Shown here: positions 1 through 64,000 of the stretch, one piece after another
How the letters are laid out: each line of letters starts with the position of its first letter
Position numbering within the stretch: the first letter of the stretch is position 1
Source: Patescibacteria group bacterium
GTDB taxonomy: Bacteria > Patescibacteriota > CPR2 > UBA1875
Length of the DNA stretch: 64,000 bases
Assembly: GCA_041737595.1 (NCBI GenBank)
Contig: JBGSRK010000010.1
Coordinates: 117,375-181,374, forward strand
Direction of reading: 5' to 3'
Notes under the pieces: model-generated
Told to the model about the DNA's origin: nothing
Database searches by the model: none
What the model saw: only the letters and a program-made list of their open reading frames with translations
Program-made: the position numbers and the translations under genes

Positions 1-877
1 ATAAAAATATTACAGTTTGAATTGATGAAAAACCTAAGTCTAACAAACGATGATGAATGTGTTTTCTATCACCCTCATAAATAGGTTTTCTTGTTATTAA
101 CCTTCTTGCAATCGCAAATAGCGTATCAAATATTGGTATGGCTAGTATTAATATTGGTACAGCAAGAGAAAAAGCTGCTGCAAGTTTAACTGATCCCATA
201 ATAGAAAGCGCAGCAAGTGAAAAGCCTAAAAACATTGAACCCGTATCTCCCATAAATATTCTCGAACGGAAATTATGTGGGAGAAAACCAAGAGCAGAAA
301 ACCCAATAATTAGGGCAAGTACCGCAACAGTAAGTTGACCGTTCAAAAATGCCACAACTGCAATCGTAAAAGCAGATATTGTAGATACACCCGCTGCAAG
401 CCCATCCAAACCATCAATCAGATTTATTGCATTTGTGATACCGATAAGCCAAAAAAATGTTAATGGGAGGGACAATAAATTCATGCTTTGTGGTAAATGC
501 CCTTGGAAAATTGACGCGATATCTATTTGCACTCCAAATGAAATTATAATAATTGCTGCAAGTGATTGAAAAATTAGTTTTGGGATAGCAGAAAGTCCTA
601 AAATATCATCAAAAATCCCAAGAATCACAATTATTGTAGTTGCAATAGCAAAACCTGTTATTTCGGGTGAGGTTCTGTTTAAAAACAAAAAAGCAGCAAT
701 AAAACCTAAAAATATTGCTGCTCCGCCCCCAGACACAGTTGGAGTGGTATGCACTTTTCTAAAATTTGGGATATCTATTGCCCCAATTTTACCAGAAAAC
801 TTTTTTATAAATGGGGTCACAAAATAAGAAACCCCGAAGGCAATTGCTGAAAGTATTAATATTTTTTCAGTACTCAT
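1..877 (-). CDS. Polyprenyl-phosphate phosphosugar transferase, MraY/WecA (GT4) family; partial, 3' end beyond window start
   Basis: Own - strand translation from ATG at about 877: MSTEKILILSAIAFGVSYFVTPFIKKF...NAINLIDGLDGLAAG... It is polytopic and carries the DGLDGLA motif of MraY/WecA. The ORF table misses it because there is no in-window stop. The table ORF 138..338 is its antisense shadow. Confidence 0.7.
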   Translation of the reverse strand, partial: MSTEKILILSAIAFGVSYFVTPFIKKFSGKIGAIDIPNFRKVHTTPTVSGGGAAIFLGFIAAFLFLNRTSPEITGFAIATTIIVILGIFDDILGLSAIPKLIFQSLAAIIIISFGVQIDIASIFQGHLPQSMNLLSLPLTFFWLIGITNAINLIDGLDGLAAGVSTISAFTIAVVAFLNGQLTVAVLALIIGFSALGFLPHNFRSRIFMGDTGSMFLGFSLAALSIMGSVKLAAAFSLAVPILILAIPIFDTLFAIARRLITRKPIYEGDRKHIHHRLLDLGFSSIQTVIFL

Positions 878-964
878 ATAACCACTTGATTATAACAACT
901 ATTATTAATTTTTTGAAGCAAGTTGCTTATAGTCTAATCATTAAACCTTCTATATAATATTAGT

Positions 965-1441
965 GTGAAAAAAATATTATTCGTTACAGGGTCAGGGGGA
1001 CACAGTACAGAATCATTAATACTGTTTGAACAAATAAAAGATAAGTTTGAATTTGAATTTTTATTAGAAAACGACGATCCTTTTACAAAAAAACAAATTA
1101 AAGAACTAAAAATTTACGAAGCAATTACTATTAGAGGTAAGAAAGAAAACTTTCTGTTTACTATATTTAGGGGAATAAAATGTTCTATAGAATCTTTTTT
1201 TGTATTTATAAAATCTAAACCAGATATAATCCTAAGCGCTGGACCAGGTATTGCTATCCCAATATCATACTTAGGCAAGTTGTTTGGGAAAAAAATAATA
1301 TTTATAGAAAGTTGGTCAAGAGTTAACACTAAATCAATTGCTGGCAAATTTATCTACCCAATATCTAATCAATTTTATGTTCAATGGCCAGAAATGACTA
1401 AGATATACAAAAAAGGAATTTATAAGGGGAGGTTGGGATGA
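965..1441 (+). CDS. Alg14-like glycosyltransferase accessory subunit (PssD/EpsE/Cps14F-like)
   Basis: 158 aa with GTG start. N-terminal MKKILFVTGSGGHSTE and its length fit the Alg14 family. It overlaps the following Alg13-like gene by 4 nt. Confidence 0.55.
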   Translation: MKKILFVTGSGGHSTESLILFEQIKDKFEFEFLLENDDPFTKKQIKELKIYEAITIRGKKENFLFTIFRGIKCSIESFFVFIKSKPDIILSAGPGIAIPISYLGKLFGKKIIFIESWSRVNTKSIAGKFIYPISNQFYVQWPEMTKIYKKGIYKGRLG

Positions 1442-1875
1442 TTTTTGTAACCGTTGGGACAACTTCTTTTAATACCTTAATAAAAGCCATTGATGAAACA
1501 AAAATCAATGATAAGGTAATTATCCAAAAATCAGATGGGTCATATCTCCCCAAAAATTATGAATTTTTTGAATATACTAATGAAATAAAAAAATATTATA
1601 GCGAGGCAGAAATAATTATCACTCATGGGGGAGCAGGTTCAATCTTTAAATTAGTTGGTATGGGGAAAAAAGTAATTGGTGTTGCAAATGAAGAAAGAAC
1701 CGACAAGCACCAATCTGATATTTTAAAAAAAATGGCTGATGAGAATTATTTGATTTGGTGTAAAGATTTAACCAAAATAAATGAAGCTATTACCAAAGCA
1801 AAGAAAACAAATTTTAAAAAATACACTCCGCCTGAGTGCAATATAGCTGAATATATAACAGAATTTTTAAACTAA
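1438..1875 (+). CDS. Alg13-like UDP-sugar glycosyltransferase catalytic subunit (GT28 C-terminal domain; PssE/EpsF/Cps14G-like)
   Basis: 145 aa with MIFVTVGTTSFNTLI...ITHGGAGSI, the signature of Glyco_tran_28_C / Alg13. Confidence 0.6.
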   Translation: MIFVTVGTTSFNTLIKAIDETKINDKVIIQKSDGSYLPKNYEFFEYTNEIKKYYSEAEIIITHGGAGSIFKLVGMGKKVIGVANEERTDKHQSDILKKMADENYLIWCKDLTKINEAITKAKKTNFKKYTPPECNIAEYITEFLN

Positions 1876-2967
1876 TTATTTTAAATCTTTGAATAATTTA
1901 CTTATATTAGAAAGCCATAAATTATAATCATATTTTTTTATGGCATCTTTTTGCCCATTTTTTGCAATTTCTAAAGCCTTTGAGAGATTATTTATAACAT
2001 ATTCAATTTTTTCCATTAGATCATTACTATTTACATCTTTTGTAACAAAACCAGAAACACTATCTTCTACAATCTCTGGGAGTGATCCTTTTGGTGTAAC
2101 AATAACAGGCAAACCAGTCATCATAGCCTCAACTGTTGCTAGCCCAAAGCCCTCCGAAAGAGATGGTTGGATATAAACATCCCATTTATTTAAATATTTA
2201 TAGATATCGTCTTTTTGGCCCAAAAGTTCAACTTTATTATTTAACCCAAAACTATTAATCATATTCTCAAGATTATTTCTTTCTGCACCTTCACCCATGA
2301 TTTCCAATTTAATATTTTTGTTTTCTACTTGTGATATAGATTTTATAAGTTCACCAAAATTTTTTACTGGGTGTAACCGTCCAATTGAACCAATAACCAA
2401 GCATTTGTCATCCTGAGGCAGAGCCGAAGGATCTATAGATTCTTCGTTACACTCAGAATGAAGCTCAAAAAAAACACCATTATAGATAACTGTTATTTTA
2501 TCTTCTTTGACCCCTTCTTGTATTAGGCCTTTTTTAAGATATTCTGAAACAGTAACATACTTCGAAGTAGCGAAGCGTAAAAGTCTATCAGAAACATAAT
2601 AAATTATTTTTTTAAAAATATTCCTCTGATAATCAGTTTTCCAATCACTATGGATTATAGTTATTACGGGTATTTTATATAAAAATCCCCATAGACGACC
2701 ATAAAAATTTGAAACCATCCCCATTGTTACTATGGTAGAAATATTCTTAAAGTATTTTGATCCAGGGAGAAAAGAAATGCATTTATTAAAAACTTTTGTT
2801 TCAAATTTTAATTCCTTAAGTTCATCTACAAGTGGCCAATTATTTATTGAGTATAAATGAAGATTAATTTTATTATCTTTTTTTAGACCATTAAATAAAT
2901 TTAAAATATAGGTATAAATACCACCTTTGTTTTGTGCCCCACCATATAATATGACTATGTTTTTCAT
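1876..2967 (-). CDS. Glycosyltransferase family 4
   Basis: 363 aa. C-terminal EGFGLATVEAMMTGLPVIVTPKGSLPEIV is the GT4/GT1 EX7E region. Confidence 0.8.
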   Translation of the reverse strand: MKNIVILYGGAQNKGGIYTYILNLFNGLKKDNKINLHLYSINNWPLVDELKELKFETKVFNKCISFLPGSKYFKNISTIVTMGMVSNFYGRLWGFLYKIPVITIIHSDWKTDYQRNIFKKIIYYVSDRLLRFATSKYVTVSEYLKKGLIQEGVKEDKITVIYNGVFFELHSECNEESIDPSALPQDDKCLVIGSIGRLHPVKNFGELIKSISQVENKNIKLEIMGEGAERNNLENMINSFGLNNKVELLGQKDDIYKYLNKWDVYIQPSLSEGFGLATVEAMMTGLPVIVTPKGSLPEIVEDSVSGFVTKDVNSNDLMEKIEYVINNLSKALEIAKNGQKDAIKKYDYNLWLSNISKLFKDLK

Positions 2968-2994
2968 AAATTAATTTATTTTATTATAACAATT

Positions 2995-4245
2995 TCAACT
3001 GTTTTCACCTAAGGAATTACCAAAAATTATTGCTACAGGGATTGAAATTGCTAGGAATTCAAACGTATTAGAAGCAAACATCATAAATGAAAATGCTAAC
3101 ATTGAACTATATAACAAATACTTATAATTGTTTTTAATAAAACTAACCTGGAATATAACAGAGATCAGAAACCCCAAGAAAGTCAAAAACCCCAAGATAC
3201 CAAATTGGATTAAAAATGCTATATATTGATTATCGGTTGTCAAAAGTGGAACATAACCATTCTGCATACCTAAAAAATATATCGGACTCGAATACATTTC
3301 TGCAAATTTACCACCATAGGTGCCCGCACCTGTCCCAATAAATGGATGATTTTTTAATATATATAAACCATTTTTAAAAGACCAAATTCTACCATCTATA
3401 GAAGCATTTAACCAGTATTCTGGGTTAAAGATCACTAAAATTCTGGATTTCAACCCTGTAAAAAATGCAAGGTTACTAATTTTATTTTTAAAATAATTTA
3501 TTGAGATAAATGGCAAAATGCCAAACAGACCTGCAACCCAAGCTGTTCGAGAAAGCGACACAAAAGATGCAGTGATAAAAACCAACATTATAATTATATA
3601 TTTTATATCTTTTTTATCTTTAAATATCGAAAGACAAATAAGAACCATCAAGACCATTAACATACCAAATACATTTGGACTCGTAAAAAATGCACTTGCT
3701 CGACCATAGATTGATTCAAGGGATGATGTTGTGAAAACTACATTCCCACTAAAATACTGCCAAATACCATAAATTGCCAACGGCAAACTGCTAAATAATA
3801 AGCTATTCAATAGTTTTATAGTCGATTGAGCTTGTGCCCAAATAAATGCTATAAAAAATAAAATAATTAACATTATATACATAGGAGCGTTTAGTCCGGC
3901 TTCGCCCCTAATAACTGCTAAAAAACTTGAACATATAGAAATTAACAAAAAACCAATATACCAATAATGTACTTTATATATCTTAATCTTACTTTTATCA
4001 GCAAATATAAGCGCAAAAAATAATAATATAAATGGCAATATATCTACTACATTACCCGGCAACATTATTTTAAACATTGGCTCATACCAACTTACAACAA
4101 GTGCAATTATCCCTAAGAAAAAAGATAATTTAGTATTTTTATATTGAAATAGTTCTAATATTTTAGATTCTTTTATTTTTTTATCAACGGAGTTAATAAA
4201 TAAATTATTAACAACCCATGAATTTTTAAATAAATTAATCTTCAT
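2995..4245 (-). CDS. O-antigen ligase / Wzy_C-family polytopic membrane protein (possible O-oligosaccharyltransferase or polymerase)
   Basis: 416 aa with more than 10 predicted TM helices and a periplasmic loop, the usual Wzy_C/WaaL/WsaB topology. Confidence 0.5.
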   Translation of the reverse strand: MKINLFKNSWVVNNLFINSVDKKIKESKILELFQYKNTKLSFFLGIIALVVSWYEPMFKIMLPGNVVDILPFILLFFALIFADKSKIKIYKVHYWYIGFLLISICSSFLAVIRGEAGLNAPMYIMLIILFFIAFIWAQAQSTIKLLNSLLFSSLPLAIYGIWQYFSGNVVFTTSSLESIYGRASAFFTSPNVFGMLMVLMVLICLSIFKDKKDIKYIIIMLVFITASFVSLSRTAWVAGLFGILPFISINYFKNKISNLAFFTGLKSRILVIFNPEYWLNASIDGRIWSFKNGLYILKNHPFIGTGAGTYGGKFAEMYSSPIYFLGMQNGYVPLLTTDNQYIAFLIQFGILGFLTFLGFLISVIFQVSFIKNNYKYLLYSSMLAFSFMMFASNTFEFLAISIPVAIIFGNSLGENS

Positions 4246-4633
4246 AATTAAATGATTCGATTACTCCACGTGCAAAAAAACTGCCATGAAGTTCTGCCTT
4301 TTGGCCAATTAATACTCTTTGGCCATTAAAATTATAAACTTCTTCATCTTTTTCGGCTGAGGCTTTTATTGTAACGATAATACCATCATCTGTTTTTTCA
4401 AAAGATTCTATTTCAGAAGCGTTATTAGAACCGTTAAGATAAATTTTTTCACCTTGTTTTATAGATTCTTTTATTAAATCTGCATTTTCAGTTACATGAA
4501 CTCCTAAGGTAGCATAACCAGAGAGTGCTTTTGTTGGAGAATACCAGGAAATAAATAAAAGTAAAAAAAACGAAATAACTGATATTATAATCAGATAATC
4601 AAATAAATTTAGTTTAATTCTCTTATTTTCCAT
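4235..4633 (-). CDS. Hypothetical membrane-anchored protein
   Basis: 132 aa with a single N-terminal TM segment (LIIISVISFFLLLFISWY). Translationally coupled to its neighbours. Confidence 0.4.
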   Translation of the reverse strand: MENKRIKLNLFDYLIIISVISFFLLLFISWYSPTKALSGYATLGVHVTENADLIKESIKQGEKIYLNGSNNASEIESFEKTDDGIIVTIKASAEKDEEVYNFNGQRVLIGQKAELHGSFFARGVIESFNYED

Positions 4634-5303
4634 ATTTCTCCTTAATTATATACCAAATGAACATCAAAAGCCTTGGGAATCTTTTAAACCTTTTTGGTTC
4701 TATAACCATTCTCCAAAGCCATTCTAGCCCAATCCTTTGTATTATCAATGGAGATCTTTTATACACTCCGCTTGCAACATCAAACGAACCACCTGCTGTC
4801 ATTGTGGTTATTTTAAGCTCCCTATGAACCCTTAGAGCTAGCTCTGCGGCTCTTTTCGCCCCCATCCCAATGAAACATACCTTAGCACCAGACTTTTTAA
4901 TATTTTCTATTATTTTGTTATCATCCCCAGTAAAACCATCATGATATCCGACCAAATTTAATCCTTGTGATTTGTAACTTTTTGCGGCTCTTTTAATATT
5001 ATCTTCTGTTGTCCCCCAAATATATGTAGGAGTTTTGGGATATTCTTCAATTAATTGATTTATTAAATCAATCCCGCTTATTTTTTCTATTTTTTTACCA
5101 GTTAAAAACCAATAACCCAAAGATAGTCCAACCCCATCTGCAACAAAAACATCTACATTATTTAAAATATTATCCCAATCATCTTGTTTTTGAATTAAGG
5201 CCCACTTTTCGGCATGAAGAGGAAGAATAAAAACACTTTTTTTTATATTTTTATCCCAAAAGTTATTTGATTTATATATATTTATTCTTCTTAATTTTTG
5301 CAT
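4623..5303 (-). CDS. WecB/TagA/CpsF-family glycosyltransferase (GT26, N-acetylmannosaminyltransferase-like)
   Basis: 226 aa. C-terminal GGSFDVASGVYKRSPLIIQRIGLEWLWRMVIEPKRFKRF is characteristic of Glyco_tran_WecB. Confidence 0.8.
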   Translation of the reverse strand: MQKLRRINIYKSNNFWDKNIKKSVFILPLHAEKWALIQKQDDWDNILNNVDVFVADGVGLSLGYWFLTGKKIEKISGIDLINQLIEEYPKTPTYIWGTTEDNIKRAAKSYKSQGLNLVGYHDGFTGDDNKIIENIKKSGAKVCFIGMGAKRAAELALRVHRELKITTMTAGGSFDVASGVYKRSPLIIQRIGLEWLWRMVIEPKRFKRFPRLLMFIWYIIKEKYGK

Positions 5304-5306
5304 AAG

Positions 5307-6308
5307 TTATTTTAAATATACTTTTTCGGTTTCAGCCCACATTCTTTCAATCGTAAACTTTTTTTTGTATAAATCATAGGCATAAGTATTATTTATTAAT
5401 GCAGTTTTTCCCGCTAATTTTATTATTGATAAGAAATCACCATATTTAGCTTGATATTTATCTGGGATTACTTCAGTTAATGATTCTAAATCAAAGGTTA
5501 TTACGGGTATATTTGCAGAATAAGCCTCCAGGGCCGATAAAGACATTACTTCAGTTGATGATGGGAGAACCATTACTGATATTTGTTCGAAAAATTCAGC
5601 TATATTGTCTATATTACCTAATAAAATAATATTTTTATTGTTTATTAATTTAATATCATTTAAATCTGGTCCATCGCCAGCAATGACAAGTTTGCGGTCA
5701 AGGTTATATAATTTTGCGAATTCTAGTATTCCTTTTTCTTTTGACAATCTCCCTAAATATCCTATCCCAGCACCTCTCTTTTTTACTTCTACTTTTGGAA
5801 CACCATTATAAACTACTGATATTTTTTTATTTGTGATTCCATTAATAATCATTTGATTTTTTAGATAATTTGAAATTGCAATAAAAGAATCTGTTTTTAG
5901 TTGTATTAATTTGTAAAAAGGTCTGACTTTAAGTGGTAACTGGTCAAGCCGATGAAAGGTTCTTATAATCTTAATTTTTGCCCCAAATATTTTTGCAAAA
6001 ACAGATAAAAAATGTTCTCTTAAAAAATGAGTATGGACAATATCAATATTATTTTCTGTAAAATATTTTTTTAATATAAATACAGCCGTCAAGTCGTACC
6101 AACTTTTCATCTTTATTATTTTATATTTAAAAGGTTGATTATCCCCAAAGTTTTTTGGTGAAGTAGCCATATTTTCTAAACCTGGGCCTTCTTTACCAAA
6201 AACAAAAGTAATATTATTCCCACTTTTACGAGCTTCATAACTTAAATAGGTAATATATTTCTCTGCTCCCCCTGTACCTGGATAATCAATAATATGCAAT
6301 ATATTCAT
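5307..6308 (-). CDS. Glycosyltransferase family 4
   Basis: 333 aa. N-terminal MNILHIIDYPGTGGAEKYI fits a GT4 N-terminal domain. Confidence 0.7.
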   Translation of the reverse strand: MNILHIIDYPGTGGAEKYITYLSYEARKSGNNITFVFGKEGPGLENMATSPKNFGDNQPFKYKIIKMKSWYDLTAVFILKKYFTENNIDIVHTHFLREHFLSVFAKIFGAKIKIIRTFHRLDQLPLKVRPFYKLIQLKTDSFIAISNYLKNQMIINGITNKKISVVYNGVPKVEVKKRGAGIGYLGRLSKEKGILEFAKLYNLDRKLVIAGDGPDLNDIKLINNKNIILLGNIDNIAEFFEQISVMVLPSSTEVMSLSALEAYSANIPVITFDLESLTEVIPDKYQAKYGDFLSIIKLAGKTALINNTYAYDLYKKKFTIERMWAETEKVYLK

Positions 6309-7235
6309 TTATACCTCAAGTATCCCAAGTTTAAATAATATTTTTGCTAAATAATATGCGGTATTATTATTAAAATTATAAACAGTAATAAATAATTTTA
6401 TTTTAATTGGAATAGAGTAATGAGATATTTTTTTTATAGCTAAATCGCTTGATATATAATCCTTATTTAAAATCCCAGAAATTAAAATTCTATTCAAATT
6501 TTTTTTATGACCTAATTTTATATAATCATCTTTATCAGTTAATTCTAACTTGTCGAATATTTTTTCATTTTCAAGATATAATTTTGTTTTATTTGATGAG
6601 AGTGATTGGGGTAAATTTCTCCATGCACATAAAATATCAGGTAAAACTAAAACGCCATATTTTTTTGTAATTCTTAACCATAAATCAAAATCATCAACCC
6701 CGACTAGGTTTTCATCTAAAAATCCAACTTCATTGAAGATTTTTCTAGGAACGATTACAGAACAAGTTGTAATATAATTTGTTAATAAGATTTTTTTATA
6801 TGATTCTGGTGATGGTATATATTCTAATTTTCTTAAAAAGGTATCAATAACATTATTTTTTTTATCAATAACATTGGCTGAAGTGGCGATTATCCCAATT
6901 TTACTTTTGTTATTTGATAAATTATATGACTTTATTTGTTTTTCAATCTTTTCAGGATACCAAACATCATCTTGATCACAAAAAGCGATAAAATCACCTG
7001 TTGATTTTTTTATTCCAAAATTTCTAGGCCTTGCTGGTGATCCACTATTTTTTATTTTGTAATATTTGATTCTAGAGTCATTAACAGATTTAATAATATT
7101 TTCTGAATCATCAGTAGAGCCATCATTAATGATAATCAATTCTATATTTTTATAGGTTTGATTTAAAATAGAATTAATTGACTCTTTGATGGTTTGTGAA
7201 CCATTATAAACAGGGGTAATAACACTAACCTTCAT
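6309..7235 (-). CDS. Glycosyltransferase family 2
   Basis: 308 aa with VITPVYNGSQTIKESINSILNQTYKNIELIIINDGSTDDS, the GT-A/GT2 signature. Confidence 0.8.
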   Translation of the reverse strand: MKVSVITPVYNGSQTIKESINSILNQTYKNIELIIINDGSTDDSENIIKSVNDSRIKYYKIKNSGSPARPRNFGIKKSTGDFIAFCDQDDVWYPEKIEKQIKSYNLSNNKSKIGIIATSANVIDKKNNVIDTFLRKLEYIPSPESYKKILLTNYITTCSVIVPRKIFNEVGFLDENLVGVDDFDLWLRITKKYGVLVLPDILCAWRNLPQSLSSNKTKLYLENEKIFDKLELTDKDDYIKLGHKKNLNRILISGILNKDYISSDLAIKKISHYSIPIKIKLFITVYNFNNNTAYYLAKILFKLGILEV

Positions 7236-8169
7236 TTTTCCCTCCTAATAATTTTGAAGAAATCTTTTTAAAATCACCTTCTAATAAAAGCTTAAAAAAT
7301 ACATTAATCTTTTGAAGTGGAATATAAACAAATTTAGCATATTTAATCCAACTAGGAACTGTTTTGTACTCATTTTTACTATATGCCATATGTTTTAAAT
7401 CCATAAATTTGACATAAAACCAACCAAAACCATCTTCTTTATAAAATTTATGTTCATCTGGCTCAATATTTTTCCACCTAGACATATATAAATCAGAATT
7501 ACTCTTATTTAATTGAAATCTTCCTTCTGAAATACTCTCATAATGTGTAACTACCGATTTTGGAGTATAAATTATATCATAACCGGCTTTTTTAATTTTT
7601 AAGCATAAATCAATATCCTCTAAGCCATTTACATATAATTCATCAAAACCATCTACTTCAGAAAATATTTTTTTAGGTATTGCTATACAAGCTGCTGTAA
7701 CTGCTGTGTAATATCTTTTTTTATTAGCGCTAATTAAATTAGATTTTTCATAAGAATAAATATGTCTTGGTATTTTATCCTCTGAAATAACAACTCCAGC
7801 ATGTTGAATCTTACCATTAGGGAAAAGGAGTTTTACTCCGACTGCTCCAATATTTATTTCTTCTAAAAAAATATTTTCAATTTCTTTAAGCCAACCAGAA
7901 TGAACCTCTGTATCATTATTTAAAAAAATTAAAATTTCGCCTCTGGCTTTTTTGGCACCTTGATTACACGCTTTTGAAAAATTTTTATTTACACTATTGG
8001 TAATTAAAATTATATCTTTTTGTTTTTTTAAATAATCCACAGAGCCATCCGTGGAACCATTATCAATAACAATAATTTCTAAACCAAAACCTTCTTTTCT
8101 TAAAGATTGTAAGCATTTTTTTGTATATTCTTTATTATTAAAAGAGGGTATAATTGTGCTAAAATTCAC
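7225..8169 (-). CDS. Glycosyltransferase family 2
   Basis: 314 aa with IIPSFNNKEYTKKCLQSL...IIVIDNGSTDGS. Confidence 0.8.
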   Translation of the reverse strand: MNFSTIIPSFNNKEYTKKCLQSLRKEGFGLEIIVIDNGSTDGSVDYLKKQKDIILITNSVNKNFSKACNQGAKKARGEILIFLNNDTEVHSGWLKEIENIFLEEINIGAVGVKLLFPNGKIQHAGVVISEDKIPRHIYSYEKSNLISANKKRYYTAVTAACIAIPKKIFSEVDGFDELYVNGLEDIDLCLKIKKAGYDIIYTPKSVVTHYESISEGRFQLNKSNSDLYMSRWKNIEPDEHKFYKEDGFGWFYVKFMDLKHMAYSKNEYKTVPSWIKYAKFVYIPLQKINVFFKLLLEGDFKKISSKLLGGKNEG

Positions 8170-8195
8170 ATAGAGATATTAACACAGAAAGAGAT

Positions 8196-9578
8196 ATGAA
8201 AAAAGATATAATAATTTTATCTGTAGGTCCAGTGCCCACTCAAGATAATAAGATCGTTGAGGGGGGAGGGCTAAGAGCCTGGGGGTTAGCTAACGGTTTA
8301 AGCCAGAATGATATTAAAGTCACTGTGGCAGTACCAGACTCTTACAAAATAGAAGACCAGAACATTAACAACATTAATATTGTTAGTTGGGATTTTAACA
8401 ATGTAATCGATTTATGCAACAAATACAATACCGTATGTGTTTTGTACTCTAGGGCAGATCTGATGCAATTTTTAACAGACAATCTTGACCCTAAAAAAGT
8501 AGTGATCATAGATTTGTATGTACCAATATACATAGAGTCGTTAGCTCGAAAAGTTCCTAGAGATATTAATGGGGTTAATAACCATTTGCAAAATATTAAA
8601 TATTGGAATTCAGCATTCACGAGAGGGGATTATTTTATTTGTGCAAACAAGAATCAACATCATTTGTATACTGGATTATTAAGCGCCTTTGGCAGGATAA
8701 GCCCAGTTAGTAAAGTAGAAAATATATTAAAAGAAGTCCCTTTTGGAATCTATAGCACTCCAATAGGAAACAAGGCTAAACTGCCCGCTAAATATAAAAA
8801 ACAAAATGGCGATTTTGTTATTCTTTGGTTTGGGGGCATATATCCCTGGTTTGACATAGAGCCACTACTAAAAACTATTAAAGATCTTTCTGATAAGAAT
8901 AGCCAGTTAAAGTTATATGTAGTCGGTGGCAAAAACCCGTTTGTGAAGGATGAACAATTTATTAAGAAATATAAGGATACAGTTAACCTAGCTAAGAAGA
9001 TGGGTCTTTTGGATAAAAACATATTTTTTAAGGATTGGATTTCTTACGAAGATAGAGAGTCCTGGTATAACACGGCCGATATAATAATTAATTTACATAA
9101 TCCTGGCAGTGAGTCAATGTATGCATGGAGAACAAGGGTAGTCGACTTCATTTGGGCTGGAAGACCAATAATATCTAGCGGAGGAGACGAACTAAGCTCT
9201 ATGATGGAGAAAAAAGATGCTGCTTATATCCTCAAAAGTAACACAGAAGAAGAGATTTCAAAAGCTATATTAAAGGTTAAAGATGACAAGAAATATAGAG
9301 AGAAAATAATAAATAACCTGAAAGAAATGCAAAAAAGCTTGTACTGGGAAAATACAACAAAAGAGTTGTCTAGATTTATAAATAATCCTCAAATTGCAAA
9401 GGATCGTGACTTCTTTTTAAAGAACCATATAAATTTTAGTCCCCTAGAAAAAACTCATCACAATTCCAAAGAAAATAGGAAATATAACCAGCTTTCCAGG
9501 GCTGTTTTTATCTATAAATCTGAGGGCTTAAAGTCTTTATTGAAAAGAACCAGAAATTATCTAGGAAAGTTTTTTTAA
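8196..9578 (+). CDS. Glycosyltransferase (GT4-like, two-domain)
   Basis: 460 aa. C-terminal DFIWAGRPIISSGGDELSSMMEKKDAAYIL resembles the GT1/GT4 C-domain. Divergently oriented to the flanking genes. Confidence 0.5.
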   Translation: MKKDIIILSVGPVPTQDNKIVEGGGLRAWGLANGLSQNDIKVTVAVPDSYKIEDQNINNINIVSWDFNNVIDLCNKYNTVCVLYSRADLMQFLTDNLDPKKVVIIDLYVPIYIESLARKVPRDINGVNNHLQNIKYWNSAFTRGDYFICANKNQHHLYTGLLSAFGRISPVSKVENILKEVPFGIYSTPIGNKAKLPAKYKKQNGDFVILWFGGIYPWFDIEPLLKTIKDLSDKNSQLKLYVVGGKNPFVKDEQFIKKYKDTVNLAKKMGLLDKNIFFKDWISYEDRESWYNTADIIINLHNPGSESMYAWRTRVVDFIWAGRPIISSGGDELSSMMEKKDAAYILKSNTEEEISKAILKVKDDKKYREKIINNLKEMQKSLYWENTTKELSRFINNPQIAKDRDFFLKNHINFSPLEKTHHNSKENRKYNQLSRAVFIYKSEGLKSLLKRTRNYLGKFF

Positions 9579-10940
9579 ATAAAGATTCTCAATTTGGCTT
9601 GAGTATTCTTTTATAGATTTTGGAGGTTTTATTCTTCTCTGAAATTTGTTAATATTCTCTGGATCATTTGAGAAATATGACATAGCCCTCTCTAAATCCC
9701 CCGTCTTATCAGGGTTAAAGATTAAGCCATCTACATTATTTTTGACCCTTTCGGGCATTCCACCTCTATTAGAAATAATTACAGGTTTACCAAATGTATG
9801 AGCTTCATCTACAACTAACCCATAAATCTCATTCCATAACGATGGGACTACTACTACGTCTATCTTGTTCATTATTTTTGCTATATCAGTCGGTTTATAT
9901 ATACCACCATATTCAATTGAACTGATTTTACTTACTTCACTTAATGCCTCTCTAATTTTATTGTCTTTTTCGTCATATGAGCCATATATCTTTAAAGCGA
10001 CATCTTTGTTTTTGTCTGATAAACTCTTAAATTCATTTAATAACAGGTAAAAACCCTTATCTTTTGTTATGTGAGAGATAAAACCAAAGTTAACTTTTTC
10101 TCCTTTATGAATTTTTATTGCATTATCATTTAACTTAATCCCATGTTCTATATATTGTATCTTTTTAAAATTTATACCAAAATTAGTAGCTTCATTTTTT
10201 AAGTAATTTGAAGGAGATATTATTACATCGGCCATATTATAATATTCTTTAAATAAATTATTCCTTACTGATATCTCTTTTGGATCAATGTGCTTTTCAA
10301 GATCTCCGGCAATACTTTTTTTCTTTAATAGGTCAAAATTCCTTAAAAACCTAATAAATGCATCAGAAATTGGCTTAATTATTGGTAATCTTCTAAATAC
10401 TACATATGTTTTATATGCTAATGATTTTAATCTATACTTAAAACTTTTATCTCTAGGTTGCATAAGTCTCATACAATCTTCACAATCGTGTAGTATATTT
10501 TTGTTTTTAAAATTACAGTTTTTATCATGTTTGTAACCACGTATATACGGACATTTAAACCACATATCATGTAATGTTAAGAATAGAGGGATATTTTTTC
10601 CCTTTACTATAGAAATAAAATCTAGGGAAAAGTTGATAAGATGTTGAATATGTATAATATCTGGCTTAACTTCATCGATTACTTTTTTAAATTCATTATT
10701 AAAATAATCATTTTTATAAGTTTCTTGTGGGATTAATTTTTCGCGAGAATCAAAAACCTTAATAATATTTATTCCATCCTCTTTGTATGTTATTCTTTGC
10801 CTTTCTTCTTTGCTCTTAGCTTTTGTAAAAATATATAATTCATGTTTTTTTGCTAATTCAAAAGCTAAATCATGGGTATGATTTTCAACTCCAGCCCTAT
10901 GTTCTGGCCAATAATCATGTATAACAAATAATATTTTCAT
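9561..10940 (-). CDS. Glycosyltransferase family 4 with Cys-rich insertion
   Basis: 459 aa. MKILFVIHDYWPEHRAGVENHTHDLAFELAKKHELYIF is a GT4 N-terminal domain, and there is an HDCEDC Cys cluster. Confidence 0.7.
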   Translation of the reverse strand: MKILFVIHDYWPEHRAGVENHTHDLAFELAKKHELYIFTKAKSKEERQRITYKEDGINIIKVFDSREKLIPQETYKNDYFNNEFKKVIDEVKPDIIHIQHLINFSLDFISIVKGKNIPLFLTLHDMWFKCPYIRGYKHDKNCNFKNKNILHDCEDCMRLMQPRDKSFKYRLKSLAYKTYVVFRRLPIIKPISDAFIRFLRNFDLLKKKSIAGDLEKHIDPKEISVRNNLFKEYYNMADVIISPSNYLKNEATNFGINFKKIQYIEHGIKLNDNAIKIHKGEKVNFGFISHITKDKGFYLLLNEFKSLSDKNKDVALKIYGSYDEKDNKIREALSEVSKISSIEYGGIYKPTDIAKIMNKIDVVVVPSLWNEIYGLVVDEAHTFGKPVIISNRGGMPERVKNNVDGLIFNPDKTGDLERAMSYFSNDPENINKFQRRIKPPKSIKEYSSQIENLYLKKLS

Positions 10941-10941
10941 T

Positions 10942-12114
10942 TTAAAATATTTTTTTTAATTTTTCCGTTAATAACTCAAAAAAACATTTTTTTTTCTTCA
11001 TTTGAATTATTAGATCTCTTGAAGATTGTAATTCTTTATGAGCGACTTCCAATGATTTTTCAAGATTTTTTATATGTTTATCTTCTTCTATTAATTTAGA
11101 AAAATTATTTTCATATTTTTTAGTAATATTCAATAAATATTGGAATTCACATAATAACTCTCCGGATGATATTTTTGATTTTTTAAATCCATCTTTTATC
11201 ACTGATCCATATAAATTAATTAATTTATTAATATTGTTATCTAAACCATGATCTTGATGAATTGATTTATAAATAAGTTTTGGATTGTTATTATTATATT
11301 TTTTTATTTCTTTAATTAAATCATTTTCTGTATATTTAAGCCTATATTTACGACCAGAAAAATTATTATATCTAATTTTATTGAAATTATTAATTGTAAC
11401 CAAACCATCAGCTCCAAAAATATCATATACTATTACATTTCTATTACATGCGAGTGATTCTAATACCCCCCTACCCAAAGTTATTATTATATCTGAATTA
11501 TTAATTTGCTCAACTATATTTTCTTTAACATTATTAGGTAGACCAACATGTTGGTATTTAATATTAATTTTTTTACATGCTGCTTTAATAACTTTTTCAA
11601 CATTTAAATCTAGATGATTACTTAAAACTAAAACTTTTTTTGGAATTTTATTCCCAATTGAGGTTGGTTTAAATCTTTTAAGATCCACTGAATTATAGAT
11701 TTTTATTATATTACTTTTTGGAATTTTATATTTATTTTTATAATGATTTTCTATTTCATCACTTGTAACAATATATTTAGAAATACCAAGATTAACTGAA
11801 GGAGGTTGTTCTATTTCAGGGATAAAGCCGTGTGACATAAATACCATTGGAGTATTTGGAAAATAAGATCGTGCCATAATTGCTGTAATATTATGTTGAG
11901 AATGAATTATATCTATTTTTACTTTTTTAAAATTATCTAAATTATCTGTAATTTCAATATTATATTTTTTTAAACTATAACTTAAATCACCTATAATTGG
12001 TGAATATATAAAAACATTATTCCCCTTTTTACTTAGATTAATTGCTAAATCTCTTGTAAAAATTTCACTTCCAGAAAGAGTGGAAAATTTTTGCACTGTA
12101 ATTAATATATTCAT
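10942..12114 (-). CDS. Glycosyltransferase-like protein with C-terminal coiled coil
   Basis: 390 aa. The N-terminal half is GT4-like and the C-terminal 80 aa are heptad/coiled-coil-like. Confidence 0.4.
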   Translation of the reverse strand: MNILITVQKFSTLSGSEIFTRDLAINLSKKGNNVFIYSPIIGDLSYSLKKYNIEITDNLDNFKKVKIDIIHSQHNITAIMARSYFPNTPMVFMSHGFIPEIEQPPSVNLGISKYIVTSDEIENHYKNKYKIPKSNIIKIYNSVDLKRFKPTSIGNKIPKKVLVLSNHLDLNVEKVIKAACKKINIKYQHVGLPNNVKENIVEQINNSDIIITLGRGVLESLACNRNVIVYDIFGADGLVTINNFNKIRYNNFSGRKYRLKYTENDLIKEIKKYNNNNPKLIYKSIHQDHGLDNNINKLINLYGSVIKDGFKKSKISSGELLCEFQYLLNITKKYENNFSKLIEEDKHIKNLEKSLEVAHKELQSSRDLIIQMKKKKCFFELLTEKLKKIF

Positions 12115-14090
12115 TTCTTCGGATGTATTTTAATTGAATTATCTATTGCTGATTCCCAAGGATATAATGTTCTATTAAAATCTGATTTAAGATGGACTGC
12201 CTTACCTTTTCTATTCAACCATTTAGTAGAATACATGGGGAAATTATTGGCATAATAATCACAAGTATCTTCCCATTGTTTAATAGATATTGATTTGCCA
12301 TAATGTTGTGAGAAAAATTTTGTAATAATTTTACCATCAACAAAAGGTTCCCTTGCATCAATACCGGAAAATTTTACGCTTGGGTTATTCCGCCAAATCA
12401 TTAGAATATCTCTTCTTTCTGGGCCAAAATATTGTCTAAAATTTAATAGTTTTCCATTTCTATATGGGGATTTATCGTTGGTTGTTATATAAGCATCAAA
12501 TAGACTAATACGAATACCATTAATATCTAAAGACTCTTTACTTAATAAATATTTTTTTATATCACCAATAAAACGCTCATCTGCATCAAAATAAAAGAAC
12601 CATTTTGGGTTGTATTTTCTACCTGCTTCTAATAATAATTGACGGCTTTCTGTTTCTTCTACTGCTCTATCCTTTTTCCATATTTTATTATTTATCACTT
12701 CTATAACTTTTGGATGAGAATAAACTTTATCTAGGGTATCATCCGTACTAGCATCATTTAATACAATAATTTTATCTACAAATTTACTAACATGATCAAT
12801 TGTATCCTGTATTATTAAACTTTCATTCCTAACTCTAGTTAGCCCAATTATTTCAATATTATCATGCCAAAAACTACCTGACGAAATTATAGCTGGAGTT
12901 TTTGTAATGTTCTGTATATAAAATTTATGAGATTTAAACTTTTCAAAATATACTTCATCACTTTTCAAATCTCTAATACTAATTGATATTTGATAAATTC
13001 CAGTTTTAATGCTCGGTATCGAAATTTTAAAATAAAATTTTTTAGTGTCAAATAATTCATCAATCATTCTTATAGAATCAGCAATAATAAGATTATTCTT
13101 TTCGTCGTAAAGTCCAACTCCTAATAACAATCTTGATCGGATATTAACATCTGATTCCCCATAATCAACCTTTCCGCTTGCAATAATATCATCTCCAACA
13201 AGAAATTCCTGAGTTTTTTCATTTTTGCTATTTTTAAATTCTAAATTATTAACGCTTACGGTTGATTTTTTATCATTTTTATTTTTTTCAGGTAAAATAT
13301 TTAAAATGTTATATTTATGCACAGCTTCCTTAGGACTTCCAATAAATGAAATTTTACCTTTATCAAGCAATAAAACACGATCACAAAATTCTTCAATATT
13401 ACCCATTGAGTGACTAACAAAAACAACTGTTTTACCATTTTGTTTTAATTCTCTAAATTTATCAAAACATTTTTGTTGAAAATTATAATCACCAACAGCT
13501 AAAACCTCATCTATTAATACTATATCTGCATGAGCCTGAACAGCAACAGAAAAAGCTAATCTAACTTGCATACCTGAAGAAAAGTTCTTTAATTTATGAT
13601 CAACAAATTCTTCTAACTCAGCAAATTCAATTATCTCATTAAATTTTGTATCAATTTCTTTTCTAGTAAGGCCAAGTATTGTACCATTTAAATAAACATT
13701 ATCATGTGCCGAAAGTTCGGGATTAAAACCAACACCTAGTTCTAAAAATGGAGATAATCGACCCTTAATGCTTATCTTACCGCTATTAGGTTGGTATATT
13801 TTTGCTAACATCTTTAACATTGTAGATTTACCAGAACCATTTCTCCCAATAATTCCAAAGAACTCCCCCTCATTAATATTAAAAGAAATATCTTCAGCAA
13901 CCTTTAATTCTGTATACTTATTGCGTTTAAATAAGTTAAAAATAAATGATTTTAATGTTTTTCTTTGTTCATGTGGAATCTTAAAAATTTTAGATACATG
14001 GGAAACACTAATCGAAAGATTTTTATTATTAACATCTTTTTTAACTATGTCCTCTTTTTTTTGTTTATAACTAAAAATATTAAAAAACAT
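12111..14090 (-). CDS. Polysaccharide ABC exporter ATP-binding protein (Wzt/TagH-like) fused to a C-terminal GT2-like glycosyltransferase domain
   Basis: 659 aa. Walker A GRNGSGKST, the ABC signature LSGGMQVRLAFS and Walker B DIVLIDEVLAVGD lie in the first 270 aa. The C-terminal roughly 250 aa have TRVRNESLIIQDTIDHV...IIVLNDASTDDT...FYFDADE, a GT-A DXD-type pattern. Confidence 0.75.
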   Translation of the reverse strand: MFFNIFSYKQKKEDIVKKDVNNKNLSISVSHVSKIFKIPHEQRKTLKSFIFNLFKRNKYTELKVAEDISFNINEGEFFGIIGRNGSGKSTMLKMLAKIYQPNSGKISIKGRLSPFLELGVGFNPELSAHDNVYLNGTILGLTRKEIDTKFNEIIEFAELEEFVDHKLKNFSSGMQVRLAFSVAVQAHADIVLIDEVLAVGDYNFQQKCFDKFRELKQNGKTVVFVSHSMGNIEEFCDRVLLLDKGKISFIGSPKEAVHKYNILNILPEKNKNDKKSTVSVNNLEFKNSKNEKTQEFLVGDDIIASGKVDYGESDVNIRSRLLLGVGLYDEKNNLIIADSIRMIDELFDTKKFYFKISIPSIKTGIYQISISIRDLKSDEVYFEKFKSHKFYIQNITKTPAIISSGSFWHDNIEIIGLTRVRNESLIIQDTIDHVSKFVDKIIVLNDASTDDTLDKVYSHPKVIEVINNKIWKKDRAVEETESRQLLLEAGRKYNPKWFFYFDADERFIGDIKKYLLSKESLDINGIRISLFDAYITTNDKSPYRNGKLLNFRQYFGPERRDILMIWRNNPSVKFSGIDAREPFVDGKIITKFFSQHYGKSISIKQWEDTCDYYANNFPMYSTKWLNRKGKAVHLKSDFNRTLYPWESAIDNSIKIHPKK

Positions 14091-14932
14091 TAAACATCCT
14101 CTGCAAAACTATTAGACATTTTATTAAAAATAATATAACCAATAATAAATGTTATTAAAACTATAATCATAGGCAACCAGCTAAAGCACCAAAAATCGTT
14201 TGTAGTTAAAGTAGCGCCCTCCCCAATTAATATTATTCTCATATCAGAAATTACCTGTGCTAAAGGTGAAAGCATTTGAAATTTAGCATATTTAATTGGC
14301 ACTAAACTAAGTGGATAAATAATTGGAGTAGCATAAAATAATATTTGATTTAATACTTCCCAAATATGGCCCAAGTCTCTAAATTTAACAAAAATAGAAG
14401 AAAGTGCCAAACCAACACCTAAAATAAATAAATATAACTCGAAAATATATAAAAGAATAAATAATACACCAAAGTTGAAATTAACACCGTTAATAATTGC
14501 AAAAACAAAAACAGCAAACATATTTAAAACAAAAGTAAGTAATGCTGTAAAAGTTGATGAAATAACTAAAATTATTCTAGGGAAATATACTTTTCTAATT
14601 AAATCACCTTTTGAAGTAATGGACTGCATAGCTGCAGATGTTGCTTCGGCCCAAAACCCAAATGTTACAACACCTAATAATAAATATATTGGGTAATGGG
14701 GGATTGAATCCCCTAATTTAAAAACACTAGTAAATACAACATATAAAACCATGAAATATGCCAAAGGTTTGCCTAGTGACCAAAAATAACCAAGGATTGA
14801 TCTCTCATACTTTAGTTTAAAGTCTGTAAAAGAAAGTTCTTTAATTAGTTCCCAATAATTATGGTTAGTATTAAATTTATTATTATTTTTCATTAACTTC
14901 AATATACTATCAAATTTGATTATAAAAATCAA
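14090..14932 (-). CDS. ABC-2 type polysaccharide export permease (Wzm/TagG-like)
   Basis: 280 aa with 6 TM helices, an ABC-2 membrane profile, and a start overlapping the ATPase stop. Confidence 0.75.
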   Translation of the reverse strand: MIFIIKFDSILKLMKNNNKFNTNHNYWELIKELSFTDFKLKYERSILGYFWSLGKPLAYFMVLYVVFTSVFKLGDSIPHYPIYLLLGVVTFGFWAEATSAAMQSITSKGDLIRKVYFPRIILVISSTFTALLTFVLNMFAVFVFAIINGVNFNFGVLFILLYIFELYLFILGVGLALSSIFVKFRDLGHIWEVLNQILFYATPIIYPLSLVPIKYAKFQMLSPLAQVISDMRIILIGEGATLTTNDFWCFSWLPMIIVLITFIIGYIIFNKMSNSFAEDV

Positions 14933-17092
14933 TTAATAGATTATAGGTCCAAGAAAAAGAGAATTAAGTGCATTATTAGAAATTGGAACTATATTACCCC
15001 ATTTATATAATGGATCATAAACACTATGTTCATTAAAAGTTTGTGCACTAAAAACTGGCATTTTAGAACCTGACCCAATAACATAAACTGAACCATTATT
15101 TGAACCAAGTCTAGTTAGACGATTTGGAGAAGGATAATTTAAAAGAAAGGTATTATTTTTAGTATAAAAAATATTTATCCATGCAAACCCCCAATTATAA
15201 AAAGTATCTACATCAACGATTGGCCTTTTACCATCATCATCCATAAAATAAACCGAACCGCCATACGAATAGGTTACCAAACGTGGAAAAGTAATAAGTG
15301 CTCCTTTTGTCATTAAATTATAGGTATTTGCTGAAATTTTTTTAATATCACCCCATCCTAAACCCCAATTATCTTTAAATATATTAAAAGTGTCTGAGTC
15401 ATTAATTGGTCTTAATTTACCTTCTTGGGCCAAATAAACACTCCCAGTGTACAAAGCTAATTGAGTTAGTGGTTCTCCAGTTGGATATGTGTTAATAGTT
15501 GATAATGGTGCCCAATATACATTATCCCAATTAAAACCCCAATTATTGAATATACTACTATTTATAATTGGTCTCTTGTAGCCATTTTCAATATAAAAAA
15601 CACCACCAAGATTATATGATCCAATAAGATAGTCTTCAAAATTAACATTAAAAGTAACTGAATTTGCGTCGTGGCTATTTTGGGTAATTCTTATTTTATT
15701 CGCAGAATCATAAAACTCTCCTCCATCAGTAAGGGCAATATCTGACCAATTATTTGCTGGAGTCATATCTAAAAGATATGTGTCAAAAGGAACAGGCGGA
15801 TTATAATAAGGAGTATTAAAATAATCGGTATAAATTCTCCCAATAAGTCCCCTCGTAACCCCGGTGGGAAGATTAATGTCAAACCCTGTCGGTTGGCGAT
15901 ATTCAAACCAATAATAATCACTGGTGTTTGGTTTGGCGATTTTTAAAGCATGGTATCCCATTGTCGAGCTTTCCAAATCATCAATCGTATATGTCCCCGA
16001 CGTAGTAATGGTTCTCACCTTACCGTCCGGGACCCAACCTGCTTTATTTTTCCAGGCTGCATTCATATGAAAAACATTTGTCCAGCTACCGTTGCCACCC
16101 ATAACATCATATGCATCCTCATATCCTGTTGCCCCAGGCGTGCAAGAGGCATAAGCAACGATTGTTGATGCTCCGCAGTCTAAATTGCTTGAATGACCAG
16201 CACCGAAATTGTGCCCTAATTCATGAGAATAAACAAACCGGTCATTGTTTCCATTGTACCAAGTTTCGTCCCCGGAGACTTCTCCTAAACCTGCCCAACT
16301 ACACGACAAATTGTATGGGAAAATATACATAAATTTGGCATAGCTTGCTAAATTATATCCAGCATCTGTTGCGGCAGTGCGAGCAGCAACAGTCCATTGA
16401 TCTAATAGATTCCCAACTCCATAATATGAACATCCGACACCACTACTAAAAGGAATCGTGAGCCAACTTGACGTAACATTAGTAACGGTGCCATTTATTG
16501 ATACTTCTCCATTAGAAGCTTGTTTATAATAACTATTTGCCGAATCGGCATTTGAAAAAATCTGACCAGTAATTAGTGCCTGAGTAAAAGGCGCTGCTGA
16601 TGGGTCATTTTCCCAATTAAAAGTAATTGCAAGAACATCTTGCTGGCCGGTAATTTCTCTAACTGGTGGAATTAGAGTTTTGACTGTTTCAGCAACAAAT
16701 AAACCATCTATTTGATAACCTTCAACATTAACAGTTGAACCTGATTCTGCCATTTTCGTATCTTTTAAACCATAAAGATCAAATTTATTATTATCAGTTT
16801 CTAAAATAGTTATTTCAGTACTAGTATTCTCAGATGAAGCAATTAATCTTTTCACTTCTCCTTTTATACTTATCTTGGGAATATCTTTAAAATCATCTTT
16901 TATGAGCGCTTTTGAATCTGTTTGTATTTTTTTAATTAAACTTTTTTTATCAGAAATATGGGTGTACGTTTTTTGTTTATCTGGATTATTTATTTTAAAT
17001 TGTAATTGATTATTAACATCAATAGAATTTGGACTACCCCAAAACAAGACTAAAGCAAAAACAAACAATAGAAGATGTAATATTTTCTTCAT
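14933..17092 (-). CDS. Secreted metzincin-family zinc metalloprotease with C-terminal ~40-aa repeat domain
   Basis: 719 aa with a signal peptide (MKKILHLLLFVFALVLFWG) and VYSHELGHNFGAGHS, which is HEXXHXXGXXH. The C-terminal roughly 210 aa consist of repeated G-x-Y-x-I-x-x-G-x-[KR]-R-P-I...F...GF-W units shared with the next gene. Confidence 0.6.
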   Translation of the reverse strand: MKKILHLLLFVFALVLFWGSPNSIDVNNQLQFKINNPDKQKTYTHISDKKSLIKKIQTDSKALIKDDFKDIPKISIKGEVKRLIASSENTSTEITILETDNNKFDLYGLKDTKMAESGSTVNVEGYQIDGLFVAETVKTLIPPVREITGQQDVLAITFNWENDPSAAPFTQALITGQIFSNADSANSYYKQASNGEVSINGTVTNVTSSWLTIPFSSGVGCSYYGVGNLLDQWTVAARTAATDAGYNLASYAKFMYIFPYNLSCSWAGLGEVSGDETWYNGNNDRFVYSHELGHNFGAGHSSNLDCGASTIVAYASCTPGATGYEDAYDVMGGNGSWTNVFHMNAAWKNKAGWVPDGKVRTITTSGTYTIDDLESSTMGYHALKIAKPNTSDYYWFEYRQPTGFDINLPTGVTRGLIGRIYTDYFNTPYYNPPVPFDTYLLDMTPANNWSDIALTDGGEFYDSANKIRITQNSHDANSVTFNVNFEDYLIGSYNLGGVFYIENGYKRPIINSSIFNNWGFNWDNVYWAPLSTINTYPTGEPLTQLALYTGSVYLAQEGKLRPINDSDTFNIFKDNWGLGWGDIKKISANTYNLMTKGALITFPRLVTYSYGGSVYFMDDDGKRPIVDVDTFYNWGFAWINIFYTKNNTFLLNYPSPNRLTRLGSNNGSVYVIGSGSKMPVFSAQTFNEHSVYDPLYKWGNIVPISNNALNSLFLGPIIY
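15334..15509. repeat. ~177-bp near-identical segment shared between the two paralogous secreted-protein genes (copy 1)
   Basis: Direct comparison: ...tttaatatcaccccatcctaaaccccaattatctttaaatatattaaaagtgtctgagtcattaattggtcttaatttaccttcttgggcc... There are 2 mismatches against 17543..17718, and the flanks are about 80% identical. Confidence 0.8.
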
Positions 17093-17141
17093 TGTATTTA
17101 TTATAACAAAATAATTAGTATTTTATTTTAAAAATAAAATA

Positions 17142-19205
17142 CTAATAAATAATTTCTCCCAATTGTAATAAAGAGAGTGGATAATCAGAAATTGGTACAA
17201 CATCTTCCCAGCGATATAATGGATCAAATGTACTGTGGTTAATAAACGATTGAGCACTTGAAATTGGTCTTTTTGTTTTATTTTCAATGAGATAAATTGA
17301 CCCACGGTTAGAAACTAATCTAGTTAAGCGATTAGGGGAGGGGTAATTTAAAAGAAAGTTATTATTTTTAGTATAAAAAATATTATTCCAAATAAACCCA
17401 AAATTATTAAAAGTATCAATACTGTTAATTGGTCTTTTGCCATCGATATCCATAAAAAAAACTGAACCACCATATGAATAGGTAACTATTCTAGGAAAAT
17501 ATATTTTCACACCGACATTATAATAATTAAATAGATCAGTAGAAATTTTTTTAATATCACCCCATCCTAAGCCCCAATTATCTTTAAATATATTAAAAGT
17601 GTCTGAGTCATTAATTGGTCTTAATTTACCTTCTTGGGCCAAATAAACACTCCCAGAGTACAAAGCTAATTGAGTTAGTGGTTCTCCAGTTGGATATGTG
17701 TTAATAGTTGATAATGGTAAATTTGTATAATTATTTGGATACCCCCATGAATTATTTATTTCAATTTTATTTGCGGGTCTTTTTTCTCCACCATCAATCA
17801 AATAGTAACCATTTAGACCTTTTGTAGATACCCAAGGATTAACATTTGACCCTATAGATAAAAAATTAATAGAACTATCATCTAATATTGTAATATTATA
17901 ATCTTCAAGTTTTAATATAGCTATTAGTTGGTCGGAAATTAATTTTTTATTTCCATCATCAATAATATATTTTAAACCACTACTACCCTTAACTATAAAT
18001 GAAGAAAAATTATTCCCTAATATAAAATTAATATCACTTGAAATATCAGTAATTTTTATTTTAGGATAACCTAATTGTGAAATTAATTCTGGGTTTGTGA
18101 TATATCTCAATATCCCGTTATCCATAAAATAAAATTTACCGCTTTCTGGCTTTCTTATTATTTGTGATAATGACCCAATATCGTTTAACGTATATGAATT
18201 AATTGTATTAAGAATAATAATATCATCCCAATTAAACCCCCATAAATTAAATTGTTCTGGACTTACTATACCAAGTCTTGACCCTCTATCTATAAAATAA
18301 ACATGACCATTAATATTTATTAGCTTTGTTAAATTAACTAAACTTGTTGTATAACTATTAAAACTTTCTTCTGTAATATAATAAATTTTTCTTGTATTAA
18401 ATCCCCAACTATTAAAAATATTTGCTGGAATTGGATATTTTTTATTATTATCGACTAGATATACTCCCGTAGGGTTGTTTTCATTAACAATCAAATATGG
18501 GCCATCAGAATTAACAGTGCTAAAAAAATTTGTAAAAATTAGATAAAACGATGTTTGGATATGTGGCGTATATCTATACAAGGCTGCGGTTGGTCCATTT
18601 TTAATAATAAATGTTTGGCCATCAATTGTTATCGGATAATCAACCCAGTATTTAGTAGTACCAAAATCATTATATTCACTATGAGAAATTGCATAATCAG
18701 ACCACTTTTTTAGTCCAAAAGAACCCCATGCGACCTGCATTGAAAACCCCTTATAAACAGATAAAGTAATGCCACTTTCTAAATAGCCATAACCCATAGC
18801 TCCGTCTAATGAACTTTGCCCATTAAGTAACACTGAATTAGTAATTAAACTTTGTTCTTTTTGAAGTGTTACAAGAATTACTTTTGGGCTAAGACCATTC
18901 CAAATTGCACAATTATATATAATTTTTGATGCAGACCAACCCTTAACATTAACCGAGGGGCCTATATATACATCATTCGGCTCAGTATAATTTTTAAGAT
19001 AACTATTTTTTTCAACTAAAAATGACTGAATTTCAGCTTCATTCATAGAATATCTATTATAATATACCCCTTCATCAATAACTAAACTATTATCAAGGGC
19101 TGCCAATACTTCACTGGGGTTAAAAATAAGAAACAAACATGAAACAAAAAACATTAACCCTAGGATAATTAGTTTTGAATTAAATTTAAAGATAGTTAAT
19201 TTCAT
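17142..19205 (-). CDS. Secreted repeat protein, paralog of the preceding gene's C-terminal domain
   Basis: 687 aa with a signal peptide. The C-terminal region is near-identical to the 14933..17092 product (STINTYPTGEPLTQLALY.GSVYLAQEGKLRPINDSDTFNIFKDNWGLGWGDIKKIS...) and more internal repeats of the same type follow. Confidence 0.55.
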   Translation of the reverse strand: MKLTIFKFNSKLIILGLMFFVSCLFLIFNPSEVLAALDNSLVIDEGVYYNRYSMNEAEIQSFLVEKNSYLKNYTEPNDVYIGPSVNVKGWSASKIIYNCAIWNGLSPKVILVTLQKEQSLITNSVLLNGQSSLDGAMGYGYLESGITLSVYKGFSMQVAWGSFGLKKWSDYAISHSEYNDFGTTKYWVDYPITIDGQTFIIKNGPTAALYRYTPHIQTSFYLIFTNFFSTVNSDGPYLIVNENNPTGVYLVDNNKKYPIPANIFNSWGFNTRKIYYITEESFNSYTTSLVNLTKLININGHVYFIDRGSRLGIVSPEQFNLWGFNWDDIIILNTINSYTLNDIGSLSQIIRKPESGKFYFMDNGILRYITNPELISQLGYPKIKITDISSDINFILGNNFSSFIVKGSSGLKYIIDDGNKKLISDQLIAILKLEDYNITILDDSSINFLSIGSNVNPWVSTKGLNGYYLIDGGEKRPANKIEINNSWGYPNNYTNLPLSTINTYPTGEPLTQLALYSGSVYLAQEGKLRPINDSDTFNIFKDNWGLGWGDIKKISTDLFNYYNVGVKIYFPRIVTYSYGGSVFFMDIDGKRPINSIDTFNNFGFIWNNIFYTKNNNFLLNYPSPNRLTRLVSNRGSIYLIENKTKRPISSAQSFINHSTFDPLYRWEDVVPISDYPLSLLQLGEIIY
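17543..17718. repeat. ~177-bp near-identical segment (copy 2)
   Basis: Second copy of the repeat at 15334..15509. Confidence 0.8.
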
Positions 19206-19252
19206 AATATTTTACGATATGAATTATATCATAATGAAATGTTTTTTCTAAG

Positions 19253-20143
19253 TTAATTTAAATATAAATTTAATGATTCTTCCCAATCCGCAATATAAAT
19301 TCCACCCTCTTTTGCTTTTGTAAGATCTAGCGCTGAATAAGCAGGACGATTGGCAATTTTACTCGTATCTTTCCCGGCATAATATTCTTCAGTGGTAACA
19401 TATTTAACGTTTGAATTTTTGCCGGCAATTTCAAATATTTTCTTTGCAAAATCAGCCCAGGAAATAATTGGTCCATCACCAGTTACATGATAAATACCAG
19501 GGGGGATAGGAGTGGAAGAAGGAGATTGCCGCGTCGCAAGCTCCTCGCAATGACGGAGGGTCGAGAGAGAAATATCATACATTGCGCGAGCAAGATCGAG
19601 TGCATAGGTTGGTCGACCAACTTGATCTGAAACTACAGTTAATTCTGGATATTTTTCAGAAAGATCAATCATTGTTTTTACAAAGTTTTTACCATCACCA
19701 TAAACCCACGACGTTCGAAGAACATAACCACCTACTGCAAGTGTATGTTTTTCACCGGCTAGTTTTGTGGCACCATAAACACTTATTGGGTTAGGGGTTG
19801 CGTCTGGCTTGATTGGGCTAGTTGCGGTTCCATCAAAAACATAATCAGTTGAAATATAAATCATTTTAACGCCATGTTTTTGGCATGAAATTGCCAGATT
19901 TTCTGTCCCCCTATCATTAACAAGTGTACAAATATCTTTATTTTCTTCACATCCATCTACATTTGTATATGCAGCACAATGGAATAACCATTCTGGTTTA
20001 AATTTAATAAATGTTTTTTCTATTGCCTCTAAATCTGTAATATCCATATCATCAGAATCAGTAAAAAGAGTTACTTCATCTTTTAATACTTCTGAGAGTG
20101 CATGACCAAGCTGACCATGACCGCCAGTAACTAATACTTTCAT
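19253..20143 (-). CDS. rfbD: dTDP-4-dehydrorhamnose reductase
   Basis: 296 aa with MKVLVTGGHGQLGHAL, an RmlD-type Rossmann start. Confidence 0.8.
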   Translation of the reverse strand: MKVLVTGGHGQLGHALSEVLKDEVTLFTDSDDMDITDLEAIEKTFIKFKPEWLFHCAAYTNVDGCEENKDICTLVNDRGTENLAISCQKHGVKMIYISTDYVFDGTATSPIKPDATPNPISVYGATKLAGEKHTLAVGGYVLRTSWVYGDGKNFVKTMIDLSEKYPELTVVSDQVGRPTYALDLARAMYDISLSTLRHCEELATRQSPSSTPIPPGIYHVTGDGPIISWADFAKKIFEIAGKNSNVKYVTTEEYYAGKDTSKIANRPAYSALDLTKAKEGGIYIADWEESLNLYLN

Positions 20144-20193
20144 ATATTCTCCTTTCTTCGTTATTCAAATATAGACTGTAATGAAGAAATATT

Positions 20194-20769
20194 TTAGGTT
20201 AATTCTTTTAAAAGAGAATGGGATTTGTCCTTATCGGATATAATAGCCTCCGAAAGAGGAATGGGCCAATCTATGGCAAGGTCTGGGTCTGCAAGGTTTA
20301 TTAGAGTGTATTTTGCTTCTGGCGACCAGTGGGCATCTACTAAATAAGTATATAAAACATCTGGCGTTAGGGTTTGAAATGAGTTGGCACAGCCTTTGGG
20401 CACAAACAGTGCCTTTTGGGGATTCATCTCAAAAGTCTCTACCATCCCATAAGTATCTCCCTCTCGCAAATCAACTATCGCCGTAAATGCTCTTCCGGTT
20501 TGGATACTAATAAACTTGCTCCATGGTTCTGCATGGATACCCCTAGTGACACCTCTTTCTTTATTCGCAGATACGCTTAATTGTACTGGGACAAAATCTT
20601 CTGGAAGTCCGGCTATTCTCAGTTTTTCTAATTGGAAACTTTCCTTGAACCAACCTCTTTCATCACCGTTTAAAACCAAATCAAAAAATAATAGTCCAGG
20701 TATGCGGGTTTTATGGGACCTAATTTCTTTGTTTTCATACAGCGACTTATCGTAGTTGTCGTTTTTCAT
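20194..20769 (-). CDS. rfbC: dTDP-4-dehydrorhamnose 3,5-epimerase
   Basis: 191 aa with cupin-fold RmlC motifs (RGIHAEPW...FVPKGCANSFQTL). Confidence 0.85.
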   Translation of the reverse strand: MKNDNYDKSLYENKEIRSHKTRIPGLLFFDLVLNGDERGWFKESFQLEKLRIAGLPEDFVPVQLSVSANKERGVTRGIHAEPWSKFISIQTGRAFTAIVDLREGDTYGMVETFEMNPQKALFVPKGCANSFQTLTPDVLYTYLVDAHWSPEAKYTLINLADPDLAIDWPIPLSEAIISDKDKSHSLLKELT

Positions 20770-20774
20770 AATAA

Positions 20775-22498
<1,724 letters not shown>

Positions 22499-22566
22499 AA
22501 AATCTCCTTTTTAATAGTAGATATATTTTAACCTATAGGATTTTTTTGTCAAAAGAGTTACTAAGA

Positions 22567-23430
22567 TTAGCTAATCTCTTTTTCTAAATATTTTTTTAGT
22601 TCATCTTTGAAACCATCGTGTTTTAATGCCATTGAGATGGTTGCCTTTAAAAAACCAAGCTTATCACCTGTATCATAAACTGTCCCTTTGTAATTTTTAC
22701 CCATTAAACCTTCTTTTTTTGCCATTTCAAGCATCGCGTCAGTAAGTTCTATCTCCCCTCTTTCAGAAAAACCAACATCTTCAAGATATTTAAATATTAC
22801 AGGGTCAAATACATATCGCCCAAGGATAGAATAATTTGATGGAGCATCTTTTAGTTTTGGTTTTTCAACTACACCTTTTATCATAAATTCTTCACCTTTT
22901 TCTTTAGGATCAATAATCCCATATAGATGAACCTTTTCATCGGGGACTTCAGATGCTGTTATTGTTGAAATCCCTGTTTTTTCATAATTATCAATTAGGT
23001 CTTTTAAACAATCCGGCCCATTTGCGACTAAAACATCTGGGAGTAACACTGCAAATGGTTCATCTCCGATAATGTCCTTTGCTCTAAGAACTGCGTGCCC
23101 AAGGCCAAGTGGTTCTTTTTGACGAATATAAATAATATTTGCCATCTCTGAGATTGCTTCCATTTCATGAAGTAGTTCTAATTTATTTTTTTTCTTTAAT
23201 GCATCTTCGAGTTCATATGAATGATCAAAATAGTCTTCAATTGCAGATTTACCGCGCCCAGTAATAAAGATGATATCAGTAATACCCGCTTTAACTGCTT
23301 CTTCTACTGCATAATGAATCGCCGGCTTATCAATGATTGGGACCATCTCTTTTGGCATTGATTTTGTGGCTGGTAAAAATCTTGTCCCAAACCCCGCTGC
23401 GGGGATTACTGCTTTTCTAACTTTTTTCAT
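22567..23430 (-). CDS. galU: UTP--glucose-1-phosphate uridylyltransferase
   Basis: 287 aa. KAVIPAAGFGTRFLPATKSMPKEMVPIIDKPAIHYAVEEAVKAGITDIIFITGRGKSAIEDYFD aligns with E. coli GalU. Confidence 0.85.
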   Translation of the reverse strand: MKKVRKAVIPAAGFGTRFLPATKSMPKEMVPIIDKPAIHYAVEEAVKAGITDIIFITGRGKSAIEDYFDHSYELEDALKKKNKLELLHEMEAISEMANIIYIRQKEPLGLGHAVLRAKDIIGDEPFAVLLPDVLVANGPDCLKDLIDNYEKTGISTITASEVPDEKVHLYGIIDPKEKGEEFMIKGVVEKPKLKDAPSNYSILGRYVFDPVIFKYLEDVGFSERGEIELTDAMLEMAKKEGLMGKNYKGTVYDTGDKLGFLKATISMALKHDGFKDELKKYLEKEIS

Positions 23431-23505
23431 ATCAGTATTTTATATTTAAAACACCCCTCCGTCAAATACCCATATTAATCTCTTTTTATTATATTATTTA
23501 TAGTA

Positions 23506-23537
23506 CTTATGCTTTAGTAATGTACATTAGTAAAGTG
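23506..23537. repeat. 32-bp direct repeat copy A1 containing 12-bp perfect palindrome TAATGTACATTA (candidate operator), in galU promoter region
   Basis: cttatgctttagtaatgtacattagtaaagtg is identical to 23970..24001. The central 24 bp are near-palindromic. Confidence 0.8.
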
Positions 23538-23573
23538 ATATCTAGGTGGTTTAATATTGTAAATTATAGCTGT

Positions 23574-23954
23574 TTATCTTTTAGATATCGGTATTATGCC
23601 TGGAATACCCTTGTATTTTACTTTATGACTTTTTGAATAATTAATAATTACATCTTTTATATTATCAATATTTTTTCTAGTATTTCTAGAAGGATTTCTG
23701 CGAAAACCATACCCAATATGGTTACTAAGTCTAGCAATAATAGTTGAGCTAACCTTAACTTCTTGTTGAATCATTGAATATGAATATCCTGCATTAAGCA
23801 TTTCGAGTATTTTAAGTCTTCTTGCCATATCATTAATTTCACGAGGAGTTAAAATTCTTTCAAAAAGTAACTCAACATCTTTTGTTGTATTTGTAGAGGC
23901 AACTATTTTAATTAAATCTTTAATTTCTTTTTCAAACCAGATATCAATTGACAT
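23574..23954 (-). CDS. TrpR-like DNA-binding protein, YerC/YecD family
   Basis: 126 aa. ...FERILTPREINDMARRLKILEMLNAGYSYSMIQQEVKVSSTIIARLSNHIGYGF matches the YerC/YecD (Trp repressor-like) family. Its paralog lies at 58845..59201. Confidence 0.7.
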   Translation of the reverse strand: MSIDIWFEKEIKDLIKIVASTNTTKDVELLFERILTPREINDMARRLKILEMLNAGYSYSMIQQEVKVSSTIIARLSNHIGYGFRRNPSRNTRKNIDNIKDVIINYSKSHKVKYKGIPGIIPISKR

Positions 23955-23969
23955 GAGTTCTCCTTTATC

Positions 23970-24001
23970 CTTATGCTTTAGTAATGTACATTAGTAAAGT
24001 G
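23970..24001. repeat. 32-bp direct repeat copy A2 (same palindrome), immediately upstream of the TrpR-like gene
   Basis: Identical to 23506..23537. It lies in the promoter region of 23574..23954. Confidence 0.8.
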
Positions 24002-24031
24002 TTTATATATTTATTATTTCAAAGTATTTTT

Positions 24032-25783
24032 TTATAAATAGACTAAATAAATATCAAGCTTGGGGACTGTTGTTTTTTCGCCAGAATCAAAAACTAGAAT
24101 ATTGCCCGAGATATCAATACGAGGTAAATAATAAATTGGGAAATCAATTATTGTTTCCGTGGATGAGCTAATGTCATAGATATGGATGTAATAATAACCA
24201 CTTTCAAATTTTGTATAAACAATACGCCCTGAATCTATTCGAATCGCGCCAGAAACACCTCCGTCTGTAATCAATTTTTCTTCTCTGGTCTTAATATTTA
24301 TTGAATATAATTTTTTATCCTTTTCCCAAATAATATAATCTTCTGAAATATCTATTGTCCCCGTTGACCCAATATTTGTTTTTATCAACTCTTCAGCGCC
24401 CCCAATTTCTTTAAGGTATAAATCGGTCCGGTTCCCAATTCTTGTATCTTTCCAAATAACATTATCTTCTGAAATTTTTGGTTGATATTGACTCCCGGTC
24501 CCAGTTACAAAAGGAATTTCTCCGTTTGACTTATTTAAATCAAGATAATAAATATCAGAATCCTTACCATTCCGCATATCACTCCAAACAACAATCCCGC
24601 TATCATTTAAAACTGGGCTTAATTGATCTTTTGGCGCATTTGTGACCAAAAAAGGCGAGTTTGATATAAAACTATAACAATAAATATTCGTTGCAGTTGA
24701 ACTAAAATGTGAATCTTGGGCTGTATAACATGCATAATCTCCACCAACTTGTGGCTCTTGGGCAATACTTACACCTTCTATTGCAATATTTACACCCTTA
24801 ATTTCACCATCTGAAATATCATAATAAAATAACTTTTTGGGGCTATTGCCGTTTTCGTTTTTCTTCCAATCCTGCCAAACAATTATTTTCCCATTCGTAG
24901 TCGGATATCTTTGACTTTCGGGATCGTTTGTAACATTAATAACTTCTCTTTTCAGTTCAATTGATTTTTCTTCAGATTCAGCCGTTAGACCATTATTAAA
25001 GTAAGTAATGACTCGATAATAATAATTTTTACCTGTTAATAGATTTTTATCTTCATAATTTAATTTATTAACATCATTGGTTTCGAAAATTGGTGAAAAC
25101 CCAGCCCCAGATTCGAGGGAACGCTCTAAAACATACTTATTAAAATCTGAGTCTTCTGATTTAGCCCAAGAAATATTAATCGAGTTACTTTGAGAATTAA
25201 GTACAATTTCTGAACCTTTTTGTGGTCGATGAGAATCTATAAAATCAGTAGGTGAATAATAAAAATCTTTAATATTTTCTTTATCTAACCCGCTCGGCCA
25301 ATAATTCGCCTTTAGATTATTTTTTCTAATTTCAAAATGTAAATGTGATGCCCATCTCCCATCGGCATTTCCTATTTTTCCAATACAATCACCTTTTTTT
25401 AATAATTGACCTTCATTTACATTAATTTCAGAAAGATGTGCATATTGTGACCAAACTGTTATTGGGTTATCATGTTTTATTAAAACTATTTTTCCCCAAC
25501 CACTACCATAATCTTTTGCACTTATAATAGTTCCGTCTGAGATGGAATATACAGGGTCCCCATAATCATCTTCACCACTTCCCCTGTTCCAATCTTCTCC
25601 TGGATGCCAAATTGTTCCGTTCCATTCAAGATAACCCCATCCATCATTCCCACCAAATATTTCACCTCTTTTATAATTATCTCCATCGGGTTTGCCCGCA
25701 GGATAATCAAAACCAGCATTACTTGCAAAAGTAATATTTGGTAATAATAACATAAGAATTATAAGGTAAAAAAAATTAAACAT
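24032..25783 (-). CDS. Secreted M23-family peptidoglycan endopeptidase with FN3-like and beta-propeller-like C-terminal domains
   Basis: 583 aa with a signal peptide. GDPVYSISDGTIISAKDYGSGWGKIVLIKHDN...YAHLSEINVNEGQLLKKGDCIGKIGN...HLHFEIRK is the LytM/M23 motif set. The C-terminal half has repeated Y/W-rich propeller-like blades. Confidence 0.75.
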   Translation of the reverse strand: MFNFFYLIILMLLLPNITFASNAGFDYPAGKPDGDNYKRGEIFGGNDGWGYLEWNGTIWHPGEDWNRGSGEDDYGDPVYSISDGTIISAKDYGSGWGKIVLIKHDNPITVWSQYAHLSEINVNEGQLLKKGDCIGKIGNADGRWASHLHFEIRKNNLKANYWPSGLDKENIKDFYYSPTDFIDSHRPQKGSEIVLNSQSNSINISWAKSEDSDFNKYVLERSLESGAGFSPIFETNDVNKLNYEDKNLLTGKNYYYRVITYFNNGLTAESEEKSIELKREVINVTNDPESQRYPTTNGKIIVWQDWKKNENGNSPKKLFYYDISDGEIKGVNIAIEGVSIAQEPQVGGDYACYTAQDSHFSSTATNIYCYSFISNSPFLVTNAPKDQLSPVLNDSGIVVWSDMRNGKDSDIYYLDLNKSNGEIPFVTGTGSQYQPKISEDNVIWKDTRIGNRTDLYLKEIGGAEELIKTNIGSTGTIDISEDYIIWEKDKKLYSINIKTREEKLITDGGVSGAIRIDSGRIVYTKFESGYYYIHIYDISSSTETIIDFPIYYLPRIDISGNILVFDSGEKTTVPKLDIYLVYL

Positions 25784-25790
25784 AGCTTTA

Positions 25791-26573
25791 TTAATCAGTC
25801 ATATTAAAAATAATTTGTTCCGCTATATTGATTAAATCACCGTTATTTGATCCTAAAATATTTAGATCAAATATTTTATTATTAAAAATATATACATAAT
25901 TTCTAGTTTCACCCATCGAAAGCCAATCAAAGTAGACACCTTTTTTAGATGCTATTTTAAAATCTTTTCTATCTAAAAAACCTTCCACATTAAATGTTTC
26001 CTGATCACCTATAAATAAATACTTATTTTCATCTACCCATTTTGATATATCTGTTTCTTTTTCTAAATTATTATAAACAGAAATCGAAATCCCAGGGAAT
26101 TCAGATTCACTATCTTTATATACTGAAGAAATAATATTAATATGATTACTATTATTGTTAACAATAAAGTCTTCTGGGTATTTTAGCTCAAATCCTAATT
26201 CTTCATTTTTATAAGTCTTCCAATCTTTAAAATTACTCGAATTTGTATTATCAAAATTATTAGAATTAGTAAAAGAATCATTATTTTTATATGTAAAGGC
26301 GGCATTATAAAAAGGGTTTCCTACTGCCGGGATTACGGCCGCAAGTGGTTTTGCGATGTCATTTTTAATTCCTTCTCTAATTGACCCTCTGGTTTCTTTT
26401 GGTATAAAATCTGGTTTATCTTTAGTATAAATAGCCATAAAAAAACAAATTATCGTTCCAATTATTAATATTGTAATAACAATTATTGAAATTAATAATA
26501 GAGTTTTTCGATCCATTAATTTAAAAATATTTTTTGAATTTCGCCACTTAATATATTTTTCTTTAAGTCTCAT
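25791..26573 (-). CDS. Hypothetical signal-anchored membrane protein (start uncertain)
   Basis: The table ORF is 25791..26645, but its first 24 codons run through a terminator hairpin at 26637..26655. A sigma70-like promoter (TTGACC-N17-TATGAT, 26580..26608, - strand) points to a start at Met25 (26573, possibly leaderless) or Met44 (26516). A TM segment follows MDRK. Confidence 0.4.
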   Translation of the reverse strand: MRLKEKYIKWRNSKNIFKLMDRKTLLLISIIVITILIIGTIICFFMAIYTKDKPDFIPKETRGSIREGIKNDIAKPLAAVIPAVGNPFYNAAFTYKNNDSFTNSNNFDNTNSSNFKDWKTYKNEELGFELKYPEDFIVNNNSNHINIISSVYKDSESEFPGISISVYNNLEKETDISKWVDENKYLFIGDQETFNVEGFLDRKDFKIASKKGVYFDWLSMGETRNYVYIFNNKIFDLNILGSNNGDLINIAEQIIFNMTD

Positions 26574-26579
26574 ATATTT

Positions 26580-26608
26580 ATCATAAGCATAATGAATAAT
26601 ACGGTCAA
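26580..26608 (-). promoter_or_regulatory. Sigma70-like promoter TTGACC-N17-TATGAT
   Basis: On the - strand: TTGACCgtattattcattatgctTATGAT, with the -10 ending about 7 nt before the ATG at 26573. Confidence 0.45.
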
Positions 26609-26636
26609 GTATTTTATCTATACAGAAAATGAAACA

Positions 26637-26655
26637 CCCCTGCATATAGCAGGGG
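26637..26655 (-). terminator. Hairpin (cccctgc-atata-gcagggg) followed by U-rich tract on - strand
   Basis: 7-bp GC-rich stem, then UGUUUCAUUUUCUGU on the - strand, directly after the stop of ORF 26677..27024. Confidence 0.4.
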
Positions 26656-26676
26656 CTTTGTGCGACACAATGGTCG

Positions 26677-27024
26677 CTAGTTCGGGTTCAACACCGGGTT
26701 GGCTTCGAGGATATTCCCAATAATGCGATCGAAAACAATCGGGAGACCATCGATACCCTGAAGGGTACCACAACGCCGGCTGACACCATCAACGTTGCCG
26801 AGGTCAGGAGTTGATATGAAAGTGATGTCATCGTTTGGTGCACGATGAACCACAAACATGCCCTCAGGGCCCTGATATGACACGCAGTGACCTTCCTTCA
26901 GAGTTACAGCAACACGACGATCTTCACCAATTCCGTAGGTAGTATCAAACTGACCTGCGTAGGCTGGGAATGTCTCGAGAAATTGCTCAAGACGTGTCCG
27001 GACCTTACATGTACTTGCCTTCAT
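26677..27024 (-). CDS. Hypothetical protein encoded in an anomalously GC-rich (~50% GC) islet
   Basis: 115 aa: MKASTCKVRTRLEQFLETFPAYAGQFDTTYGIGEDRRVAVTLKEGHCVSYQGPEGMFVVHRAPNDD... Its codon usage is GC3-rich, unlike every neighbouring gene, and I recognise no family. Confidence 0.4.
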   Translation of the reverse strand: MKASTCKVRTRLEQFLETFPAYAGQFDTTYGIGEDRRVAVTLKEGHCVSYQGPEGMFVVHRAPNDDITFISTPDLGNVDGVSRRCGTLQGIDGLPIVFDRIIGNILEANPVLNPN

Positions 27025-27086
27025 CTACACTCCTCTTTTCGAGATGAACACACAAGCAGAAATTATATCAAACTTTAGGCTTTATG

Positions 27087-27117
27087 TCAAAGAAAAGTCC
27101 ACTCTTTCGAGTGGACT
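27087..27117 (-). terminator. Rho-independent terminator of hsp20
   Basis: AGTCCACTC-tttc-GAGTGGACT hairpin followed by UUUCUUUG on the - strand, 26 nt after the hsp20 stop. Confidence 0.65.
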
Positions 27118-27142
27118 TTTATAATAAACACCCTCCGCAAAT

Positions 27143-27583
27143 TTATTGAGAAATCTTTAATTTCACAGATTGATTCTTTTTAGATCTTGGGACTCGAACT
27201 GTTAAAATACCATTTTTAAAAGTAGCTCTTGCACCCTCTGGATCACCTTCAACTGGGAAAGTTACAGTTCTTGAAAAAGTACCCCAATAACATTCTCTTG
27301 TATGATAATTATCTTCAGCTACTTCTTTTTCCTCTTTTCTTTCGCCTCTAATAGAAATTTGTTCTGGTTGGACTGTTATATCTATATCAGTTTCATTAAC
27401 ACCTGCAACAGGAGCCTTAACAACAATATCATTTTGAGTTTGATAGATATCTACTGCAAGATTTCCTTCTGTTTGTGCTTGACTTAACCAATCTTGAGCA
27501 ACTGAATCAGAAAAAGCATCCCCAAGGAGAAATTCCTCTTCTGAAAGCTGACTATTAAGATTTGCGATCGCTTTTTTTACCAC
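27143..27583 (-). CDS. hsp20: Small heat-shock protein, Hsp20/alpha-crystallin family
   Basis: 146 aa with ...AVDIYQTQNDIVVKAPVAGVNETDIDITVQ...ISIRGERKEE...GTFSRTVTFP...GILTVRVPR. Confidence 0.85.
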   Translation of the reverse strand: MVKKAIANLNSQLSEEEFLLGDAFSDSVAQDWLSQAQTEGNLAVDIYQTQNDIVVKAPVAGVNETDIDITVQPEQISIRGERKEEKEVAEDNYHTRECYWGTFSRTVTFPVEGDPEGARATFKNGILTVRVPRSKKNQSVKLKISQ

Positions 27584-27727
27584 AATTACCCTCCTTAAAT
27601 TTTATTGAGTATTATAAAATATAATTCTCATGAGGAACGAACTGCATTCATATTAAATAAAGAGTACGCCCTCCGTAACTTTACTTATTTTATTTTATTG
27701 ATATTTTTTGATAAAATCAATAGCAAT

Positions 27728-28417
27728 ATGCAAAAGCTTAAGAATTATATTACAGATTTATTTTTCCCGGCTAAGTGCCTTATATGTAATAAAATTAGCC
27801 AAAATATTTGTATTGATTGTATTAATAAGATACAGGAAGTTATAAATCAAACTTGTCCTAATTGTAATAAATTATCAAAATATGGTGCTTATTGTAATCG
27901 GTGTAAGAAAAATAAATATATATCAGGTATTATTGCATTTGGTTATTTTAGAAACCCAATCCTAAAGAAAGTTATTTATGAACTCAAATATGAAGGGGTA
28001 TTTTCGGTTAGTGATCAACTCGCAGGCATGTTAACTAAAACAATTCTTAAGGAAGATATAATTTTTGATATAATTTCATTTGTGCCTATTTCTAAAAAAA
28101 GTTTAAGGCATCGAGGGTATAACCAATCTGAATTAATTGCAAATAGCCTATCAGAGTATTTTAAAAAACCTGTTTTCTCCTTATTAACAAAGACTAAAGA
28201 AACAAAAAGTCAAGTTGGTCTTTCTGGGAAAGAAAGACGTAATAATTTATTTGACGCATTTATAATTAATGAAAAAAATAGTAATAAACTAATTGGAAAA
28301 AAAATACTAATTATCGATGATGTTTGCACCACAGGGTCAACACTTAATGAATGTGCAAAAATATTAAAAAATGGTGGAGCAAAAAAAATCCATGGAGCAG
28401 TTATCGCAAAAGAATAA
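27728..28417 (+). CDS. comF: ComF-family phosphoribosyltransferase-domain protein
   Basis: The table ORF 27605..28417 would start 22 nt from the divergent hsp20 start. The internal Met at 27728 (MQKLKNYITDLFFPAKCLIC...) gives the usual ComF N-terminal Cys pairs (CxxC x2). C-terminal ILIIDDVCTTGSTLNE is a PRTase motif. Confidence 0.65.
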   Translation: MQKLKNYITDLFFPAKCLICNKISQNICIDCINKIQEVINQTCPNCNKLSKYGAYCNRCKKNKYISGIIAFGYFRNPILKKVIYELKYEGVFSVSDQLAGMLTKTILKEDIIFDIISFVPISKKSLRHRGYNQSELIANSLSEYFKKPVFSLLTKTKETKSQVGLSGKERRNNLFDAFIINEKNSNKLIGKKILIIDDVCTTGSTLNECAKILKNGGAKKIHGAVIAKE

Positions 28418-28470
28418 TTGGACTACTTGCTTCTTTTTGCTAAATTCTTTATTCTATTTATGGAGGGTTT

Positions 28471-29031
28471 ATGGACGTTGATACTATTGTAAAAAATAAA
28501 AAAGAAGATAAAAAAGACTTAAAAAAAGAGATTGAGAAGCCAAAAGAAAAAGTCGAGGTTCCAAAAAGAAAAGCTATACTTTCTTGGGAGTCTTCAGATA
28601 ATTTATCTGTTCAAATTAATCCTTTTGTAATAACTTTATTTGTCATATTCAATTTAACAGCAATTGCTTATTTTGTATGGAAAAAGGATTGGTTTCCTAT
28701 ACCTGTTATTGTAATAATTTCAGGTATTTTTATTTGGTATAAAATTTCTATTAAAGAAGAATTAAAAAAATATTCCATTGAAAGAATGGGTGTTAGAATT
28801 AATGATTATTTTTATCCATATTCTGAAATACATTCATTTTGGATTATTTATAACGATAAAGTAAAAAATCTTTATATAACCTTTGTAAAAAGATATTTAC
28901 CATCAATTGTAATTGATCTTAGTAACGCAAACCCACACAATGTAAAAATTGCTTTAAGCCGACGCATACCCGAACAAACTCAAAAATCTGAAAATCTTTT
29001 AGATAAATTAGTAAGATTACTTAACCTTTAG
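28471..29031 (+). CDS. Hypothetical membrane protein (Lys-rich N-terminus, 2 TM)
   Basis: 186 aa with no recognisable family. Confidence 0.35.
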   Translation: MDVDTIVKNKKEDKKDLKKEIEKPKEKVEVPKRKAILSWESSDNLSVQINPFVITLFVIFNLTAIAYFVWKKDWFPIPVIVIISGIFIWYKISIKEELKKYSIERMGVRINDYFYPYSEIHSFWIIYNDKVKNLYITFVKRYLPSIVIDLSNANPHNVKIALSRRIPEQTQKSENLLDKLVRLLNL

Positions 29032-29776
29032 ATAGGGTTAATAATTCGCGACCCTGTGACATTATTTTAGTTTGAGCATCTATCGCAGAAAAAAGTACTT
29101 CCCATGTGTAGTGATAATCTTTACCATCTTTAATCCCTGCATCATTTGTTATTACTCCAAGTGAATCATACCCTTTTATAAGCAGAATGTGATAAGTATT
29201 ATCTCGACCATAATGTGGATTTTCTAAAGAATGAGTCATAACTGGCACAAGAACGGGACTGCCTTGTGAAATTAATTCTTTAATATTTTCTTTTGTACCA
29301 TTATTAACTATTGAATATTTATATTTATAATAATCATTTGCAAACTTCCCAAGCTTAATTATAGATAGATCAGGTTCTTCTCCATAATTATTTTTTTGCC
29401 ACGTTTTCATTGCCCTTATATCTTTATCTACTTCTAATTGATCAAGATTTGATGAACTATTTTCTATAAGGTATTGATGATACATTAAAATTGCTGCCTC
29501 CTCGCAAGATTCTTCATGAACAGTCCAATTTGCAAATGGGGCTTGGACTGTGAATGGAACTGATAATAAATTATTTTCTTTAATTATTAATTTTGGTTCT
29601 ATTTCTTTTGGAGTTTCTTGCTCGGATTCTTCATTTATAATTTCAGGCTTAATTAGATTATTATTCTTTTTTGCTAAAAACCCCAACACTCCAAATGTAA
29701 TAAATAATAAAGAAAGAGCCATAAATAAATAGGCCCTTTTTTGATAGAATTCTGAAATTCGATTATTTTTCTTCAT
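29021..29776 (-). CDS. Secreted/membrane-anchored peptidase C39-like domain protein
   Basis: 251 aa with an N-terminal TM/signal. VPFTVQAPFANWTVHEESCEEAAILM...H... resembles Peptidase_C39_2 (Q/C/H). Confidence 0.45.
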   Translation of the reverse strand: MKKNNRISEFYQKRAYLFMALSLLFITFGVLGFLAKKNNNLIKPEIINEESEQETPKEIEPKLIIKENNLLSVPFTVQAPFANWTVHEESCEEAAILMYHQYLIENSSSNLDQLEVDKDIRAMKTWQKNNYGEEPDLSIIKLGKFANDYYKYKYSIVNNGTKENIKELISQGSPVLVPVMTHSLENPHYGRDNTYHILLIKGYDSLGVITNDAGIKDGKDYHYTWEVLFSAIDAQTKIMSQGRELLTLSKG

Positions 29777-29826
29777 GTTATTTGATTGATTTTATTTCTC
29801 TGAAACTCTGAAATTTTTTTCGACAT

Positions 29827-29919
29827 TGGCGGTGAGGGAGAGATTCGAACTCTCGCGCCGGATTACTCCGACCTACAGGTTTAGCAAACCCGCCCCTTCA
29901 GCCTCTTGGGTACCTCACC
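29827..29919 (-). tRNA. tRNA-Ser (anticodon GCU), CCA encoded
   Basis: Reverse complement GGTGAGGTACCCAAGAGGCTGAAGGGGCGGGTTTGCTAAACCTGTAGGTCGGAGTAATCCGGCGCGAGAGTTCGAATCTCTCCCTCACCGCCA. It folds as a cloverleaf with a long variable arm and a T-loop TTCGAAT. Confidence 0.85.
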
Positions 29920-30212
29920 TCGTCAGCGTAAGCTGACGAGCTTCAAAATCTTTTTATAAAAAATTTCTATGCTCTTTCGCTACGCTTCCTCTGCAGTTGA
30001 AATCGACAGATTTCAACTGGAAAGAAACAGCTTAAGCCATTTAAATCTCTTCCTTTAACTAATATGGCGGGGTAAAGATTCCCCTTCGCTCCAACTCAGG
30101 GTCCGGGTCACTGCACACCGAAAGCTCCAGGTTTTCGCTTTCTCTCGCTCCCTTCGAATCCCCTTTATCTACAATTATTTTTACGTTCTAGACAAGCTAG
30201 ATCGTAAAAATA
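29920..30212 (-). ncRNA. Candidate structured ncRNA between the two tRNA-Ser genes (5' part tmRNA-like); identity unresolved
   Basis: The stretch has no ORF, is GC-elevated, and has perfect hairpins at 29920..29940 (9 bp) and 29994..30019 (11 bp). The - strand at about 30165..30120 reads GGGGAUUCGAAGGGAGCGAGAGAAAGCGAAAACCUGG, which resembles the conserved tmRNA 5' region GGAUUCGACGGGA...GCGAAACCC. I could not find a canonical GGGG acceptor 5' end or a T-arm/CCA 3' end. Confidence 0.25.
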
Positions 30213-30302
30213 TGGCGGAGAGGGAGGGATTCGAACCCCCGGTACCCTTGCGGGTACAACAGTTTTCAAGACTGCCGCAATCGACCACTCTGCCACCTCT
30301 CC
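30213..30302 (-). tRNA. tRNA-Ser (anticodon UGA), CCA encoded
   Basis: Reverse complement GGAGAGGTGGCAGAGTGGTCGATTGCGGCAGTCTTGAAAACTGTTGTACCCGCAAGGGTACCGGGGGTTCGAATCCCTCCCTCTCCGCCA. Confidence 0.85.
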
Positions 30303-30359
30303 AGGTCTAAAACTACAAAAGAGCTTGCTATCGCTCCTTTACTGATTAATCTGTTTTTC

Positions 30360-30435
30360 TGGTGAGCCCGGTGCGACTCGAACGCACGACCAATTGCTTA
30401 AAAGGCAACTGCTCTACCAACTGAGCTACGGGCCC
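30360..30435 (-). tRNA. tRNA-Lys (anticodon UUU), CCA encoded
   Basis: Reverse complement GGGCCCGTAGCTCAGTTGGTAGAGCAGTTGCCTTTTAAGCAATTGGTCGTGCGTTCGAGTCGCACCGGGCTCACCA. Confidence 0.85.
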
Positions 30436-30506
30436 GTAAAAAGCTTTTAGATTTTACATCAAAATGAACCATTTTTCAAGACTACTATTTGTAGTATGAT
30501 TGTAAT

Positions 30507-32120
30507 ATGCAGGAGGGTACACAAAAAGATATACGGTCAGTTGTTTCTTCATATAACCGAGATGAAATAGAGAAAGCGACTGAAGAACAAGCAAAGGAAT
30601 TGAAGATTCCTTATTATGATGTTAGAAAATCTGAAATCGCAACCGATATTCTTTCATTAATAAATAAAGAAGAAGCTCAAAGAGGAGTTATTCCGATTAT
30701 GTTGAAGAATAAATCTTTGAGTCTTGGAGTTACTGATGTTCGCGAAGATAAGATCCAAGATATTATTAGTTATTTAAAAAATAGTTTTAATATTAATAAA
30801 GTATTAATTTCTTGGGCATCTGTTAAAGATATTCTCCCAAGATACGATGGGTTAATAAAAAGAAATCTTGAAGAAAAAGAAGATTATGAGATCACCGCAA
30901 CTGAAGGAATATTAACTTTTTCTGAATTAGAAAGCCAAATAAATTCTGCACCACTCCAAAATATTTTAAGCTTTATTGTTTCTTCGGCTATTTCTTCTAA
31001 TGCCTCTGATATACACCTAGAACCTCAAAAAGAGGGGGCAAGAATTAGATTCCGAGTTGATGGAGTACTACATGTTGTTGGTACTATGGGTGAGGAGAGA
31101 TTTAAATATATTTTATCTCAAATAGAACTTTCTGGTGGGATGAAGCTTAATGTAGATGAAGCTCAAGAAGGAAGAATTGAGATAAAAATGGCTAAAAAAA
31201 ATATCAGTGTTCGTATTGAAACAATGCCAACACTTTATGGCGATGATATTTCTTTGCGTATTTTTAATACAGAGTCAACTTTGCTGAATCTTTCAGATTT
31301 AGGGTTATATGATTATAATTTAAAATTAATTAATAATTCACTAGCCAGACCCCAAGGAATGATTTTGGTTGTTGGACCAACTGGAGCAGGAAAAACCTCG
31401 ACAATTTATGCGGTATTAAATGTACTAAATAAACCAGAAGTAAAAATTATTACCCTCGAAGACCCAATTGAATATGCTCTAACTGGAATTACTCAAAGTC
31501 AAATACATGAAGATGAGAGCTTTAATATAAGGCTTAAAGCTGTTTTAAGGGAAGACCCAGATATTGTTATGGTTGGAGAAATTAGAGATGCTGAAACAGC
31601 CGATGTAGCACTCCACGCAGCATTAACTGGCCATGTTATGATATCAACCTTTCACGCCTACAACGCCGCAACAGCGGTTACATTACTCAGGGAGATTGCA
31701 ACTAATGGAACATTACTAGCTTCTGCAATAAATTTAATAATTGCTCAGAGATTAGTTAGAAGAATTTGTGAAAAATGTAAAATAGAAAAAAAATTGACTG
31801 AAAAAGAATACCAATATGCTGCAGATTTGTTTGATGAAATACCTGATGAAATAAAAGGTGAAAGAAAATTATCATTCTTTGAGGGCAAAGGTTGTGAAGA
31901 ATGTAAGGGGATCGGATATAAAGGTAGAATTGCTATTCATGAAATGCTACAAATGAATGTTGAATTTCAAAAAGTTGTCGCAAGAGAAGATATAACTGTT
32001 AGTGAAATCCAAGAAGCGGCAAAAAAATCTGGAATGGTTACTATGGAACAAGATGGGCTCTTAAAAGCAATTGATGGGATTACATCACTTTCAGAAGTAA
32101 TGAAGGCAATAAAAGAATAA
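30507..32120 (+). CDS. GspE/PilB-family secretion/pilus assembly ATPase
   Basis: 537 aa. Walker A VVGPTGAGKTS, ITLEDPIEY, a His box, and the C-terminal tetracysteine CEKC...CEEC motif of PilB/GspE are all present. Confidence 0.8.
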   Translation: MQEGTQKDIRSVVSSYNRDEIEKATEEQAKELKIPYYDVRKSEIATDILSLINKEEAQRGVIPIMLKNKSLSLGVTDVREDKIQDIISYLKNSFNINKVLISWASVKDILPRYDGLIKRNLEEKEDYEITATEGILTFSELESQINSAPLQNILSFIVSSAISSNASDIHLEPQKEGARIRFRVDGVLHVVGTMGEERFKYILSQIELSGGMKLNVDEAQEGRIEIKMAKKNISVRIETMPTLYGDDISLRIFNTESTLLNLSDLGLYDYNLKLINNSLARPQGMILVVGPTGAGKTSTIYAVLNVLNKPEVKIITLEDPIEYALTGITQSQIHEDESFNIRLKAVLREDPDIVMVGEIRDAETADVALHAALTGHVMISTFHAYNAATAVTLLREIATNGTLLASAINLIIAQRLVRRICEKCKIEKKLTEKEYQYAADLFDEIPDEIKGERKLSFFEGKGCEECKGIGYKGRIAIHEMLQMNVEFQKVVAREDITVSEIQEAAKKSGMVTMEQDGLLKAIDGITSLSEVMKAIKE

Positions 32121-32121
32121 G

Positions 32122-33231
32122 TTAAAACCAACTTTTGTCTGATTCAAATTCCTCAAGAAGTTTTTTCTGTTTCCCGGAAAGTTTTGAGGGAGTTTCTACA
32201 ATAACAGTTACAAAATGATCTCCCTTTCTTGATGAATGGAGCTTTGGAAGCCCTCTTTCTGTTAATTTAAATACTTTCCCAGATTGTGTCCCCGAAGGGA
32301 TCTTTAGCGATATATCGCCATGGACAGTCTCTACCTCTATAGTTGTCCCAAGAGCTGCTTGGGGGAAAGATATTTTACTTTCTGAAAAGATATTTGAACC
32401 ATCTCTGTGAAATTTATGATCAGATTTAATATGTATTGAAAGGTAAAGATCGCCTGAAGGGACACCAGAAGGTCCTGCTTCACCATAACCCTCCATTCTT
32501 ATTGTTTGACCGTCATCTATCCCTGCAGGAATTTTTACTTTGATAGATTTTCTGTCTTTAATTCGTCCCTCTCCACTACATTTACTACACGGTTTTTCAG
32601 GAACTTTCCCTGTTCCATTACAAGTTTCACAAATAGAAGCCTGGGCAAAAGTCCCAAACATAGTGTGTTGTTCACGTCTTACCTGTCCGGATCCATTACA
32701 TGTTGAACAAGTTTTTTTACTCGTACCCGGTTCTGCACCACTCCCATTACATTTGTCGCAGGTATTATATTTATCAAGAGTTATTTCACGTTCAACCCCA
32801 TTTACAACATCAGAGAATTCAATTGAAATAGTTGCCTCAATGTCTGACCCCTTTTTAGGTTTTCTACTTTTTGATGATCCTCCAGTAAACATTTCAAAAA
32901 TATCACCTATACCCCCAAGGTCATCAAAATTTACATTAAACCCTTGTTGATTAAACCCTTGTTGATATTGTCCGTAATCAAAACCACCTTGACCACCGCC
33001 ACCCATCCTTGAACCGGCATGACCAAATTGATCATACATTTTCTTTTTTTCTGGGTCAGAAAGTGTTTGATATGCTTCATTAACTTCTTTAAATTTTGTC
33101 TCGTCTTCTTTACTACCACCTTTATCTGGATGATATTTTAATGCAAGCTTGCGATAAGCTTTTTTTATTTCATCTGTAGTGGCACTTTTAGAAAGACCCA
33201 ACAGTTCGTAGTAATCTTTTTTTTCTGACAT
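32122..33231 (-). CDS. dnaJ: Chaperone DnaJ
   Basis: J-domain [31 protein letters not shown], a G/F region, and four CxxCxGxG zinc-finger repeats. I take the start at MSEKKDYY (33231) rather than the table's 33243. Confidence 0.9.
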
Positions 33232-33291
33232 TTTTTCTTTCAAAGGGTTGGGCCATTAATTAGATTAATAACCCAACCCTTATTTTAAGTT

Positions 33292-35684
<2,393 letters not shown>

Positions 35685-35692
<8 letters not shown>

Positions 35693-36389
35693 TAATTTCC
35701 TCCAAAATTTTTCTTAATTCTTTTACTGCTGCAATTGTTCTTGGATAACTCATTCTCATTGGTCCAATTACTCCTAAATAACCATTATTCCCAAAAGGTG
35801 TTCTAAATTGAGAAACTACGAGTGAACATTCTGCTGATTTCCCTATTGGTGATTCTGAACCAATATATATTTGGGTGTCAAAATTACCGGGCAGTTCTTC
35901 TATTAAGTGATCCAGGTTATCAATAATCTCTGCCGCACCTAAGACTTTATCAGAAGTTAAAAATTCTTTTTGCGAAAATAAATTACCAAGCCCATGAGAG
36001 AATATTTCGCCCTGAAAACCAACAAATGCTGTATTTTCGGTTAAATTTGAAAGAATTTGAGAGGCTACTTCAAGCTGTTTTTCATATCTGTCACCTCTAG
36101 AAAAAATCCCTTTTCTAGAAACGGTGCTTTCTGGAGCTAAAAGTGCTTTTTCTTCTTCTATCATGTTTACAAAGTACCGATAGCCAGTTTCGGTTGGGAT
36201 TCTTCCCGCCGAAGTGTGGGGGTGCATAAGATATCCCATTCTTTCTAGCTCAGCCATTTCTGCTCTTACTGTTGCTGCTGAAAAAGGGAATTGATATTTA
36301 TCAACAACAATCGTCGACCCTACAGGAATACTTGTATCTGTATATTCCCTTACTATGGCATCTAATATTGCTTCCTTTCGACTATCCAT
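35685..36389 (-). CDS. hrcA: Heat-inducible transcription repressor HrcA (short form)
   Basis: 234 aa with an N-terminal winged-helix LDAIVREYTDTSIPVGSTIV. It is immediately downstream of a CIRCE element. Confidence 0.75.
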
Positions 36390-36398
36390 TTGTTCTCC

Positions 36399-36425
36399 TT
36401 AGCACTCTTGATGTTTGAGTGCTAA
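36399..36425 (-). promoter_or_regulatory. CIRCE operator (TTAGCACTC-N9-GAGTGCTAA)
   Basis: Perfect match ttagcactc ttgatgttt gagtgctaa, 10 nt upstream of the hrcA start codon. Confidence 0.9.
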
Positions 36426-36542
36426 TATAATATATCAAATCTTTAATATAGCTGTCAATAACTTTTTTTAATGTTTCCAATTGTATTTTTCTTCATTTAA
36501 ACTTAAAATTTATATAGAACTGTATAGTAAGGGAGGGTCAAA

Positions 36543-36905
36543 TTGTCAAAAGCACTTATTATCTCCTCTGATGAAGGGGCCAGATATCTTTATCAAGTTG
36601 TAATTTCTTATCAAAAAATATCTGTTATAACAGCTGATTCTATTGCAAAAGGGATTAAAACAGTAGAAAAAGATGTTCCAGATATTATTATTTTAGATAT
36701 TATGGTTTCAGATTTTAAAGATGTGGGACTATTAAAAGATTTAAAAGAAAAATTAGGGTCAATGCCACTAGTTATCATGGCTGATATTAAAAGTTCATCA
36801 AGTAAAAAGGAAGTTTCAATTCTTGGTGCGATAAAATATATGGTTAAAGGAGAAAGTTCACTTAGTGATCTAATTAAAACCGTTAGAAAAGTAGTTAATA
36901 AATAG
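36543..36905 (+). CDS. Single-domain response-regulator receiver protein (atypical acidic pocket)
   Basis: 120 aa with a TTG start and a CheY-like fold pattern (IIILDIMV...PLVIMAD...K). The N-terminal DD pair is replaced by SDE. Confidence 0.55.
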   Translation: MSKALIISSDEGARYLYQVVISYQKISVITADSIAKGIKTVEKDVPDIIILDIMVSDFKDVGLLKDLKEKLGSMPLVIMADIKSSSSKKEVSILGAIKYMVKGESSLSDLIKTVRKVVNK

Positions 36906-36920
36906 TTATATGGAGGGGTT

Positions 36921-38546
36921 TTGGAACGTAAAGGGTTTTTAACTGACTATAAAAGAATCCAAGTAATATCTGGGCTTGCTGCTCTTTCTGGGGCAATTAT
37001 GACTCTTATTATTCTGTTTTTTTTACCAATAAATTATATTGATAAAAGAAATATTATTATTATTGTTGTCTCAGTAATAATTTTTGTAGCAATATTTTAT
37101 ACAATTCCAGCTTTATATTTAAATAAAAAACTTTCTATGGTTTCTGATCTTTTTTATATTTTAGCTATTACTTTAGTCATGAAAAATATTGGCGATTATG
37201 GATATATATATTTTACTTTTTATATGATATTGGCCGCGGTGGATGCATTTATTTTCCCTGCTTATCAATACGCTATTTTAATATCTGCAATGTGTGTTGG
37301 AATACTTGTAGCAAATATTAGCCCTGATTTCATTATTCAAAATCAAATTATTTATCAAATATACGGAGTTTTAACTCTTTCTATTATATTAAGATTAATT
37401 GCTCGGGATGCATTACTCATAAAAGAAAGAAAAGAAGTACTTGAAACAGATATTACCGAGCTTGAAAATGACAAAAGAGAAATAAGAATATTACTCGGAT
37501 CTTTAGCAGAAGGGATGTTTATTGTCGATGAAAAAAATAAGATTACTTTTTTTAATAAATCAGCTTTGGAAATATTAAATGTAATTGCTCCAGAAGATAA
37601 AATTATTAGTAGAGATATTAATGATATTTTAAAAACAGTTGGACCAAATGGTCCAGAATCTGTAACAAAAGACCCTTTTGGAAAACTTGAGCCATCAAGA
37701 AGAAATGATTTTAGAATTATATTTCCAGATAGAGTTGTGAAGCTCCATACAAATGTCAGCCCAGTTATTGGAGAAAGGGGTGAAGTTTCCGGAGCAATAA
37801 TATTTTTTAGAGACATAACGAAAGAAAAAAACCTCGAAGAGCAACGTGCAGAATTTAACGCCATTGCTTCACACGAGTTAAGGTCTCCACTTTCTGTAAT
37901 TGAAGGTTATTTATTCTTCTTATTAGACCCTGCATCAAAAGCAAAATATGACAATGTTACTCGTGGCTATATTGAAAAAGCTCATGATGCCTCTAGAGAA
38001 TTGATTCAATTAATTACTGATGTTTTAACGGTGGTTAAGGCAGAAAATAATGAACTTGAATTAAATATTTCAGACGTAGATGTAAAAAAAATAATAGAAA
38101 AATCAAAAAAAGAATACGAGAAACAAGCAGAAATAAAAAAAATAAAATTAGAACTAGTTTTAGCGGTTAAAAATATCCCAATAATAAAATCAGATGATAT
38201 AAAGATAAAAGAAATAGCCAATAATTTAATTGGAAATGCTCTTAAGTTTACAGAAAAAGGATCTGTTACTATTGAGATTGGCATGTTGGAAAATGAAATA
38301 ATTATTTCTGTTACAGATACTGGCCCCGGTATTTCAAAAGAAGATCAAGCGCTTGTTTTTAAAAAGTTTTTCCGATCAGAAGACTGGAAAACAAGAAAAA
38401 CTGGTGGAACTGGGCTTGGTTTATACATTGTAAAGACACTCACTGAAAGATTGGGAGGACGAGCTGGACTTCAATCTGTTGTAGATAAGGGTTCAAAGTT
38501 TTATTTTACTTTACCCCTTGAATTAAATAATAAAGAGAAGAAATAA
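36921..38546 (+). CDS. Membrane sensor histidine kinase (5-6 TM, PAS, HisKA, HATPase_c)
   Basis: 541 aa with H-box AIASHELRSPLSVIEGY, N/G1/G2 boxes (NLIGNALKFT, DTGPGIS, GGTGLGLYIV), and a polytopic N-terminus. Confidence 0.8.
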   Translation: MERKGFLTDYKRIQVISGLAALSGAIMTLIILFFLPINYIDKRNIIIIVVSVIIFVAIFYTIPALYLNKKLSMVSDLFYILAITLVMKNIGDYGYIYFTFYMILAAVDAFIFPAYQYAILISAMCVGILVANISPDFIIQNQIIYQIYGVLTLSIILRLIARDALLIKERKEVLETDITELENDKREIRILLGSLAEGMFIVDEKNKITFFNKSALEILNVIAPEDKIISRDINDILKTVGPNGPESVTKDPFGKLEPSRRNDFRIIFPDRVVKLHTNVSPVIGERGEVSGAIIFFRDITKEKNLEEQRAEFNAIASHELRSPLSVIEGYLFFLLDPASKAKYDNVTRGYIEKAHDASRELIQLITDVLTVVKAENNELELNISDVDVKKIIEKSKKEYEKQAEIKKIKLELVLAVKNIPIIKSDDIKIKEIANNLIGNALKFTEKGSVTIEIGMLENEIIISVTDTGPGISKEDQALVFKKFFRSEDWKTRKTGGTGLGLYIVKTLTERLGGRAGLQSVVDKGSKFYFTLPLELNNKEKK

Positions 38547-38600
38547 ATTTATTTTAGATATGTATTCGCTTTGCTATACTAATATGACAAGGGAGGGAAG

Positions 38601-38969
38601 ATGAAACCAACAATTTTAGTAGTCGATGATGACACAAATCTTACCGGGTTATATGAAGCTGCTCTTTCGGCTAGAGGTTACCGAGTAGTAGTTTGTAATA
38701 ATGGGGAAACCGCCCTTGATTTAGCTGAAAAAGAAAATCCAGATTTAATTCTCTTAGATATTATGATGCCCGCTATTCATGGTTTACATGTACTTGATAT
38801 ATTAAAAGCAACTCCTCAAACCGAGGATTCAAAAGTAATTATGTTAACTGCACTTGGAGACGAAGCAACAAAAGAAAAAGCACTTGCAACGGGGGCCATT
38901 GATTATATTGTAAAATCAGACAGCAGTATGGCAGATATTTTAAATAGAATTCAAAAGGCGTTAGATTAA
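38601..38969 (+). CDS. Single-domain response-regulator receiver protein (CheY-like)
   Basis: 122 aa with MKPTILVVDDDTNL...LILLDIMMP...IMLTALGD...K. Confidence 0.75.
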   Translation: MKPTILVVDDDTNLTGLYEAALSARGYRVVVCNNGETALDLAEKENPDLILLDIMMPAIHGLHVLDILKATPQTEDSKVIMLTALGDEATKEKALATGAIDYIVKSDSSMADILNRIQKALD

Positions 38970-39952
38970 TGGCAAAAGTAATTTTTGAAAATAATTTGAA
39001 AGAGCTAGCACTCTCACTTAGTAAAGATGCTAAGGTTTTTGCTCCTGTTAAGACTCATCCAAATTCCACTTATAGCCAATATTCTTTTGTTGAATTCTCA
39101 AAAGAGATGGAACTTGTAATTGATTATCCAACAACTAATTTGCCTCCCAAAGAATTTTTGCTGCCCCCAAAAGATATCTTATTTACATATAGCAATGGGC
39201 AATCACAATCTCCAGTAATAGAAAAAAAAGTTATTTTTGGCCTTTCATATGAAGATCTTTATGGAGTAGAAAAGCTAACAAAGTTATTTTCATCTCCAAT
39301 AAAAGATGATCATTTTCTAGAAATCAAAGATTCTACATTAATTATTGGAGCCGATCATTTTTCGCCTCCAAAAAGTCTTAATTTTGACCTTTATCTCCAA
39401 AAAATTAACTCAGAGATATATGTTGGACATGCTGGAACAAAAAAAGGTAGCCAAATATTAAAAAATTCTTTGTTTAAAAATCAAGAAATTAAAATTCCAA
39501 AAGTTTCAAAGAAAAAAGACTTACTTCTTTCAAACCCAGATCTCCCAAAAATTATCATGAAATCTAAGGATCATCCAGTTTGGAATGATTTAGCAAAAAT
39601 ATGTTTGGGCTGTGGAATTTGTAGTTATGTTTGTCCTCTTTGTTACTGTTTTGAGATTGATGACGAAATTGATATAACCAAAGATGATATTTGTTCTACA
39701 AAATGTAGAACTTGGGATTCGTGTATGTTAAATTCTTTTGCAGAAACAAATGCTGGTAATTTTCGAGGAGAACTTTCTGAACGAATTTATAATTGGTATT
39801 TTCATAAATTTGTAAGAATGCCAAAAGAATATGGGTTTAGCGGTTGTGTTGATTGTAACCGATGTGTTATTTTTTGCCCTGCAAAAATAAATTATAGAAA
39901 CACGCTTATGAGACTCGTTAAAGATTGGGAATCAAAAAATGAAAGATCATAA
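38969..39952 (+). CDS. hydB: Group 3b [NiFe]-hydrogenase (sulfhydrogenase-type) beta subunit, Fe-S protein
   Basis: 327 aa with Cys clusters CLGCGICSYVCPLCYC...CVDCNRCVIFCP. It is first in a B-G-D-A gene order. Confidence 0.65.
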   Translation: MAKVIFENNLKELALSLSKDAKVFAPVKTHPNSTYSQYSFVEFSKEMELVIDYPTTNLPPKEFLLPPKDILFTYSNGQSQSPVIEKKVIFGLSYEDLYGVEKLTKLFSSPIKDDHFLEIKDSTLIIGADHFSPPKSLNFDLYLQKINSEIYVGHAGTKKGSQILKNSLFKNQEIKIPKVSKKKDLLLSNPDLPKIIMKSKDHPVWNDLAKICLGCGICSYVCPLCYCFEIDDEIDITKDDICSTKCRTWDSCMLNSFAETNAGNFRGELSERIYNWYFHKFVRMPKEYGFSGCVDCNRCVIFCPAKINYRNTLMRLVKDWESKNERS

Positions 39953-40751
39953 TTATATCCCTCAAAAAGCAAAGGTTGTTGAGAGAGAAAGTCTTTCACC
40001 TGATTGTTTAGGATTAAAAATTAGATTCCCAAAAAATTATCAATTTAACTTCCACCCGGGCCAATTTGTAATGGTTTCTGTTCCCGGTTTTTCTGAAGTT
40101 CCAATAGGCATTACTACGGCCCCAGATAAAAATGATTTTGAAATCGGTGTAAGATCAGCTGGGACGGTTACTAAAAAGATTGTATCTCTTATGGTTGGAG
40201 ATGATATATATATTAATGGCCCTTTTGGGAATGGATTTCCATTACAAAAAATGAAGGGTAAAAATATTGTAATTATTGCAGCGGGCATTGGTATATTCCC
40301 ACTTAGATCGCTAATCAGATATTTAGGTAATAATAAAAAAATATTCAAATCTTTAACTATATTTGTTGGTTCAAAATGTCCAGAAAGTCTAATATATAAA
40401 AAAGAATATAAAGAATGGGAAAAATTTGCAAAAGTTTATACTACCGTTGATAGTTGTGGCCCAACATGGGACGGCTGTATTGGAAATATTACTACACTCT
40501 TTGATAAAAATAAGATTAATAAAGGTTCATTAATGATTGCGTGTGGTCCTCCTATTATTTATAAATCAATTATTAATCGTTATGTTGGTAAATCTATTGC
40601 AGAAAATGATTTATATTTCATGCTTGAGCGTAAAATGAAATGTGGAGTTGGGAAATGCCAACACTGTACCTGTGGAGAATTATATGTTTGTACAGACGGC
40701 CCAGTTTTTTCTTATGACCAAATCAAATATAATACCGAGGCATTATCATGA
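39939..40751 (+). CDS. hydG: Group 3b hydrogenase gamma subunit (FAD/NAD(P)-binding, 2Fe-2S)
   Basis: 270 aa with a ferredoxin-NADP reductase-like fold (GQFVMVSVPG..., IAAGIGIFP) and a C-terminal CGVGKCQHCTC cluster. Confidence 0.65.
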   Translation: MKDHNYIPQKAKVVERESLSPDCLGLKIRFPKNYQFNFHPGQFVMVSVPGFSEVPIGITTAPDKNDFEIGVRSAGTVTKKIVSLMVGDDIYINGPFGNGFPLQKMKGKNIVIIAAGIGIFPLRSLIRYLGNNKKIFKSLTIFVGSKCPESLIYKKEYKEWEKFAKVYTTVDSCGPTWDGCIGNITTLFDKNKINKGSLMIACGPPIIYKSIINRYVGKSIAENDLYFMLERKMKCGVGKCQHCTCGELYVCTDGPVFSYDQIKYNTEALS

Positions 40752-41524
40752 ATAAAGTAAAAATAGCAATATTTGATTTAACAGACTGTGAAGGATGTGA
40801 ATTACAGTTTATCGCGCTAAGAGAAAAATTGTTAAAAAGAGGTAATGATTTTGAGATAACAAACTGGAGATTGGCAAATGAAATTAATTCTAATGGTCCA
40901 TTTGATGTTACTTTTATTGAGGGTTCCCCGATAGCAGAAACAGACATTGAGACATTAAAACAAGCAAGAAAAATGTCAAAGATTATTATTACTCTGGGAG
41001 CTTGCGCCGATCTTGGTGGTATGCAATCAGCTCTTCTAGAAAAAAAGAGAGAAAGAGACCTATTAGAAGTTTATGGTCCTAAATATAAAACAAATTCACT
41101 CCCTCCAAAGCCTGTTTCTTATTATGTTGATGTGGATTTACATTTGCCCGGTTGCCCTGTCAACGAAGAAGAGCTTGAAAGGCTTCTTTCTTCACTTTTT
41201 ATTGGCAAAAAGTTTTCGCCTAAAAATCATTCGGTTTGTCTCGACTGTAAGGTTGCTGGTAACCCTTGTTTATTTTTAGATGAAGGTTTTTGTTTGGGCC
41301 CCGTCACTCGAGGTGGATGCAAAGCTCCTTGCCCAGCCAATGGAATTCGTTGCTTTGGTTGTTTTGGTCCAATAGAGGCTGCTAATTTACCTGCTCTAAA
41401 AAGTGCGGGCGAAAAACATAATTCGGTTGAAAATATAGATAATACTTTAAGTTTGTTTTTTTCAAAGCAAGATGTGTATAAAGAATATAAAATATCACAG
41501 AAAAAGGGGAAAAATGTCTCATAA
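40748..41524 (+). CDS. hydD: [NiFe]-hydrogenase small (delta) subunit
   Basis: 258 aa with CEGCELQF...GACADLGGMQ...C, the Nuo 20-kDa / hydrogenase small subunit pattern. Confidence 0.75.
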   Translation: MNKVKIAIFDLTDCEGCELQFIALREKLLKRGNDFEITNWRLANEINSNGPFDVTFIEGSPIAETDIETLKQARKMSKIIITLGACADLGGMQSALLEKKRERDLLEVYGPKYKTNSLPPKPVSYYVDVDLHLPGCPVNEEELERLLSSLFIGKKFSPKNHSVCLDCKVAGNPCLFLDEGFCLGPVTRGGCKAPCPANGIRCFGCFGPIEAANLPALKSAGEKHNSVENIDNTLSLFFSKQDVYKEYKISQKKGKNVS

Positions 41525-42770
41525 TACATTAAGCCAATTCATTTCAAAAATTGAAGGGCATGGTAAATTAAAATATAATATCGCTGAATCATGTGTGAGT
41601 GTCAACATTGATGAAGGGGAGAGGCTCTTTGAACGACTAGTAATTGGTAGGAGTTATACTGAGCTTGCATTTATTACTGCAAGAATTTGCGGAGTTTGCC
41701 CAACAGCACATGCTATTGCCGCCACAAGAGCCATAGAAGATGCTTTTGGAGTTGATCTTAATGATAAAATAAATAGTTTAAGGTATGCAATTGAGGCAGG
41801 ACAAATTATACAGTCTCATGCTCTACATTTATTTTTTCTTGCTCTCCCTGATTATATTAAAGTCCAGAATGGTCTAGAATTACATGAAAAAGATCCTGGA
41901 TTATTCAAAATCGCAAGCGAACTAAAGTCTGCAGGAGATGAGGTTATAAAAGTAATTGGAGGAAGAGCTATCCATCCATTAACACCTACTGTTGGGGGAT
42001 TTACAAAAGTCCCAACCAAAAAAGAAATTGAAAAACTTATTATTAAAATAAGATCCGCCCAAAGACTTGCAATAGAAACTCTTGAAATTTTTGCCGGGCT
42101 AAAATATCCACATTTAAATAAAAAGGAAGAATATTTTTCTTTAACAAAAAATGGTTTTGTAGATATTTTAGGAGACAAATTAATGTCTACAGAGGGAGTA
42201 GAATCTGATGTTAAAAGTTATCAATATGTAATTAAAGAAATAGTTAAAAAGAACTGTACTGCAAAACATGCGCTTCATGACGGACATGGGTTTATTGTGG
42301 GAGCAACTGCCCGCGTTAATCTTATGAGCGAAGATGATTTCAACCCAAAAACTCAAAAAGCCCTAAAGATGTTGAAAATCAAACTTCCTATCACAAACAG
42401 CTTTAAAAATAACCTAGCTCAAGCAATCGAAATCTTACATTTTTGCGAAGAAATAGAAAAACAACTGACAAGCTTTATTTGGAGTAAAGATGAAAGAACT
42501 AAAGTTGGGTATAAGATTAAGGCTGGGGTTGGAGTTGGAGCAACTGAAGCCCCTAGAGGGACTTTATTCCATATGTATGAATTTGATGAAAAAGGGATTG
42601 TTATTAATTGCGATATTATCACTCCTACAGTCCAAAACCTTACCAGCCTGGAAGATGATGCTAATGAGTATTTGAAACAAAATAAATCTGTCTCTATCCC
42701 AAGACGACAAAAAGAACTTGAAATGCTAATTCGGGCATATGACCCCTGTATTACTTGTAGTGTCCATTAA
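41514..42770 (+). CDS. hydA: [NiFe]-hydrogenase large (alpha) subunit
   Basis: N-terminal RICGVCPTAH and C-terminal DPCITCSVH are the Ni-binding CxxC motifs. I take the start at MSHNTL (41514), overlapping the hydD stop, rather than the table's 41472. Confidence 0.85.
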   Translation: MSHNTLSQFISKIEGHGKLKYNIAESCVSVNIDEGERLFERLVIGRSYTELAFITARICGVCPTAHAIAATRAIEDAFGVDLNDKINSLRYAIEAGQIIQSHALHLFFLALPDYIKVQNGLELHEKDPGLFKIASELKSAGDEVIKVIGGRAIHPLTPTVGGFTKVPTKKEIEKLIIKIRSAQRLAIETLEIFAGLKYPHLNKKEEYFSLTKNGFVDILGDKLMSTEGVESDVKSYQYVIKEIVKKNCTAKHALHDGHGFIVGATARVNLMSEDDFNPKTQKALKMLKIKLPITNSFKNNLAQAIEILHFCEEIEKQLTSFIWSKDERTKVGYKIKAGVGVGATEAPRGTLFHMYEFDEKGIVINCDIITPTVQNLTSLEDDANEYLKQNKSVSIPRRQKELEMLIRAYDPCITCSVH

Positions 42771-42803
42771 AAAGGCAAAGTCTCCGTCAGTTGACAGAGA
42801 CTC

Positions 42804-43424
42804 TTAGAGCCCTAGTGCCTCTTTAGCACGCTTTGTAGCTCTTTGTAGCTGGGTTCCTTCGTAGTTTAGTGTCCCGACCCTGTCAACAGCTTTCATGAAC
42901 TCCATGTCGCTTGCTTGTTCGAATAGTAGTTGTTCTATTTCTTTCTTTGTGCATCTAGAAGAAAAAACTCCTCCAAGATGAGCAACAAGGTTCCCTCTCT
43001 GAGAACCAAGCGGAATAAGCCCTTCAAAAGAGATTATCCGCCCTTCATTTTGGTAAATCCCATTTGTTAGCGGTAACAAGGTGTGGGCAACTGCTCGAAT
43101 TTCTGGCTCAATCTCTCTTGCAACAGACAAAACCCCCAGCTGAGCCTCTTCGTTCATATCTCGATAATGGTCAGGGAGACCATACCTGTGTAGAACGGAG
43201 TTTGCCGTAATCACGCCATTGATGCCCTGTTCTTTCAATTTCTGTATGGAGTTCTCGGCAATTGGCATAAGATCAGCCGGAATCATACCCTCAAGGTTCT
43301 CGAGGGCTGATTTGTTTAATGCTGTAGCCACGATAAACATTGGGCCAACGTCTCCTCCACAAGTAGCAAGAGAAGAGACCAATACTTTAAGCGCTTGGCT
43401 TGTAATAAGTGTCACTTCTCTCAC
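42804..43424 (-). CDS. Hypothetical protein adjacent to hypC (hydrogenase-associated?), elevated GC (~45%)
   Basis: 206 aa: MREVTLITSQALKVLVSSLATCGGDVGPMFIVATALNK... I recognise no family. It is 3 nt downstream of hypC on the same strand. Confidence 0.35.
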   Translation of the reverse strand: MREVTLITSQALKVLVSSLATCGGDVGPMFIVATALNKSALENLEGMIPADLMPIAENSIQKLKEQGINGVITANSVLHRYGLPDHYRDMNEEAQLGVLSVAREIEPEIRAVAHTLLPLTNGIYQNEGRIISFEGLIPLGSQRGNLVAHLGGVFSSRCTKKEIEQLLFEQASDMEFMKAVDRVGTLNYEGTQLQRATKRAKEALGL

Positions 43425-43427
43425 CTC

Positions 43428-43646
43428 CTATGCGGTTTCGTTTGATCTACGAATCAAATCTAGTATATCATGGGCATCTTTTTCGGGTAAAATTGAAATA
43501 CCAATTTCCCCGTGTGCCATTATCCAGTCTCCTACTTTTGCCTTTGGGATTAATTGTAATGAAACATTAAAGGTTTTACTATCATGTTCAACAGTAGCTA
43601 TTTCTTTATCTATTTTTTTTATTTGTATCGGGGTTGCAAGGCACAT
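43428..43646 (-). CDS. hypC: Hydrogenase maturation factor HypC/HupF
   Basis: 72 aa with the N-terminal MCLATP signature (MC[LI][AG][IV]P). Confidence 0.8.
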   Translation of the reverse strand: MCLATPIQIKKIDKEIATVEHDSKTFNVSLQLIPKAKVGDWIMAHGEIGISILPEKDAHDILDLIRRSNETA

Positions 43647-43660
43647 ATATTCCTTTTATT

Positions 43661-43736
43661 TGGTGGGCCCGGTAGGATTCGAACCTACGACCAATCAGTT
43701 ATGAGCCGACTGCTCTAACCACTGAGCTACGGGCCC
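43661..43736 (-). tRNA. tRNA-Met (anticodon CAU; elongator Met or Ile2-type)
   Basis: Reverse complement GGGCCCGTAGCTCAGTGGTTAGAGCAGTCGGCTCATAACTGATTGGTCGTAGGTTCGAATCCTACCGGGCCCACCA. The acceptor stem is fully paired. Confidence 0.8.
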
Positions 43737-43787
43737 GCGATTTTTAGATTTTAACTTATTTTGTGCTTATTTTCAATAATTTATTGA

Positions 43788-44231
43788 TTATTTATTTACA
43801 ACAATGTGTCTATTATAACCTTCTCCATAGCTCTCAGACTTGTACCCAGATTCAGTTAAAAAGCTATGAGCAATTCTTCGTTCATATGAACTCATCGGTG
43901 GTAACTCCTGTGATTTGCCTGTTTTCTCAAGTAATGTAATTGCTTTCCCGGCCATATCTTTAATTCTGTCTTCTTTTCGTGCCAAGTAACCCGCAACATC
44001 AACTGATATTATTAAATCTTGTCCAAGCTCTTTTTTTAATACAATAGAAAGAATATGTCTTAATGATCTTAAATTATCACCATGAAATCCTATTAACAAA
44101 GGAGAGTCTTCTCCTTCTATTTCAATTTTTAAATATTCCTCAACTGTAAATACTTTAGAAACAGCTTTTACATCAAGCTTATCTAAAAAATCATTAACAA
44201 TTTCTTGGGCTTTATTTTCTTTTTTTACCAT
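43788..44231 (-). CDS. jag: Jag/KhpB-like RNA-binding protein (R3H domain)
   Basis: 147 aa with a C-terminal R3H-like ERRIAHSFLTESGYKSESYGEG. It sits in the conserved position after yidC. Confidence 0.65.
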   Translation of the reverse strand: MVKKENKAQEIVNDFLDKLDVKAVSKVFTVEEYLKIEIEGEDSPLLIGFHGDNLRSLRHILSIVLKKELGQDLIISVDVAGYLARKEDRIKDMAGKAITLLEKTGKSQELPPMSSYERRIAHSFLTESGYKSESYGEGYNRHIVVNK

Positions 44232-44997
44232 TTTTATTCTCTTCTAGTGTTTCTACTTCTTTATTCATTATTAAATATTGCTGGCCCACTGCAAACAAAG
44301 TTGAAGTTGCCCAATAAAGTGCTAGTGCGCCCGGTAATATATATGCAAACCAAACTGTCATAAGTGGCATAAGATAGGTCATTTGTGACGTAATAGCACT
44401 AGCTTTATCATTTTCTTGTTTCTTTGGCATTAACATTTTTGATTGTATAAATTGTAATACACCTGCAAGAGCACCTAAAAAGAGATTAACAGGGGCCTTA
44501 ACTGCAGCCAAATCTAGTAACCCAAACATTGAGGTGTTTAGTGTTGTAATTGAATTAGTAAAATTAGTAACTAAGCTTGTGTTTTTTAAAAAGGGATAGA
44601 TTTGGGTCATTATTCCTGAGTCAGCTGAAATTTTAATAAATTCAGGATCTACAAATTTTCTAAAAACTGCAAAAAGTGCGAACAAAAAAGGAAGCTGTAT
44701 TAGGGTTGTTAAACAAGAAGAAAAAGGGTTAACCTCTTTTTCTTTATATAATTCCATTACTGCGGCATTTAATTTTTGTGAATCTCCTTTATATTTTTCT
44801 TTAAGCTTGTTCATTTCAGGTTGAATTGCAGTTATTGCTCTTTGAGAATGAAGTTGTTTAGAAACAATGGGCCAAAGTACAATTCTGACAAGAATTGTAA
44901 TTAATATTACTGCGACCCCAAAATCGTGGCCAGGAACAACTGACGAAAAGAAAAACAGTATATTTAGAAGTGGTTTTACAAAAATTGTATCAAACAT
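44212..44997 (-). CDS. yidC: Membrane protein insertase YidC/Oxa1 (short form)
   Basis: 261 aa and polytopic, in the rnpA-yidD-yidC synteny. Confidence 0.8.
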   Translation of the reverse strand: MFDTIFVKPLLNILFFFSSVVPGHDFGVAVILITILVRIVLWPIVSKQLHSQRAITAIQPEMNKLKEKYKGDSQKLNAAVMELYKEKEVNPFSSCLTTLIQLPFLFALFAVFRKFVDPEFIKISADSGIMTQIYPFLKNTSLVTNFTNSITTLNTSMFGLLDLAAVKAPVNLFLGALAGVLQFIQSKMLMPKKQENDKASAITSQMTYLMPLMTVWFAYILPGALALYWATSTLFAVGQQYLIMNKEVETLEENKNGKKRK

Positions 44998-45018
44998 ATC
45001 GAATCCTTTCTTTAATCT

Positions 45019-45249
45019 CTATTTAATGGGGTCAAATCCACCCTTATTCCAAGGGTTACATCTTAATAATCGCCTAAACCCCTTTGCCATACCACCCAAA
45101 CTCCCATATTTATCAATAGCATCTATAGTATATTGGCTACAAGTGGGCTGAAATCTACAAACATGCTGTACCCCACCTGAAAACCATCCATGGTCTGGGG
45201 ATAGGGTTTTTTGGTATATTTTTATAATATAAATTAATATTTTTTTCAT
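45019..45249 (-). CDS. yidD: Membrane protein insertion efficiency factor YidD
   Basis: 76 aa with ...QPTCSQYTIDAIDKYG...GFRRLLRCNPWNKGGFDP. Confidence 0.8.
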   Translation of the reverse strand: MKKILIYIIKIYQKTLSPDHGWFSGGVQHVCRFQPTCSQYTIDAIDKYGSLGGMAKGFRRLLRCNPWNKGGFDPIK

Positions 45250-45250
45250 T

Positions 45251-45583
45251 TTATTTAATATTTTTAATACCTTCTATTATGGTTCTTTCTATTTCGGCAA
45301 AATCCACAATTTTTGACTTTTCCTTAATAACTATAATAACATCAAAACCGGTTGGTATATCAAGATATATTTTTCTAATAATTTCTCTGTATTTTCTTTT
45401 AATACTGTTTCTTTCTGTTGCTTTTGTTGATATTTTTTTACCAACAACAACCCCAACGCGCGTATTTCTGGTTTTGTTTATAAGCCAATTTAAAGAAAAT
45501 AGAGGCGCCGAAAAAAAGGATCCTTTTTGATAGACCCTTTTGAAATCACGACCATTTACTAGTCTTTGGTGTTTTGGAAGCAT
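45251..45583 (-). CDS. rnpA: RNase P protein component
   Basis: 110 aa with [21 protein letters not shown]..., and a start overlapping the rpmH stop (TAATG). Confidence 0.8.
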   Translation of the reverse strand: MLPKHQRLVNGRDFKRVYQKGSFFSAPLFSLNWLINKTRNTRVGVVVGKKISTKATERNSIKRKYREIIRKIYLDIPTGFDVIIVIKEKSKIVDFAEIERTIIEGIKNIK

Positions 45584-45729
45584 TAAACCCCCGCTTTAGG
45601 CGTGAGCTTTTTTCTTCCTTTTAATCTACGAGCGGCTATTACGTTGCGCCCACCCTTTGTTGCCATACGAACAAGGAAGCCATGTACTTTACCAACTCTT
45701 GCTTTTTTGGGTTGAAATGTTCTTTTCAT
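45583..45729 (-). CDS. rpmH: 50S ribosomal protein L34
   Basis: Not in the ORF table (48 aa). Own translation: [48 protein letters not shown]. Confidence 0.85.
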
Positions 45730-45803
45730 GTGACCTATATTAACTTAAATTTAACAATATTTCAAGTACACTTAACGGCAGATTAGTGTATATTTATTTA
45801 TAC

Positions 45804-45841
45804 TGTGGAAAATCGATCTTAAAAAATACTCTTGTGGAAAA
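45804..45841. promoter_or_regulatory. Two DnaA-box-like sites (TGTGGAAAA) upstream of dnaA
   Basis: tgtggaaaa at about 45804..45812 and 45833..45841, in the rpmH-dnaA divergent intergenic region. Confidence 0.6.
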
Positions 45842-45888
45842 CTATTTATTTGCTCTATAATAGTACTACTAAAGTATAGGGCTTTTAT

Positions 45889-47238
45889 ATGGTAGATAAA
45901 TCCAGCGCATGGCAGGCTGTATTAGGGGAACTGGAGGTCGGCTTATCGCGGGCTAATTTTACGACGTGGTTTAAAAACACCAGCCTTTCTGATTATCAAG
46001 ATGGTATTGTAATAGTTTCTGTTCCAAATATTTTTACCAAAGAATGGCTTGAGAACAAATACCATAAACAAATAGCGGATGCCCTTAGAAAGATTATTCC
46101 AGAAATTAAATCTGTAACATATCAAGTTGGCGGAAATATTGTAAAAAGTGAATCTATCACGCCTACTATCGAAGAGGTAGTAAAAATTGAAGAAAAAACC
46201 CTTCCTGAATCTTTTGGTGATCTAAACCAAAAATATACTTTTGAAAGCTTTGTCCCTGGGGATAATTCTAAGCTTGCATTTGCAGCAGCTCAATCTGTTG
46301 CAAACAATCCAGGAGAAGAATATAATCCTCTCTTTATTTATGGTGGAGTTGGTCTTGGAAAAACACATTTAATGCAAGCAATAGCACATGCCATATTAAA
46401 AAAAGATCCTAAGAAAAAAATTGAATATGTCTCGAGTGAAAAATTTACCTCTGATTTTGTTAATTCTTTAATGAATAAAAGTACAAATCGTTTTAAAGAT
46501 AAATATAGAAAAATTGATGTTTTATTAGTTGATGATTTACAGTTTTTAGGTGGTAAAGAACAAACTCAAGTTGAATTTTTTCATACGTTTAATGAATTAC
46601 ATCAAGCAAAAAAACAGATTATTTTAGCATCTGATAGACCACCAAGATCTATCCCTACTCTTGAGGATAGGTTGCGCTCTCGTTTTGAGTGGGGATTGAT
46701 TGTTGATATACAACCTCCTGATCTTGAAACAAGAATTGCAATTTTACAAAGAAAGGCACAATTAAGAGGAATAAATATTCCTTTAGAGGCCTTGGATTAT
46801 ATTGCTAAACAAATTCAAAATAATATTCGAGAATTAGAGGGTGCTTTAAATAGAATTTTTGCTTATTGTGAATTAAATAATACTCAACCTGATTTACCAA
46901 CTATTACAAACATTTTAGGAGGCTTACTTGCTGGTTCAAAAAGAAGAGGTGTGACTCCAAAACAAATTTTAGATAAAACAGCAGATTTTTATGATATAAG
47001 TATTGAAGAAATTACTGGTCCTAAAAGAGATAAAGATATCGTTTTACCACGTCAAGTTGCTATGTATTTAATGAGAGAAGAACTTCATTTATCATATCCT
47101 AAAATAGCAGCAGAGGTAGGTAAAAAAGACCATACAACAATTATGCACGGGGTTATTAAAATTGAAAAAGAAATTGATGCAAATGAAAGATTAAGACAAG
47201 AAATTGGTTTAGTTAGAGAAAGGTTATATATGAGGTAA
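45889..47238 (+). CDS. dnaA: Chromosomal replication initiator DnaA
   Basis: 449 aa with AAA+ Walker A GGVGLGKTHL, and a C-terminal DNA-binding helix VAMYLMREELHLSYPKIA...DHTTIMH. Confidence 0.95.
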   Translation: MVDKSSAWQAVLGELEVGLSRANFTTWFKNTSLSDYQDGIVIVSVPNIFTKEWLENKYHKQIADALRKIIPEIKSVTYQVGGNIVKSESITPTIEEVVKIEEKTLPESFGDLNQKYTFESFVPGDNSKLAFAAAQSVANNPGEEYNPLFIYGGVGLGKTHLMQAIAHAILKKDPKKKIEYVSSEKFTSDFVNSLMNKSTNRFKDKYRKIDVLLVDDLQFLGGKEQTQVEFFHTFNELHQAKKQIILASDRPPRSIPTLEDRLRSRFEWGLIVDIQPPDLETRIAILQRKAQLRGINIPLEALDYIAKQIQNNIRELEGALNRIFAYCELNNTQPDLPTITNILGGLLAGSKRRGVTPKQILDKTADFYDISIEEITGPKRDKDIVLPRQVAMYLMREELHLSYPKIAAEVGKKDHTTIMHGVIKIEKEIDANERLRQEIGLVRERLYMR

Positions 47239-47506
47239 TTAGTTAAAACTGTGTAAAAGTAGTTATTTTCTGTGGATAAAACCGATATACTGGGTACAAC
47301 TTATATAATATATAATATATAAAGAATATTATACACAGATAATAATTAATAAATCAGACTAAAAATCACAAGTAACACACATTATTAAAAACCAATTTTT
47401 TACTATTATATAAGGTAAAAATACACTTATAACCAATATCCACAAAGTATATAGTAATAATAATTAATTTAATAAAAGAAATATATTATTAAAAGAAGGA
47501 GATTAA
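47239..47506. other. Probable oriC: AT-rich dnaA-dnaN intergenic region with DnaA boxes
   Basis: 268 bp at more than 80% AT. It has a perfect DnaA box tgtggataa (47271..47279) and tatccacaa (47437..47445). Confidence 0.65.
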
Positions 47507-48607
47507 ATGAAAATATCTTGTTTACAAGAAAATCTAAATAAAGGGGTAACAACTGTTTCTAGGCTTGTTTCTATTAAAGGAACATTAGAAATACTTTCAC
47601 ATATTTTAATATCTACAGAGAATGGAAGATTAAAATTATCAGCTACTAATTTAGAAATGGGAATAAATTATAAAGTTGGTGCAAAAATTGAAAAAGAAGG
47701 TTCAATAACCGTACCAGCAAAACTTTTTTCTGAATTAATTTCACAATTACCATTAGGAAAAATTGATTTAGAAGAAAAAGATGAAACTTTATATGCAAAA
47801 ATTGATGGATTTAACTCTCAAATAAAAGGTTTATCTTCAGAAGAATTTCCTTTGATTCCAAAAATTAAAGAGAAAAAAATCATTTCAGTAACAGCTGGTG
47901 AACTTAAAGATGCAATCCAGATGGTTTTCTTTTCTGCTGCACCTGATGAAACAAGGCCAGTGCTTTCTGGTATTTATTTTAAAGTTGAAAAATTAAAAAT
48001 TTATTTAGCTTCTACAGATTCTTATAGATTATCTGAAAAAATAATTAATTTAAAAGAAAAAGAAACTTCTATAAAAGAAATTATTATTCCTGCAAAAACA
48101 ATGATTGAATTATCACGTGTTTTAGATGACCCTGAAAAAATAGTTAATATATATATAAATGAAACACAAATAATGTTTGAAACAGATGATTTTGAAATAA
48201 CATCAAGATTAATAGAAGGTAAATTCCCGGATTATAAACAAATTATACCGACCGGAGCAGAAACAAAAGCAGTTTTAGATAAAGATAAATTTTTAAGTGT
48301 TATAAAAGTAGCATCACTTTTTTCTAGAGATACTGCTGGTAGTATTACTTTAAATTTTTCAACAAAAGGAAAAATAGAAGTAATTGCTTCTGGTTCTCAA
48401 TATGGTGAAACAGATTCAACTTGTGATGCCGAAGTAACTGGAAAAGATTCTGACATTATATTTAATAGTAAATATATATTAGATGTCTTAAATAATTTAC
48501 CATCAGGGAATATTACACTTGAAATATCAGGTAAATTAAACCCGGGTGTACTAAAAAAAGAAGGCGACAAAGATTACACATATGTGATTATGCCTCTAAG
48601 GGCTTAA
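47507..48607 (+). CDS. dnaN: DNA polymerase III beta sliding clamp
   Basis: 366 aa with a three-domain clamp pattern (MKISCLQENLNKGV...). Strong RBS aaggagattaaATG. Confidence 0.9.
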   Translation: MKISCLQENLNKGVTTVSRLVSIKGTLEILSHILISTENGRLKLSATNLEMGINYKVGAKIEKEGSITVPAKLFSELISQLPLGKIDLEEKDETLYAKIDGFNSQIKGLSSEEFPLIPKIKEKKIISVTAGELKDAIQMVFFSAAPDETRPVLSGIYFKVEKLKIYLASTDSYRLSEKIINLKEKETSIKEIIIPAKTMIELSRVLDDPEKIVNIYINETQIMFETDDFEITSRLIEGKFPDYKQIIPTGAETKAVLDKDKFLSVIKVASLFSRDTAGSITLNFSTKGKIEVIASGSQYGETDSTCDAEVTGKDSDIIFNSKYILDVLNNLPSGNITLEISGKLNPGVLKKEGDKDYTYVIMPLRA

Positions 48608-48608
48608 A

Positions 48609-49688
48609 TTGAAAATTAAAGAAATTAAACTTACTAATTTTCGTAATTGGGAAGAAGATTCTTTTAATTTTTCTGATAGAGTTTTAATTTATGGTCCAAA
48701 TGCACAAGGGAAAACAAATATACTAGAAGCACTCTATTTAATTGCAACAACCAGTTCTTTTAGAGGCAGGGATGCAGAAGTTATTACAAAAGATAAAGAC
48801 TTTATGCGTCTTTGCGCTAAAATTGAAAAAGAAAAGGAAATAGAAGTTAGTGCGGTTTACCAAAAAATCGAAAATGGAATACAAAAAGAATTTGTAATAA
48901 ATAATAAAAAGAGGCCTTCTATAGATTTTGTTGGAGAATTTTCAGCAATTATTTTTTCACCAGAAGATATTGCCTTAATTTCTGGAACCCCGGAAATTAA
49001 AAGAAGATATCTTTCTTTTACAATAGGACAAAAGGATAGAGAATACCTTTATGATCTTTTGAATTATAAAAAAGTATTAAGACAACGGAACGATTTATTA
49101 AAACGCTGGGACATAGGAATAATAAGAGCAGAAATAGATATTTGGGATATAAAACTTGCTGAATATGGCCAAAATATAATTATAAAAAGAAAAGAATTAG
49201 AAGAATTCATTAATACAAAAATAAGTTATTATTATCGTGAAATATCCAGAGAAGATAAAGAAATAAAATTTATTTATGAACCATCACTAGAAAAAGATGA
49301 TCTACTCAAATCATTAACAGAGAATAGAGAACGGGACATAAGAGAAAAATCCACCACAAACGGTCCACACCGCGACAGCTGGACGATTACCATCAATGGA
49401 GTATCATCGGCCAAATTTGCATCTAGAGGTGAAGCCAGGACCGTTATACTGGCTCTTAAATTATGTGAAAGAGATTGGTTCTTAGAAAAAGGCGGGGATG
49501 AGCCGGTTATACTCTTGGACGATGTTTTTTCTGAGCTTGATGAAGATCGTAGAAAATATCTGGTTGATGCTTTCTTGGGTTCACAACTTATTATCACAAC
49601 AACAGACCTAGAACATTTAGATAAAGAATTTATTTCAGAAACTCAATTAATTAATATTAAAAAAGAAGAACCCTTTATTATTTCTTAA
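48609..49688 (+). CDS. recF: DNA replication and repair protein RecF
   Basis: 359 aa with Walker A GPNAQGKTNILEA, an SMC-like signature, and LLDDVFSELD. Confidence 0.9.
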   Translation: MKIKEIKLTNFRNWEEDSFNFSDRVLIYGPNAQGKTNILEALYLIATTSSFRGRDAEVITKDKDFMRLCAKIEKEKEIEVSAVYQKIENGIQKEFVINNKKRPSIDFVGEFSAIIFSPEDIALISGTPEIKRRYLSFTIGQKDREYLYDLLNYKKVLRQRNDLLKRWDIGIIRAEIDIWDIKLAEYGQNIIIKRKELEEFINTKISYYYREISREDKEIKFIYEPSLEKDDLLKSLTENRERDIREKSTTNGPHRDSWTITINGVSSAKFASRGEARTVILALKLCERDWFLEKGGDEPVILLDDVFSELDEDRRKYLVDAFLGSQLIITTTDLEHLDKEFISETQLINIKKEEPFIIS

Positions 49689-49708
49689 TAATTATATATT
49701 CTAATGTT

Positions 49709-49975
49709 ATGGGTAATTTAGGAAATATATTAAAAAACAAAATAGAAGAACTTGGAATTTCAAAACAAGTTGAAGCGGTTGATATTGTAGAGCGCGCAAC
49801 TAAAGAAATTGCAAAATTTATTCCAGCAGAAGACTTTGAAGTTGTTAGTTTTAATAAGGGAATAATAAAAATAGCAGTAAAATCATCTTCAGTAGCCAAT
49901 GAAATATTATTTTTAAAACCAAAAATTATTATTTTAAAAACTAATAAGCTTAAAATAAATCAAATAAACCATTAA
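49709..49975 (+). CDS. DUF721 (DciA-like) small protein following recF
   Basis: 88 aa. Its position after recF and its pattern (..QVEAVDIVERA...VVSFNKGIIKIAVKSSSVANEI) fit DUF721. Confidence 0.45.
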   Translation: MGNLGNILKNKIEELGISKQVEAVDIVERATKEIAKFIPAEDFEVVSFNKGIIKIAVKSSSVANEILFLKPKIIILKTNKLKINQINH

Positions 49976-50661
49976 ACTGGTACTTCACTGATAATTACAT
50001 TTTCTGGATTAGCCCCAACAGATGTGAGCCAGTCTTTTATTAGTTCATTTATTACAGAAATAGGTTTTTTGTTTGAATATTGGACCTGAATCTCGGTTGT
50101 ACCATTACGATTTTCAAATGCATGTACGATAGTAAAAAAATCTTTTTCTATTGGAATATCTTTAACAAATTCGAACCCTTCCACATAGCCTTCTTCGAAT
50201 TGGTCAGTTCTTTCTGTGTCTAACCTTTCTAGATAGGGGCTTATTTCATCTAAATTATTTAACTCTCTTGTTATAAATAATATTTCTAGACCCCTCCCCT
50301 TTATACCAGTAATACCAATCGGGAATATTAGTAATTTGTATTCCGTATTAGGAAAAAGTTTTTGGCCCTCTTTACTCTTAATTTTTAATATTTTCCCATC
50401 AGAAAAGCCAATAAGTTCATTTTTAACACCAATTTTATCTGAAAATAATTGAATATTATTAATTTGATTAGAGTTTATTTTTTTACTAAAAGTTAGATTA
50501 ATATTGGGCTCAAGTGAAACATTCTTACTCCCATTTTCTGGTTCGACAGCCACGATTTTTGGCGGAGAAATATATACAACAACTCCAACAATAATAACCC
50601 AAAACAATAAAGCCAAAACCGCTATAAGTATAAATTTATTATTTTTATAAGAATCATTCAT
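49972..50661 (-). CDS. Membrane-anchored protein with Ig-like domain (possible VirB8-like component of the adjacent T4SS module)
   Basis: 229 aa with an N-terminal TM and PKIVAVEPENGSKNVSLEPNINLTF, a bacterial Ig-like segment. The stop abuts the CHAP gene start. Confidence 0.35.
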   Translation of the reverse strand: MNDSYKNNKFILIAVLALLFWVIIVGVVVYISPPKIVAVEPENGSKNVSLEPNINLTFSKKINSNQINNIQLFSDKIGVKNELIGFSDGKILKIKSKEGQKLFPNTEYKLLIFPIGITGIKGRGLEILFITRELNNLDEISPYLERLDTERTDQFEEGYVEGFEFVKDIPIEKDFFTIVHAFENRNGTTEIQVQYSNKKPISVINELIKDWLTSVGANPENVIISEVPV

Positions 50662-51768
50662 TTAATACCTCGTTAAACTGCCGACATTTGTCCACCTGCT
50701 GCGTCCATAGTCTCTATAACTATTTTTTTCTACACATGTTCCAGAATTTCCCTCTATAGTATAAAGGGTTGTCCCAACAATTTTCCAAACAATTCCCACA
50801 TGACCCGTTCCACCGCTTCTTGGAGCATAAACAATATCTCCTGCCTGCGGGACTACAACATCTATATCATATTCATATGGCATTGATTTATAAGAAAGAA
50901 GTGCACCACAAGTTTTGGGAATATTAGAGCCAGCTTTATTATACACCCAACTGACAAAGGCAGCACACCAAGGTGCTCCACAGGCGCAACCTGCATATAA
51001 TTGATATTTACATACTGGGCCATAATTTTGTTGACTGCCAGTACCGCAAACCGGTAAATTTGCCTCTACCAGTGCAATATCAACAATCATCCCCTTTACG
51101 CCACTTGGACTGCCCGGAGTAGTTGGCGGCGCCACAACAGTTGGCGGCGCGGTTCCCCCTCCTACACCAGTCGGGACTGGACTCCCAATAAATCCAATAA
51201 TTCCCGAGACAACAAACCCGACTAAAATTAAAACAAGAATAATCGCGATAACTACTAAAATCGCCCAACCAATGGGATTACTAACTAAAAAAGCAATAGC
51301 GCCTCCACCCTCTGTTGCAGCTGTAGCTGTTTCTGCCGCTTCAACAGCAACTTCTGTTGCTTCTAGGGCTGCTTCTGCTGCTTCGGCAGCTTCTGCTATC
51401 TCACCAGCCTCACCCCCTAATTCACCAAGCTCACCAGCCTCACCTAACTCTCCTGTTTCTCCTAGTTCACCGCCCTCAGCTCCTTCACCGCCCTCAGGTC
51501 CTTCATTAGTTTCATTAGATTCAGAATTTTTTTCTTTATCATTTTCGGTTTCATTTTTTTCTTTATCTTCTTTATCTTCTTTTTTGTCTTCCTTGTTGTC
51601 CTCTTTTTCTTTTTTCTCTCTTTCGTTGTCATTGTCCCGATCATCATCATCATCTTCTTCATCATCATCATCAAATTCATCATCAAATTCATCATCCTCA
51701 AAATCATCTAAATAATCTTTATCTGGGTCAAAGTCTGGATCATAAAAATTTGGGCTAGCCTGTGCCAT
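50662..51768 (-). CDS. CHAP-domain peptidoglycan hydrolase with acidic low-complexity N-terminus and TM anchor (VirB1/PrgK-like)
   Basis: 368 aa. A D/E-rich N-terminus and (G-E-[LA]) repeats precede TM IAFLVSNPIGWAILVVIAIILVLILVGFVV. The C-terminal CHAP domain has Cys (CGAPWCAAFVSWVY) and His (GHVGIV). Confidence 0.7.
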   Translation of the reverse strand: MAQASPNFYDPDFDPDKDYLDDFEDDEFDDEFDDDDEEDDDDDRDNDNEREKKEKEDNKEDKKEDKEDKEKNETENDKEKNSESNETNEGPEGGEGAEGGELGETGELGEAGELGELGGEAGEIAEAAEAAEAALEATEVAVEAAETATAATEGGGAIAFLVSNPIGWAILVVIAIILVLILVGFVVSGIIGFIGSPVPTGVGGGTAPPTVVAPPTTPGSPSGVKGMIVDIALVEANLPVCGTGSQQNYGPVCKYQLYAGCACGAPWCAAFVSWVYNKAGSNIPKTCGALLSYKSMPYEYDIDVVVPQAGDIVYAPRSGGTGHVGIVWKIVGTTLYTIEGNSGTCVEKNSYRDYGRSRWTNVGSLTRY

Positions 51769-53536
51769 TATTGCTTTCCTCTAATCTGTTTAATTGTTCA
51801 GGGTTTGTTGTAATTAATATATCCTCTGCATAAGACGGAGTTATTTCAATCGCAGCATGATCTTGTCCTGCAAAAAACAATCCTTCGCCGACTTCACAAT
51901 TAAGTAAGAAAAATTTTTCTGCTTGAGTTAAGTTAAAAGCCTCTACAACCATGTCAACTGCAGACGGATGTTGTTTTAATAAAATACTCATTGATGAATT
52001 ACTAATAATAGCTTTGCCATAATTAGAACCCAAAAAATCTTCTACATCTTGGACTATAGTTGTTATTCCTAAATAATACTTTCTTGCTCTTTTTGCCATA
52101 GAAAAAAGAAATTGAGCTGAATCTCGATATTTCATTAATATCCAAGCTTCATCAACCGCTAAAATCCTTTTTTTACGAGAACCTTTTATTCTATTCCAAA
52201 TAAAGTTTAAAACCATATACATTACCATTGGCCTTAGTTCGTCCTCAAGGTCTCGTATAGAGAAAACAATAAATCTATTATCAAGGCTTATATTTGATCT
52301 TCTATTAAAAATACCAGCAAAAGTTCCACTAACAAATTTACTTAAAGATGAGTTTAGTGTTTCAGCTCCTTTTAAGGATGAAAGTATTTTTATTAAATCA
52401 TCCATAATAGGGGGTTCTAGCCCGTGGGTAGATGGGTCTTTTGTGATACCCCTTGATGCATAACATTGAACTAGGGCTTGATCTAGCAGATTATCTTCAA
52501 CGGGCGATATTTTCCCTCCAGCCATTATTCTTAACAATCCATGTAAAAGAATAATATTTGATCTTAAGCTATTACCTGCATCTTCTGGATCATCTGGGTC
52601 TACCACCGGTAAATCAAATGGGTTAATAACATATTCAGAATTAATATTTAAGTTTAGATATGAACCTCCCACTGCCTTACAAAGCCGTTCATATTCGTTT
52701 TCTGGATCTATTACAAGTACTTCTGTCCCGGTTATCAAATATCTTAAGAGTTCTAGTTTTACCGAATAACTTTTCCCAGAGCCAGACTTTGCGAGTATTA
52801 CAGAATTTGCATTTTCCAAACCAAAACGATCAAAGAATATAAGCCCATTTGTGTGCTTATTTAAGCCATAAAGTATCCCATCATTTCTAGACATATTACT
52901 TGAAGCAAATGGGAAAAATGTTGAAAGTGCACCAGTATCAAGATTTTTTGAAACCATTAAGTCATCTTTACCATAAGGGAAAGAGACATTTAGCCCTTGT
53001 TCTTGTTGGAAAATAGCAGGCTTCATCATAATTAAGGACCCACCTAAAAGATTTTCTAGTACCTTTGTTAATGATTCTAGCTCTTCTTTAGATGAAGCAA
53101 AAATTGTGAAGTACAAAGATGCTTTAAATAATTTTGCTTCACCTCTTTGGAGTGAATCTCTAAGATCTTCTACATCAAAATGAGCCGTTTCTAAAAGAGG
53201 ATCACGAACCTTACCTTTTACCTGATTCTCATAAACTTGAGATTCGATTTGAGCAGATTTGTTTCTTAATTTTTTTAAAGTATCTTGTGTTTCAACAGGA
53301 TAAATAAACAAAGAAGTATTAAGTGAAAAATCTATATTAACAACAGGTGAAAGCCAATCGGTGTATAGAACTCTTGGGTAAGCATAAACAAAAAAAGTTC
53401 TTACATAATATGTTCCAAGTTGGATATAACTTGATTCAACCGAAATTGCTGAAGGGGAAATAATATCTATTATTGATGTTCCTCCTTCACTTATTATTTT
53501 TTGATCATTGTTTTTATTATTATTAAAAATGTTCAT
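51755..53536 (-). CDS. VirB4/TrsE/PrgJ-like type IV secretion ATPase, C-terminal two-thirds
   Basis: 593 aa with YVRTFFVYAYPRVL, Walker A AKSGSGKSYS, Walker B ILAVDEAW, and a C-terminal VirB4 motif. Confidence 0.85.
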   Translation of the reverse strand: MNIFNNNKNNDQKIISEGGTSIIDIISPSAISVESSYIQLGTYYVRTFFVYAYPRVLYTDWLSPVVNIDFSLNTSLFIYPVETQDTLKKLRNKSAQIESQVYENQVKGKVRDPLLETAHFDVEDLRDSLQRGEAKLFKASLYFTIFASSKEELESLTKVLENLLGGSLIMMKPAIFQQEQGLNVSFPYGKDDLMVSKNLDTGALSTFFPFASSNMSRNDGILYGLNKHTNGLIFFDRFGLENANSVILAKSGSGKSYSVKLELLRYLITGTEVLVIDPENEYERLCKAVGGSYLNLNINSEYVINPFDLPVVDPDDPEDAGNSLRSNIILLHGLLRIMAGGKISPVEDNLLDQALVQCYASRGITKDPSTHGLEPPIMDDLIKILSSLKGAETLNSSLSKFVSGTFAGIFNRRSNISLDNRFIVFSIRDLEDELRPMVMYMVLNFIWNRIKGSRKKRILAVDEAWILMKYRDSAQFLFSMAKRARKYYLGITTIVQDVEDFLGSNYGKAIISNSSMSILLKQHPSAVDMVVEAFNLTQAEKFFLLNCEVGEGLFFAGQDHAAIEITPSYAEDILITTNPEQLNRLEESNNGTG

Positions 53537-53539
53537 TTT

Positions 53540-54196
53540 TTATTTTCCTGTAACCATGTCACCGCTTATGGAATTTATGGCATTCCCAATCTTAATATTT
53601 GTTGCAATATCGGGGTTGTAAAGAATATAAATTAAATCTGCAATTTGTTCAGTATTTAATACTTTTCCCGTAAGTCCCATAGACGTTACTCCATTAACAA
53701 TTTGTTCTATTCTGGCCATTAAACCTTTTTTATTTTCCTCAAATTCAGACATGGGGTTTGTTTTTGAACCAAAAAACCCACCTTTATTTAAATTAACAGG
53801 GTAAAAAGACACAACTATATAAAACTCCTTATCCATAATATTTGCCTGTGTAAGTAACATTTCTATAAATGTTTTATATTCTTCTGCCTGGATTTTTATA
53901 AAGGGGCTTTGCTCAGCTCCAATTATTGTTTCTAACTTAGTTAAATAATCAGTTAAATCTAATTTTCTTGAAACAGAAAGTATTTGAATTGGGAATTCTA
54001 TTGAATTTAAAAAGGATTGGTATGCATAAGAAACAGATTCTTTTTCCGTTTCACTTTTTAAAGATAAATTAATCGAAGAAATAGAAACAATAGAACGGAG
54101 ACTTCCGTCCTTCATAATTATTACACCCTCCTTAATATCCTTTATTGGGACAATATTTTGGCTAGGTGCAGAAGATTTTTTATTCCCCTGTGACAT
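53540..54196 (-). CDS. VirB4-like N-terminal domain encoded as a separate ORF (split gene or pseudogene fragment)
   Basis: 218 aa. IVPIKDIKEGVIIMKDGSLRSIVSISSINLSLKSETEKESVSYAYQSFLNSIEFPIQI is the typical N-terminus of Gram-positive VirB4 homologs. It is separated from the ATPase ORF by a single TAA. Confidence 0.6.
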   Translation of the reverse strand: MSQGNKKSSAPSQNIVPIKDIKEGVIIMKDGSLRSIVSISSINLSLKSETEKESVSYAYQSFLNSIEFPIQILSVSRKLDLTDYLTKLETIIGAEQSPFIKIQAEEYKTFIEMLLTQANIMDKEFYIVVSFYPVNLNKGGFFGSKTNPMSEFEENKKGLMARIEQIVNGVTSMGLTGKVLNTEQIADLIYILYNPDIATNIKIGNAINSISGDMVTGK

Positions 54197-54234
54197 ATAA
54201 TAAGTTTAACAGATTATCGCACTTGTTTTAATAT

Positions 54235-54828
54235 CTAATTTCTTCGTCTTCTTTTAATTTCAATTTGAGGATTGTCAAAATTTTGTTTTGGAGATACGCT
54301 AGCAAGCTGCGAAAGAAGGGGTTCGGCATCTTTTTTTGAATTAACAGTACTGTTAATTGTACTATCTAAAAAACTATTTTTTTCCATTATTGGGTCCGGG
54401 GCTCCCGGATAATCAAAATTAGATTTATCAGAAACCCTAGCTGCGTTTTTTAATTTCTCCTGTATTTGTTCTAGACTTTCTCGTTTAACGGCTCGAGGAG
54501 TTTCTTCTCTTTTGTTCGGTTCTGTTTGTTCTATTTTTTCAGCCTCTCTTTTCCAAACCATTTTACGAGGATTAATGTATGAACCAATAGCATCAATAAT
54601 AATTTTTTCTAGGTGTTGACCGCCATAATCAAAAAAAGCTAATCCAAGTGCTCCTGCAATAATTATCATAGAAAAAAGATAAAAGAAAAATCTAATGGGC
54701 CCGTATAGTGCAAAATTTAATACAATAATTAGTCCAACCCCAATTAAGATTATAATAAATTGCCTAAGCGTTAATGGCCCGACAACCTTATCTTCTATAT
54801 CTATATTTTGTGGGACTTTGTATTCCAT
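54235..54828 (-). CDS. VirB3/PrgI-like small membrane protein
   Basis: 197 aa with two N-terminal TM helices after LTLRQFIIILIGVGL. It is positioned between the VirB6-like and VirB4 genes. Confidence 0.5.
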   Translation of the reverse strand: MEYKVPQNIDIEDKVVGPLTLRQFIIILIGVGLIIVLNFALYGPIRFFFYLFSMIIIAGALGLAFFDYGGQHLEKIIIDAIGSYINPRKMVWKREAEKIEQTEPNKREETPRAVKRESLEQIQEKLKNAARVSDKSNFDYPGAPDPIMEKNSFLDSTINSTVNSKKDAEPLLSQLASVSPKQNFDNPQIEIKRRRRN

Positions 54829-54840
54829 AATATTAAAATA

Positions 54841-56751
54841 TTATTTAAACTTAGGGTCATTAATTGTGTCTTGACTAGTACCGGGTCCCATTGAGGCTGC
54901 CATTTTAGACCTTGCTTCTCTGCTATCATTTGTAGCACGTTCACTCCAATTGCGCGCATTCTTTGGATCTGCAAAATAATCTACATAATGGTTTTGAGCT
55001 TCTGCGGCCCATTGTTGTTCACCATCCCAATTGCCCGCAGCATCAATAACGTCTGCCATTTTGCCAGACATATTAATAGGGTTAACCTTGTCAATCTCTG
55101 CCTTAGCCATTTTGCGGGCATTTCTAATGGTTTTTGCTTGAGCTGCAACTGTTCCACCTTCGCCCTCCATTGCAGTTAATTGAGCTTCTGACATATTTAT
55201 TCTTGCACTTTGATCAGTGTCTTTGGCAATATCAAGTGCATAATCTTTTACCATAGAAGATAGCCCTGCACTGTGGCCGTTTTTTAATAACATATTCCTT
55301 AAATCGCCATTTTCTGGTCCTTTTAATGCGGCCGGGTTATCTTTGTGAACTAATCTTAATAGTGCTATTTCTTCATTCTCACTTAAATTACCCTTCCTAA
55401 GAAGTTCAACCATTTCCTCATAACCCTTACCTTCATGTATTTCTGAAAATGCACCTTGCTGTTGCTGATTAAATCTATTTTGAGCGCTCTTATCTTCTTC
55501 TGTCCCAATAAGTTTATCAAGCCCCAATAATCTTCTCCCAAGTGGATTATTTTCATTGGCAAGCATTCTACCGGTCTTGGCGCGTCGAAGCGTTCTATTG
55601 CGAGCTGCTTTATCTTTCCATCCTTGAGACATCAATCCTAGTCCGGATTTATCAGATGCGTAACCAAGCGCCGCCCCCTTGGCCACCCCACCTATTTTTG
55701 AAAGAACTCCCCCAATTCCAGCCGTAACTGCCCCTCCGTTTTTTATTGGAATAGCAAATGCCATAAAAAATGCAACACAAAGCATCAAAGAAGCCATTAT
55801 AAAGTCATTTATCCCAGAAAATGCCATTATCGCCGAACCAATAAATAAAATAGCCATAATTTGGATTCCCATAAGACCCCACTTAAAAAATTCAGACCAC
55901 CACTTTTTGTATAAACTTTCAGTGAAAGGCAAAAGATTTGCAAGAGCCGCTAACGGTGAAATTACAATTAATAGATAAAGCATAAAAACTCTTACTCCCA
56001 GAAGAATCCAAAGCCCAATTGCAGGGAAAAGTATGATTATAGAAACGATTACGGCTAGCACAAGATTAATAACTGCCGTCGCAGTCCCAATTCCGGAAGT
56101 TGCAGCTACCCCCATATCTCTAAATGGTTTATACCAATCCCCGCCAGGGATAACAACATTATATATATTATCCACTAACATGTTTTCTATAGCACTAAAA
56201 AAACCAAGCAAGAAATCCGCAATAGCATAACTGAAAAGAGCTAAAAATAGAGTAACGACTAATTTTGGTATAATCTTCCCTAGCCCATATTTATCTCTTT
56301 GAAGGTTTAAGATATTCATTACGGCAATAATGATTATTGCTACTGAAAGTAGCCCTAATCCCAAATCTCTAAAATGAGTCCAAACTCGCTCCATGCTTCC
56401 ACTGTAAGTTGGGCTATAGGTAAGATTATTTCCCCAATCAAGAGCAGTTTTTATTGCAAAAATACAAAAACTAGAAACCCCGCCAAGTATCGCCCTACCA
56501 ATATCGGTAATAAAATTATTAATCAGCCCTGTGATACATAGTGACCATTGCCAAGGGAGAAGACTACCGCATTCTGGTGGGGTTGTGGTTGGGATTGGGG
56601 TGGGTGGAGTATATGTTGGGACGGTGTATGTTGGTGAAGCTCCTCCTCCAGGGCCAACAGAAGCAGCTCTCAAACTAACAGGAATAAATAAGCTCTGGGA
56701 CATAAATAGCGCCAGAGTCAAACTGATAATTATTTTTTTAAACACCCTCAT
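54841..56751 (-). CDS. VirB6/TrbL-like polytopic membrane protein with Pro/Thr-rich N-terminal stalk
   Basis: 636 aa with a signal peptide, PTYTVPTYTPPTPIPTTTPP, more than 6 TM helices, and a hydrophilic C-terminal 250-aa domain. Confidence 0.5.
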   Translation of the reverse strand: MRVFKKIIISLTLALFMSQSLFIPVSLRAASVGPGGGASPTYTVPTYTPPTPIPTTTPPECGSLLPWQWSLCITGLINNFITDIGRAILGGVSSFCIFAIKTALDWGNNLTYSPTYSGSMERVWTHFRDLGLGLLSVAIIIIAVMNILNLQRDKYGLGKIIPKLVVTLFLALFSYAIADFLLGFFSAIENMLVDNIYNVVIPGGDWYKPFRDMGVAATSGIGTATAVINLVLAVIVSIIILFPAIGLWILLGVRVFMLYLLIVISPLAALANLLPFTESLYKKWWSEFFKWGLMGIQIMAILFIGSAIMAFSGINDFIMASLMLCVAFFMAFAIPIKNGGAVTAGIGGVLSKIGGVAKGAALGYASDKSGLGLMSQGWKDKAARNRTLRRAKTGRMLANENNPLGRRLLGLDKLIGTEEDKSAQNRFNQQQQGAFSEIHEGKGYEEMVELLRKGNLSENEEIALLRLVHKDNPAALKGPENGDLRNMLLKNGHSAGLSSMVKDYALDIAKDTDQSARINMSEAQLTAMEGEGGTVAAQAKTIRNARKMAKAEIDKVNPINMSGKMADVIDAAGNWDGEQQWAAEAQNHYVDYFADPKNARNWSERATNDSREARSKMAASMGPGTSQDTINDPKFK

Positions 56752-56831
56752 AACTCTATTATATATTTAAGTTGTTATTACGCAATAAAAAAAATACCAA
56801 ATAACTTTAGTATTTTTTTATTTTTTAAAAT

Positions 56832-57143
56832 TTACGCAGTGGCGATTGTTTTTGCCCAGTTTAAGATAACAAGAGCCAAAACAACAACAATTACACCGAT
56901 GACTGCATTTAAGATAGCTGTTCTTGCTTCAGACGCTTTTCCAGAATCTCCTTGAGCTAAAATATATTTAACACCTGCATATACTATATATGCAACTGCA
57001 ATAGCTCCAACAAACCAAAGAATATATTCAAATATTCTTATAATTGTTGCCTTTGGGTCTCCTGCACCACTGGCTAGAGTGATGTTTAAGTCACCTGAAC
57101 TGATTGCAATCTTAGTCCCCATGGCTAATAATTTTTCGTTCAT
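56832..57143 (-). CDS. VirB2/TrbC-like pilin paralog 4
   Basis: 103 aa. Two hydrophobic helices flank GDSGKASEAR. Paralog of the three genes upstream. Confidence 0.45.
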   Translation of the reverse strand: MNEKLLAMGTKIAISSGDLNITLASGAGDPKATIIRIFEYILWFVGAIAVAYIVYAGVKYILAQGDSGKASEARTAILNAVIGVIVVVLALVILNWAKTIATA

Positions 57144-57194
57144 AATTCCTCCTTCTTAATAAATGATATTAATTTTATCTGAATAAGTCAACTT

Positions 57195-57509
57195 TTATAT
57201 TAATACTTCTCCCCAAAAACTAGATACCCAGTTTATAATTACAGCAGATATGCCGATTAAAACAACTCCAATTACAGATATTAAAATAATTTTTCTTGCT
57301 TCGGCAGCTTTCCCCGCGTCTCCTTCGGCCATAATATATTTAACCCCCCCATATATAATTGAACCAAGCCCAACCCCAACTAAAATAGGCACTAATAGGT
57401 TGTTTAAATATTTAAAAACCAAATCTTGAATACTACTACCTCCATACACGGCCGAACCTGGGAGAGTGACTGTAGCAAAATTAGTTATATTTTTTACATA
57501 TTTTTTCAT
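57195..57509 (-). CDS. VirB2/TrbC-like pilin paralog 3
   Basis: 104 aa with ...GGVKYIMAEGDAGKAAEARKIILISVIGVVLIG... Confidence 0.45.
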   Translation of the reverse strand: MKKYVKNITNFATVTLPGSAVYGGSSIQDLVFKYLNNLLVPILVGVGLGSIIYGGVKYIMAEGDAGKAAEARKIILISVIGVVLIGISAVIINWVSSFWGEVLI

Positions 57510-57513
57510 AATA

Positions 57514-57846
57514 TTAACTCGTGATACTTATAAATGTGCTAATAATAAATCCCGACGCAATAATTATTGAAAGTCCGACAAGAGAGGCGATTATTATTTT
57601 TCTCGCTTCAGTAACCTTATTTTGATCACCACCAGACATAAATAATTTGAATATACCCCAGAAAAACATTGAGACTGCTATTGCCCCAACAGCTCCAATT
57701 GCTATATTTTTTACTATGTTAACAAAAATAATTAAATCACTCGCGGTAGCGGGGTTTGGACCATTTAACCAACTAAAAATACCAGCTGCATTTACTGCTT
57801 TTGGTGTTATTAAATAATGAATTATTTCTATTAATGCCATATACAT
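57514..57846 (-). CDS. VirB2/TrbC-like pilin paralog 2
   Basis: 110 aa with ...FKLFMSGGDQNKVTEARKIIIASLVGLSIII... Confidence 0.45.
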   Translation of the reverse strand: MYMALIEIIHYLITPKAVNAAGIFSWLNGPNPATASDLIIFVNIVKNIAIGAVGAIAVSMFFWGIFKLFMSGGDQNKVTEARKIIIASLVGLSIIIASGFIISTFISITS

Positions 57847-58229
57847 GATGCCAGGGTATTTATCCCTAAAAAATTATAGATTAAAAAATAAGAAAATAAA
57901 AGCAACCCAAGGCCTGAAAGTACACCATAAATATACTCTTTTGCTTTGTCTATTTTATTTGTGTCACCAGCAGAAGTCATCCATAGATATCCAGCAAAAA
58001 TAAGTACAAGAGTAGCAACGGGGATTAAAAGTCCAGATATCCATTGCCAGACACTACAAATCCAACAATCATAATCCATAGAACCCGAAATACCACTACG
58101 ACATGATTCCCAGGGATCTCCCGGCGCAGCGAAAGCAATCTTTGCATAAAGGTTTAATAAGAAAGAGTATAATAATATTTTTTTCAATTTCATCTCTTTT
58201 ATAATATATAAGAAAAAATCTTTTCTCAA
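57831..58229 (-). CDS. VirB2/TrbC-like pilin paralog 1 with Cys-rich N-terminal extension
   Basis: 132 aa with a signal peptide ...AKIAFA/APGDP, five Cys in the N-terminal region, then ...MTSAGDTNKIDKAKEYIYGVLSGLG... Confidence 0.45.
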   Translation of the reverse strand: MRKDFFLYIIKEMKLKKILLYSFLLNLYAKIAFAAPGDPWESCRSGISGSMDYDCWICSVWQWISGLLIPVATLVLIFAGYLWMTSAGDTNKIDKAKEYIYGVLSGLGLLLFSYFLIYNFLGINTLASCIWH

Positions 58230-58256
58230 GTTCTTTTTATCTAGTATAATAAATAC

Positions 58257-58742
58257 ATGACACTTTCATGGGACCTATTTGTACTTCTTTTTACCGGAAT
58301 TATTGTTGTATATTCTATTCTTTTAGGTAGAAATAGAATAGTCGGTATTCTTATAAATATATATATTTCTCTTGCTGTAACATTAGTTGTTGGTGATGCG
58401 GTTTATAATTTAGTTTCTAATTTTACAATTATCTCGAATAGATTTTCCGTAACTGAATTTGCCGTAAAAACAATATTCCTAGTAACCGTCACGGCTCTAC
58501 TTTCAATTAAAAGTGAAATCGCTGGACTTGATAGTGGAGGATCAGTATCAAAAATTCAAGCAGGCATTTATGGGTTTTTGACTTCTGGTTTTATTCTTTC
58601 TACAATCTTTTCATTTATGGCTGATTCGCAAATAATTGCCCTTGATTCAAATTTTGTAAATTTAATAGTAAGTTTTTATATGGTACTTGTTGTTGCCCCA
58701 ATATTATTTATGATTGGAACTGCATTTACTAAAAAGTTCTAA
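58257..58742 (+). CDS. CvpA-family-like small membrane protein
   Basis: 161 aa with 4-5 TM helices. The N-terminal DLFVLLFTGIIVVYSILLGRNRIVG resembles Colicin_V/CvpA. Confidence 0.4.
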   Translation: MTLSWDLFVLLFTGIIVVYSILLGRNRIVGILINIYISLAVTLVVGDAVYNLVSNFTIISNRFSVTEFAVKTIFLVTVTALLSIKSEIAGLDSGGSVSKIQAGIYGFLTSGFILSTIFSFMADSQIIALDSNFVNLIVSFYMVLVVAPILFMIGTAFTKKF

Positions 58743-58798
58743 AAAATATTTAACTTTAACAATTTTAGTTTATAAATTATCTTTTATATTATTTATCA

Positions 58799-58817
58799 CT
58801 ACACTACTACGTAGTAA
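58799..58817. repeat. 19-bp repeat copy B1 with 12-bp perfect palindrome TACTACGTAGTA, downstream of the second TrpR-like gene
   Basis: ctacactactacgtagtaa is identical to 59266..59284. Confidence 0.75.
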
Positions 58818-58844
58818 GACAGTGGTAAAAAAATATTTTAAGAT

Positions 58845-59201
58845 TTAATTAGGAATAATTCTTTTAATAACAGCAGGAGAACCTTTATAACCACGAGGAG
58901 AATATTTATGAATAGGTTTCTTATTATTTATTGCAATCTTTTTAGAAGTTCTTCTAAAACCAAAACCAATTTGATTGGCAACCCTTCCTATGGTGGTTGG
59001 GCTTACACGAAGTATATCTTGTATCTCTAAATATGAAGTACCCATATCTAATAATCTGACAATTTCTAATCTTTTAGCCATATCATTTATTTCACGAGGT
59101 GTTAATATTCTATCAAAAAGTACACGAACTTCTTTGTCGCTATTTGTCTTTGCAATAACTTGAATCAATTTATTGATTTCTTTTTCTCTCCAGTAATCCA
59201 T
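58845..59201 (-). CDS. TrpR-like DNA-binding protein, YerC/YecD family (paralog 2)
   Basis: 118 aa. MDYWREKEINKLIQVIAKTNSDKEVRVLFDRILTPREINDMAKRLEIVRLLDMGTSYLEIQ... is about 55% identical to 23574..23954. Confidence 0.7.
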   Translation of the reverse strand: MDYWREKEINKLIQVIAKTNSDKEVRVLFDRILTPREINDMAKRLEIVRLLDMGTSYLEIQDILRVSPTTIGRVANQIGFGFRRTSKKIAINNKKPIHKYSPRGYKGSPAVIKRIIPN

Positions 59202-59265
59202 ATTATTTATTATACTTATGTTTTTAAATAATTTAAAGATTATAATAAAATCTACACCTATTTTG

Positions 59266-59284
59266 CTACACTACTACGTAGTAA
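59266..59284. repeat. 19-bp repeat copy B2 (palindrome TACTACGTAGTA) in promoter region of TrpR-like paralog 2
   Basis: Identical to 58799..58817, about 65 nt upstream of the start codon at 59201. Confidence 0.75.
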
Positions 59285-59436
59285 TGTAGTGTTAATTACT
59301 TGTTGTTGATACTCTAAATCTATAAATTATATATTAATAAAAAATATTAGTAACGATAGCGTTAAAAATATAAAGAATATTAAAATCTTAATCAAAAGAG
59401 CCCGCTTGGGGGAGCGGACTCAAAAACAGGGGAAAG

Positions 59437-60471
59437 CTATTTTGTGGGGAAAAATTTATCTCGGATACTTTTTTCAATTTCATCAAAAGATTTTGGATTA
59501 TCACGAAGATATTGTTTAGCGGCTTCTCTCCCTTGGCCAATTTTTTCACCTTTATATTCATACCAAGAGCCAGCCTTAGAAACTATTTCCTCCCTTACAG
59601 CGAGATCTAACACGTCGGCTTGTCTAGAAATTCCTTCATTATACATGATGTCAAATTCAGCCGTTTTAAATGGTGGGGCTATTTTATTTTTAACCACCTT
59701 AACCTTAATATGATTTCCAATTACATTGTCACCATCTTTAATTTGTTCTGTTCTCCGAATATCCATTCTGACTGAAGAATAAAATTTAAGGGCGTTTCCA
59801 CCAGAAGTTGTTTCTGGGTTACCAAACATTACTCCAATTTTCATTCTTATTTGATTAATAAAAATAACAGTCGTGTTTGATTTAGATATAACTCCAGTTA
59901 GTTTTCTTAATGCTTGAGACATGAGTCTTGCTTGAAGCCCCATATGTGAATCACCCATCTCGCCTTCGATTTCAGCTCTTGGGACAAGTGCTGCAACAGA
60001 ATCAACAACCAAGACATCCATTGCATTTGAACGAACCAAAGTTTCTGCAATCTCTAGGGCCTGTTCACCGTTATCTGGTTGAGAGATAAGTAATTTTTCA
60101 ATATTTACACCGATATTTTTTGCATATTCCGGATCAAGAGCATGCTCTGCGTCAATAAAAGCAGCGAGCCCACCTCTTTTTTGAGCTTCAGCAATAATAT
60201 GATAAGCAAGTGTAGTTTTTCCTGAGGATTCAGGACCATATATTTCAACAATTCTTCCTTTTGGAACTCCTCCAGCCCCTAGGGCTATATCAAGTGACAG
60301 GGAACCGGTTGGTGTAGTTTGTACATTTAATTTTGTTGATTCGCCAAGGCGCATAATTGCACCTCGACCGAACTGTTTTTCAATTTGGTCAACAGCCATA
60401 TCAACTGCAGTTATTTTACCGGCTAATTCTTTTTCTTTCGCATCTTTTACGGATTTTTTTTCCTCTGGCAT
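59437..60471 (-). CDS. recA: Recombinase RecA
   Basis: 344 aa with Walker [10 protein letters not shown] and L1/L2 loops. Highly conserved. Confidence 0.95.
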
Positions 60472-60576
60472 CTTTCCCCCTTACGTCCAGCAAATCAATT
60501 ATTTATTGAATAGCTATTTACGTATTAATTATTTTATAATTACAAAACTTAAAACCTTTTTAATAATATTTTAAAC

Positions 60577-60972
60577 TTATATATGTTTAGTTCTTATGCT
60601 TACATTATAATGTTCTTTTGTCACTCTTTTGTCAAGCGAACGGATTCTCGAAACAACCATTTTATCAAGTAATGAAAGTCGATTTTCTGTTTGTTTATAC
60701 GAATAATAACTTATTGAATTACCACTATATAAAAGATCGAGATAATATCTTGCTTCAAAAATTGAATTTCTTACATCTGAAAAATATCTCATTTTATCTT
60801 CATCAAAATCTCTTGCTTGTCCTTCAAAAACTGCAACAGGAATTTTAGATACAATTTGACGTAAAGAAATAGCCGCACTTTTGTTTTTTTTAGCTCTTCC
60901 TGAGACTCTAAAAACTATCATTACAAGTTCGTGTGCTTTTTTCTTTAATTGTTGTTCTATATATTCTCTCAT
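60577..60972 (-). CDS. Four-helix-bundle protein (23S rRNA intervening-sequence protein family)
   Basis: 131 aa. KKAHELVMIVFRV...EARYYLDLLYS fits the PF05635 pattern. It lies between lexA and recA. Confidence 0.55.
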   Translation of the reverse strand: MREYIEQQLKKKAHELVMIVFRVSGRAKKNKSAAISLRQIVSKIPVAVFEGQARDFDEDKMRYFSDVRNSIFEARYYLDLLYSGNSISYYSYKQTENRLSLLDKMVVSRIRSLDKRVTKEHYNVSIRTKHI

Positions 60973-60993
60973 TTTAATTCCTAATTTATTAAT

Positions 60994-61620
60994 TTAACTA
61001 AAATTCTTTATTACCCCGATTACCTTACCTTGGATCATAAATGTGCCAAGTTTAGGGATGATTGATTTATGTTCTTTATTTGATGATACTGGTTCAAATA
61101 TTACTTTATTTTTATCAAGTCTTAATCTTTTTACTGTTGCTTCTGTCCCGATTAAAACAACCACTTTATCTCCTGGCAATCCTGAACTTTGTTTTCTAAA
61201 AACGATATAATCTCCATTATCAATCCCAGCCATATTCATTGAGTCTCCTTTTGCCCGTAACATAAATACGTCTTGAGTTTGTCCAACTAGTTTAGTTGAA
61301 ATTGGGATCCATTCTTCAATCATTTCTTCTGCCCAAATTGGCATCCCACAGGCAACATTCCCAACAAGCGGGACTTGAACCATTTCGTCTGGCGCCTTAC
61401 CTGTTTCATTAGAAACAACAATGATACCACGAGCTTTTCCTTCGATTTTTTTAATGAAACCTTTTGCCTCCAGAGAGCGTAAATGGGCAACAACTCCCAT
61501 TGGTGCAGCACAACCTATTTTAAGTTGCAGTTCTCGTACGGTAGGTGCCTGACCAGTTAAATTAATTGATTCTTTAATCCAGCCAAGGACTTTTTTCTGT
61601 TTTTCTGTTAATTGTTTCAT
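60994..61620 (-). CDS. lexA: LexA repressor
   Basis: N-terminal wHTH (LTEKQKKVLGWIKESINLTGQAPTVRELQ) and a C-terminal S24 peptidase with Ser (GDSMNMAGI) and Lys (VKRL). I take the start at MKQLTEKQ (61620) rather than the table's 61644. Confidence 0.85.
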   Translation of the reverse strand: MKQLTEKQKKVLGWIKESINLTGQAPTVRELQLKIGCAAPMGVVAHLRSLEAKGFIKKIEGKARGIIVVSNETGKAPDEMVQVPLVGNVACGMPIWAEEMIEEWIPISTKLVGQTQDVFMLRAKGDSMNMAGIDNGDYIVFRKQSSGLPGDKVVVLIGTEATVKRLRLDKNKVIFEPVSSNKEHKSIIPKLGTFMIQGKVIGVIKNFS

Positions 61621-61649
61621 ATAAGCACTCCCCTTGTATACCACTATTG

Positions 61650-61740
61650 TACACTATAACTTATCCACAGGTCAAGAATATTATAAATATATAAATATAG
61701 TATACATAAAGCTAAATAGCAAATATTATGTATACTATAT
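61650..61740. promoter_or_regulatory. Three copies of 11-mer TGTAYACTATA (two forming a 13-nt inverted repeat) upstream of lexA; candidate SOS/LexA boxes
   Basis: tgtacactata (about 61650), atatagtatacat (61695..61707) and atgtatactatat (61728..61740) are reverse complements of each other. Confidence 0.4.
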
Positions 61741-61762
61741 ATAAAAGAGACTATTTTATATA

Positions 61763-62266
61763 TTATCTATAATTATTAAATTGAAGTGGGACTGTAATAT
61801 CCTCTCGAGTTCTTAGAAGTTGCATTACTCCCTGAAGTTCATCTCTTGATGTTGAGGAGACTCGTATTGTATCACCCTGGATATTTGCTTTCACTTTTGG
61901 GTATACTTCACGAATAATTTTAGTAATTGATTTTGCTTTTTCGGAATCAAGCCCTTTTTTAAATGGAACCTTTTTTCTTACTCTCCCACCTGATGCTTCT
62001 TCATTTGTTACTGATTTATCAAGAATTTTGAGTGAAAGATCTCTTTTCACCATTTTTGATTCTAAAATATCTATAAGGGCGGTTAATTTATAATCAGAAT
62101 CTACATTTATAATAAGACCAGATTTATTTTCATCAAAGTCAATTTGTGGGTTAGTCCCCTTAAAATCATATCTATTCTCGGCTTCTCTTTTTGTTTGGTC
62201 TACAGCGTTATTCATTTCCTGAATGTCAAATTCAGATACGATATCAAACGTTGATTCTTTACTCAT
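61763..62266 (-). CDS. yajQ: YajQ-family nucleotide-binding protein (UPF0234)
   Basis: 167 aa. MSKESTFDIVSEFDIQEMNNAVDQTKREAENRYDFKG aligns with YajQ. Confidence 0.8.
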   Translation of the reverse strand: MSKESTFDIVSEFDIQEMNNAVDQTKREAENRYDFKGTNPQIDFDENKSGLIINVDSDYKLTALIDILESKMVKRDLSLKILDKSVTNEEASGGRVRKKVPFKKGLDSEKAKSITKIIREVYPKVKANIQGDTIRVSSTSRDELQGVMQLLRTREDITVPLQFNNYR

Positions 62267-62274
62267 AAAACCTC

Positions 62275-63252
62275 CTAAATTGAATTTTTATTATATTCTT
62301 TGTTATTTATTTTTTCACCAGGTCTACCAAGAACACCAAGATCATTTCCGTTTAAATTAACCCGAACACTTCCACCATCAGATGCTGTAATTACGATCTT
62401 TTCTTTTGCTCTTACAGTTTGGACTGAACCTGGAAGCATAACAGCATTTTTTTCAGAAAGAGGCTTCCCATCCACCTCAATATAAAAGGAAACTGAGTTT
62501 GGTCCAATATCAAATTTTGCAACCAAATCTTGGTCTTGTCCATTATTATTTATAATTATTGCTTGTGGTTTTGAAAGAACCGTAATTGATTTATCGGTTT
62601 GTTTCCCAAGCTTGTTTTTACTTGTTATATTTATTAAATTAACACCTTCTTGTAAACTTACTTTTTCTTTAAATTTACCATCCGGTGTTGCACTAATTTG
62701 AATATTGTTTATAAATACATCCGAGCCACTATCAGTAAAGCCATCGACAATTATCGAGTCCTCTTCAACTTTTGTATTATCAGCAGGACTTGTTATTGTA
62801 ATTTTTGGTGGCGCTGCGAGGATACTTATTTGCCAACTTATATAAAAAACTATTAATAAAGCAGAGAATATTGCTGAACCGATAGCTAATTTTTTTGGTG
62901 TTATAAGCACCTTTTGAGGTTTAAATTTAGTTTTTTTTGGTTCATTCTTCTCTGGGGTTGTAGCTTTTTTTATATTTTCAGAAAGACCTCTTTCTCTTAA
63001 ATATAAATTAACCACTTTTACGGGGTCTAGTTTCAGAAATATCGCATAATTTTTTAAAAATCCTTTTACATAAACATCTGGTGGTAGTTTTGAAAAATCA
63101 CCACTTTCCAATGCTTCAATATGTTTTGCTCTAATTCTTGTGGCTCTTTCTGTTTCTTTTATATCATAACCCAAAGAAAATCGCTTTTTAGCGAGTTTTT
63201 CACCGAGTGCTTCACGCTCGGGGATTGTTTTTCTAGTAAATTTTGGGGTCAT
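62275..63252 (-). CDS. RodZ-like membrane protein (N-terminal XRE-type HTH, TM, periplasmic domain)
   Basis: 325 aa with HTH ...LGEKLAKKRFSLGYDIKETERATRIRAKHIEALESGDF, and a TM at about residue 120. Confidence 0.5.
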   Translation of the reverse strand: MTPKFTRKTIPEREALGEKLAKKRFSLGYDIKETERATRIRAKHIEALESGDFSKLPPDVYVKGFLKNYAIFLKLDPVKVVNLYLRERGLSENIKKATTPEKNEPKKTKFKPQKVLITPKKLAIGSAIFSALLIVFYISWQISILAAPPKITITSPADNTKVEEDSIIVDGFTDSGSDVFINNIQISATPDGKFKEKVSLQEGVNLINITSKNKLGKQTDKSITVLSKPQAIIINNNGQDQDLVAKFDIGPNSVSFYIEVDGKPLSEKNAVMLPGSVQTVRAKEKIVITASDGGSVRVNLNGNDLGVLGRPGEKINNKEYNKNSI

Positions 63253-63332
63253 GGGGGGTTGGTTAATTATTTAAATAAAATTTTTACTTCTTGATTTTAG
63301 AATTAAATCGTAATAAAAAATAAAAATTTTAT

Positions 63333-64000
63333 TTAAATTTCTTCATCTTGTTCTTCAACTTCTTCTAAAACCTCAGAAATATCTGAAACTAGTACATCTC
63401 TTGGTCTTGCTCCATCGGCAGGGCCGATTATATCACGTTCTTCTAGTAGGTCCAAGAGTCTTGCTGCCCTCGCGTAACCTATCCTAAGACGTCTTTGCAG
63501 AAGAGATGCAGAGGCCTTACCTGCTGCGATTACACAATCTGCAGCATCAATAAACAAGTCATCATCTGGCGCACTAAGATCACCTAAAGACCCACGAACT
63601 GGCTGTTTTAATATTTCTTCATTATACTCTGGTTCTCCCTGAGATTTTATAAAGCTAGCGATACTATTAATCTCTTTTTCTCCAACCATCGCACCCTGAA
63701 TACGTTTTGGTTTTGGAGTTTCAGCTGAAACAAACAGCATATCACCCATTCCTAGTAATTTTTCTGCTCCAGATTGATCAAGAATTGTTCTTGAATCAAT
63801 TTGCGAAGCAACAGAAAAAGCAACTCTAGTTGTGACATTTGCTTTAATTAACCCTGTAATAACATCAACAGAAGGTCTTTGAGTTGCAAGAATAAGATGG
63901 ATCCCAATTGCACGAGCGAGTTGAGCAAGTCTAACAATATAGCCTTCAACCTCTTTCGCTGAGATTGCCATAAGTTGAGCAAGTTCATCAATCACAATTA
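63333..64000 (-). CDS. ftsK: DNA translocase FtsK/SpoIIIE, C-terminal part (5' portion beyond window end)
   Basis: ...LILATQRPSVDVITGLIKANVTTRVAFSVASQIDSRTILD... is the motor domain. The C-terminal winged-helix gamma domain reads SLLQRRLRIGYARAARLLDLLEERDII. The in-frame ORF is open to position 64000. Confidence 0.85.
   Translation of the reverse strand, partial: IVIDELAQLMAISAKEVEGYIVRLAQLARAIGIHLILATQRPSVDVITGLIKANVTTRVAFSVASQIDSRTILDQSGAEKLLGMGDMLFVSAETPKPKRIQGAMVGEKEINSIASFIKSQGEPEYNEEILKQPVRGSLGDLSAPDDDLFIDAADCVIAAGKASASLLQRRLRIGYARAARLLDLLEERDIIGPADGARPRDVLVSDISEVLEEVEEQDEEI

Follow-up and report, generated by a model that had tools for sequence, protein, structure and literature searches.

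Known type IV secretion systems of Patescibacteria

The closest known relatives of the locus described here are the type IV secretion systems (T4SS) of Saccharibacteria, namely those of Southlakia epibionticum ML1 (SEML1_0006-0019; PMC10633639) and Nanosynbacter lyticus TM7x (PMC7427843), and the "Patescibacteria clade" of PMC12102498. McLean 2020 (PMC7427843) reported VirB4, VirB6 and VirB2 together with an array of small secreted proteins. In S. epibionticum, SEML1_0006-0019, pilins included, are essential for epibiotic growth; the cluster contains a series of essential pilins and has no recognizable coupling protein or relaxase (Wang 2023, PMC10633639). According to Quinonero-Coronel 2025 (PMC12102498), the T4SS of Patescibacteria group together as one monophyletic branch of MPF-FATA; they have TrsD, PrgI, VirB6 and arrays of VirB2, lie near dnaA/dnaN and lack a relaxase. 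The reading of such a locus as a domesticated T4SS is thus not new, as the system, its lack of a relaxase and its place near dnaA were all published between 2020 and 2025.

Our locus shares with the Saccharibacteria systems a VirB2-like pilin array, VirB6, PrgI/VirB3, TrsD and VirB4 with a cell-wall hydrolase downstream, the absence of a relaxase and coupling protein (T4CP) at the locus, and a chromosomal position beside recF-dnaN-dnaA. Its VirB4 is 51-60 % identical to the Saccharibacteria proteins. It differs in the VirB6-like protein (636 aa here, 800-1300 aa in Saccharibacteria) and in the genes after virB4, where only a CHAP hydrolase and a Big_5 protein are found instead of very large proteins of 850-1100 aa. 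Here and in the nearest relatives the pilin genes run in the same direction as virB4, whereas they are divergent from it in most Saccharibacteria loci. A further difference is the presence of recA-lexA and a TrpR-like gene on the far side of our locus.

Gene content and composition of the locus

The window (the whole 64-kb stretch of DNA that was analysed, from the chromosome of an ultra-small bacterium of the CPR/Patescibacteria) contains a cluster of 10 T4SS genes that adjoins dnaA and has no DNA-transfer genes. All ten ORFs of the module proposed in the first-pass annotation are present at the coordinates given there, and profile searches confirmed most of their labels. They span 49972-58229 on the minus strand, in the order four pilins, VirB6-like protein, PrgI/VirB3, TrsD-like protein, VirB4, CHAP hydrolase and Ig-like membrane protein. 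The interval originally assigned to the module, 49972-58742, is right as far as 58229, but its end belongs to a polytopic membrane protein of 161 aa on the opposite, plus strand (58257-58742). This protein has no Pfam match, and among the loci of 80 relatives (see below) a homologue was observed only in L005, where it likewise adjoins the pilin array.

The ORFs are intact and tightly packed, with gaps of 3 nt, 12 nt and 38 nt and one overlap of 14 nt. The absence of a GC or codon anomaly was borne out: the GC content of the T4SS genes is 0.347, compared with 0.314 +/- 0.043 for the remaining genes, and their codon-usage distance lies within that of random gene subsets, 27.7 % of which are at least as far. 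When about 60 ORFs of the 64 kb (all but a few short ones) were scanned with Pfam, no coupling protein (VirD4/TcpA), relaxase or integrase was found, which agrees with the first-pass annotation and applies to this window, whose right side reaches only 5.3 kb beyond the T4SS locus. The FtsK fragment at the right window edge bears an FtsK gamma domain. Neither att-like flanking repeats at the locus nor tRNA genes at its borders were found.

The VirB2-, VirB3- and VirB6-like assignments held in profile and remote-homology searches, the last by remote homology. For the pilins, the gathering score of PF18895 (T4SS_pilin) is 26.6 bits. Pilin 1 (57831-58229, minus strand) scored 30.0 bits, and 28.6 bits against PF04956 (TrbC), and has two C-terminal hydrophobic helices. 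Its ORF opens at a TTG at 58229; a start at the ATG at 58193 is more likely, as it gives a protein of 120 aa, the length of the Logan gene call, with a Sec-type signal peptide (MKLKKILLYSFLLNLYAKIAFA). Pilin 2 (57514-57846, minus strand, 110 aa) is barely at the cutoff with 26.7 bits and shares 28-31 % identity with the other pilins. Pilin 3 (57195-57509, minus strand, 104 aa; 31.9 bits) and pilin 4 (56832-57143, minus strand, 103 aa), which has the top pilin-family match of the four with 49.3 bits, are 50 % identical across 52 aa. Upstream of pilin 4, a promoter-like site by consensus match, TTGACT-17-TATCAT, lies at 57191-57163. Pilins of PF18895 were also found in similar clusters of Bacillota and Actinomycetota.

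The 636-aa polytopic membrane protein (54841-56751, minus strand) consists of an N-terminal signal or TM segment, a hydrophobic core at approximately residues 126-342 and a long hydrophilic C-terminal half. It was assigned to VirB6 by remote homology because it has no direct Pfam match. The top PDB match of a profile built from 25 syntenic homologues is TrwI/VirB6 of R388 (E=0.013), Pfam TrbL is matched by 5 of 25 and 10 of 44 members of the family (best 3.2e-6), and hhalign paired the protein with a TrbL_4-like protein of the Embleya conjugative cluster at 97.7 % probability (E=1.4e-12). The protein has 24,442 representative homologues; its AF2 model (pLDDT 42) was unusable. The adjacent PrgI/VirB3-like membrane protein of 197 aa (54235-54828, minus strand; PF12666, 50.8 bits) is kept at the same position in 42 of the relatives' loci.

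Two ORFs had been described as a split VirB4. The 218-aa ORF (53540-54196, minus strand) matches only the N-terminal parts of three VirB4 models in addition to TrsD (NF041427, E=2e-7), has a precomputed TraC-like match (PF26593) and corresponds to a free-standing VirB4 N-terminal domain. The 593-aa ORF (51755-53536, minus strand) is a VirB4 ATPase of the MPF-FATA (CD1110) family with 360.5 bits against NF045971 (cutoff 325 bits), and it also matches PF19044 (95.8 bits) and the VirB4 of PDB 4AG5 (E=3e-46). A Walker A-type motif, AKSGSGKS, is seen in its translation and a Walker B-like motif, ILAVDE, was picked up by pattern search. Since the first ORF covers the N-terminal part and the second begins at model position 176, the two tile a full VirB4, separated by TAA-AAA-ATG. 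The split is real, but not in the sense of a lesion: the TrsD-like protein is a separate gene in 47 of the relatives' loci, and TrsD and VirB4 form a conserved pair. The identity of VirB4 to its counterparts from monoderm plasmids is 30-37 %.

The 368-aa cell-wall hydrolase (50662-51768, minus strand), a candidate for the VirB1 role, matches PF05257 (CHAP) with 41.2 bits and NlpC/P60 with 23.1 bits. An acidic low-complexity N-terminus, one TM segment (residues 155-200) and a Pro/Thr linker precede the C-terminal CHAP domain, in whose sequence a Cys and a His are candidate catalytic residues. Only two of the relatives' loci (L010 and L044) have a homologue at this position. The last gene, a lineage-restricted accessory gene, encodes a bitopic Ig-like (Big_5) membrane protein of 229 aa (49972-50661, minus strand; PF13205, 39.9 bits), which is anchored by an N-terminal TM segment and ends in a small alpha/beta domain. 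The VirB8/NTF2 fold that had been suggested for this protein is not supported, and no VirB8-like component was found at the T4SS locus.

Neighbouring genes and the origin region

On one side of the locus, the T4SS operon ends 2.5 kb away from a putative oriC region (45804-47444). This region contains dnaA (45889-47238), which is followed by dnaN and recF, and five DnaA-box-like 9-mers in the two flanking spacers. These features agree with the placement of the module beside the origin, but the GC skew shows no clean flip at the dnaA region. An 88-aa ORF labelled DUF721 is indeed conserved next to recF in the relatives, but the family label found no Pfam match at E<=0.001.

On the far side from recF are recA-lexA and a gene for a Trp-repressor-family regulator of 118 aa (58845-59201, minus strand; PF01371, 62 bits), with a second TrpR-like paralogue at 23574-23954. 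The regulator was said to have palindromic sites of its own. Two 30-nt repeat copies with 87 % identity do exist, copy A at 58799-58828 (palindrome CACTACTAC-GTAGTA), 3' of the trpR-like gene, and copy B at 59266-59295, 65-94 nt upstream of its start codon. Only two exact copies of the repeat 15-mer occur in the window, where the chance expectation for matches with up to 3 mismatches is 0.5. However, the copies flank only the trpR-like gene: no such site was detectable at the T4SS promoter, and no homologue of the regulator was found in the relatives' loci examined. Copy B is a candidate auto-operator of the trpR-like gene.

Conservation among Patescibacteria

A collection of genome contigs contained 565 VirB4 relatives; the best 80 of the 565 are almost all from Patescibacteria MAGs and share 51-68 % identity. 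Genomes of Saccharibacteria, CPR2, Howlettbacteria and the UBA1875 type share the order pilins-VirB6-PrgI-TrsD-VirB4-(2-4 variable genes)-recF-dnaN-dnaA, and dozens of genomes from Saccharibacteria, CPR2 and related groups show the core order together with recF-dnaN-dnaA. As the core order recurs beside recF-dnaN-dnaA, we concluded that the T4SS locus has been inherited vertically and does not represent an ICE. The comparison across CPR genomes that had been proposed in order to distinguish a syntenic from a sporadic locus thus came out in favour of synteny. Adjacency of recA-lexA to the T4SS is shared by one close relative only (L005).

The nine nearest relatives carry two extra bitopic membrane proteins directly after virB4, and the genes after virB4 in the nearest relatives also include a hydrolase and a beta-sandwich protein. 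The two bitopic genes are missing here, and the machine may therefore be incomplete or use other parts.

Possible functions

The family calls, the gene absences in the window, the composition and the synteny all support the initial view of a domesticated, non-mobile, Gram-positive-style T4SS. We consider it probable that the locus is a vertically inherited T4SS typical of Patescibacteria, an MPF-FATA derivative that has kept the envelope parts and lost the DNA-processing parts, and that it serves contact and exchange with a host. Contact with the host and exchange of macromolecules with it is the most likely role. By homology, the TrsD and VirB4 ATPase pair would dock on the membrane via PrgI/VirB3 and power assembly, and the VirB6-like polytopic protein, given its remote homology, may be the membrane channel. 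The CHAP hydrolase would open the peptidoglycan locally. Judging from their family and from what is published on relatives, the VirB2-like pilins, four divergent proteins, would be exported and assemble by polymerisation into a short pilus or tube of the conjugative type, which would reach the host cell that carries the bacterium. Because a relaxase and a coupling ATPase are absent at the locus, relaxase-piloted plasmid DNA is unlikely as the cargo.

A specific version of this explanation, not in contradiction with it, is an import machine, in which pilus and channel take up host DNA or RNA, as in archaeal Ced/Ted or H. pylori ComB, and the imported nucleic acid feeds a cell unable to make nucleotides. 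The 2025 survey (PMC12102498), which reports a link of comF, recG and radA with the T4SS in class ABY1, favours this hypothesis. Known import systems (Ced/Ted, PMC9905601) are likewise made up of VirB2, VirB6, VirB3 and VirB4 and lack a T4CP and a relaxase, although the CedB model matched here with only 41.9 bits, far under its cutoff of 700 bits. In S. epibionticum comEC is dispensable and the T4SS essential, and for a cultivated relative host RNA uptake was reported along with tubular structures, possibly T4SS pili, where parasite and host meet (bioRxiv 10.64898/2026.06.21.733656). The position between dnaA-dnaN-recF and recA-lexA would also suit import, and recA adjoins virB4 in four Gracilibacteria/Peregrinibacteria-type loci. 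However, the recF-dnaN-dnaA neighbourhood says little about import because it is the standard origin cluster, the recA-lexA side is shared with just one close relative, and no LexA-type box common to the lexA promoter and the T4SS vicinity was found. We regard import in this narrower sense as less likely than not.

Export of effectors, injected into or released onto the host bacterium so as to manipulate or permeabilise it, has been speculated for Saccharibacteria (PMC10633639; PMC11665869), but appears rather unlikely here. The 64-kb window yielded neither a candidate effector nor a secretion signal, and the locus has no coupling protein for recruiting cytoplasmic substrates. Exporters without T4CP are known (Bordetella Ptl and Brucella VirB), but they draw their substrates from the periplasm, and monoderms have none.

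Conjugation in trans, with a working mating-pair-formation module here and the coupling protein and relaxase encoded elsewhere in the genome, is improbable. In most Patescibacteria genomes VirD4-like genes do lie at a distance from virB4, and t4cp and virB4 are often far apart in conjugative systems, but relaxases were found in just 103 of 3,035 Patescibacteria genomes (Quinonero-Coronel 2025, PMC12102498). Moreover, the VirD4 homologue of S. epibionticum is non-essential while its T4SS genes are essential, and the synteny conserved beside dnaA on the chromosome points to a housekeeping role. A functionless, decaying ICE remnant that has lost its mobility genes would explain the missing relaxase, T4CP and integrase and the two missing bitopic genes, but is very improbable in view of ten intact ORFs with motifs matching VirB4 Walker A/B and the CHAP Cys/His, native GC and codon usage, borders without att-like repeats or tRNA, the same chromosomal position of the core order in Saccharibacteria, CPR2 and related lineages, and the essentiality of homologues in a cultured relative (PMC10633639).

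Comparison with other T4SS

The reading as a host-contact T4SS derived from MPF-FATA was also compared with systems outside Patescibacteria. The monoderm conjugative MPF-FATA systems include the CTn2 CD1110 family, Prg/Pcf of pCF10 and Trs of pGO1, and the cluster compared here is on the Embleya sp. NBC_00896 plasmid (NZ_CP108778.1). The VirB4 of our locus, which meets the CD1110-family cutoff, is 37 % identical to the Embleya protein. Both clusters have the order pilin (PF18895), VirB6-like, PrgI, (TrsD), VirB4 and, further on, an NlpC/P60-type hydrolase; the PrgI family protein of Embleya also matches TrsD. Between VirB4 and the hydrolase, Embleya has a T4CP and a replication-relaxation gene, neither of which has a counterpart in the window, and the same backbone with this insert shows which genes are absent here. 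One pilin gene was detected in the Embleya cluster and four are present in our locus, which is chromosomal and next to dnaA.

The Ced/Ted systems (Beltran et al. 2023, PMC9905601) are likewise domesticated chromosomal T4SS derivatives with a VirB2-like pilin, a VirB6-like channel and a VirB4-like ATPase; they have no relaxase and build a conjugative-type pilus. Apart from the generic VirB4 fold, their sequences are not meaningfully similar to those of our locus, and Ced/Ted are archaeal, with import shown experimentally only there. ComB of Helicobacter pylori is a T4SS for DNA uptake, and PMC11665869 refers to it as the precedent for import in Saccharibacteria. The ComB system is not known to include a VirD4 or a relaxase. 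It belongs to the MPF-T type of diderms, with the core-complex proteins VirB7-10, and is not known to have PrgI/TrsD-type parts or a CHAP hydrolase.

A relaxase-less cluster with pilins was also found on the 898-kb replicon of Pontibacillus sp. ALD_SL1 (NZ_CP062975.1), for which we found no published description. Two PF18895 pilins are followed there by a VirB6-like protein (TrbL, E=1.7e-4), then by PrgI/TraL-like and TrsD-like proteins, VirB4 and, last, a large peptidoglycan endopeptidase. Within 9 kb of the cluster neither a T4CP nor a relaxase was found, and the replicon was typed as non-mobilizable. The Pontibacillus VirB4 shares 36 % identity with that of our locus; its host is a free-living member of the Bacillota, and the cluster adjoins flagellar and chemotaxis genes, not dnaA.

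Gene content of the T4SS cluster

The T4SS cluster consists of ten tightly packed ORFs on the minus strand (49972-58229). When profile searches were applied, the four tandem pilin genes matched the family T4SS_pilin (PF18895) with 30.0, 26.7, 31.9 and 49.3 bits (cutoff 26.6), and each of the four products carries two C-terminal hydrophobic helices. Their pairwise identity is 20-50 %; a mean identity of 25 % was reported for the VirB2-like pilin arrays of Patescibacteria (PMC12102498). Two to eleven divergent VirB2-like pilin genes near virB4 characterize the Patescibacteria clade of these systems, a range that includes the four in the window. The PrgI/VirB3 protein matched PF12666 (50.8 bits; cutoff 27) and its gene is close to virB4, as in that clade. 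VirB4 (593 aa) scored 360.5 bits with NF045971 (CD1110 family), above the curated cutoff of 325, and matched the Thermoanaerobacter VirB4 structure 4AG5 with an E-value of 3e-46. A Walker A-type motif (AKSGSGKS) was seen in the translation and a Walker B-like motif (ILAVDE) was found by pattern search. The labels that the first-pass annotation had given to the pilins, PrgI/VirB3, VirB4 and the CHAP protein are therefore backed by profile searches. Single-sequence queries with the TrsD-like and PrgI proteins gave no match in the PDB. The promoter scan performed at chance level (41 sites against 41.8 expected) and therefore gives no basis for drawing operon boundaries.

The first-pass annotation had also described a split VirB4. 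The 218-aa ORF upstream of virB4 matched TrsD with an E-value of 2e-7, below NCBIfam's own cutoff; its other matches were confined to the N-terminal regions of three VirB4 models. It spans positions 2-123 of the CD1110 model and the 593-aa ORF spans positions 176-729, so that the two, with TAA-AAA-ATG between them, together tile a full-length VirB4. The description holds to this extent, but it does not denote a lesion, as separate TrsD-like and VirB4 genes are also found in 47 related loci and are a trait of the Patescibacteria clade. The upstream gene of the pair has been named TrsD, the commonest T4SS component after VirB4 (PMC12102498). The two-gene layout is thus a conserved one.

VirB6 was the weakest of the labels, and one on which the first-pass annotation had itself been prepared to be refuted. 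No Pfam family was matched directly by the 636-aa polytopic membrane protein. When a profile was built from 25 syntenic homologues, its top PDB match was TrwI, the VirB6 protein of R388; the match was weak (E = 0.013) but covered 220 residues of the transmembrane core. TrbL/VirB6 was the sole Pfam family matched recurrently (by 5 of 25 and then 10 of 44 family members; best E-value 3.2e-6), and hhalign against a TrbL_4-like protein from the actinobacterial conjugative cluster of Embleya gave a probability of 97.7 % (E = 1.4e-12). In a deeper profile of 77 sequences the TrwI match was gone and only low-complexity noise was left; the support thus comes from the 25-homologue profile, the TrbL matches and hhalign. 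An AF2 model from a 5-sequence alignment (pLDDT 41.9) was too poor for a fold search. The great size of the family (24,442 representatives when clustered at 50 %) is a further line in favour of the label. We accept the protein as a VirB6-like polytopic membrane protein by remote homology, and the label was upheld.

Genes flanking the core

The 368-aa protein encoded after virB4 (50662-51768, minus strand) has an acidic low-complexity N-terminus, a single transmembrane segment and, at its C-terminus, a CHAP domain (PF05257, 41.2 bits). Within residues 1-150, ahead of the membrane-spanning part, an extreme acidic and lysine-rich low-complexity stretch gives way to repeats of GE(L/A)GE type, for which short tandem repeats in the DNA (families D2 and D6) code. 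The 229-aa bitopic protein contains a Big_5 Ig-like domain (PF13205, 39.9 bits). It had been proposed as a VirB8/PrgL/TcpC-like protein of NTF2 fold; no NTF2-like extracytoplasmic domain was found in it, and the proposal is not supported.

When the window was compared with loci L004-L013, its nine nearest relatives were found to have, directly after virB4, a gene for a bitopic membrane protein (about 210-270 aa), usually followed by a second. Their variable module after virB4 comprises these two bitopic proteins, a wall hydrolase of cysteine-peptidase type (C39_2, NlpC/P60+M15 or CHAP) and a membrane protein with a PEGA or Big_5 beta-sandwich, of which the window retains only the last two. A tblastn search of the whole 64-kb window revealed no counterpart of the bitopic pair, and a profile of the bitopic proteins from the nine relatives had no PDB match and showed no relation to the Big_5 protein.

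At the other end of the cluster lies a gene for a 161-aa membrane protein of no known family (58257-58742, plus strand), which had been included in the originally annotated interval.

Chromosomal location and synteny

The genes dnaA, dnaN and recF immediately adjoin the cluster, and the two short spacers around dnaA hold five DnaA-box-like 9-mers (one perfect) vs 26 in the whole 64 kb. However, GC skew tracks gene orientation and shows no clean flip at dnaA. The originally claimed position next to oriC is thus regarded as plausible rather than proven.

A scan of one genome per species yielded 565 VirB4 relatives, of which the best 80 are described here. Nearly all of these 80 come from Patescibacteria MAGs, with VirB4 identities to the window of 68 % in UBA1875, 66 % in STE_72, about 60 % in Howlettbacteria, CPR2 and several Saccharibacteria, and 51-55 % in the others. 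By this similarity ranking, VirB4 would belong to the MPF-FATA-related proteins whose nearest kin are in Patescibacteria: it shares 51-68 % identity with the MAG proteins, whereas no plasmid VirB4 exceeds 37 %. The order pilin array-VirB6-PrgI-TrsD-VirB4 is kept in the window's clade and in Saccharibacteria. About 30 of the 80 loci show this core order, then two to four variable genes, then recF-dnaN-dnaA, and a syntenic chromosomal site near dnaA/dnaN is a trait of the Patescibacteria clade that the window shares. As far as gene order can tell, the conserved arrangement is one of vertical inheritance at a fixed chromosomal site, which answers the earlier question of vertical or sporadic occurrence in favour of the former.

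Another linkage of T4SS and recombination genes within the phylum was seen in four more distant loci (L017, L042, L066 and L079), where recA immediately precedes virB4 in the same orientation. Two of these are labelled as Patescibacteria group only, one as Gracilibacteria and one as Peregrinibacteria.

Mobility functions

About 60 ORFs were scanned with Pfam, which takes in the whole window apart from a few short ORFs and extends over 50 kb on the left and 5 kb on the right of the T4SS locus; among them no VirD4/TcpA coupling protein, relaxase or integrase was detected. The only FtsK/SpoIIIE-family protein in the window is an FtsK fragment with a gamma domain at its right edge (63333-63995). 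In GC content, GC3 and codon usage, the T4SS genes do not leave the spread of the other genes in the window, and no tRNA was found within 6 kb of the cluster. No borders of an ICE were recognised, as no att-like or otherwise convincing direct repeats bracket the cluster. Within the window, therefore, the features of an ICE or conjugative plasmid (a MOB relaxase, a VirD4- or TcpA-type coupling protein, and an integrase, att repeats, tRNA border or foreign composition) were not found, and a locus with neither relaxase nor coupling protein is what the Patescibacteria clade shows. The first-pass annotation had likewise seen no coupling protein, relaxase, integrase or GC/codon anomaly. The rest of the window is housekeeping (glycosyltransferases, the dTDP-rhamnose pathway, dnaK/dnaJ/grpE/hrcA, NiFe hydrogenase, a PilB-type ATPase, yidC and rnpA). 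The nearest recombinase, a large serine recombinase (Resolvase and Recombinase domains), is encoded at 9704-10978 of L001, a contig that continues the window to the left. This gene lies some 8 kb outside the window and >57 kb from the T4SS, to which it has no apparent link.

TrpR-like gene, lexA and other genes of the window

The 118-aa TrpR-like protein belongs to the Trp-repressor family (PF01371, 62 bits). A 30-nt repeat with the palindrome CACTACTAC|GTAGTA occurs in exactly two copies, one 3' of its gene (58799-58828) and one 65-94 nt before its start (59266-59295), which are 87 % identical with 19 nt exact. The copy 3' of the gene falls between the trpR-like and 161-aa genes, which converge on it, and no T-run comes after it. 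The regulator and its palindromic sites were thus observed as annotated; a link to the T4SS was not, as the pilin upstream region contains no copy of the repeat. A role for TrpR as T4SS regulator has no support, as the repeat flanks only its own gene, the gene is absent from the relatives' loci and a second Trp-repressor-family paralogue is found elsewhere in the window (23574-23954, minus strand; PF01371, E = 2.3e-15), next to an M23 peptidase gene and with no copy of the palindrome.

The lexA upstream region (61655-61745), where an unusual LexA operator may lie, contains a long inverted repeat (TATAGTATACATAA, 16 nt, TTATGTATACTATA) and an additional GTATAC motif, as well as a DnaA-box 9-mer without mismatch (TTATCCACA, 61661-61669). 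An SOS link of the T4SS was rejected, since no Gram-positive Cheo box exists anywhere in the window and the inverted repeat does not recur near recA or the T4SS. Between lexA and recA lies a gene for a 23S rRNA-intervening-sequence protein (PF05635; 60577-60972, minus strand), and in the relative L005 a tblastn match to this protein was also located between recA and lexA.

Two plus-strand genes, one with phosphoribosyltransferase and double-zinc-ribbon domains that can be read as ComFC-like (27605-28417) and one for a PilB-type T2SSE ATPase (30507-32120), point to parts of a separate type IV pilus, and possibly of a competence system, within 20-30 kb of the T4SS. Three ORFs had no Pfam family at E<=0.01: 687 aa at 17142-19205 (minus strand), 186 aa at 28471-29031 (plus strand) and 206 aa at 42804-43424 (minus strand).

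Possible function of the apparatus

By homology, TrsD and VirB4 are an ATPase pair with PrgI as membrane anchor and a wall hydrolase in addition, and the VirB6-like protein could be the channel if its remote homology is followed. Sec would export the pilins and VirB4 would build a conjugative-type pilus or tube from them, peptidoglycan would be cleared by the hydrolase, and the apparatus would contact a host cell. In S. epibionticum, the one species tested, Tn-seq showed that epibiotic growth requires the cluster together with its pilins; the cluster has no recognisable T4CP or relaxase (PMC10633639), and comEC is dispensable (PMC12857230, PMC11665869). Tubular structures, maybe T4SS pili, together with host RNA uptake have been described for another cultivated member (bioRxiv 10.64898/2026.06.21.733656).

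Import of host nucleic acid, a hypothesis already published (PMC12102498), is a reading that we entertain tentatively. We give similarly guarded credence to a more specific form, a "feeding tube" working in reverse, in which a monoderm would use a VirB2-type pilus to pierce its host bacterium, and host RNA or DNA would be drawn in through a VirB6/VirB4 channel. Such a tube would account for the retention of the cluster beside the origin in tiny genomes and for the dependence of the relatives on it; the nucleic acid would supply a cell unable to make nucleotides. Export of effectors through the same apparatus is rated only slightly lower than import. Conjugation in trans appears improbable. A dead relic is scarcely credible beside an architecture kept in so many relatives.

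Comparison with known systems

The best plasmid-borne VirB4 relatives come from monoderms, at 30-37 % identity. The cluster on the Embleya plasmid (NZ_CP108778.1) has the same backbone as the window but differs by an insertion between the genes for VirB4 and an NlpC/P60 hydrolase, which adds a T4CP and a replication-relaxation gene; this insertion shows which genes the window is without. In the Pontibacillus cluster (NZ_CP062975.1) neither T4CP nor relaxase was present within 9 kb, and its replicon was typed as non-mobilizable. PF18895 pilin genes (72, 47, 27 and 42 bits) were observed just upstream of the VirB6-like genes of Pontibacillus (4420-5332 of locus L084), Embleya (4520-5050 of L085) and Priestia (NZ_CP045273.1; 6823-7221 of L086) by Pfam and BLAST against those few loci only. 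A tblastn search of plasmids with pilin 4 gave no match. The PrgI family protein of Embleya (7305-8357 of L085, 350 aa) also matches TrsD of the window and therefore looks like a PrgI-TrsD fusion, which would support a functional link of the VirB3-like and TrsD-like parts.

Gram-positive T4SSs, Patescibacteria excepted, are said to have no VirB2 pilins (PMC12102498, PMC12857230, PMC9905601). Against these statements, the three clusters suggest that a pilin was already present in some monoderm modules. Because of them, Patescibacteria may be taken to have inherited the pilin from pilin-bearing monoderm conjugation modules and not to have added it, and VirB2-type pili may be built by some Gram-positive conjugative systems too. 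These Bacillota and Actinomycetota clusters, one with a coupling protein and a relaxase-like gene, thus bear on the view of a pilin-less Gram-positive T4SS and on the origin of the Patescibacteria system, and may matter more than the locus studied here.

The Ced-type DNA import system is alike in composition only, as no CedB-family ATPase was identified (NF041017, 41.9 bits; cutoff 700). Few envelope machines are conserved in this phylum, which holds a large share of bacterial diversity, and the Patescibacteria T4SS is one of them. Every element of the first-pass annotation, which had read the sequence correctly, is already in print. A Gram-positive-type CPR T4SS with VirB4, VirB6, VirB2 and an array of small secreted proteins was described in 2020 (PMC7427843); essentiality, the pilin series and the lack of T4CP or relaxase followed (PMC10633639), as did the phylum-wide distribution, the monophyletic clade inside MPF-FATA, the TrsD/PrgI/VirB6/VirB2 arrays, the rarity of relaxases and the proximity to dnaA/dnaN (PMC12102498). 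A 2025 review lists the Patescibacteria systems as newcomers to the T4SS superfamily (PMC12857230). The locus brings no new concept and is a further member of this known system in a trimmed ten-gene form: a compact variant, from a lineage related to CPR2/Howlettbacteria/UBA1875 and without the two bitopic proteins of its nearest relatives, that may help to define the minimal gene set.

Follow-up and report, generated by a model that had tools for sequence, protein, structure and literature searches.

Introduction

The closest described systems are the T4SSs of Patescibacteria, in which TrsD, a distant homologue of the N terminus of VirB4, is the most abundant T4SS component and is usually encoded next to virB4 (Quinonero-Coronel et al. 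2025, Microb Genom, PMC12102498). The prototype of the staphylococcal plasmid systems with TrsD/TrsE, pGO1, is a member of a conjugation class (PMC12102498). As relayed in the same article, which cites Wang et al. (2023, Cell), the TrsD homologue of S. epibionticum is listed as essential, and in the only Saccharibacterium amenable to genetics the epibiotic lifestyle reportedly requires the T4SS. In the R388 system, the N-terminal domain of VirB4 is wrapped by VirB3, and the same domain mediates dimerisation (PMC9259494). A full-text literature search for VirB4 that is split or made as separate polypeptides otherwise returned nothing relevant, PMC12102498 being the only explicit statement found. 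Guglielmini et al. (2014) do not mention TrsD in their main text, and a 2025 FEMS review of T4SSs mentions neither TrsD nor a split VirB4.

Here we describe a VirB4 encoded by two ORFs, ORF-N and ORF-C, in a window of 64,000 nt (positions 117,375 to 181,374 of contig JBGSRK010000010.1, assembly GCA_041737595.1) from a Patescibacteria group bacterium (Table 1). An initial annotation of this DNA had offered four readings: a genuine two-polypeptide VirB4, a nonsense mutation in a decaying T4SS, stop-codon readthrough, and a sequencing error. The first is the one that stood. We conclude from the sequence comparisons below that this is very probably a genuine two-gene VirB4, with two separately translated products, in an intact, chromosomal, origin-proximal Patescibacteria T4SS.

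Table 1. Features of the split virB4 locus and its surroundings (positions are those of the window)
Feature	Position	Strand	Description
Origin genes	dnaA 45889-47238, dnaN 47507-48607, recF-like 48609-49688		directly beside the T4SS cluster (49972-58229)
Big_5 (bacterial Ig-like) protein	49972..50661	minus	229 aa with a hydrophobic segment at its N terminus; final gene of the cluster
CHAP-domain cell-wall hydrolase	50662..51768	minus	putative VirB1-like role; 14-nt overlap with the end of ORF-C; Pfam CHAP and NLPC_P60
ORF-C	51755..53536	minus	593 aa; matches the latter half of the N-terminal domain of VirB4, then the C-terminal P-loop ATPase domain
Walker B-like motif, ILAVDE	52148..52165	minus	ORF-C aa 458-463
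Walker A motif, AKSGSGKS	52769..52792	minus	ORF-C aa 249-256
Junction	53534..53542	minus	TAA of ORF-N (53542..53540), AAA spacer (53539..53537), ATG of ORF-C (53536..53534)
SD-like AGGA	53546..53549	minus	9 nt before the ATG of ORF-C, in the 3'-terminal part of ORF-N
ORF-N	53540..54196	minus	218 aa, TrsD-like/TraC-like; equivalent to residues 1 to ~180 of a fused VirB4
PrgI/VirB3-like membrane protein	54235..54828	minus	197 aa, immediately upstream of ORF-N; Pfam PrgI, E 2.6e-13
VirB6-like candidate	54841..56751	minus	636-aa polytopic membrane protein; 6-7 hydrophobic segments
Four tandem VirB2-like pilin genes	56832..58229	minus	103, 104, 110 and 132 aa; Pfam T4SS_pilin/TrbC

Results

Layout of the junction

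ORF-N and ORF-C are on the same strand and in one frame, with a single stop between them. Across the junction the minus strand reads ...GTT ACA GGA AAA TAA AAA ATG AAC..., and this direct reading agrees with the initial annotation, which had described collinear ORFs in one frame separated only by TAA and then AAA ATG. The annotation had also raised the matter of an independent ribosome-binding site and start for the downstream ORF; ORF-C has its own ATG and, upstream of it, the SD-like AGGA. An SD-like 4-mer at a spacing of 4-12 nt precedes 21 of the 49 long ORFs in the window, including the two downstream genes of the ORF-C operon.

An alternative genetic code found no support: 39 of the 49 long ORFs end in TAA, and ORFs called with table 11 are long and intact throughout.

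The junction lies within an A-rich stretch, GGAAAATAAAAAATG, which is an error-prone kind of sequence and speaks for a stop introduced by sequencing or assembly error. However, a separately made assembly (Logan SRR28170473), which may come from the run that also gave the deposited contig, matches it without a difference over 3,921 nt, junction included. In addition, the clade as a whole normally has its split here (see below), which accounts for the stop without any error, and we give an error of this kind a negligible probability.

ORF-N and ORF-C match consecutive parts of one VirB4

Together, ORF-N and ORF-C tile a single canonical VirB4 without overlap, as judged by profile and pairwise alignments. 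On the VirB4_plasma profile, ORF-N matched positions 97-281 and ORF-C positions 276-876; on the CD1110 profile, the matches were to 2-123 and 176-729. When the two proteins were concatenated and used in a tblastn search, one HSP (query 7-803) joined them to a single 754-aa CDS on the Carboxydocella plasmid CP028515. Aligned singly to this 754-aa VirB4, ORF-N corresponded to residues 6-160 and ORF-C to residues 181-750, and the tails at the junction (residues 195-218 of ORF-N and 1-18 of ORF-C) had no counterpart in the fused protein. Two neighbouring ORFs that match one protein family collinearly are, on such alignments, not a chance event.

ORF-C is a short VirB4 with a motor domain, as indicated by its matches. 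It scored 360 bits against NCBIfam conju_CD1110 (cut-off 325; positions 176-729 of 752), and it matched P-loop_TraG, AAA_10 and DUF87 in Pfam and the VirB4 C-terminal domain 4AG5 in the PDB (E 3e-46), with ORF-C residues 244-542 aligned to TrwK 446-733. These matches and the motifs AKSGSGKS and ILAVDE bear out the earlier assignment of the remainder of VirB4, including the Walker motifs, to the 593-aa ORF. ORF-C has the P-loop ATPase domain with Walker A and B motifs expected of the VirB4 family, and what is missing is the single polypeptide of ~750-900 aa. The VirB4-type N-terminal domain is present but divided, with its first part in ORF-N and its second in residues 1 to ~210 of ORF-C.

ORF-N corresponds to the first half of the VirB4 N-terminal domain, as its alignments place it. 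It matched NCBIfam VirB4_CagE at positions 3-143, in addition to the VirB4_plasma and CD1110 profiles, and these profile positions agree with the module that the initial annotation had assigned to the 218-aa ORF. The match to NCBIfam TrsD/TraD (NF041427) covered residues 13-89 only (E 2.1e-7), and because its 31 bits compare with a curated cut-off of 200 bits, ORF-N appears as a distant relative of staphylococcal TrsD that is outside that subfamily. A Pfam profile search run on ORF-N returned no family; a precomputed match to PF26593 (TraC-like) exists for the exact ORF-N protein and for all 83 of its database homologues. ORF-N has no predicted TM segments and is predicted to be soluble. No PDB entry was matched by the ORF-N sequence, even at a threshold of E 10, and the connection to TrwK came through a structure-based search: when an AF2 model of ORF-N was compared with the PDB using Foldseek, all matches at E <= 0.01 were R388 TrwK/VirB4 chains (n=14, E 8e-5 to 1.5e-3). 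In sum, ORF-N is a small, soluble homologue of the VirB4 N terminus directly upstream of a short VirB4, the same layout as in Planococcus, where the small protein is annotated as TrsD.

The split is conserved among relatives

The orthologue comparison proposed in the initial annotation, fused versus split, gave a uniform answer in favour of a genuine two-gene arrangement. The ATPase part was absent from 83 of 83 database homologues of ORF-N, down to 33% identity; 81 of them are 123-245 aa long, and the other two are 346 and 373 aa. In species-representative genomes, at least 498 matching stretches encode a relative of ORF-N. The locus search used the nine closest ORF-N sequences as query, and in 77 of 77 Patescibacteria loci (from different species, each with downstream DNA) a short ATPase gene follows the small gene. 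Neither the 83 protein homologues nor the 77 loci included a fused gene. These comparisons indicate that a two-gene VirB4 is normal, and anciently conserved, throughout the ultra-small Patescibacteria.

The relationship between the two genes at the junction varied among relatives. The relative frames 0, +1 and +2 were found at 10, 30 and 37 of the 77 junctions, respectively, so that 67 were out of frame. The genes overlap at 35 junctions (the usual overlaps at out-of-frame junctions being 1, 4 or 8 nt), are 0-17 nt apart at 28, and are 40 nt or more apart at 14. Because the first ATG was taken as the start, the size of any one gap is approximate; the frame relations are independent of the choice of start. 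In the nearest relative (64% identity), the genes overlap by 8 nt and are in different frames. A shared frame is expected at one in three junctions by chance and was found at 13% (10/77), and that of ORF-N and ORF-C is coincidental and incidental.

The pattern at these junctions bears directly on whether a recent nonsense mutation split a once-fused virB4 and left the T4SS decaying. The lone in-frame stop, with only AAA ahead of the ATG, is what such a mutation might leave, and Bacillota do have fused VirB4s. However, no fused relative was found, most relatives including the nearest have the two genes out of frame, the junction tails are unmatched in the fused protein, and every other T4SS gene of the cluster is an intact ORF. 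We regard a nonsense mutation as scarcely credible.

Programmed readthrough of the TAA, giving a fused VirB4 of ~811 aa besides or in place of the two products, would likewise suit two ORFs in one frame with one stop between them, and in six relatives, too, the genes are 0-12 nt apart with one in-frame stop between them. Yet relatives have fewer in-frame junctions than expected, not more (10/77 versus one-third, binomial p = 8e-5). Moreover, the long ORFs of the window most often end in TAA followed by A, and the ATPase gene is equipped with an SD-like site and ATG of its own. Programmed readthrough is therefore highly improbable. Overall, the split in all 83 homologues and all 77 loci, out of frame in 67 of the latter including the nearest relative, speaks for two genuine genes: it rules out both a recent nonsense mutation and conserved readthrough, and leaves an assembly error very unlikely.

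Genes around the split virB4

The split gene is part of a cluster that fits the chromosomal T4SS layout of Patescibacteria (PMC12102498), with VirB4, the TrsD-like protein, PrgI and four pilins grouped together and a VirB6 proposed. The PrgI-like protein has two TM segments, at residues 24-42 and 47-65, and the position of its gene is matched in relative L085 and in Bacillota plasmids. The 636-aa protein had no match in Pfam or NCBIfam; relatives L085-L087 have a gene for 656-669 aa at the corresponding position, and we infer from position and hydrophobicity only that the protein is VirB6-like. No relaxase or T4CP domains were found among the 30 ORFs scanned, which are part of the window's ORFs. 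Because the T4SS, its TrsD homologue included, is reportedly essential to epibiotic life in the one Saccharibacterium that is genetically tractable, an intact copy next to the origin genes fits a functional, important machine.

Discussion

We propose that translation of ORF-N would end at an ordinary TAA and that ORF-C would start 3 nt later at its own ATG, served by the AGGA, with translational coupling probable. The N and C polypeptides would then associate non-covalently and so rebuild one complete VirB4 protomer. If R388 is a guide (PMC9259494), contact with the PrgI/VirB3-like protein encoded just upstream would fall to the small subunit. The collinear tiling supports the hypothesis that TrsD represents the initial half of the N-terminal domain of VirB4, detached from the remainder.

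The TrsD-VirB4 arrangement in Patescibacteria is already described and is neither a pseudogene nor an error. Accordingly, annotators of Patescibacteria and of some Bacillota elements should not take a short VirB4 after an ORF of ~220 aa for a frameshifted or decaying gene.

A more speculative idea, and one we consider very unlikely, is that in lineages whose two genes share a frame with a single stop between them (the window and about six of the 77) low-level readthrough of the TAA gives a little covalently fused VirB4, which might nucleate or skew the assembly of the ATPase complex, and, more broadly, that the fission is itself adaptive. If the fission were adaptive, the VirB3-binding module and the motor could be made or assembled at different stoichiometries.

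Comparison with known systems

R388 TrwK/VirB4 (PDB 7O41, 7O42 and 8RTB) is matched by the ORF-N model and by ORF-C residues 244-542, but TrwK is one 823-aa chain of a diderm system, and its N-module is less than 15% identical to ORF-N. As placed by profile coordinates, the split point here would lie inside the TrwK N-terminal domain (residues 15-400, PMC9259494) and not at the boundary between the N- and C-terminal domains.

The fused monoderm VirB4s of the conju_CD1110 family, represented by Carboxydocella pCCELLA01 CTH_10029 (754 aa), are collinear with ORF-N plus ORF-C and share their domain order. In contrast to the locus in the window, the Carboxydocella protein is a single polypeptide; it is 26-27% identical and is without the ~40 residues of junction tails.

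The gene order and the split are shared with the TrsD/TrsE of staphylococcal MPF_FATA systems of the pGO1/pSK41 type and with trios of PrgI, N-module and DUF87 ATPase on Bacillota plasmids. Bacillota examples of the split include Planococcus, with TrsD and a DUF87 ATPase, and Geobacillus, Clostridioides and Pontibacillus; the Pontibacillus N and C proteins are 28% and 36% identical to ORF-N and ORF-C, respectively. The N-module proteins of Bacillota are longer (274-344 aa versus 218 aa), and the pGO1/pSK41-type and Bacillota systems are plasmid-borne, whereas that in the window is chromosomal and next to dnaA.

The TrsD and VirB4 of Patescibacteria (PMC12102498) are the closest match. There, as here, a small homologue of the VirB4 N terminus adjoins a short virB4, in the company of PrgI/VirB3, a VirB6-like protein and several VirB2-like pilins, near dnaA. 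We found no substantive difference from that pair, and the locus in the window is a further instance of it, with a junction that is in frame by chance.

The split in VirB4 is a two-gene arrangement

ORF-N (TrsD-like) and ORF-C (a short VirB4) are adjoining genes with separate signals for the end of one and the start of the other. The initial annotation had described VirB4 as two ORFs separated by a single in-frame stop, and both this description and its coordinates are correct. Read directly on the minus strand, the junction is ...GTT ACA GGA AAA TAA AAA ATG AAC ATT..., in which the AAA after the TAA stop is a 3-nt spacer between the ORFs. ORF-C has a start and a ribosome-binding site of its own: AGGA lies 9 nt upstream of its ATG, similar to two genes downstream of it, and such Shine-Dalgarno-like sites are present in 21 of the 49 long ORFs in the window. 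TAA ends 39 of the 49, and the most frequent stop context is TAA with A as the next base. A separately built Logan assembly (run SRR28170473) showed no difference across 3,921 nt that include the junction; this assembly and the deposited contig may share their reads. Among the proteins recorded for the 190-kb source contig, the two products are listed separately.

The split is conserved among relatives. Searching with the ORF-N protein gave 83 homologues, down to 33% identity, and none had the ATPase part. Their lengths were 123-245 aa in 81 cases; the exceptions, 346 and 373 aa (P0055 and P0076), are far too short for a fusion. Hits with a named source came from Patescibacteria lineages. We then scanned related loci, using one genome per species; at least 498 stretches encode an ORF-N relative, and the 80 loci that we fetched (L001-L080) span Saccharibacteria, Berkelbacteria, CPR2, Parcubacteria, and Kerfeld-, Andersen-, Uhr- and Nomurabacteria. 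An ORF-C homologue followed the small gene in all 77 loci with sufficient downstream DNA, as expected for the genuine two-gene arrangement that the initial annotation had listed among its options. A few loci with the Patescibacteria-type pair are titled 'uncultured Gammaproteobacteria' (L019, L064) or 'archaeon' (L025) and probably represent MAG contigs that were mis-binned or mislabelled.

The reading frame shared by the two ORFs is coincidental. The ATPase gene was in frame 0, +1 or +2 relative to the small gene in 10, 30 and 37 of the 77 loci, respectively. In-frame junctions were thus depleted relative to the expected one third (binomial p = 8e-5). This fits a tendency of start and stop codons to overlap and runs counter to the enrichment that selection for readthrough would give; readthrough, another of the initial proposals, is disfavored accordingly. 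Junction spacings, which are approximate because starts were assigned by a first-ATG rule that does not affect frame relations, comprised 35 overlaps (mostly -1 nt, TAATG; -4 nt, ATGA; or -8 nt), 28 gaps of 0-17 nt and 14 gaps of at least 40 nt. The recurrence of these overlaps suggests strong translational coupling throughout the phylum. A few species have longer spacings (413-464 nt in L011, L012 and L053; 1389 nt in L031); gaps of several hundred bases to 1.4 kb would leave room for an inserted gene and show that the pair tolerates uncoupling. The nearest relative (P0003, locus L085; 64% identity) has the junction ...CAAAATGTTTAA..., with an 8-nt overlap and a different frame.

A nonsense mutation had also been proposed. 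The protein homologues, the related loci, the nearest relative, and this genome's own stop usage, ribosome-binding site and second assembly all agree, and we therefore conclude that the TAA is not a lesion and that the two-gene arrangement is almost certainly genuine.

ORF-N and ORF-C together cover one VirB4

ORF-C is the ATPase part of VirB4. It matched NCBIfam conju_CD1110 at 360 bits (cut-off 325; profile positions 176-729 of 752), the Pfam families P-loop_TraG, AAA_10 and DUF87, and, in the PDB, 4AG5, the crystallised VirB4 C-terminal domain (E 3e-46), as well as TrwK residues 446-733.

ORF-N matched the N-terminal part of VirB4 profiles. It had no family match in our local Pfam copy, and precomputed annotation assigned it to PF26593 (TraC-like). 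Profile searches matched it to VirB4_plasma positions 97-281 (E 3e-12), CD1110 positions 2-123 and VirB4_CagE positions 3-143. Its score against the TrsD/TraD family NF041427 (E 2e-7, 31 bits) is below the curated NCBIfam cut-off of 200 bits, which makes it a distant TrsD homologue outside the staphylococcal TrsD subfamily. An AlphaFold2 model (mean pLDDT 74, with disordered termini and a disordered stretch at residues 137-144) was compared with the PDB using Foldseek, and all matches at E <= 0.01 were R388 TrwK/VirB4 chains (14 in all, with E 8e-5 to 1.5e-3 and a probability of 1.00).

The two ORFs tile VirB4_plasma end to end, ORF-N up to position 281 and ORF-C from 276. When concatenated, they aligned as one segment in tblastn (query 7-803, E 6e-72) with an annotated 754-aa CDS of Carboxydocella plasmid pCCELLA01; separately, ORF-N aligned to residues 6-160 and ORF-C to residues 181-750, and the last ~24 residues of ORF-N and first ~18 of ORF-C lack a counterpart there. 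From the profile tiling, the Foldseek matches and this collinearity, ORF-N and ORF-C therefore correspond to one canonical VirB4. The TrwK N-terminal domain comprises residues 15-400 (PMC9259494), and the profile coordinates would place the split inside that region, away from the boundary with the C-terminal domain.

About one third of the relatives have an N-module (ORF-N-type) protein of 300-412 aa, lengthened by a C-terminal tail (including L010, L013, L014, L017, L022, L027, L033 [412 aa], L053, L062 and L071); P0055 and P0076 are of this type.

The pair is part of an intact chromosomal T4SS cluster

Pfam and transmembrane analysis placed the pair within an intact minus-strand operon. Its location between the dnaA-dnaN-recF-like and recA/lexA groups therefore puts the cluster at the presumed replication origin. 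The locus of the nearest relative has the same gene order, with recA to one side of the cluster and SMC_N (recF-like) and dnaN to the other. The remainder of the window contains housekeeping genes (e.g., dnaK, a PilB-type ATPase, glycosyltransferases and a histidine kinase); the region is chromosome and not a mobile element. Besides tRNAs, no rRNA or further Rfam family was found at threshold in the window.

Four VirB2-like pilin paralogues are unusual for a monoderm-type T4SS; a further relative (L086) also has four. The PrgI/VirB3-like protein is about twice the 91-position Pfam domain. The domain and both transmembrane segments lie within the ~90 N-terminal residues, and the protein continues with a C-terminal extension of ~100 aa; the L085 orthologue is of comparable length (200 aa).

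Features of the VirB4 pair, the T4SS cluster and the rest of the window
Feature	Position	Strand	Remarks
659-aa ORF	12111-14090	minus	ABC ATPase domain and family-2 glycosyltransferase domain
tRNA genes (three)	29830-30435	minus	clustered at 29.8-30.4 kb
PilB-type T2SSE ATPase	30507-32120	plus	
NiFe-hydrogenase large-subunit-like gene	41472-42770	plus	
tRNA gene (fourth)	43664-43736	minus	
dnaA, dnaN, recF-like gene	45889..49688	plus	abut T4SS cluster
Big_5 protein	50661..49972	minus	after CHAP hydrolase
CHAP hydrolase	51768..50662	minus	after ORF-C
ORF-C	53536..51755	minus	593 aa; ATG start at 53536; same frame as ORF-N
Walker A, AKSGSGKS	ORF-C aa 249-256		motif read in protein
Walker B-like, ILAVDE	ORF-C aa 458-463		motif read in protein
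ORF-N	54196..53540	minus	218 aa; TAA stop at 53542..53540
PrgI/VirB3-like protein	54828..54235	minus	197 aa; two transmembrane segments
Polytopic membrane protein	56751..54841	minus	636 aa; VirB6-like by inference
Four tandem VirB2-like pilin genes	58229..56832	minus	divergent paralogues; 103, 104, 110, 132 aa
Trp-repressor-like gene, recA, 23S-rRNA-IVP protein, lexA	59437-61644	minus	other flank of T4SS cluster

Proposed function and comparison with known systems

Each gene has its own termination and initiation, the split is deeply conserved, and the pair is homologous to and collinear with fused VirB4. The 3-nt spacing here (overlaps elsewhere) may allow translational coupling and roughly equimolar synthesis, and the two polypeptides would join non-covalently into a complete VirB4 protomer; such physical assembly is plausible. 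VirB3 of R388 wraps the VirB4 N-terminal domain, which mediates VirB4 dimerisation (PMC9259494), and for this reason the ORF-N product would probably be the subunit that contacts the PrgI/VirB3-like protein, whose gene lies directly upstream.

The split VirB4 is a real, functional-looking feature; it is ordinary for the phylum and has been described before. [quoted passage not shown] 2025, PMC12102498). Our locus is consistent with all of these points. The small addition here is that the TrsD-like protein and the short VirB4 explicitly tile fused VirB4, without overlap or duplication, which supports the view that TrsD may be the first half of the VirB4 N-terminal domain, split off as a separate protein. 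The same trio of PrgI, N-module protein and DUF87/CD1110-type ATPase is found on Bacillota plasmids of Geobacillus, Clostridioides, Pontibacillus, in which the small and ATPase genes overlap by 11 nt, and Planococcus, in which the small gene is annotated TrsD.

Follow-up and report, generated by a model that had tools for sequence, protein, structure and literature searches.

The window, the whole stretch of 64,000 nucleotides analysed here, carries a type IV secretion system (T4SS) operon headed by four consecutive co-directional minus-strand open reading frames (56832-58193, or to 58229 in the longest reading), each encoding a small two-helix membrane hairpin. The data support the identification of these four genes as VirB2/TrbC-type T4SS pilins present in multiple diverged copies. 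This assignment is made because the predicted proteins belong to the Pfam T4SS_pilin family, produce TrbC matches, align with VirB2 in a profile-profile comparison and are encoded among T4SS genes. We consider it reasonably probable that they are pilins of a chromosomal, conjugation-derived Patescibacteria T4SS and that the four paralogues are specialised subunits of one assembly.

The first gene of the array is pil4 (57831-58193), followed by pil3 (57514-57846), pil2 (57195-57509) and pil1 (56832-57143), all on the minus strand and encoding 120, 108-110, 104 and 103 amino acids. The intergenic gaps are -16, 4 and 51 nt, so that pil3 shares its first 16 nt with pil4 and pil2 lies 4 nt behind pil3. 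The original prediction described proteins of 103, 104, 110 and 132 amino acids, and its coordinates agree exactly with the mechanical open reading frames (56832-57143, 103 aa; 57195-57509, 104; 57514-57846, 110; 57831-58229, 132). Two of these lengths need revision. The pil4 gene almost certainly starts at the ATG at 58193, giving a protein of 120 rather than 132 residues that opens with MKLKKILLYSFLLNLYAKIAFA/APGD, because NCBI and Logan both list the gene with 120 aa and because the TTG of the 132-aa frame is part of the first hexamer of a promoter-like site. The pil3 gene probably starts at its second ATG and encodes 108 residues, since the orthologue of a related strain begins with MALT.

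Pairwise comparisons indicate that the paralogy of the four genes is real. BLASTP gave E values of 2e-16 for pil1-pil2, 4e-7 for pil1-pil3, 5e-7 for pil2-pil3 and 2e-7 for pil3-pil4. The pil1-pil4 match was weaker (E about 1e-4), and no significant similarity was detected by BLASTP between pil2 and pil4 (E about 0.07-0.1). Overall identity of the other copies to pil1 is 19-32%, and pil1 and pil2 share 49-55% over the hairpin; the N-terminal, presumably exposed, regions are the most divergent part. Six columns are invariant in the four-protein alignment (G65, D66, K69, A73, I77 and G83). The loops of pil4, pil3, pil2 and pil1 read SAGDTNKIDKAKE, SGGDQNKVTEAR, AEGDAGKAAEAR and AQGDSGKASEAR, and they have the pattern GD..K...(E/K)A(R/K) in common. 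The narrower motif GDxGKAxEAR, at first proposed for the group, holds for pil1 and pil2 only, the pil3 loop being GDQNKVTEAR.

All four proteins pass the gathering score of PF18895 (T4SS_pilin; 26.6 bits), with 49.3 bits for pil1 (E 5e-13, the best of the four), 31.9 for pil2, 30.0 for pil4 and 26.7 for pil3, which is barely above the threshold. The matches run from about position 6-13 to 70-71 of the 71-position profile. The pil4 protein also passes PF04956 (TrbC/VirB2) with 28.6 bits against a threshold of 27.9; pil2 stays below it at 15.3 bits, and pil1 and pil3 have no match. A pil1-only word-indexed search for homologues returned a single match, and a profile of the four paralogues was used instead; of the 43 family members, 23 have a TrbC/VirB2 match as well (E <= 0.01). 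Using hhalign, we aligned the family in register with the entire mature pilin over 66 columns (mature VirB2 residues 52-118; E 5e-5, probability 67%), the reference profile being built from six annotated plasmid VirB2 proteins found by tblastn with VirB2. Sub-threshold matches of pil1, pil2 and pil4 to NF045849, a pilin-like conjugal transfer protein of Mycoplasma integrative and conjugative elements (ICEs), have E values of about 1e-5. Together with the T4SS neighbours described below, these results bear out the VirB2/TrbC identity suggested by the original prediction.

According to hydropathy, two hydrophobic segments flank the loop in each of the four pilins, as had been predicted. In the AlphaFold models of pil1 and pil4 these are two helices of roughly 32 residues joined by a turn of 4-5 residues (H30-62 and H67-102 in pil1, H41-72 and H78-109 in pil4; hairpin pLDDT 82-94). 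Both hydropathy and models thus give the two transmembrane segments and short polar loop of a VirB2-type pilin, and the proteins fit its usual size of about 70-120 residues after any leader. Fold comparison, the check originally recommended, cannot settle the pilin identity of a two-helix hairpin: the searches matched helical hairpins of unrelated proteins by the thousand and singled out no pilin. Neither by sequence nor by profile did the PDB yield a relevant relative with a solved structure.

An N-terminal leader had been proposed for each copy. By eye, a canonical Sec signal peptide, ending AFA/AP, is evident in pil4 alone, and the N-terminal tails of pil1-3 are short and weakly hydrophobic, with a possible VNA/AG site in pil3. 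The weakly hydrophobic short N-termini of pil1 and pil2 are kept in their orthologues P0164 and P0009. The cysteine-bearing extension attributed to one copy is that of pil4, which has four cysteines and not five (C31, C43, C46 and C117 in the 120-aa numbering). The first three lie in a Cys/Trp-rich N-terminal segment that is extracellular by prediction, and Cys117 is C-terminal.

The pilins head a 10-gene cluster on the same strand of a low-GC Patescibacteria chromosome, in which the following genes are spaced by -16 to 80 nt. Because the genes are co-directional and tightly packed, the pilins and the T4SS genes fit one operon. Next to pil1 lies a gene (54841-56751) for a polytopic protein of 636 aa with a signal or anchor segment, at least five further hydrophobic segments and a hydrophilic C-terminus of about 300 aa. 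Neither this protein nor its homologue P0197 had a Pfam or NCBIfam match, in spite of an existing precomputed PF19590 tag. Homologues of it sit directly upstream of PrgI in 31 related loci, and we infer a VirB6 role from position and topology. Then come a PrgI family (VirB3-like) protein with two transmembrane segments (54235-54828; PF12666, 50.8 against 27 bits) and a TrsD-like protein (53540-54196), a separate gene for the equivalent of the VirB4 N-terminal domain. The latter matches the N-terminal part of NF045975 (VirB4_plasma, E 3e-12) and NF041427 (TrsD, E 2e-7), both below the cut-offs. The monoderm (MPF-FATA-like) VirB4-type ATPase (51755-53536) scores 360.5 bits against a cut-off of 325 for NF045971 (CD1110 family), and also matches the TraG P-loop model PF19044 (E 3e-27) and, weakly, CedB (E 5e-11). 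It lies 3.3 kb downstream of the pilins, which are thus found in a VirB4-containing cluster, as is typical of VirB2-type pilins. The last two genes encode a CHAP cell-wall hydrolase (50662-51768; PF05257, 41.2 bits) with an acidic N-terminal region, one transmembrane segment and a C-terminal CHAP domain, to which we assign a VirB1-like role, and an Ig-like (Big_5) protein with an N-terminal hydrophobic anchor (49972-50661; PF13205, 39.9 bits). The CHAP hydrolase is part of the T4SS gene cluster. A holin or phage origin was also considered and rejected: there was no PHROGs match at E <= 0.01, and no endolysin or phage gene was seen among the neighbouring genes scanned.

The genes dnaA, dnaN and recF lie within 4 kb of the operon, and recA and lexA lie upstream. 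Elsewhere in the window, a scan of the 30 larger open reading frames (about 280 aa or more) detected neither a relaxase nor a coupling protein, and the locus had no Rfam match to a structured RNA. A monoderm VirB4, TrsD, PrgI/VirB3 and, by position and topology, a VirB6-like protein, in a chromosomal locus with no relaxase in the scanned frames, is the composition of a Patescibacteria-type T4SS. We found 565 relatives of the VirB4 in genomes, and the best 80 of them are almost all labelled Patescibacteria, the closest coming from UBA1875 (68%), STE_72 (66%) and Howlettbacteria and CPR2 genomes (about 58-60%).

Several signals single out pil1. Its gene has the only canonical Shine-Dalgarno sequence (AAGGAGG) of the operon. 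A promoter-like site on the same strand, TTGACT-17-TATCAT (57163-57191), lies in the 51-nt gap ahead of it, matches 10 of 12 consensus positions and is the joint best on that strand. A second such site, TTGAGA-17-TATTAT (58201-58229, minus strand), also with 10 of 12 positions, precedes the pil4 ATG. The number of promoter-like sites in the region is not above the shuffled expectation, which makes both sites weak evidence when taken alone. Just past the pil1 stop lies an A/U-rich hairpin of 14 bp followed by a U run (56788-56819, minus strand; inverted repeat I5, 93% complementary, 4-nt loop). Its RNA folds with -15.2 kcal/mol (z -1.9), and 6 of 200 shuffled sequences were as stable. The terminator scan does not call it, the stem being too poor in G+C. 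It is possible that this hairpin is a partial terminator raising the amount of pil1 mRNA relative to the downstream genes. Because pil1 combines the only canonical Shine-Dalgarno sequence, its own promoter-like site and the hairpin after its stop, and is the most conserved of the four, it is likely to be the major subunit.

Comparison with a related strain shows that the pilins are under strong purifying selection. The dN/dS values are 0.01 for pil1, 0.06 for pil4, 0.11 for pil2 (over 64 codons only) and 0.14 for pil3, compared with 0.22 for the neighbouring VirB6-like gene; all come from a single strain pair with dS of about 0.8, and the genes are short. The pil1 proteins are 98% identical, with 2 non-synonymous against 38 synonymous differences, and the pil3 proteins 81%. 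The diversifying selection that the original prediction had suggested looking for across related genomes was not seen in this pair. No DNA repeats common to the paralogues were found, and we rejected recent duplication or gene conversion among the copies on this ground. The paralogues have neither the recombination repeats nor the elevated non-synonymous change of antigenic-variation cassettes.

Comparison of gene positions indicates that the paralogues are ancient and positionally conserved. The closest genome locus contains masked N runs and ends ahead of any pilin array, and it gave no pilin comparison. In another related locus (L003), pil4, pil3 and pil1 each have their best match in the pilin of the same position; for pil3 this match is the third pilin of L003. 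The best cross-genome matches of pil4 are the first array genes of L003, L005 and L010 (73.9, 57.8 and 52.0 bits), with which it forms a separate reciprocal-best-hit cluster; pil4 belongs to a distinct 'leader' pilin class. Since reciprocal best hits joined by single linkage put nearly all pilins in one cluster, we used a positional best-hit matrix, which is strongly diagonal for 12 six-gene Saccharimonadales arrays. Arrays of 2-9 pilin genes flank VirB4 in at least 24 of 80 related loci, and several other loci are incomplete. Adjacent pilins are fused in one open reading frame at positions 1+2 in L059 and L073 and at positions 2+3 in L076, and single polypeptides with 3-16 pilin modules exist.

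We favour co-assembling subunits because of the low dN/dS, the lack of shared repeats, the conserved positions and the natural fusions. In the proposed mechanism, each pilin would form a hairpin inserted in the cytoplasmic membrane, its two termini lying outside and its charged GD..K..A(R/K) loop facing the cytoplasm. The pil4 protein would enter by means of a cleaved Sec signal peptide and pil1-3 by short uncleaved or atypical leaders; since pil1-3 have no clear signal peptide, we infer their topology by homology with pil4. The VirB4 ATPase, with PrgI and the VirB6-like protein, would pull the hairpins out of their pool in the membrane and polymerise them into a single pilus-like tube or conduit across the wall, for which the CHAP hydrolase would open the peptidoglycan. 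In this tube pil1 would be the major, abundant component and the other three would be minor ones, with pil4 acting at initiation or at the tip. Since the window frames scanned contained neither a relaxase nor a coupling protein, the structure would probably be used not for conjugation but for contact-dependent exchange with a host, either to export proteins or to take up host molecules. Against the pilus model stand the hhalign probability of only 67%, the VirB6 call without HMM support, the shuffled frequency of the promoter-like sites and the weak hairpin after pil1 (z -1.9). Pilus formation by this family has been named as a possibility, and monoderm T4SSs are generally without a pilus (PMC12857230); there is no published observation of such a filament. 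The filaments solved from a cultured Saccharibacterium are the unrelated Pam pilus (bioRxiv 10.64898/2026.03.03.709456).

These last facts would also suit an explanation that we regard as possible, though rather unlikely, in which the hairpins stay in the cell as a short membrane-embedded or wall-spanning stalk or as a hetero-oligomeric ring of the T4SS channel, like the fused c-subunits of rotary ATPases. T4SSs of monoderms work without pili (PMC12857230), the pilus in question has not been observed so far while other filaments have been found (10.64898/2026.03.03.709456), and fusions of 2-16 hairpins fit a closed ring or a structure of fixed length more readily than a helical polymer with an open end. 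The hairpin fold alone does not tell these arrangements apart. The family is, however, homologous to the pilus-forming VirB2/TrbC, and the signals for high pil1 expression suggest a large demand for subunits, as for a polymer. In known systems VirB2 is needed for both the channel and the pilus, and the two readings are therefore not exclusive. A bolder version of the tube model, which we think unlikely, would make the paralogues obligate partners of an ordered heteropolymeric VirB2-type tube in a monoderm, with the 2-16-module 'polypilin' fusions as covalent versions of it; the tube would import nucleotides, lipids or other molecules of the host into an epibiont unable to make them. If true, a heteromeric VirB2 pilus would be described for the first time, in a T4SS that serves mainly to import nutrients.

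The paralogues could also be interchangeable variants of one pilin that serve antigenic or host-range variation of a surface filament, as has reportedly been proposed for the VirB2 arrays of Bartonella and Anaplasma. The great divergence of the copies (19-32% overall identity to pil1), greatest in the N-terminal regions, and the range of array sizes from 2 to 9 genes between lineages fit this idea, which has been raised for Patescibacteria with a mean within-array identity of 25% (PMC12102498). Nevertheless, it seems quite improbable here: purifying selection acts on all the copies (dN/dS 0.01-0.14), more strongly than on the neighbouring VirB6-like gene, the copies share no DNA repeats able to support recombination or gene conversion, and array positions are orthologous across genomes. 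Fusion of adjacent copies in some genomes forces their co-expression and co-assembly, and overlapping or nearly abutting frames in an apparent single operon would not make individual switching easy. Between the two meanings of multiplicity that the original prediction had put forward, major and minor pilins fit better than surface variation. It is highly improbable that these are unrelated small two-transmembrane proteins (holins, toxin/immunity pairs or bacteriocin-like peptides) resembling pilins, for although such hairpins of about 100 aa are very common and fold searches return only generic ones, all four proteins exceed a curated Pfam T4SS_pilin threshold and dozens of genomes carry the family together with VirB4.

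The closest known systems are those of other Patescibacteria, in which 441 arrays of 2-11 pilin genes have been reported from 383 assemblies (PMC12102498). Southlakia epibionticum, in which no coupling protein or relaxase is recognisable, has a pilin array and T4SS genes that are essential (PMC10633639). Like SEML1_0006-0019 of Ca. Southlakia epibionticum ML1 (Wang et al. 2023, PMC10633639) and the arrays of Quinonero-Coronel et al. 2025 (PMC12102498), the present array consists of diverged tandem PF18895 paralogues, here four against 2-11, and like them it has a within-array identity of about 25%. The locus resembles the published ones in being chromosomal and near dnaA, in having TrsD, PrgI/VirB3, VirB6-like and VirB4 genes, and in having no relaxase or coupling protein nearby. 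It comes from a different, uncultured lineage. The array is co-directional and directly upstream of the VirB6-like-to-VirB4 genes, whereas the Saccharimonadales array lies upstream on the opposite strand and has six genes; three of the four pilins here have no obvious Sec signal peptide by eye, and they have no one-to-one correspondence with the positional classes of Saccharimonadales.

The pilins share with VirB2, TrbC and TraA of diderm T4SSs (Agrobacterium T-pilus, RP4 and F) the small size, a putative leader, two hydrophobic helices with a short polar loop, a position at the operon head and a homology detectable by profile methods. They differ in a loop about 7 residues longer with the GD..K..A(K/R) motif, a monoderm host, several paralogues instead of one gene, and a locus in which no VirB5, VirB7, VirB9 or VirB10 partners and no sign of a TraF/TrbF-type cyclase were seen; in the known cases the pilins polymerise into an extracellular pilus with bound phospholipid, and for the present ones a pilus is so far only proposed. 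Diverged VirB2 copies also lie side by side in T4SS loci for host interaction rather than conjugation in Bartonella (TrwL of Trw) and Anaplasma phagocytophilum. Those arrays are taken to vary the surface so as to bind host cells or evade immunity, whereas the present copies are ancient, position-conserved and under purifying selection in a monoderm-type system. In Mycoplasma ICEs, a small two-transmembrane pilin-like protein (NF045849, Mbov_0395 family) is likewise encoded beside a monoderm-type VirB4 (Mbov_0397 family), and our TrsD-like protein and VirB4 match the Mycoplasma VirB4 model. With scores of about 25 bits, well under the NF045849 cut-off of 40, pil1, pil2 and pil4 are not members. 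Mycoplasma ICEs are mobile elements with their own DNA-processing genes. Archaeal Ced/Ted DNA-import pili (CedA1) also combine a VirB2-like hairpin with a VirB4-family ATPase and no relaxase, and the Ced system imports; the system described here is bacterial, and its pilins have no sequence match to the solved Ced pilins.

The array architecture is already published, and the window is one more ordinary example and no new kind of system. A T4SS with a pilin array is essential for epibiotic growth of the sole genetically tested Patescibacterium, and the role of the Patescibacteria T4SS has been described in the field as completely unknown (PMC11665869). What the window contributes is a compact form with four co-directional genes, from a lineage that is uncultured. 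Because of the purifying selection, the conserved positions and the natural fusions, the comparative data favour an assembly of several subunits, in which pil1 is dominant and pil4 the conserved leading one, over surface variation. The hypotheses narrowed in this way give concrete targets for work in culturable relatives.

On the minus strand at 56832-58229 lie four consecutive open reading frames of 103, 104, 110 and 132 aa, which we number from the downstream end as pil1 to pil4; pil4 is thus the first gene of the array. It shares 16 nt with pil3, and gaps of 4 and 51 nt separate pil3 from pil2 and pil2 from pil1. The alignment gives a common core that is invariant in all four proteins (G65, D66, K69, A73, I77 and G83). 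Pairwise BLASTP links pil1 and pil2 with E 2e-16, the pairs with pil3 with about 1e-7 and pil1 and pil4 more weakly with about 1e-4; the similarity of pil2 and pil4 is not significant (E about 0.07-0.1). According to hydropathy, every protein carries two hydrophobic segments flanking a polar loop (AQGDSGKASEAR, AEGDAGKAAEAR, SGGDQNKVTEAR and SAGDTNKIDKAKE). The shared core, the BLASTP matches and this arrangement indicate that the pattern is real and not due to chance, and the original prediction of four tandem paralogs is thus confirmed.

Some of its details require correction. The 132-aa form of pil4 is merely the mechanical TTG-to-stop reading frame; the NCBI and Logan gene calls record a 120-aa form from the ATG at 58193. 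This form opens with a typical signal peptide, MKLKKILLYSFLLNLYAKIAFA followed by APGD, and contains four cysteines rather than a five-cysteine extension. An N-terminal leader had been proposed for each protein. A cleavable leader is recognisable only in pil4 and perhaps in pil3; the N-termini of pil1 and pil2 are short and weakly hydrophobic, and are kept so in their orthologues P0164 and P0009. In the AlphaFold models, pil1 (helices 30-62 and 67-102) and pil4 (41-72 and 78-109) are confidently predicted helix-turn-helix hairpins, the pLDDT within the hairpin being 82-94.

All four proteins score at or above the curated threshold of PF18895 ("Type IV secretion system pilin"), and pil4 additionally reaches that of PF04956 (TrbC/VirB2). 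The latter is also matched by 23 of the 43 family members gathered with a profile built from the four paralogues. In a profile-profile comparison with six annotated VirB2/TrbC proteins of MPF-T plasmids, 66 columns aligned in register from the start of mature VirB2 through helix 1, the loop and helix 2 (E 5e-5, probability 67%), the loop of the CPR family being about 7 residues longer. pil1, pil2 and pil4 also match the "pilin-like conjugal transfer protein" of Mycoplasma ICEs, all below threshold. These comparisons support the predicted identity of pil1-pil4 as VirB2/TrbC-type pilins. The family is very large, since an exhaustive profile search yielded 57,222 representative clusters at E <= 0.001.

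Six genes follow the array in the same direction, spaced by -14 to 80 nt. The first (54841-56751, -) encodes a polytopic membrane protein of 636 aa in the VirB6 position, with a long hydrophilic C-terminus. It had no match in Pfam or NCBIfam searches; in 31 related loci its homologues precede the PrgI gene. Its C-terminal half of about 300 hydrophilic residues and its proline/threonine-rich N-terminal segment could be a lineage-specific part of the machine. Next come a PrgI/VirB3 family protein (Pfam match), a TrsD-like protein that corresponds to the N-terminal part of VirB4, and a VirB4 ATPase of the monoderm type (CD1110), scoring above the family cut-off. Among the matches listed, the closest relatives of this VirB4 belong to uncultured Patescibacteria (UBA1875, 68%; STE_72, 66%), followed by Howlettbacteria, CPR2 and Saccharibacteria (53-60%). 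Downstream of VirB4 is a membrane-anchored CHAP hydrolase (50662-51768, -), and a membrane-anchored Ig-like protein is the last gene. In the hydrolase, the N-terminal region, about 150 aa of extremely acidic and low-complexity sequence (D/E runs, repeated GE/AE), precedes a single transmembrane segment and the catalytic domain, an order unusual among VirB1-type enzymes.

The operon (49972-58229, -) is transcribed towards the dnaA-dnaN-recF cluster (45889-49688, +), less than 300 nt away. This agrees with published Patescibacteria T4SS loci, which are often near the replication origin. On its other flank are recA, a Trp-repressor-like gene and lexA, with a gene of the four-helix-bundle "23S rRNA intervening-sequence protein" family between recA and lexA (60577-60972, -) and no rRNA gene noticed in its vicinity. 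Divergent from the array is a gene for a polytopic membrane protein of 161 aa (58257-58742, +) with no family match. Its orthologue in the related locus L003 (2804-3304; 53% identical) is co-directional with the first pilin there and lies 6 nt ahead of it. The two genes have stayed neighbours despite the inverted orientation, so this protein may assist the array as an accessory factor. The G+C content is about 31%. Elsewhere the window carries ordinary chromosomal functions, including glycosyltransferases, rhamnose synthesis and DnaK/DnaJ. The organism also has machinery for type IV pili or type II secretion apart from the T4SS, as a PilB/GspE-type ATPase (30507-32120, +; T2SSE E 4e-104) shows. 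A NiFe-hydrogenase large-subunit homologue (41472-42770, +) follows three co-directional ORFs of 258-327 aa (38969-41524, +), and the four may be a soluble hydrogenase operon in this reduced genome. A 687-aa ORF without a Pfam match (17142-19205, -) adjoins a predicted 719-aa M11/reprolysin-like metallopeptidase (14933-17092, -); both adjoin a polysaccharide-export and glycosyltransferase cluster and may be surface proteins.

In the mechanism we propose, the hairpins would insert in the membrane so that the N- and C-termini face outwards and the charged loop lies in the cytoplasm. For pil4 this topology is fixed by the signal peptide, and for pil1-pil3 it is assumed by homology. Extracting the hairpins and polymerising them as a tube would be the work of VirB4 together with PrgI and the VirB6-like protein; the tube would cross the wall where the CHAP hydrolase has made an opening. 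According to the main rival reading, which is less probable, the pilins make up no more than a short stalk or channel ring and no extended pilus. Multi-module fusions of pilins ("polypilins") fit this reading rather well. The two-module ORFs of Saccharibacteria genomes are fusions of adjacent array positions: 1+2 in L059 (2248-3078, -) and L073 (2454-3284, -), and 2+3 in L076 (821-1507, -). Other representative proteins carry 3 to 16 hairpin modules per chain, such as P0051 (395 aa, 4 modules), P0045 (501 aa, 6) and P0064 (1775 aa, 16), all outside the window, and the best-scoring 150 matches of the paralogue-profile search were nearly all multi-module proteins. A term search of a published survey (PMC12102498) found no mention of such fusions. 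Moreover, no filament of this pilin family has been observed; the filaments solved from a cultured Saccharibacterium are of the unrelated Pam pilus (bioRxiv 10.64898/2026.03.03.709456).

Why are there four copies? Antigenic or host-range variation among interchangeable pilins, raised both in the literature and in the original prediction, is less favoured, and four observations disfavour it. Diversifying selection did not appear against one related strain (sample SRR7589087, loci L088 and L089; about 82-84% nucleotide identity). Amino acid identity and dN/dS were 98% and 0.01 for pil1 (2 non-synonymous and 38 synonymous differences), 91% and 0.06 for pil4, 81% and 0.14 for pil3, and 80% and 0.11 for the partial pil2. 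The VirB6-like neighbour gave 63% and 0.22; it evolves far faster than the pilins, which are under tighter constraint. No DNA repeats common to the paralogues were found, so neither cassette recombination nor recent duplication is supported. Array positions are orthologous between genomes: pil4 best matches the first array genes of L003, L005 and L010 and forms a separate reciprocal-best-hit cluster with them, the best match of pil3 is the third gene of L003, and that of pil1 the last. When 12 six-gene Saccharimonadales arrays were compared, each position had 132 comparisons, of which 63-110 placed the cross-genome best match at that same position. Finally, fused modules are necessarily co-produced and adjacent in the membrane, being a single chain. 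The four results jointly speak for specialised subunits of a single assembly rather than interchangeable variants, and the alternative suggestion of major and minor pilins better explains the multiplicity.

The best candidate for the major subunit is pil1. Its ribosome-binding site, AAGGAGG, is the only canonical one in the operon, and of the promoter-like sites on this strand one of the two best lies upstream of pil1. An A/U-rich hairpin with a U run lies directly 3' of the gene, which is nearly invariant between the two strains compared. Taken alone, the promoter-like site and the hairpin are weak evidence: such sites are as numerous as expected from shuffled sequence, and the z of the hairpin is -1.9. 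pil4, the conserved first gene, has a cleavable signal peptide and an exposed segment rich in Cys and Trp; it is plausibly a minor subunit that initiates assembly or sits at the tip. Its two tails, N- and C-terminal, could be joined through the extra cysteines 46 and 117.

Quinonero-Coronel et al. (2025) surveyed 3,035 genomes using PF18895 and PF04956 and reported VirB2-like pilins in 1,948 assemblies. In 383 of the assemblies surveyed they counted 441 arrays, each of 2-11 pilin genes, with a within-array mean identity of 25%; locations near dnaA were frequent and a separate TrsD was widespread (PMC12102498). Since this architecture is already published, the array is a further example of a described type of system. 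A 2025 review considers Patescibacteria T4SSs unique among monoderms in their potential for conjugative pili (PMC12857230). Their function has been stated to be completely unknown (PMC11665869), and in the Saccharibacterium Southlakia epibionticum the T4SS was found to be essential (Wang et al. 2023, PMC10633639). Among the larger ORFs scanned in the window, no relaxase or coupling protein was found; thus, the proposed tube would more probably serve exchange with a host cell than conjugation.

Follow-up and report, generated by a model that had tools for sequence, protein, structure and literature searches.

What a regulatory gene gains from carrying the same palindrome on both of its sides is the question raised by a small TrpR-like gene of the 64-kb window, the window being the whole stretch of 64,000 nucleotides that was analysed. 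This gene, hereafter W2 (58845..59201, minus strand), is an open reading frame of 118 aa that encodes a helix-turn-helix (HTH) protein of the TrpR/HisR (YerC) family. As an earlier sequence-only reading of this DNA had reported, it is bracketed by identical copies of the 19-mer CTACACTACTACGTAGTAA, at 58799-58817 and 59266-59284. Since W2 lies on the minus strand, the copy at 59266 is the upstream one, with 64 nt separating it from the ATG. At 87% identity, the repeat can be extended to 30 nt. The 12-mer core of the palindrome, with at most one mismatch, occurs at two places only in the 64 kb, for a chance expectation of 0.05, and two matches were obtained in none of 100 shuffles.

The Pfam model PF01371 (Trp_repressor) recognized W2 with 62 bits (5.6e-17, cutoff 27), which places it in the family. 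Two more specific NCBIfam models stayed below their cutoffs, the YerC/YecD model TIGR02531 by 0.1 bit only (42.1 for a cutoff of 42.2 bits) and the TrpR equivalog TIGR01321 by more (43.4 for 67.25 bits). The AF2 model comprises six helices, with a pLDDT above 90 for residues 1-80 and of about 55 in the tail. Its best Foldseek matches were 3KOR, 3FRW, 3G1C and 1TRR/1TRO (rmsd 2.4-2.8 Å over 74-79 residues), and 3KOR was also matched at 1.4e-11 in a profile search against PDB sequences. As modelled, the fold is TrpR/HisR-like, all-helical with an HTH. The 80-residue HTH domain is followed by a basic C-terminal tail of about 40 aa, probably disordered according to the model, in which the family alignment reveals conserved GFGFRR and KYKG motifs; a catalytic domain is absent. 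Residue R44, which is invariant, and R73, which is mostly R or K, presumably correspond to the Trp-contacting R54 and R84 of TrpR, a pairing drawn from a by-eye alignment of the E. coli TrpR sequence with the family alignment.

The sequence-only reading took the 12-mer core as the unit of the palindrome. The functional unit is larger, a 28-30 bp dyad with conserved outer arms, made of two CACTA-like pentamers, an 8-bp centre and two TAGTG elements. Around W2, the conserved parts are the outer arms CACTACACTA / TAGTGTAGTG. The upstream dyad site (59263..59292, core 59266-59289, unstranded; ACACTACATTACTAC/GTAGTAGTGTAGCAA in gene orientation) is centred about 76 nt 5' of the ATG and is the top window match of the family model R1, with a score of 29.7 bits for a site that is within the training set. 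Its downstream counterpart (58796..58825, core 58799-58822, unstranded; CCACTGTCTTACTAC/GTAGTAGTGTAGTGA in gene orientation) begins 22 nt past the stop codon, between two convergent genes, and scores 26.3 bits. One of its arms is perfect and the other degenerate, with 4 mismatches to the ideal 24-mer versus 1 in the upstream site.

Between the upstream site and the gene, a consensus scan proposed a candidate sigma-70-type promoter (59209..59237, minus strand; TTTAAA, 17 nt, TATAAT; 10 of 12 matches), a weak call because the scan gave no more promoter-like sites than shuffles. The candidate -10 ends 7 nt before the ATG and a Shine-Dalgarno sequence is absent, so that the W2 mRNA may be leaderless. 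With this best candidate, the upstream site is centred near -75, that is 5' of the promoter rather than over it. Upstream, the cassette is bounded by the intrinsic terminator of recA (59398..59421, minus strand), a GC-rich stem with a T-run; since recA has its own terminator, the W2 palindrome is not needed for recA termination. On the other side, the sequence-only reading had noted a T4SS/pilin operon further on. The genes are indeed present (four T4SS_pilin genes, PrgI, a VirB4-like ATPase and a CHAP hydrolase), but an opposite-strand gene for a 161-aa membrane protein (58257-58742) intervenes between W2 and the pilin genes.

The window contains a second gene of the same family, W1 (23574..23954, minus strand), an open reading frame of 126 aa matched by PF01371 with 56.9 bits and by the NCBIfam YerC/YecD model with 38.2 bits (cutoff 42.2). 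Its identity to W2 is lower than the approximately 55% first estimated, 49.6% in tblastn and 47-48% in a MAFFT alignment. It is bracketed like W2 but by a different palindrome, which bears out the earlier view of two paralogous regulators, each within its own palindrome. The W1 upstream dyad site (23973..24002, unstranded; CACTTTACTAATGT/ACATTACTAAAG) is located 21 nt 5' of the ATG and abuts the ribosome-binding site. The downstream one (23509..23538, unstranded) lies inside a 32-nt repeat, 36 nt past the stop codon and about 79 nt upstream of galU (22567-23430). The two 32-nt repeats around the gene, at 23507-23538 and 23969-24000, are identical.

The same layout was observed well beyond the window. 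In 28 of 30 non-redundant related loci, here given L numbers, the homologue is flanked on either side by a palindrome of its own, with a centre-to-centre distance of 389-548 bp (median 451). The longest word common to the 220-nt upstream and downstream flanks reached at least 13 nt in 24 of the 28 loci first examined, usually 19-38. Among 175 control ORFs of the same DNA it was 7-12 nt long in 170 and at least 13 nt in five, two of which are antisense ORFs inside the TrpR-like gene itself, and when the upstream and downstream flanks were taken from different loci, the median was 9 and the 95th percentile 14. The palindrome of each locus is present in 2-8 copies, at least one upstream and at least one downstream, and solely beside the TrpR-like gene; none was found in the remainder of the 64-kb window or of the 2-12 kb of flanking DNA. 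Likewise, neither the window nor 90 kb of loci yielded further R1 sites, and searches for more W1 or W2 sites with 24-mer models, half-sites with 6-10 nt spacers, single half-sites and a covariance model returned the four bracket sites only. The sequence-only reading had named loss of the motif from orthologous loci, or copies unlinked to such genes, as what would speak against it; related and positionally orthologous loci retain the bracket, and no unlinked copy was seen in the window and loci.

Two fainter resemblances were recorded near the origin genes. A weak ACACT-N12-AGTGT lies in the rpmH-dnaA spacer, with a chance probability of about 0.07, and an AT-rich 17.5-bit match in the dnaA-dnaN spacer.

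The subfamily is small, with 17 clusters (at 50% identity) at E <= 1e-24 among 2682 family matches, 16 of them being full-length matches of 104-167 aa. The bracket was absent in the three HisR/YerC-like outgroup loci examined, and in true HisR-like outgroups the gene overlaps either its next neighbour or a hisZ-like gene with a tRNA-synt_His domain. By this distribution among sequences, the bracket is an ancestral trait of the whole CPR-restricted subfamily and not, as first suggested, a recently duplicated regulatory cassette.

The bracketed relatives belong to uncultivated CPR-type (Saccharibacteria-like) bacteria, each with its own palindrome. Their neighbourhoods vary between lineages and include recA, T4SS, M23 peptidase, galU, recF and PIN/glycosylase genes. 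W2 and L030 each adjoin a T4SS near dnaA-dnaN-recF and are thus origin-proximal, while W1, L013, L001, L006, L010/L011 and L038 adjoin a pair of genes for a 284-aa protein and an M23 peptidase. Among the neighbours that could be annotated or matched, in the loci as in the window, no trp or his gene was found. A LexA/SOS box was considered for a gene that lies beside recA and lexA and was rejected, as the repeats upstream of lexA and recA are different ones and loci without recA also have the bracket.

The sites themselves are conserved and co-vary across the family. Over 27 loci, the half-site is defined by T-11 (0.93), C-7 (0.85), T-6 (0.96) and A-5 (1.00), and the remaining positions are lineage-specific and track the recognition helix. 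Dyad pairing is found in 86.9% of cells versus 67.5% in shuffles, with 149 double-sided changes where 55 are expected. The symmetry persists to the very centre (pairs 14-17 in 50 of 51 and 15-16 in 45 of 51), as expected of a symmetric protein bound to duplex DNA but not of a hairpin loop. In addition, copies within single loci differ by 23 symmetric double substitutions. This is unlike the prediction of simple protein recognition and hints at selection for self-complementarity, or at a mutational mechanism generating it.

Such compensatory differences between copies would also be expected if the palindromes were not DNA sites but hairpins of the transcript, acting as 5' and 3' stabilisers or as a bidirectional terminator. 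The W2 copies fold at -9 to -11 kcal/mol, the proximal copy of clade I starts at the predicted transcription start site and would therefore be transcribed, and sense-strand G-T mismatches slightly outnumber A-C ones (38 vs 25). This last bias is nevertheless not significant, the W1 site folds at only -3.5 kcal/mol (z 0.15), and the W2 upstream copy lies 5' of the likely promoter. Moreover, a hairpin loop does not need symmetry through the centre, nor does a mere stem need the family-wide conservation of arm sequence, and no Rfam match was obtained. A terminator was discarded, as none of the inspected downstream copies is directly followed by a T-run and the terminator scan found that of recA only. 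Taken with these observations, transcript hairpins are a very unlikely explanation.

Sites of a DNA-binding protein of this fold are already described. TrpR and HisR operators are palindromic with NACT-type half-elements, and TrpR as well as about half of the hisR genes have a site upstream of the repressor's own gene (PMC9413887). At the level of sequence, the NACT element and the palindromic form of the family sites agree with these published operators, and the fold and domain are the same (PF01371; PDB 3KOR, 3FRW, 3G1C, 1TRO). The W2 family is nonetheless a separate small subfamily: it bears the basic GFGFRR/KYKG tail whereas HisR/YerC proteins are about 100 aa long and tailless, it has no trp or his genes nearby, its sites span 28-30 bp instead of 20 bp, and their CTA element is placed 1 bp further from the dyad. 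Its conserved downstream site is not mentioned in PMC9413887. Recognition helices were also compared with half-sites, as the sequence-only reading had advised for the paralogs. Close relatives share operators, and a P-to-K change of the helix accompanies ACACTAGACT-type sites. On the other hand, no clean residue-to-base rule was found, and a simple code leading from recognition helix to half-site was abandoned.

The explanation that we favour, and hold to be reasonably likely, is that the palindromes are cognate operators, the upstream one serving autoregulation and the downstream one being auxiliary through looping and/or a roadblock. The encoded TrpR/HisR-fold protein would bind the flanking palindromes as a two-fold symmetric oligomer, and its binding would repress. 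With four NACT-type half-elements, each 28-30 bp site would offer room for more than one dimer, comparable to the tandem binding of E. coli TrpR. The two sites might be bridged into a loop of about 390-550 bp around the promoter and the whole gene, in the manner of lac O1-O2, gal OE-OI or lambda OL-OR, and the site past the stop codon would be kept because it acts jointly with the upstream one. When bound, it could also be a roadblock sealing the 3' end of the unit.

The two sides of the gene differ in a way that is consistent with an autoregulatory upstream operator. In many relatives, the upstream site either overlaps the -10/TSS or lies directly against the ribosome-binding site. Seven loci display a unique extended -10-like motif, TGTATACTTGT, immediately 5' of the proximal site, and this motif is never found at downstream sites. 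In L002, L008, L017, L019, L022, L026 and L027, degeneracy is greatest in the promoter-proximal copy, and the flanking copies are perfect.

The downstream site could be thought of more simply as an ordinary operator, independent of the upstream one and serving the neighbouring unit, i.e. the T4SS/pilin genes for W2 and galU and envelope genes for W1. On this view, a local regulator sits beside its target, and the bracket is a by-product of this arrangement. About 14 loci have a co-directional next gene whose start lies 5-196 nt beyond the downstream site. In L011, the repeat continues for about 35 nt outside the palindrome, as a duplicated leader would, and the synteny with the 284-aa and M23-peptidase pair, or with a T4SS (W2, L030), is recurrent. 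Yet in about nine loci, W2 and L030 among them, the downstream copy is retained intact although the next gene is convergent. A site located between convergent stop codons can be no gene's promoter operator, hence the downstream copy is not simply an operator of the neighbour. The promoter-like TGTATACTTGT motif accompanies upstream sites only, and neither a palindrome copy nor a family-like site was found in the T4SS, pilin and envelope-gene promoters of the 64-kb window. The earlier proposal that each regulator is assigned to one surface-structure locus is thereby reduced to synteny, and independent operators appear unlikely. As part of the favoured explanation, the downstream site can also control the next gene where this gene is co-directional.

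Operator copies that flank a promoter or a gene are a known feature of looping repressors such as lac (O1-O2-O3), gal (OE-OI), deo and lambda CI (OL-OR), with tens to hundreds of bp between the operators as in the present family. The lambda repressor gene sits between its operators. A weak promoter-proximal site between strong flanking ones is another shared feature, seen in several W2-family loci. What differs is that the far site here closely follows the stop codon of the 360-bp repressor gene itself, so that the putative loop would enclose exactly one gene, and that the TrpR-fold protein has no known tetramerisation module. No helical phasing of the spacing between upstream and downstream sites was detected (Rayleigh R 0.24, p ~0.22 at 10.5 bp, n=26). 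This result is neutral for loops of about 450 bp, where phasing is not required, and it brings no positive support.

One locus goes further than looping would need. L041, the only locus with an array, has one upstream and seven downstream copies spaced by 63-74 nt (about 6-7 helical turns), and L002 carries five copies. Such clusters recall partition loci, where palindromic sites likewise lie beside the gene of the binding protein (F sopB-sopC, P1 parB-parS, pB171 with parC1/parC2 around parAB) and centromere repeats resemble the L041 array. By analogy with ParB/SopB genes followed by parS/sopC repeats, the sites could thus build a non-transcriptional nucleoprotein complex, such as a centromere-like structure, a chromosome landmark or a titration array, of which autoregulation would be a side effect. 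The restriction of the sites to the gene, with no visible regulon in the window and loci, and the origin-proximal position of W2 and L030 near dnaA-dnaN-recF would suit such a complex. However, most loci have two or three sites only, mostly one of them downstream, the upstream site at the -10/TSS/RBS is typical of repression, and the family is chromosomal with another fold than that of the partition proteins. No ParA-type ATPase was found next to the gene where neighbours are annotated, and W2, next to recA and the membrane-protein gene, is not of the ParB partition type in this respect. We therefore regard a complex of this kind as improbable.

The related idea that the protein has no genomic targets other than the sites of its own gene, and forms with them a self-contained device, a closed loop or multi-site complex instead of a classical regulator, seems quite unlikely to us. 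If true, this complex would grow to the seven-site array in L041, and it might be a chromosomal landmark or centromere-like element, a transcriptional insulator near the origin/T4SS region or an epigenetic-like bistable switch.

A gene between two palindromes also evokes a small mobile or invertible cassette, as the sequence-only reading had proposed, with the palindromes as recombination sites (arm, 8-bp centre, arm; lox/dif/pdif-like) that move or flip the gene. The geometry is like that of recombinase core sites, the copies are direct in some loci, as judged from the asymmetric centre CTTTAGTT, and inverted in L003, L020, L024 and L030, and the genomic context differs between lineages. On the contrary, the protein is an HTH domain with a tail and contains no catalytic domain, no recombinase gene was found among immediate neighbours where annotated, and homologues were absent from viral contigs, phages and plasmids, save one distant chromid YerC. 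Solo or dispersed sites were likewise lacking in the window and loci, and positional orthology is kept at about 50% protein identity (W1-L013, L032-L041 and W2-L030). REP/RAYT systems, where copies of a palindrome flank the gene of the protein presumed to recognise it, offer a similar picture. REPs, however, come as tens to hundreds of scattered copies, and the RAYT proteins are HUH transposase-like enzymes, whereas the W2-family copies are confined to their gene and the protein is a plain HTH. A mobile cassette of the pdif/lox or REP-RAYT type was set aside, and mobility in general is highly improbable.

Very few transcription factors, and hardly any defined cis-regulatory code, are known from CPR/Patescibacteria. 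In the literature searched, no paper was found that links the TrpR/HisR family to CPR bacteria or that mentions flanking or downstream operators. PMC9413887 likewise makes no mention of an operator conserved directly after the stop codon of the repressor gene irrespective of the neighbour. The layout of the bracket, as read from sequence comparison, points to a conserved and undescribed wiring of a self-controlled regulator. The gain is a conserved CPR regulator subfamily with a precise 28-30 bp model of its predicted operator and a rule for finding such operators, namely to search both sides of the TrpR-like gene. W1 and W2, with distinct palindromes in one genome, are a natural pair for the specificity code of the TrpR fold. 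Should the two sites form a loop, the cassette would be a minimal natural one-gene loop in which cooperativity, noise control and insulation could be studied in tiny genomes.

The TrpR-like gene W2 (58845..59201, minus strand) is bracketed by a palindrome, which confirms what the sequence-only reading had proposed. The 19-mer CTACACTACTACGTAGTAA was found at 58799 and 59266, and its 12-mer core occurs at these two places only in 64 kb (chance expectation 0.05). Given the minus-strand orientation of W2, the upstream copy is that at 59266, 64 nt 5' of the ATG; the 58799 copy is located 22 nt beyond the stop, between W2 and a convergent gene for a 161-aa membrane protein. The GC-rich terminator of recA, the gene just upstream of W2, lies at 59398-59421. 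Both sites fit the half-site model of the family; read in the orientation of the gene, they are ACACTACATTACTAC/GTAGTAGTGTAGCAA (upstream) and CCACTGTCTTACTAC/GTAGTAGTGTAGTGA (downstream). The proposed repeat unit thus holds for the presence of the 19-mers but not for its extent, because in the aligned half-site model its supposed core, TACTACGTAGTA, is a variable centre plus an inner arm. The paralog W1 (23574..23954, minus strand) was indeed found flanked by another repeat, two identical 32-mers (23507-23538 and 23969-24000), but its identity to W2 is 49.6% instead of about 55%.

Relatives were gathered from species-representative genomes, metagenome contigs and individual protein look-ups, and the 220 nt upstream of every homologue were compared with the 220 nt downstream. 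In nearly all of them the two flanks have a 19-38-nt word in common, in most cases a perfect palindrome. Of 175 control ORFs from the same DNA, 170 have flanks with no more than 7-12 nt in common, and two of the remaining five are antisense ORFs inside the TrpR-like gene. When upstream and downstream flanks from different loci were paired, the median was 9. Mismatch-tolerant scans confined the palindrome of each locus to the vicinity of its TrpR-like gene: one or more copies lie upstream, and one or more begin 0-55 nt past the stop (overlapping the stop codon in loci L007 and L032). Of 30 non-redundant loci in which both flanks could be read, 28 show the bracket, a count that takes in L036, L038 and L041; the exceptions are L014/L015, a frameshifted or rearranged copy, and L037, a divergent member. 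The bracket was absent from all three outgroups, namely a YerC-like gene upstream of hrcA and two HisR-type genes, both of which overlap the next gene. The bracket characterises the subfamily as a whole, a small group (17 clusters at 50% identity with E <= 1e-24, out of 2682 TrpR-family hits; 16 are full-length matches of 104-167 aa) whose members are labelled in the sequence records as unclassified MAGs or uncultured Saccharibacteria. The searchable literature yielded no account of the subfamily or of flanking operators.

Beyond about residue 85, the reading frame of the L014/L015 homologue no longer follows that of the family (167 aa vs about 120); its upstream palindrome is present and the downstream copy absent. 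Rearrangement or decay of the cassette, or chimeric assembly, may explain this. Two large proteins found with the profile, P0028 (740 aa) and P0034 (1112 aa), match its HTH part 7-12 times in tandem and are repeat proteins of TrpR-like HTH units.

Alignment of 70 sites from 27 loci on their dyads gave the half-site C-A-C-T-a-C-A-C-T-A at positions -14 to -5, with 85-100% conservation of T-11, C-7, T-6 and A-5. The 8-bp centre varies by lineage, and the outer CACTA/TAGTG repeats are the predicted conserved recognition elements. The NACT element and palindromic layout resemble the published TrpR (TGTAcTnGTnnACnAgTACA) and HisR (cacTTTAnnnnnnTAAAgtg) motifs (PMC9413887), whereas the length of 28-30 bp and the four half-elements differ from them; because of these two features, one site could accommodate more than one dimer, by analogy with the 1TRR tandem complex. 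Dyad symmetry is strong: 86.9% of cells pair vs 67.5% in shuffles, double-sided changes affect 149 cells vs 55 expected, and pairing falls to 25-54% in slid controls. Between copies of the same locus, 23 symmetric double substitutions were counted. Seven loci have copies that differ at position +/-14, and in six of these the pair is C..G upstream and T..A downstream, which suggests a conserved functional difference between the two sites. It is unlikely that the palindromes act as RNA hairpins: their symmetry continues through the centre and includes the two central pairs, the folding energy of the W1 site is no better than -3.5 kcal/mol (z about 0), no U-tract follows the downstream copies inspected, Rfam gave no match, and G-T mismatches do not significantly outnumber A-C ones on the sense strand (38 to 25).

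The 118-aa W2 protein scores 62 bits against Pfam Trp_repressor (PF01371; cutoff 27), 0.1 bit below the cutoff of the NCBIfam YerC/YecD model and well below that of the TrpR equivalog. In a PDB search, the family profile matched the HisR/YerC-type structures 3KOR, 3FRW and 3G1C. The AlphaFold model is helical and confident over residues 1-80, with a low-confidence basic tail (81-118), and Foldseek groups it with the same three structures and with E. coli TrpR-operator complexes. By domain and fold, W2 belongs to the TrpR/HisR superfamily; on score cutoffs, genomic context and its extra tail it lies outside both TrpR proper and HisR proper.

The gene order in the window is rnpA, rpmH (read from sequence), dnaA, dnaN, a recF-position ORF (assigned by position and comparison with L030 only), T4SS (minus), the 161-aa gene (plus), W2 (minus) and recA. 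Flipped, L030 reads rnpA, dnaA, dnaN, recF, TrpR-like gene, 85-aa gene, T4SS, and its VirB4-like protein is 65% identical. Because these orders correspond, W2 and L030 are positional relatives, with the regulator at opposite T4SS ends. The module itself (49972-58229), of Gram-positive type, directly follows the recF-position ORF, as in L030, and includes a CHAP-domain hydrolase (50662-51768), a VirB4/TraG-P-loop ATPase (51755-53536), PrgI (54235-54828), four tandem T4SS_pilin paralogs (56832-58229) and a Big_5 protein. Other orders also recur: M23/beta-propeller protein, TrpR-like gene, galU (W1, L013); TrpR-like gene, 284-aa homologue, M23 protein (L001, L006, L010/L011, L038); and radA, PIN, TrpR-like gene, DNA glycosylase (L032, L041). 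TrpR-like genes therefore keep their place over deep divergence, and no homologues were found in viral contigs, phage genomes or mobile plasmids; both points speak against the small mobile module suggested earlier. A recombination cassette is very improbable, as no recombinase gene was seen among the annotated neighbours, and solo sites and mobility are lacking. As to the suggested assignment of the regulator to a surface-structure locus, envelope and T4SS neighbours do recur, but no further copies or family-like sites were found in the window, T4SS and pilin promoters included, nor elsewhere in 90 kb of related loci, and support for a functional tie is circumstantial.

Other repeats were noted in the window. 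GTACACTTAACGGCAGATTAGTGTAT (45766-45791; ACACT-N12-AGTGT, chance of one such match about 0.07) resembles the family half-sites with a spacing 2 bp longer; next to it in the rpmH-dnaA spacer are two DnaA-box-like TGTGGAAAA words (45803, 45834). Upstream of lexA (60994-61644), at 61700-61760, a separate inverted repeat, ATATAGTATACATAA and TTATGTATACTATAT 15 nt apart, has no relation to the palindromes of the TrpR-like genes and may represent the local LexA box; further GTATAC words lie near the lexA promoter. Between lexA and recA lies a '23S rRNA intervening sequence protein' family gene (60577-60972; PF05635, four-helix-bundle type).

Judged from sequence, the most likely mechanism would be a TrpR/HisR-fold autorepressor whose own gene is enclosed by its operators. 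The upstream site would act at the promoter, and the downstream site would serve as an auxiliary operator, by looping and/or roadblock, sometimes doubling as the operator of a co-directional neighbour. The unique extended -10-like TGTATACTTGT immediately precedes the promoter-proximal site in seven loci and was never found before downstream sites; at other loci the proximal site directly adjoins the ribosome-binding site. Repressors classically bind at either of these positions. Seven loci have perfect distal-upstream and downstream copies around a promoter-proximal copy that is more degenerate than the others, as expected of a weak primary operator aided by strong auxiliary ones. Upstream and downstream centres are 389-548 bp apart (median 451), and no helical phasing of these distances was found.

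TGTA(T/C)ACTTGT is strictly conserved, once per locus, 66-88 nt upstream of the TrpR-like ATG and always directly before the promoter-proximal palindrome (L017, L019, L020, L022, L024, L027, L038); it is likely an extended -10 promoter common to divergent genomes. For W2, the best candidate is TTTAAA-17-TATAAT, which would place the upstream site centre near -75; this evidence is weak, because promoter-like sites were no more numerous than in shuffles. The consensus TATAAT ends 7 nt before the ATG and no Shine-Dalgarno is present (59202-59244), so the mRNA may be leaderless; W1, unlike W2, has a clear AAGGAG.

About 14 loci have a co-directional next gene, which starts 5-196 nt past the downstream site and may also be under its control, e.g. 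galU after W1. In about nine loci, W2 and L030 included, the next gene is convergent and the downstream site is still intact; the site is thus probably more than a neighbour's operator. In L011 (1517-1580, 2065-2130), the shared repeat GTG[CA]TTGAGTAGG..TGTGG.TAAGTGC runs about 35 nt past the palindrome, as if the whole leader had been duplicated before the next gene. A structural or centromere-like role of site clusters would fit L041, where one copy lies upstream and seven lie downstream at intervals of 63-74 nt, and L002, with five copies, and is rated improbable. The L041 array (CCTACTATATAGTAG plus flanks; 3380-3830, Logan SRR30502207 contig) fills the 540-nt spacer between the TrpR-like and DNA-glycosylase genes, its spacers themselves forming 140-206-nt repeats. 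The bracket architecture is very consistently conserved and offers a concrete handle on regulation in CPR bacteria.
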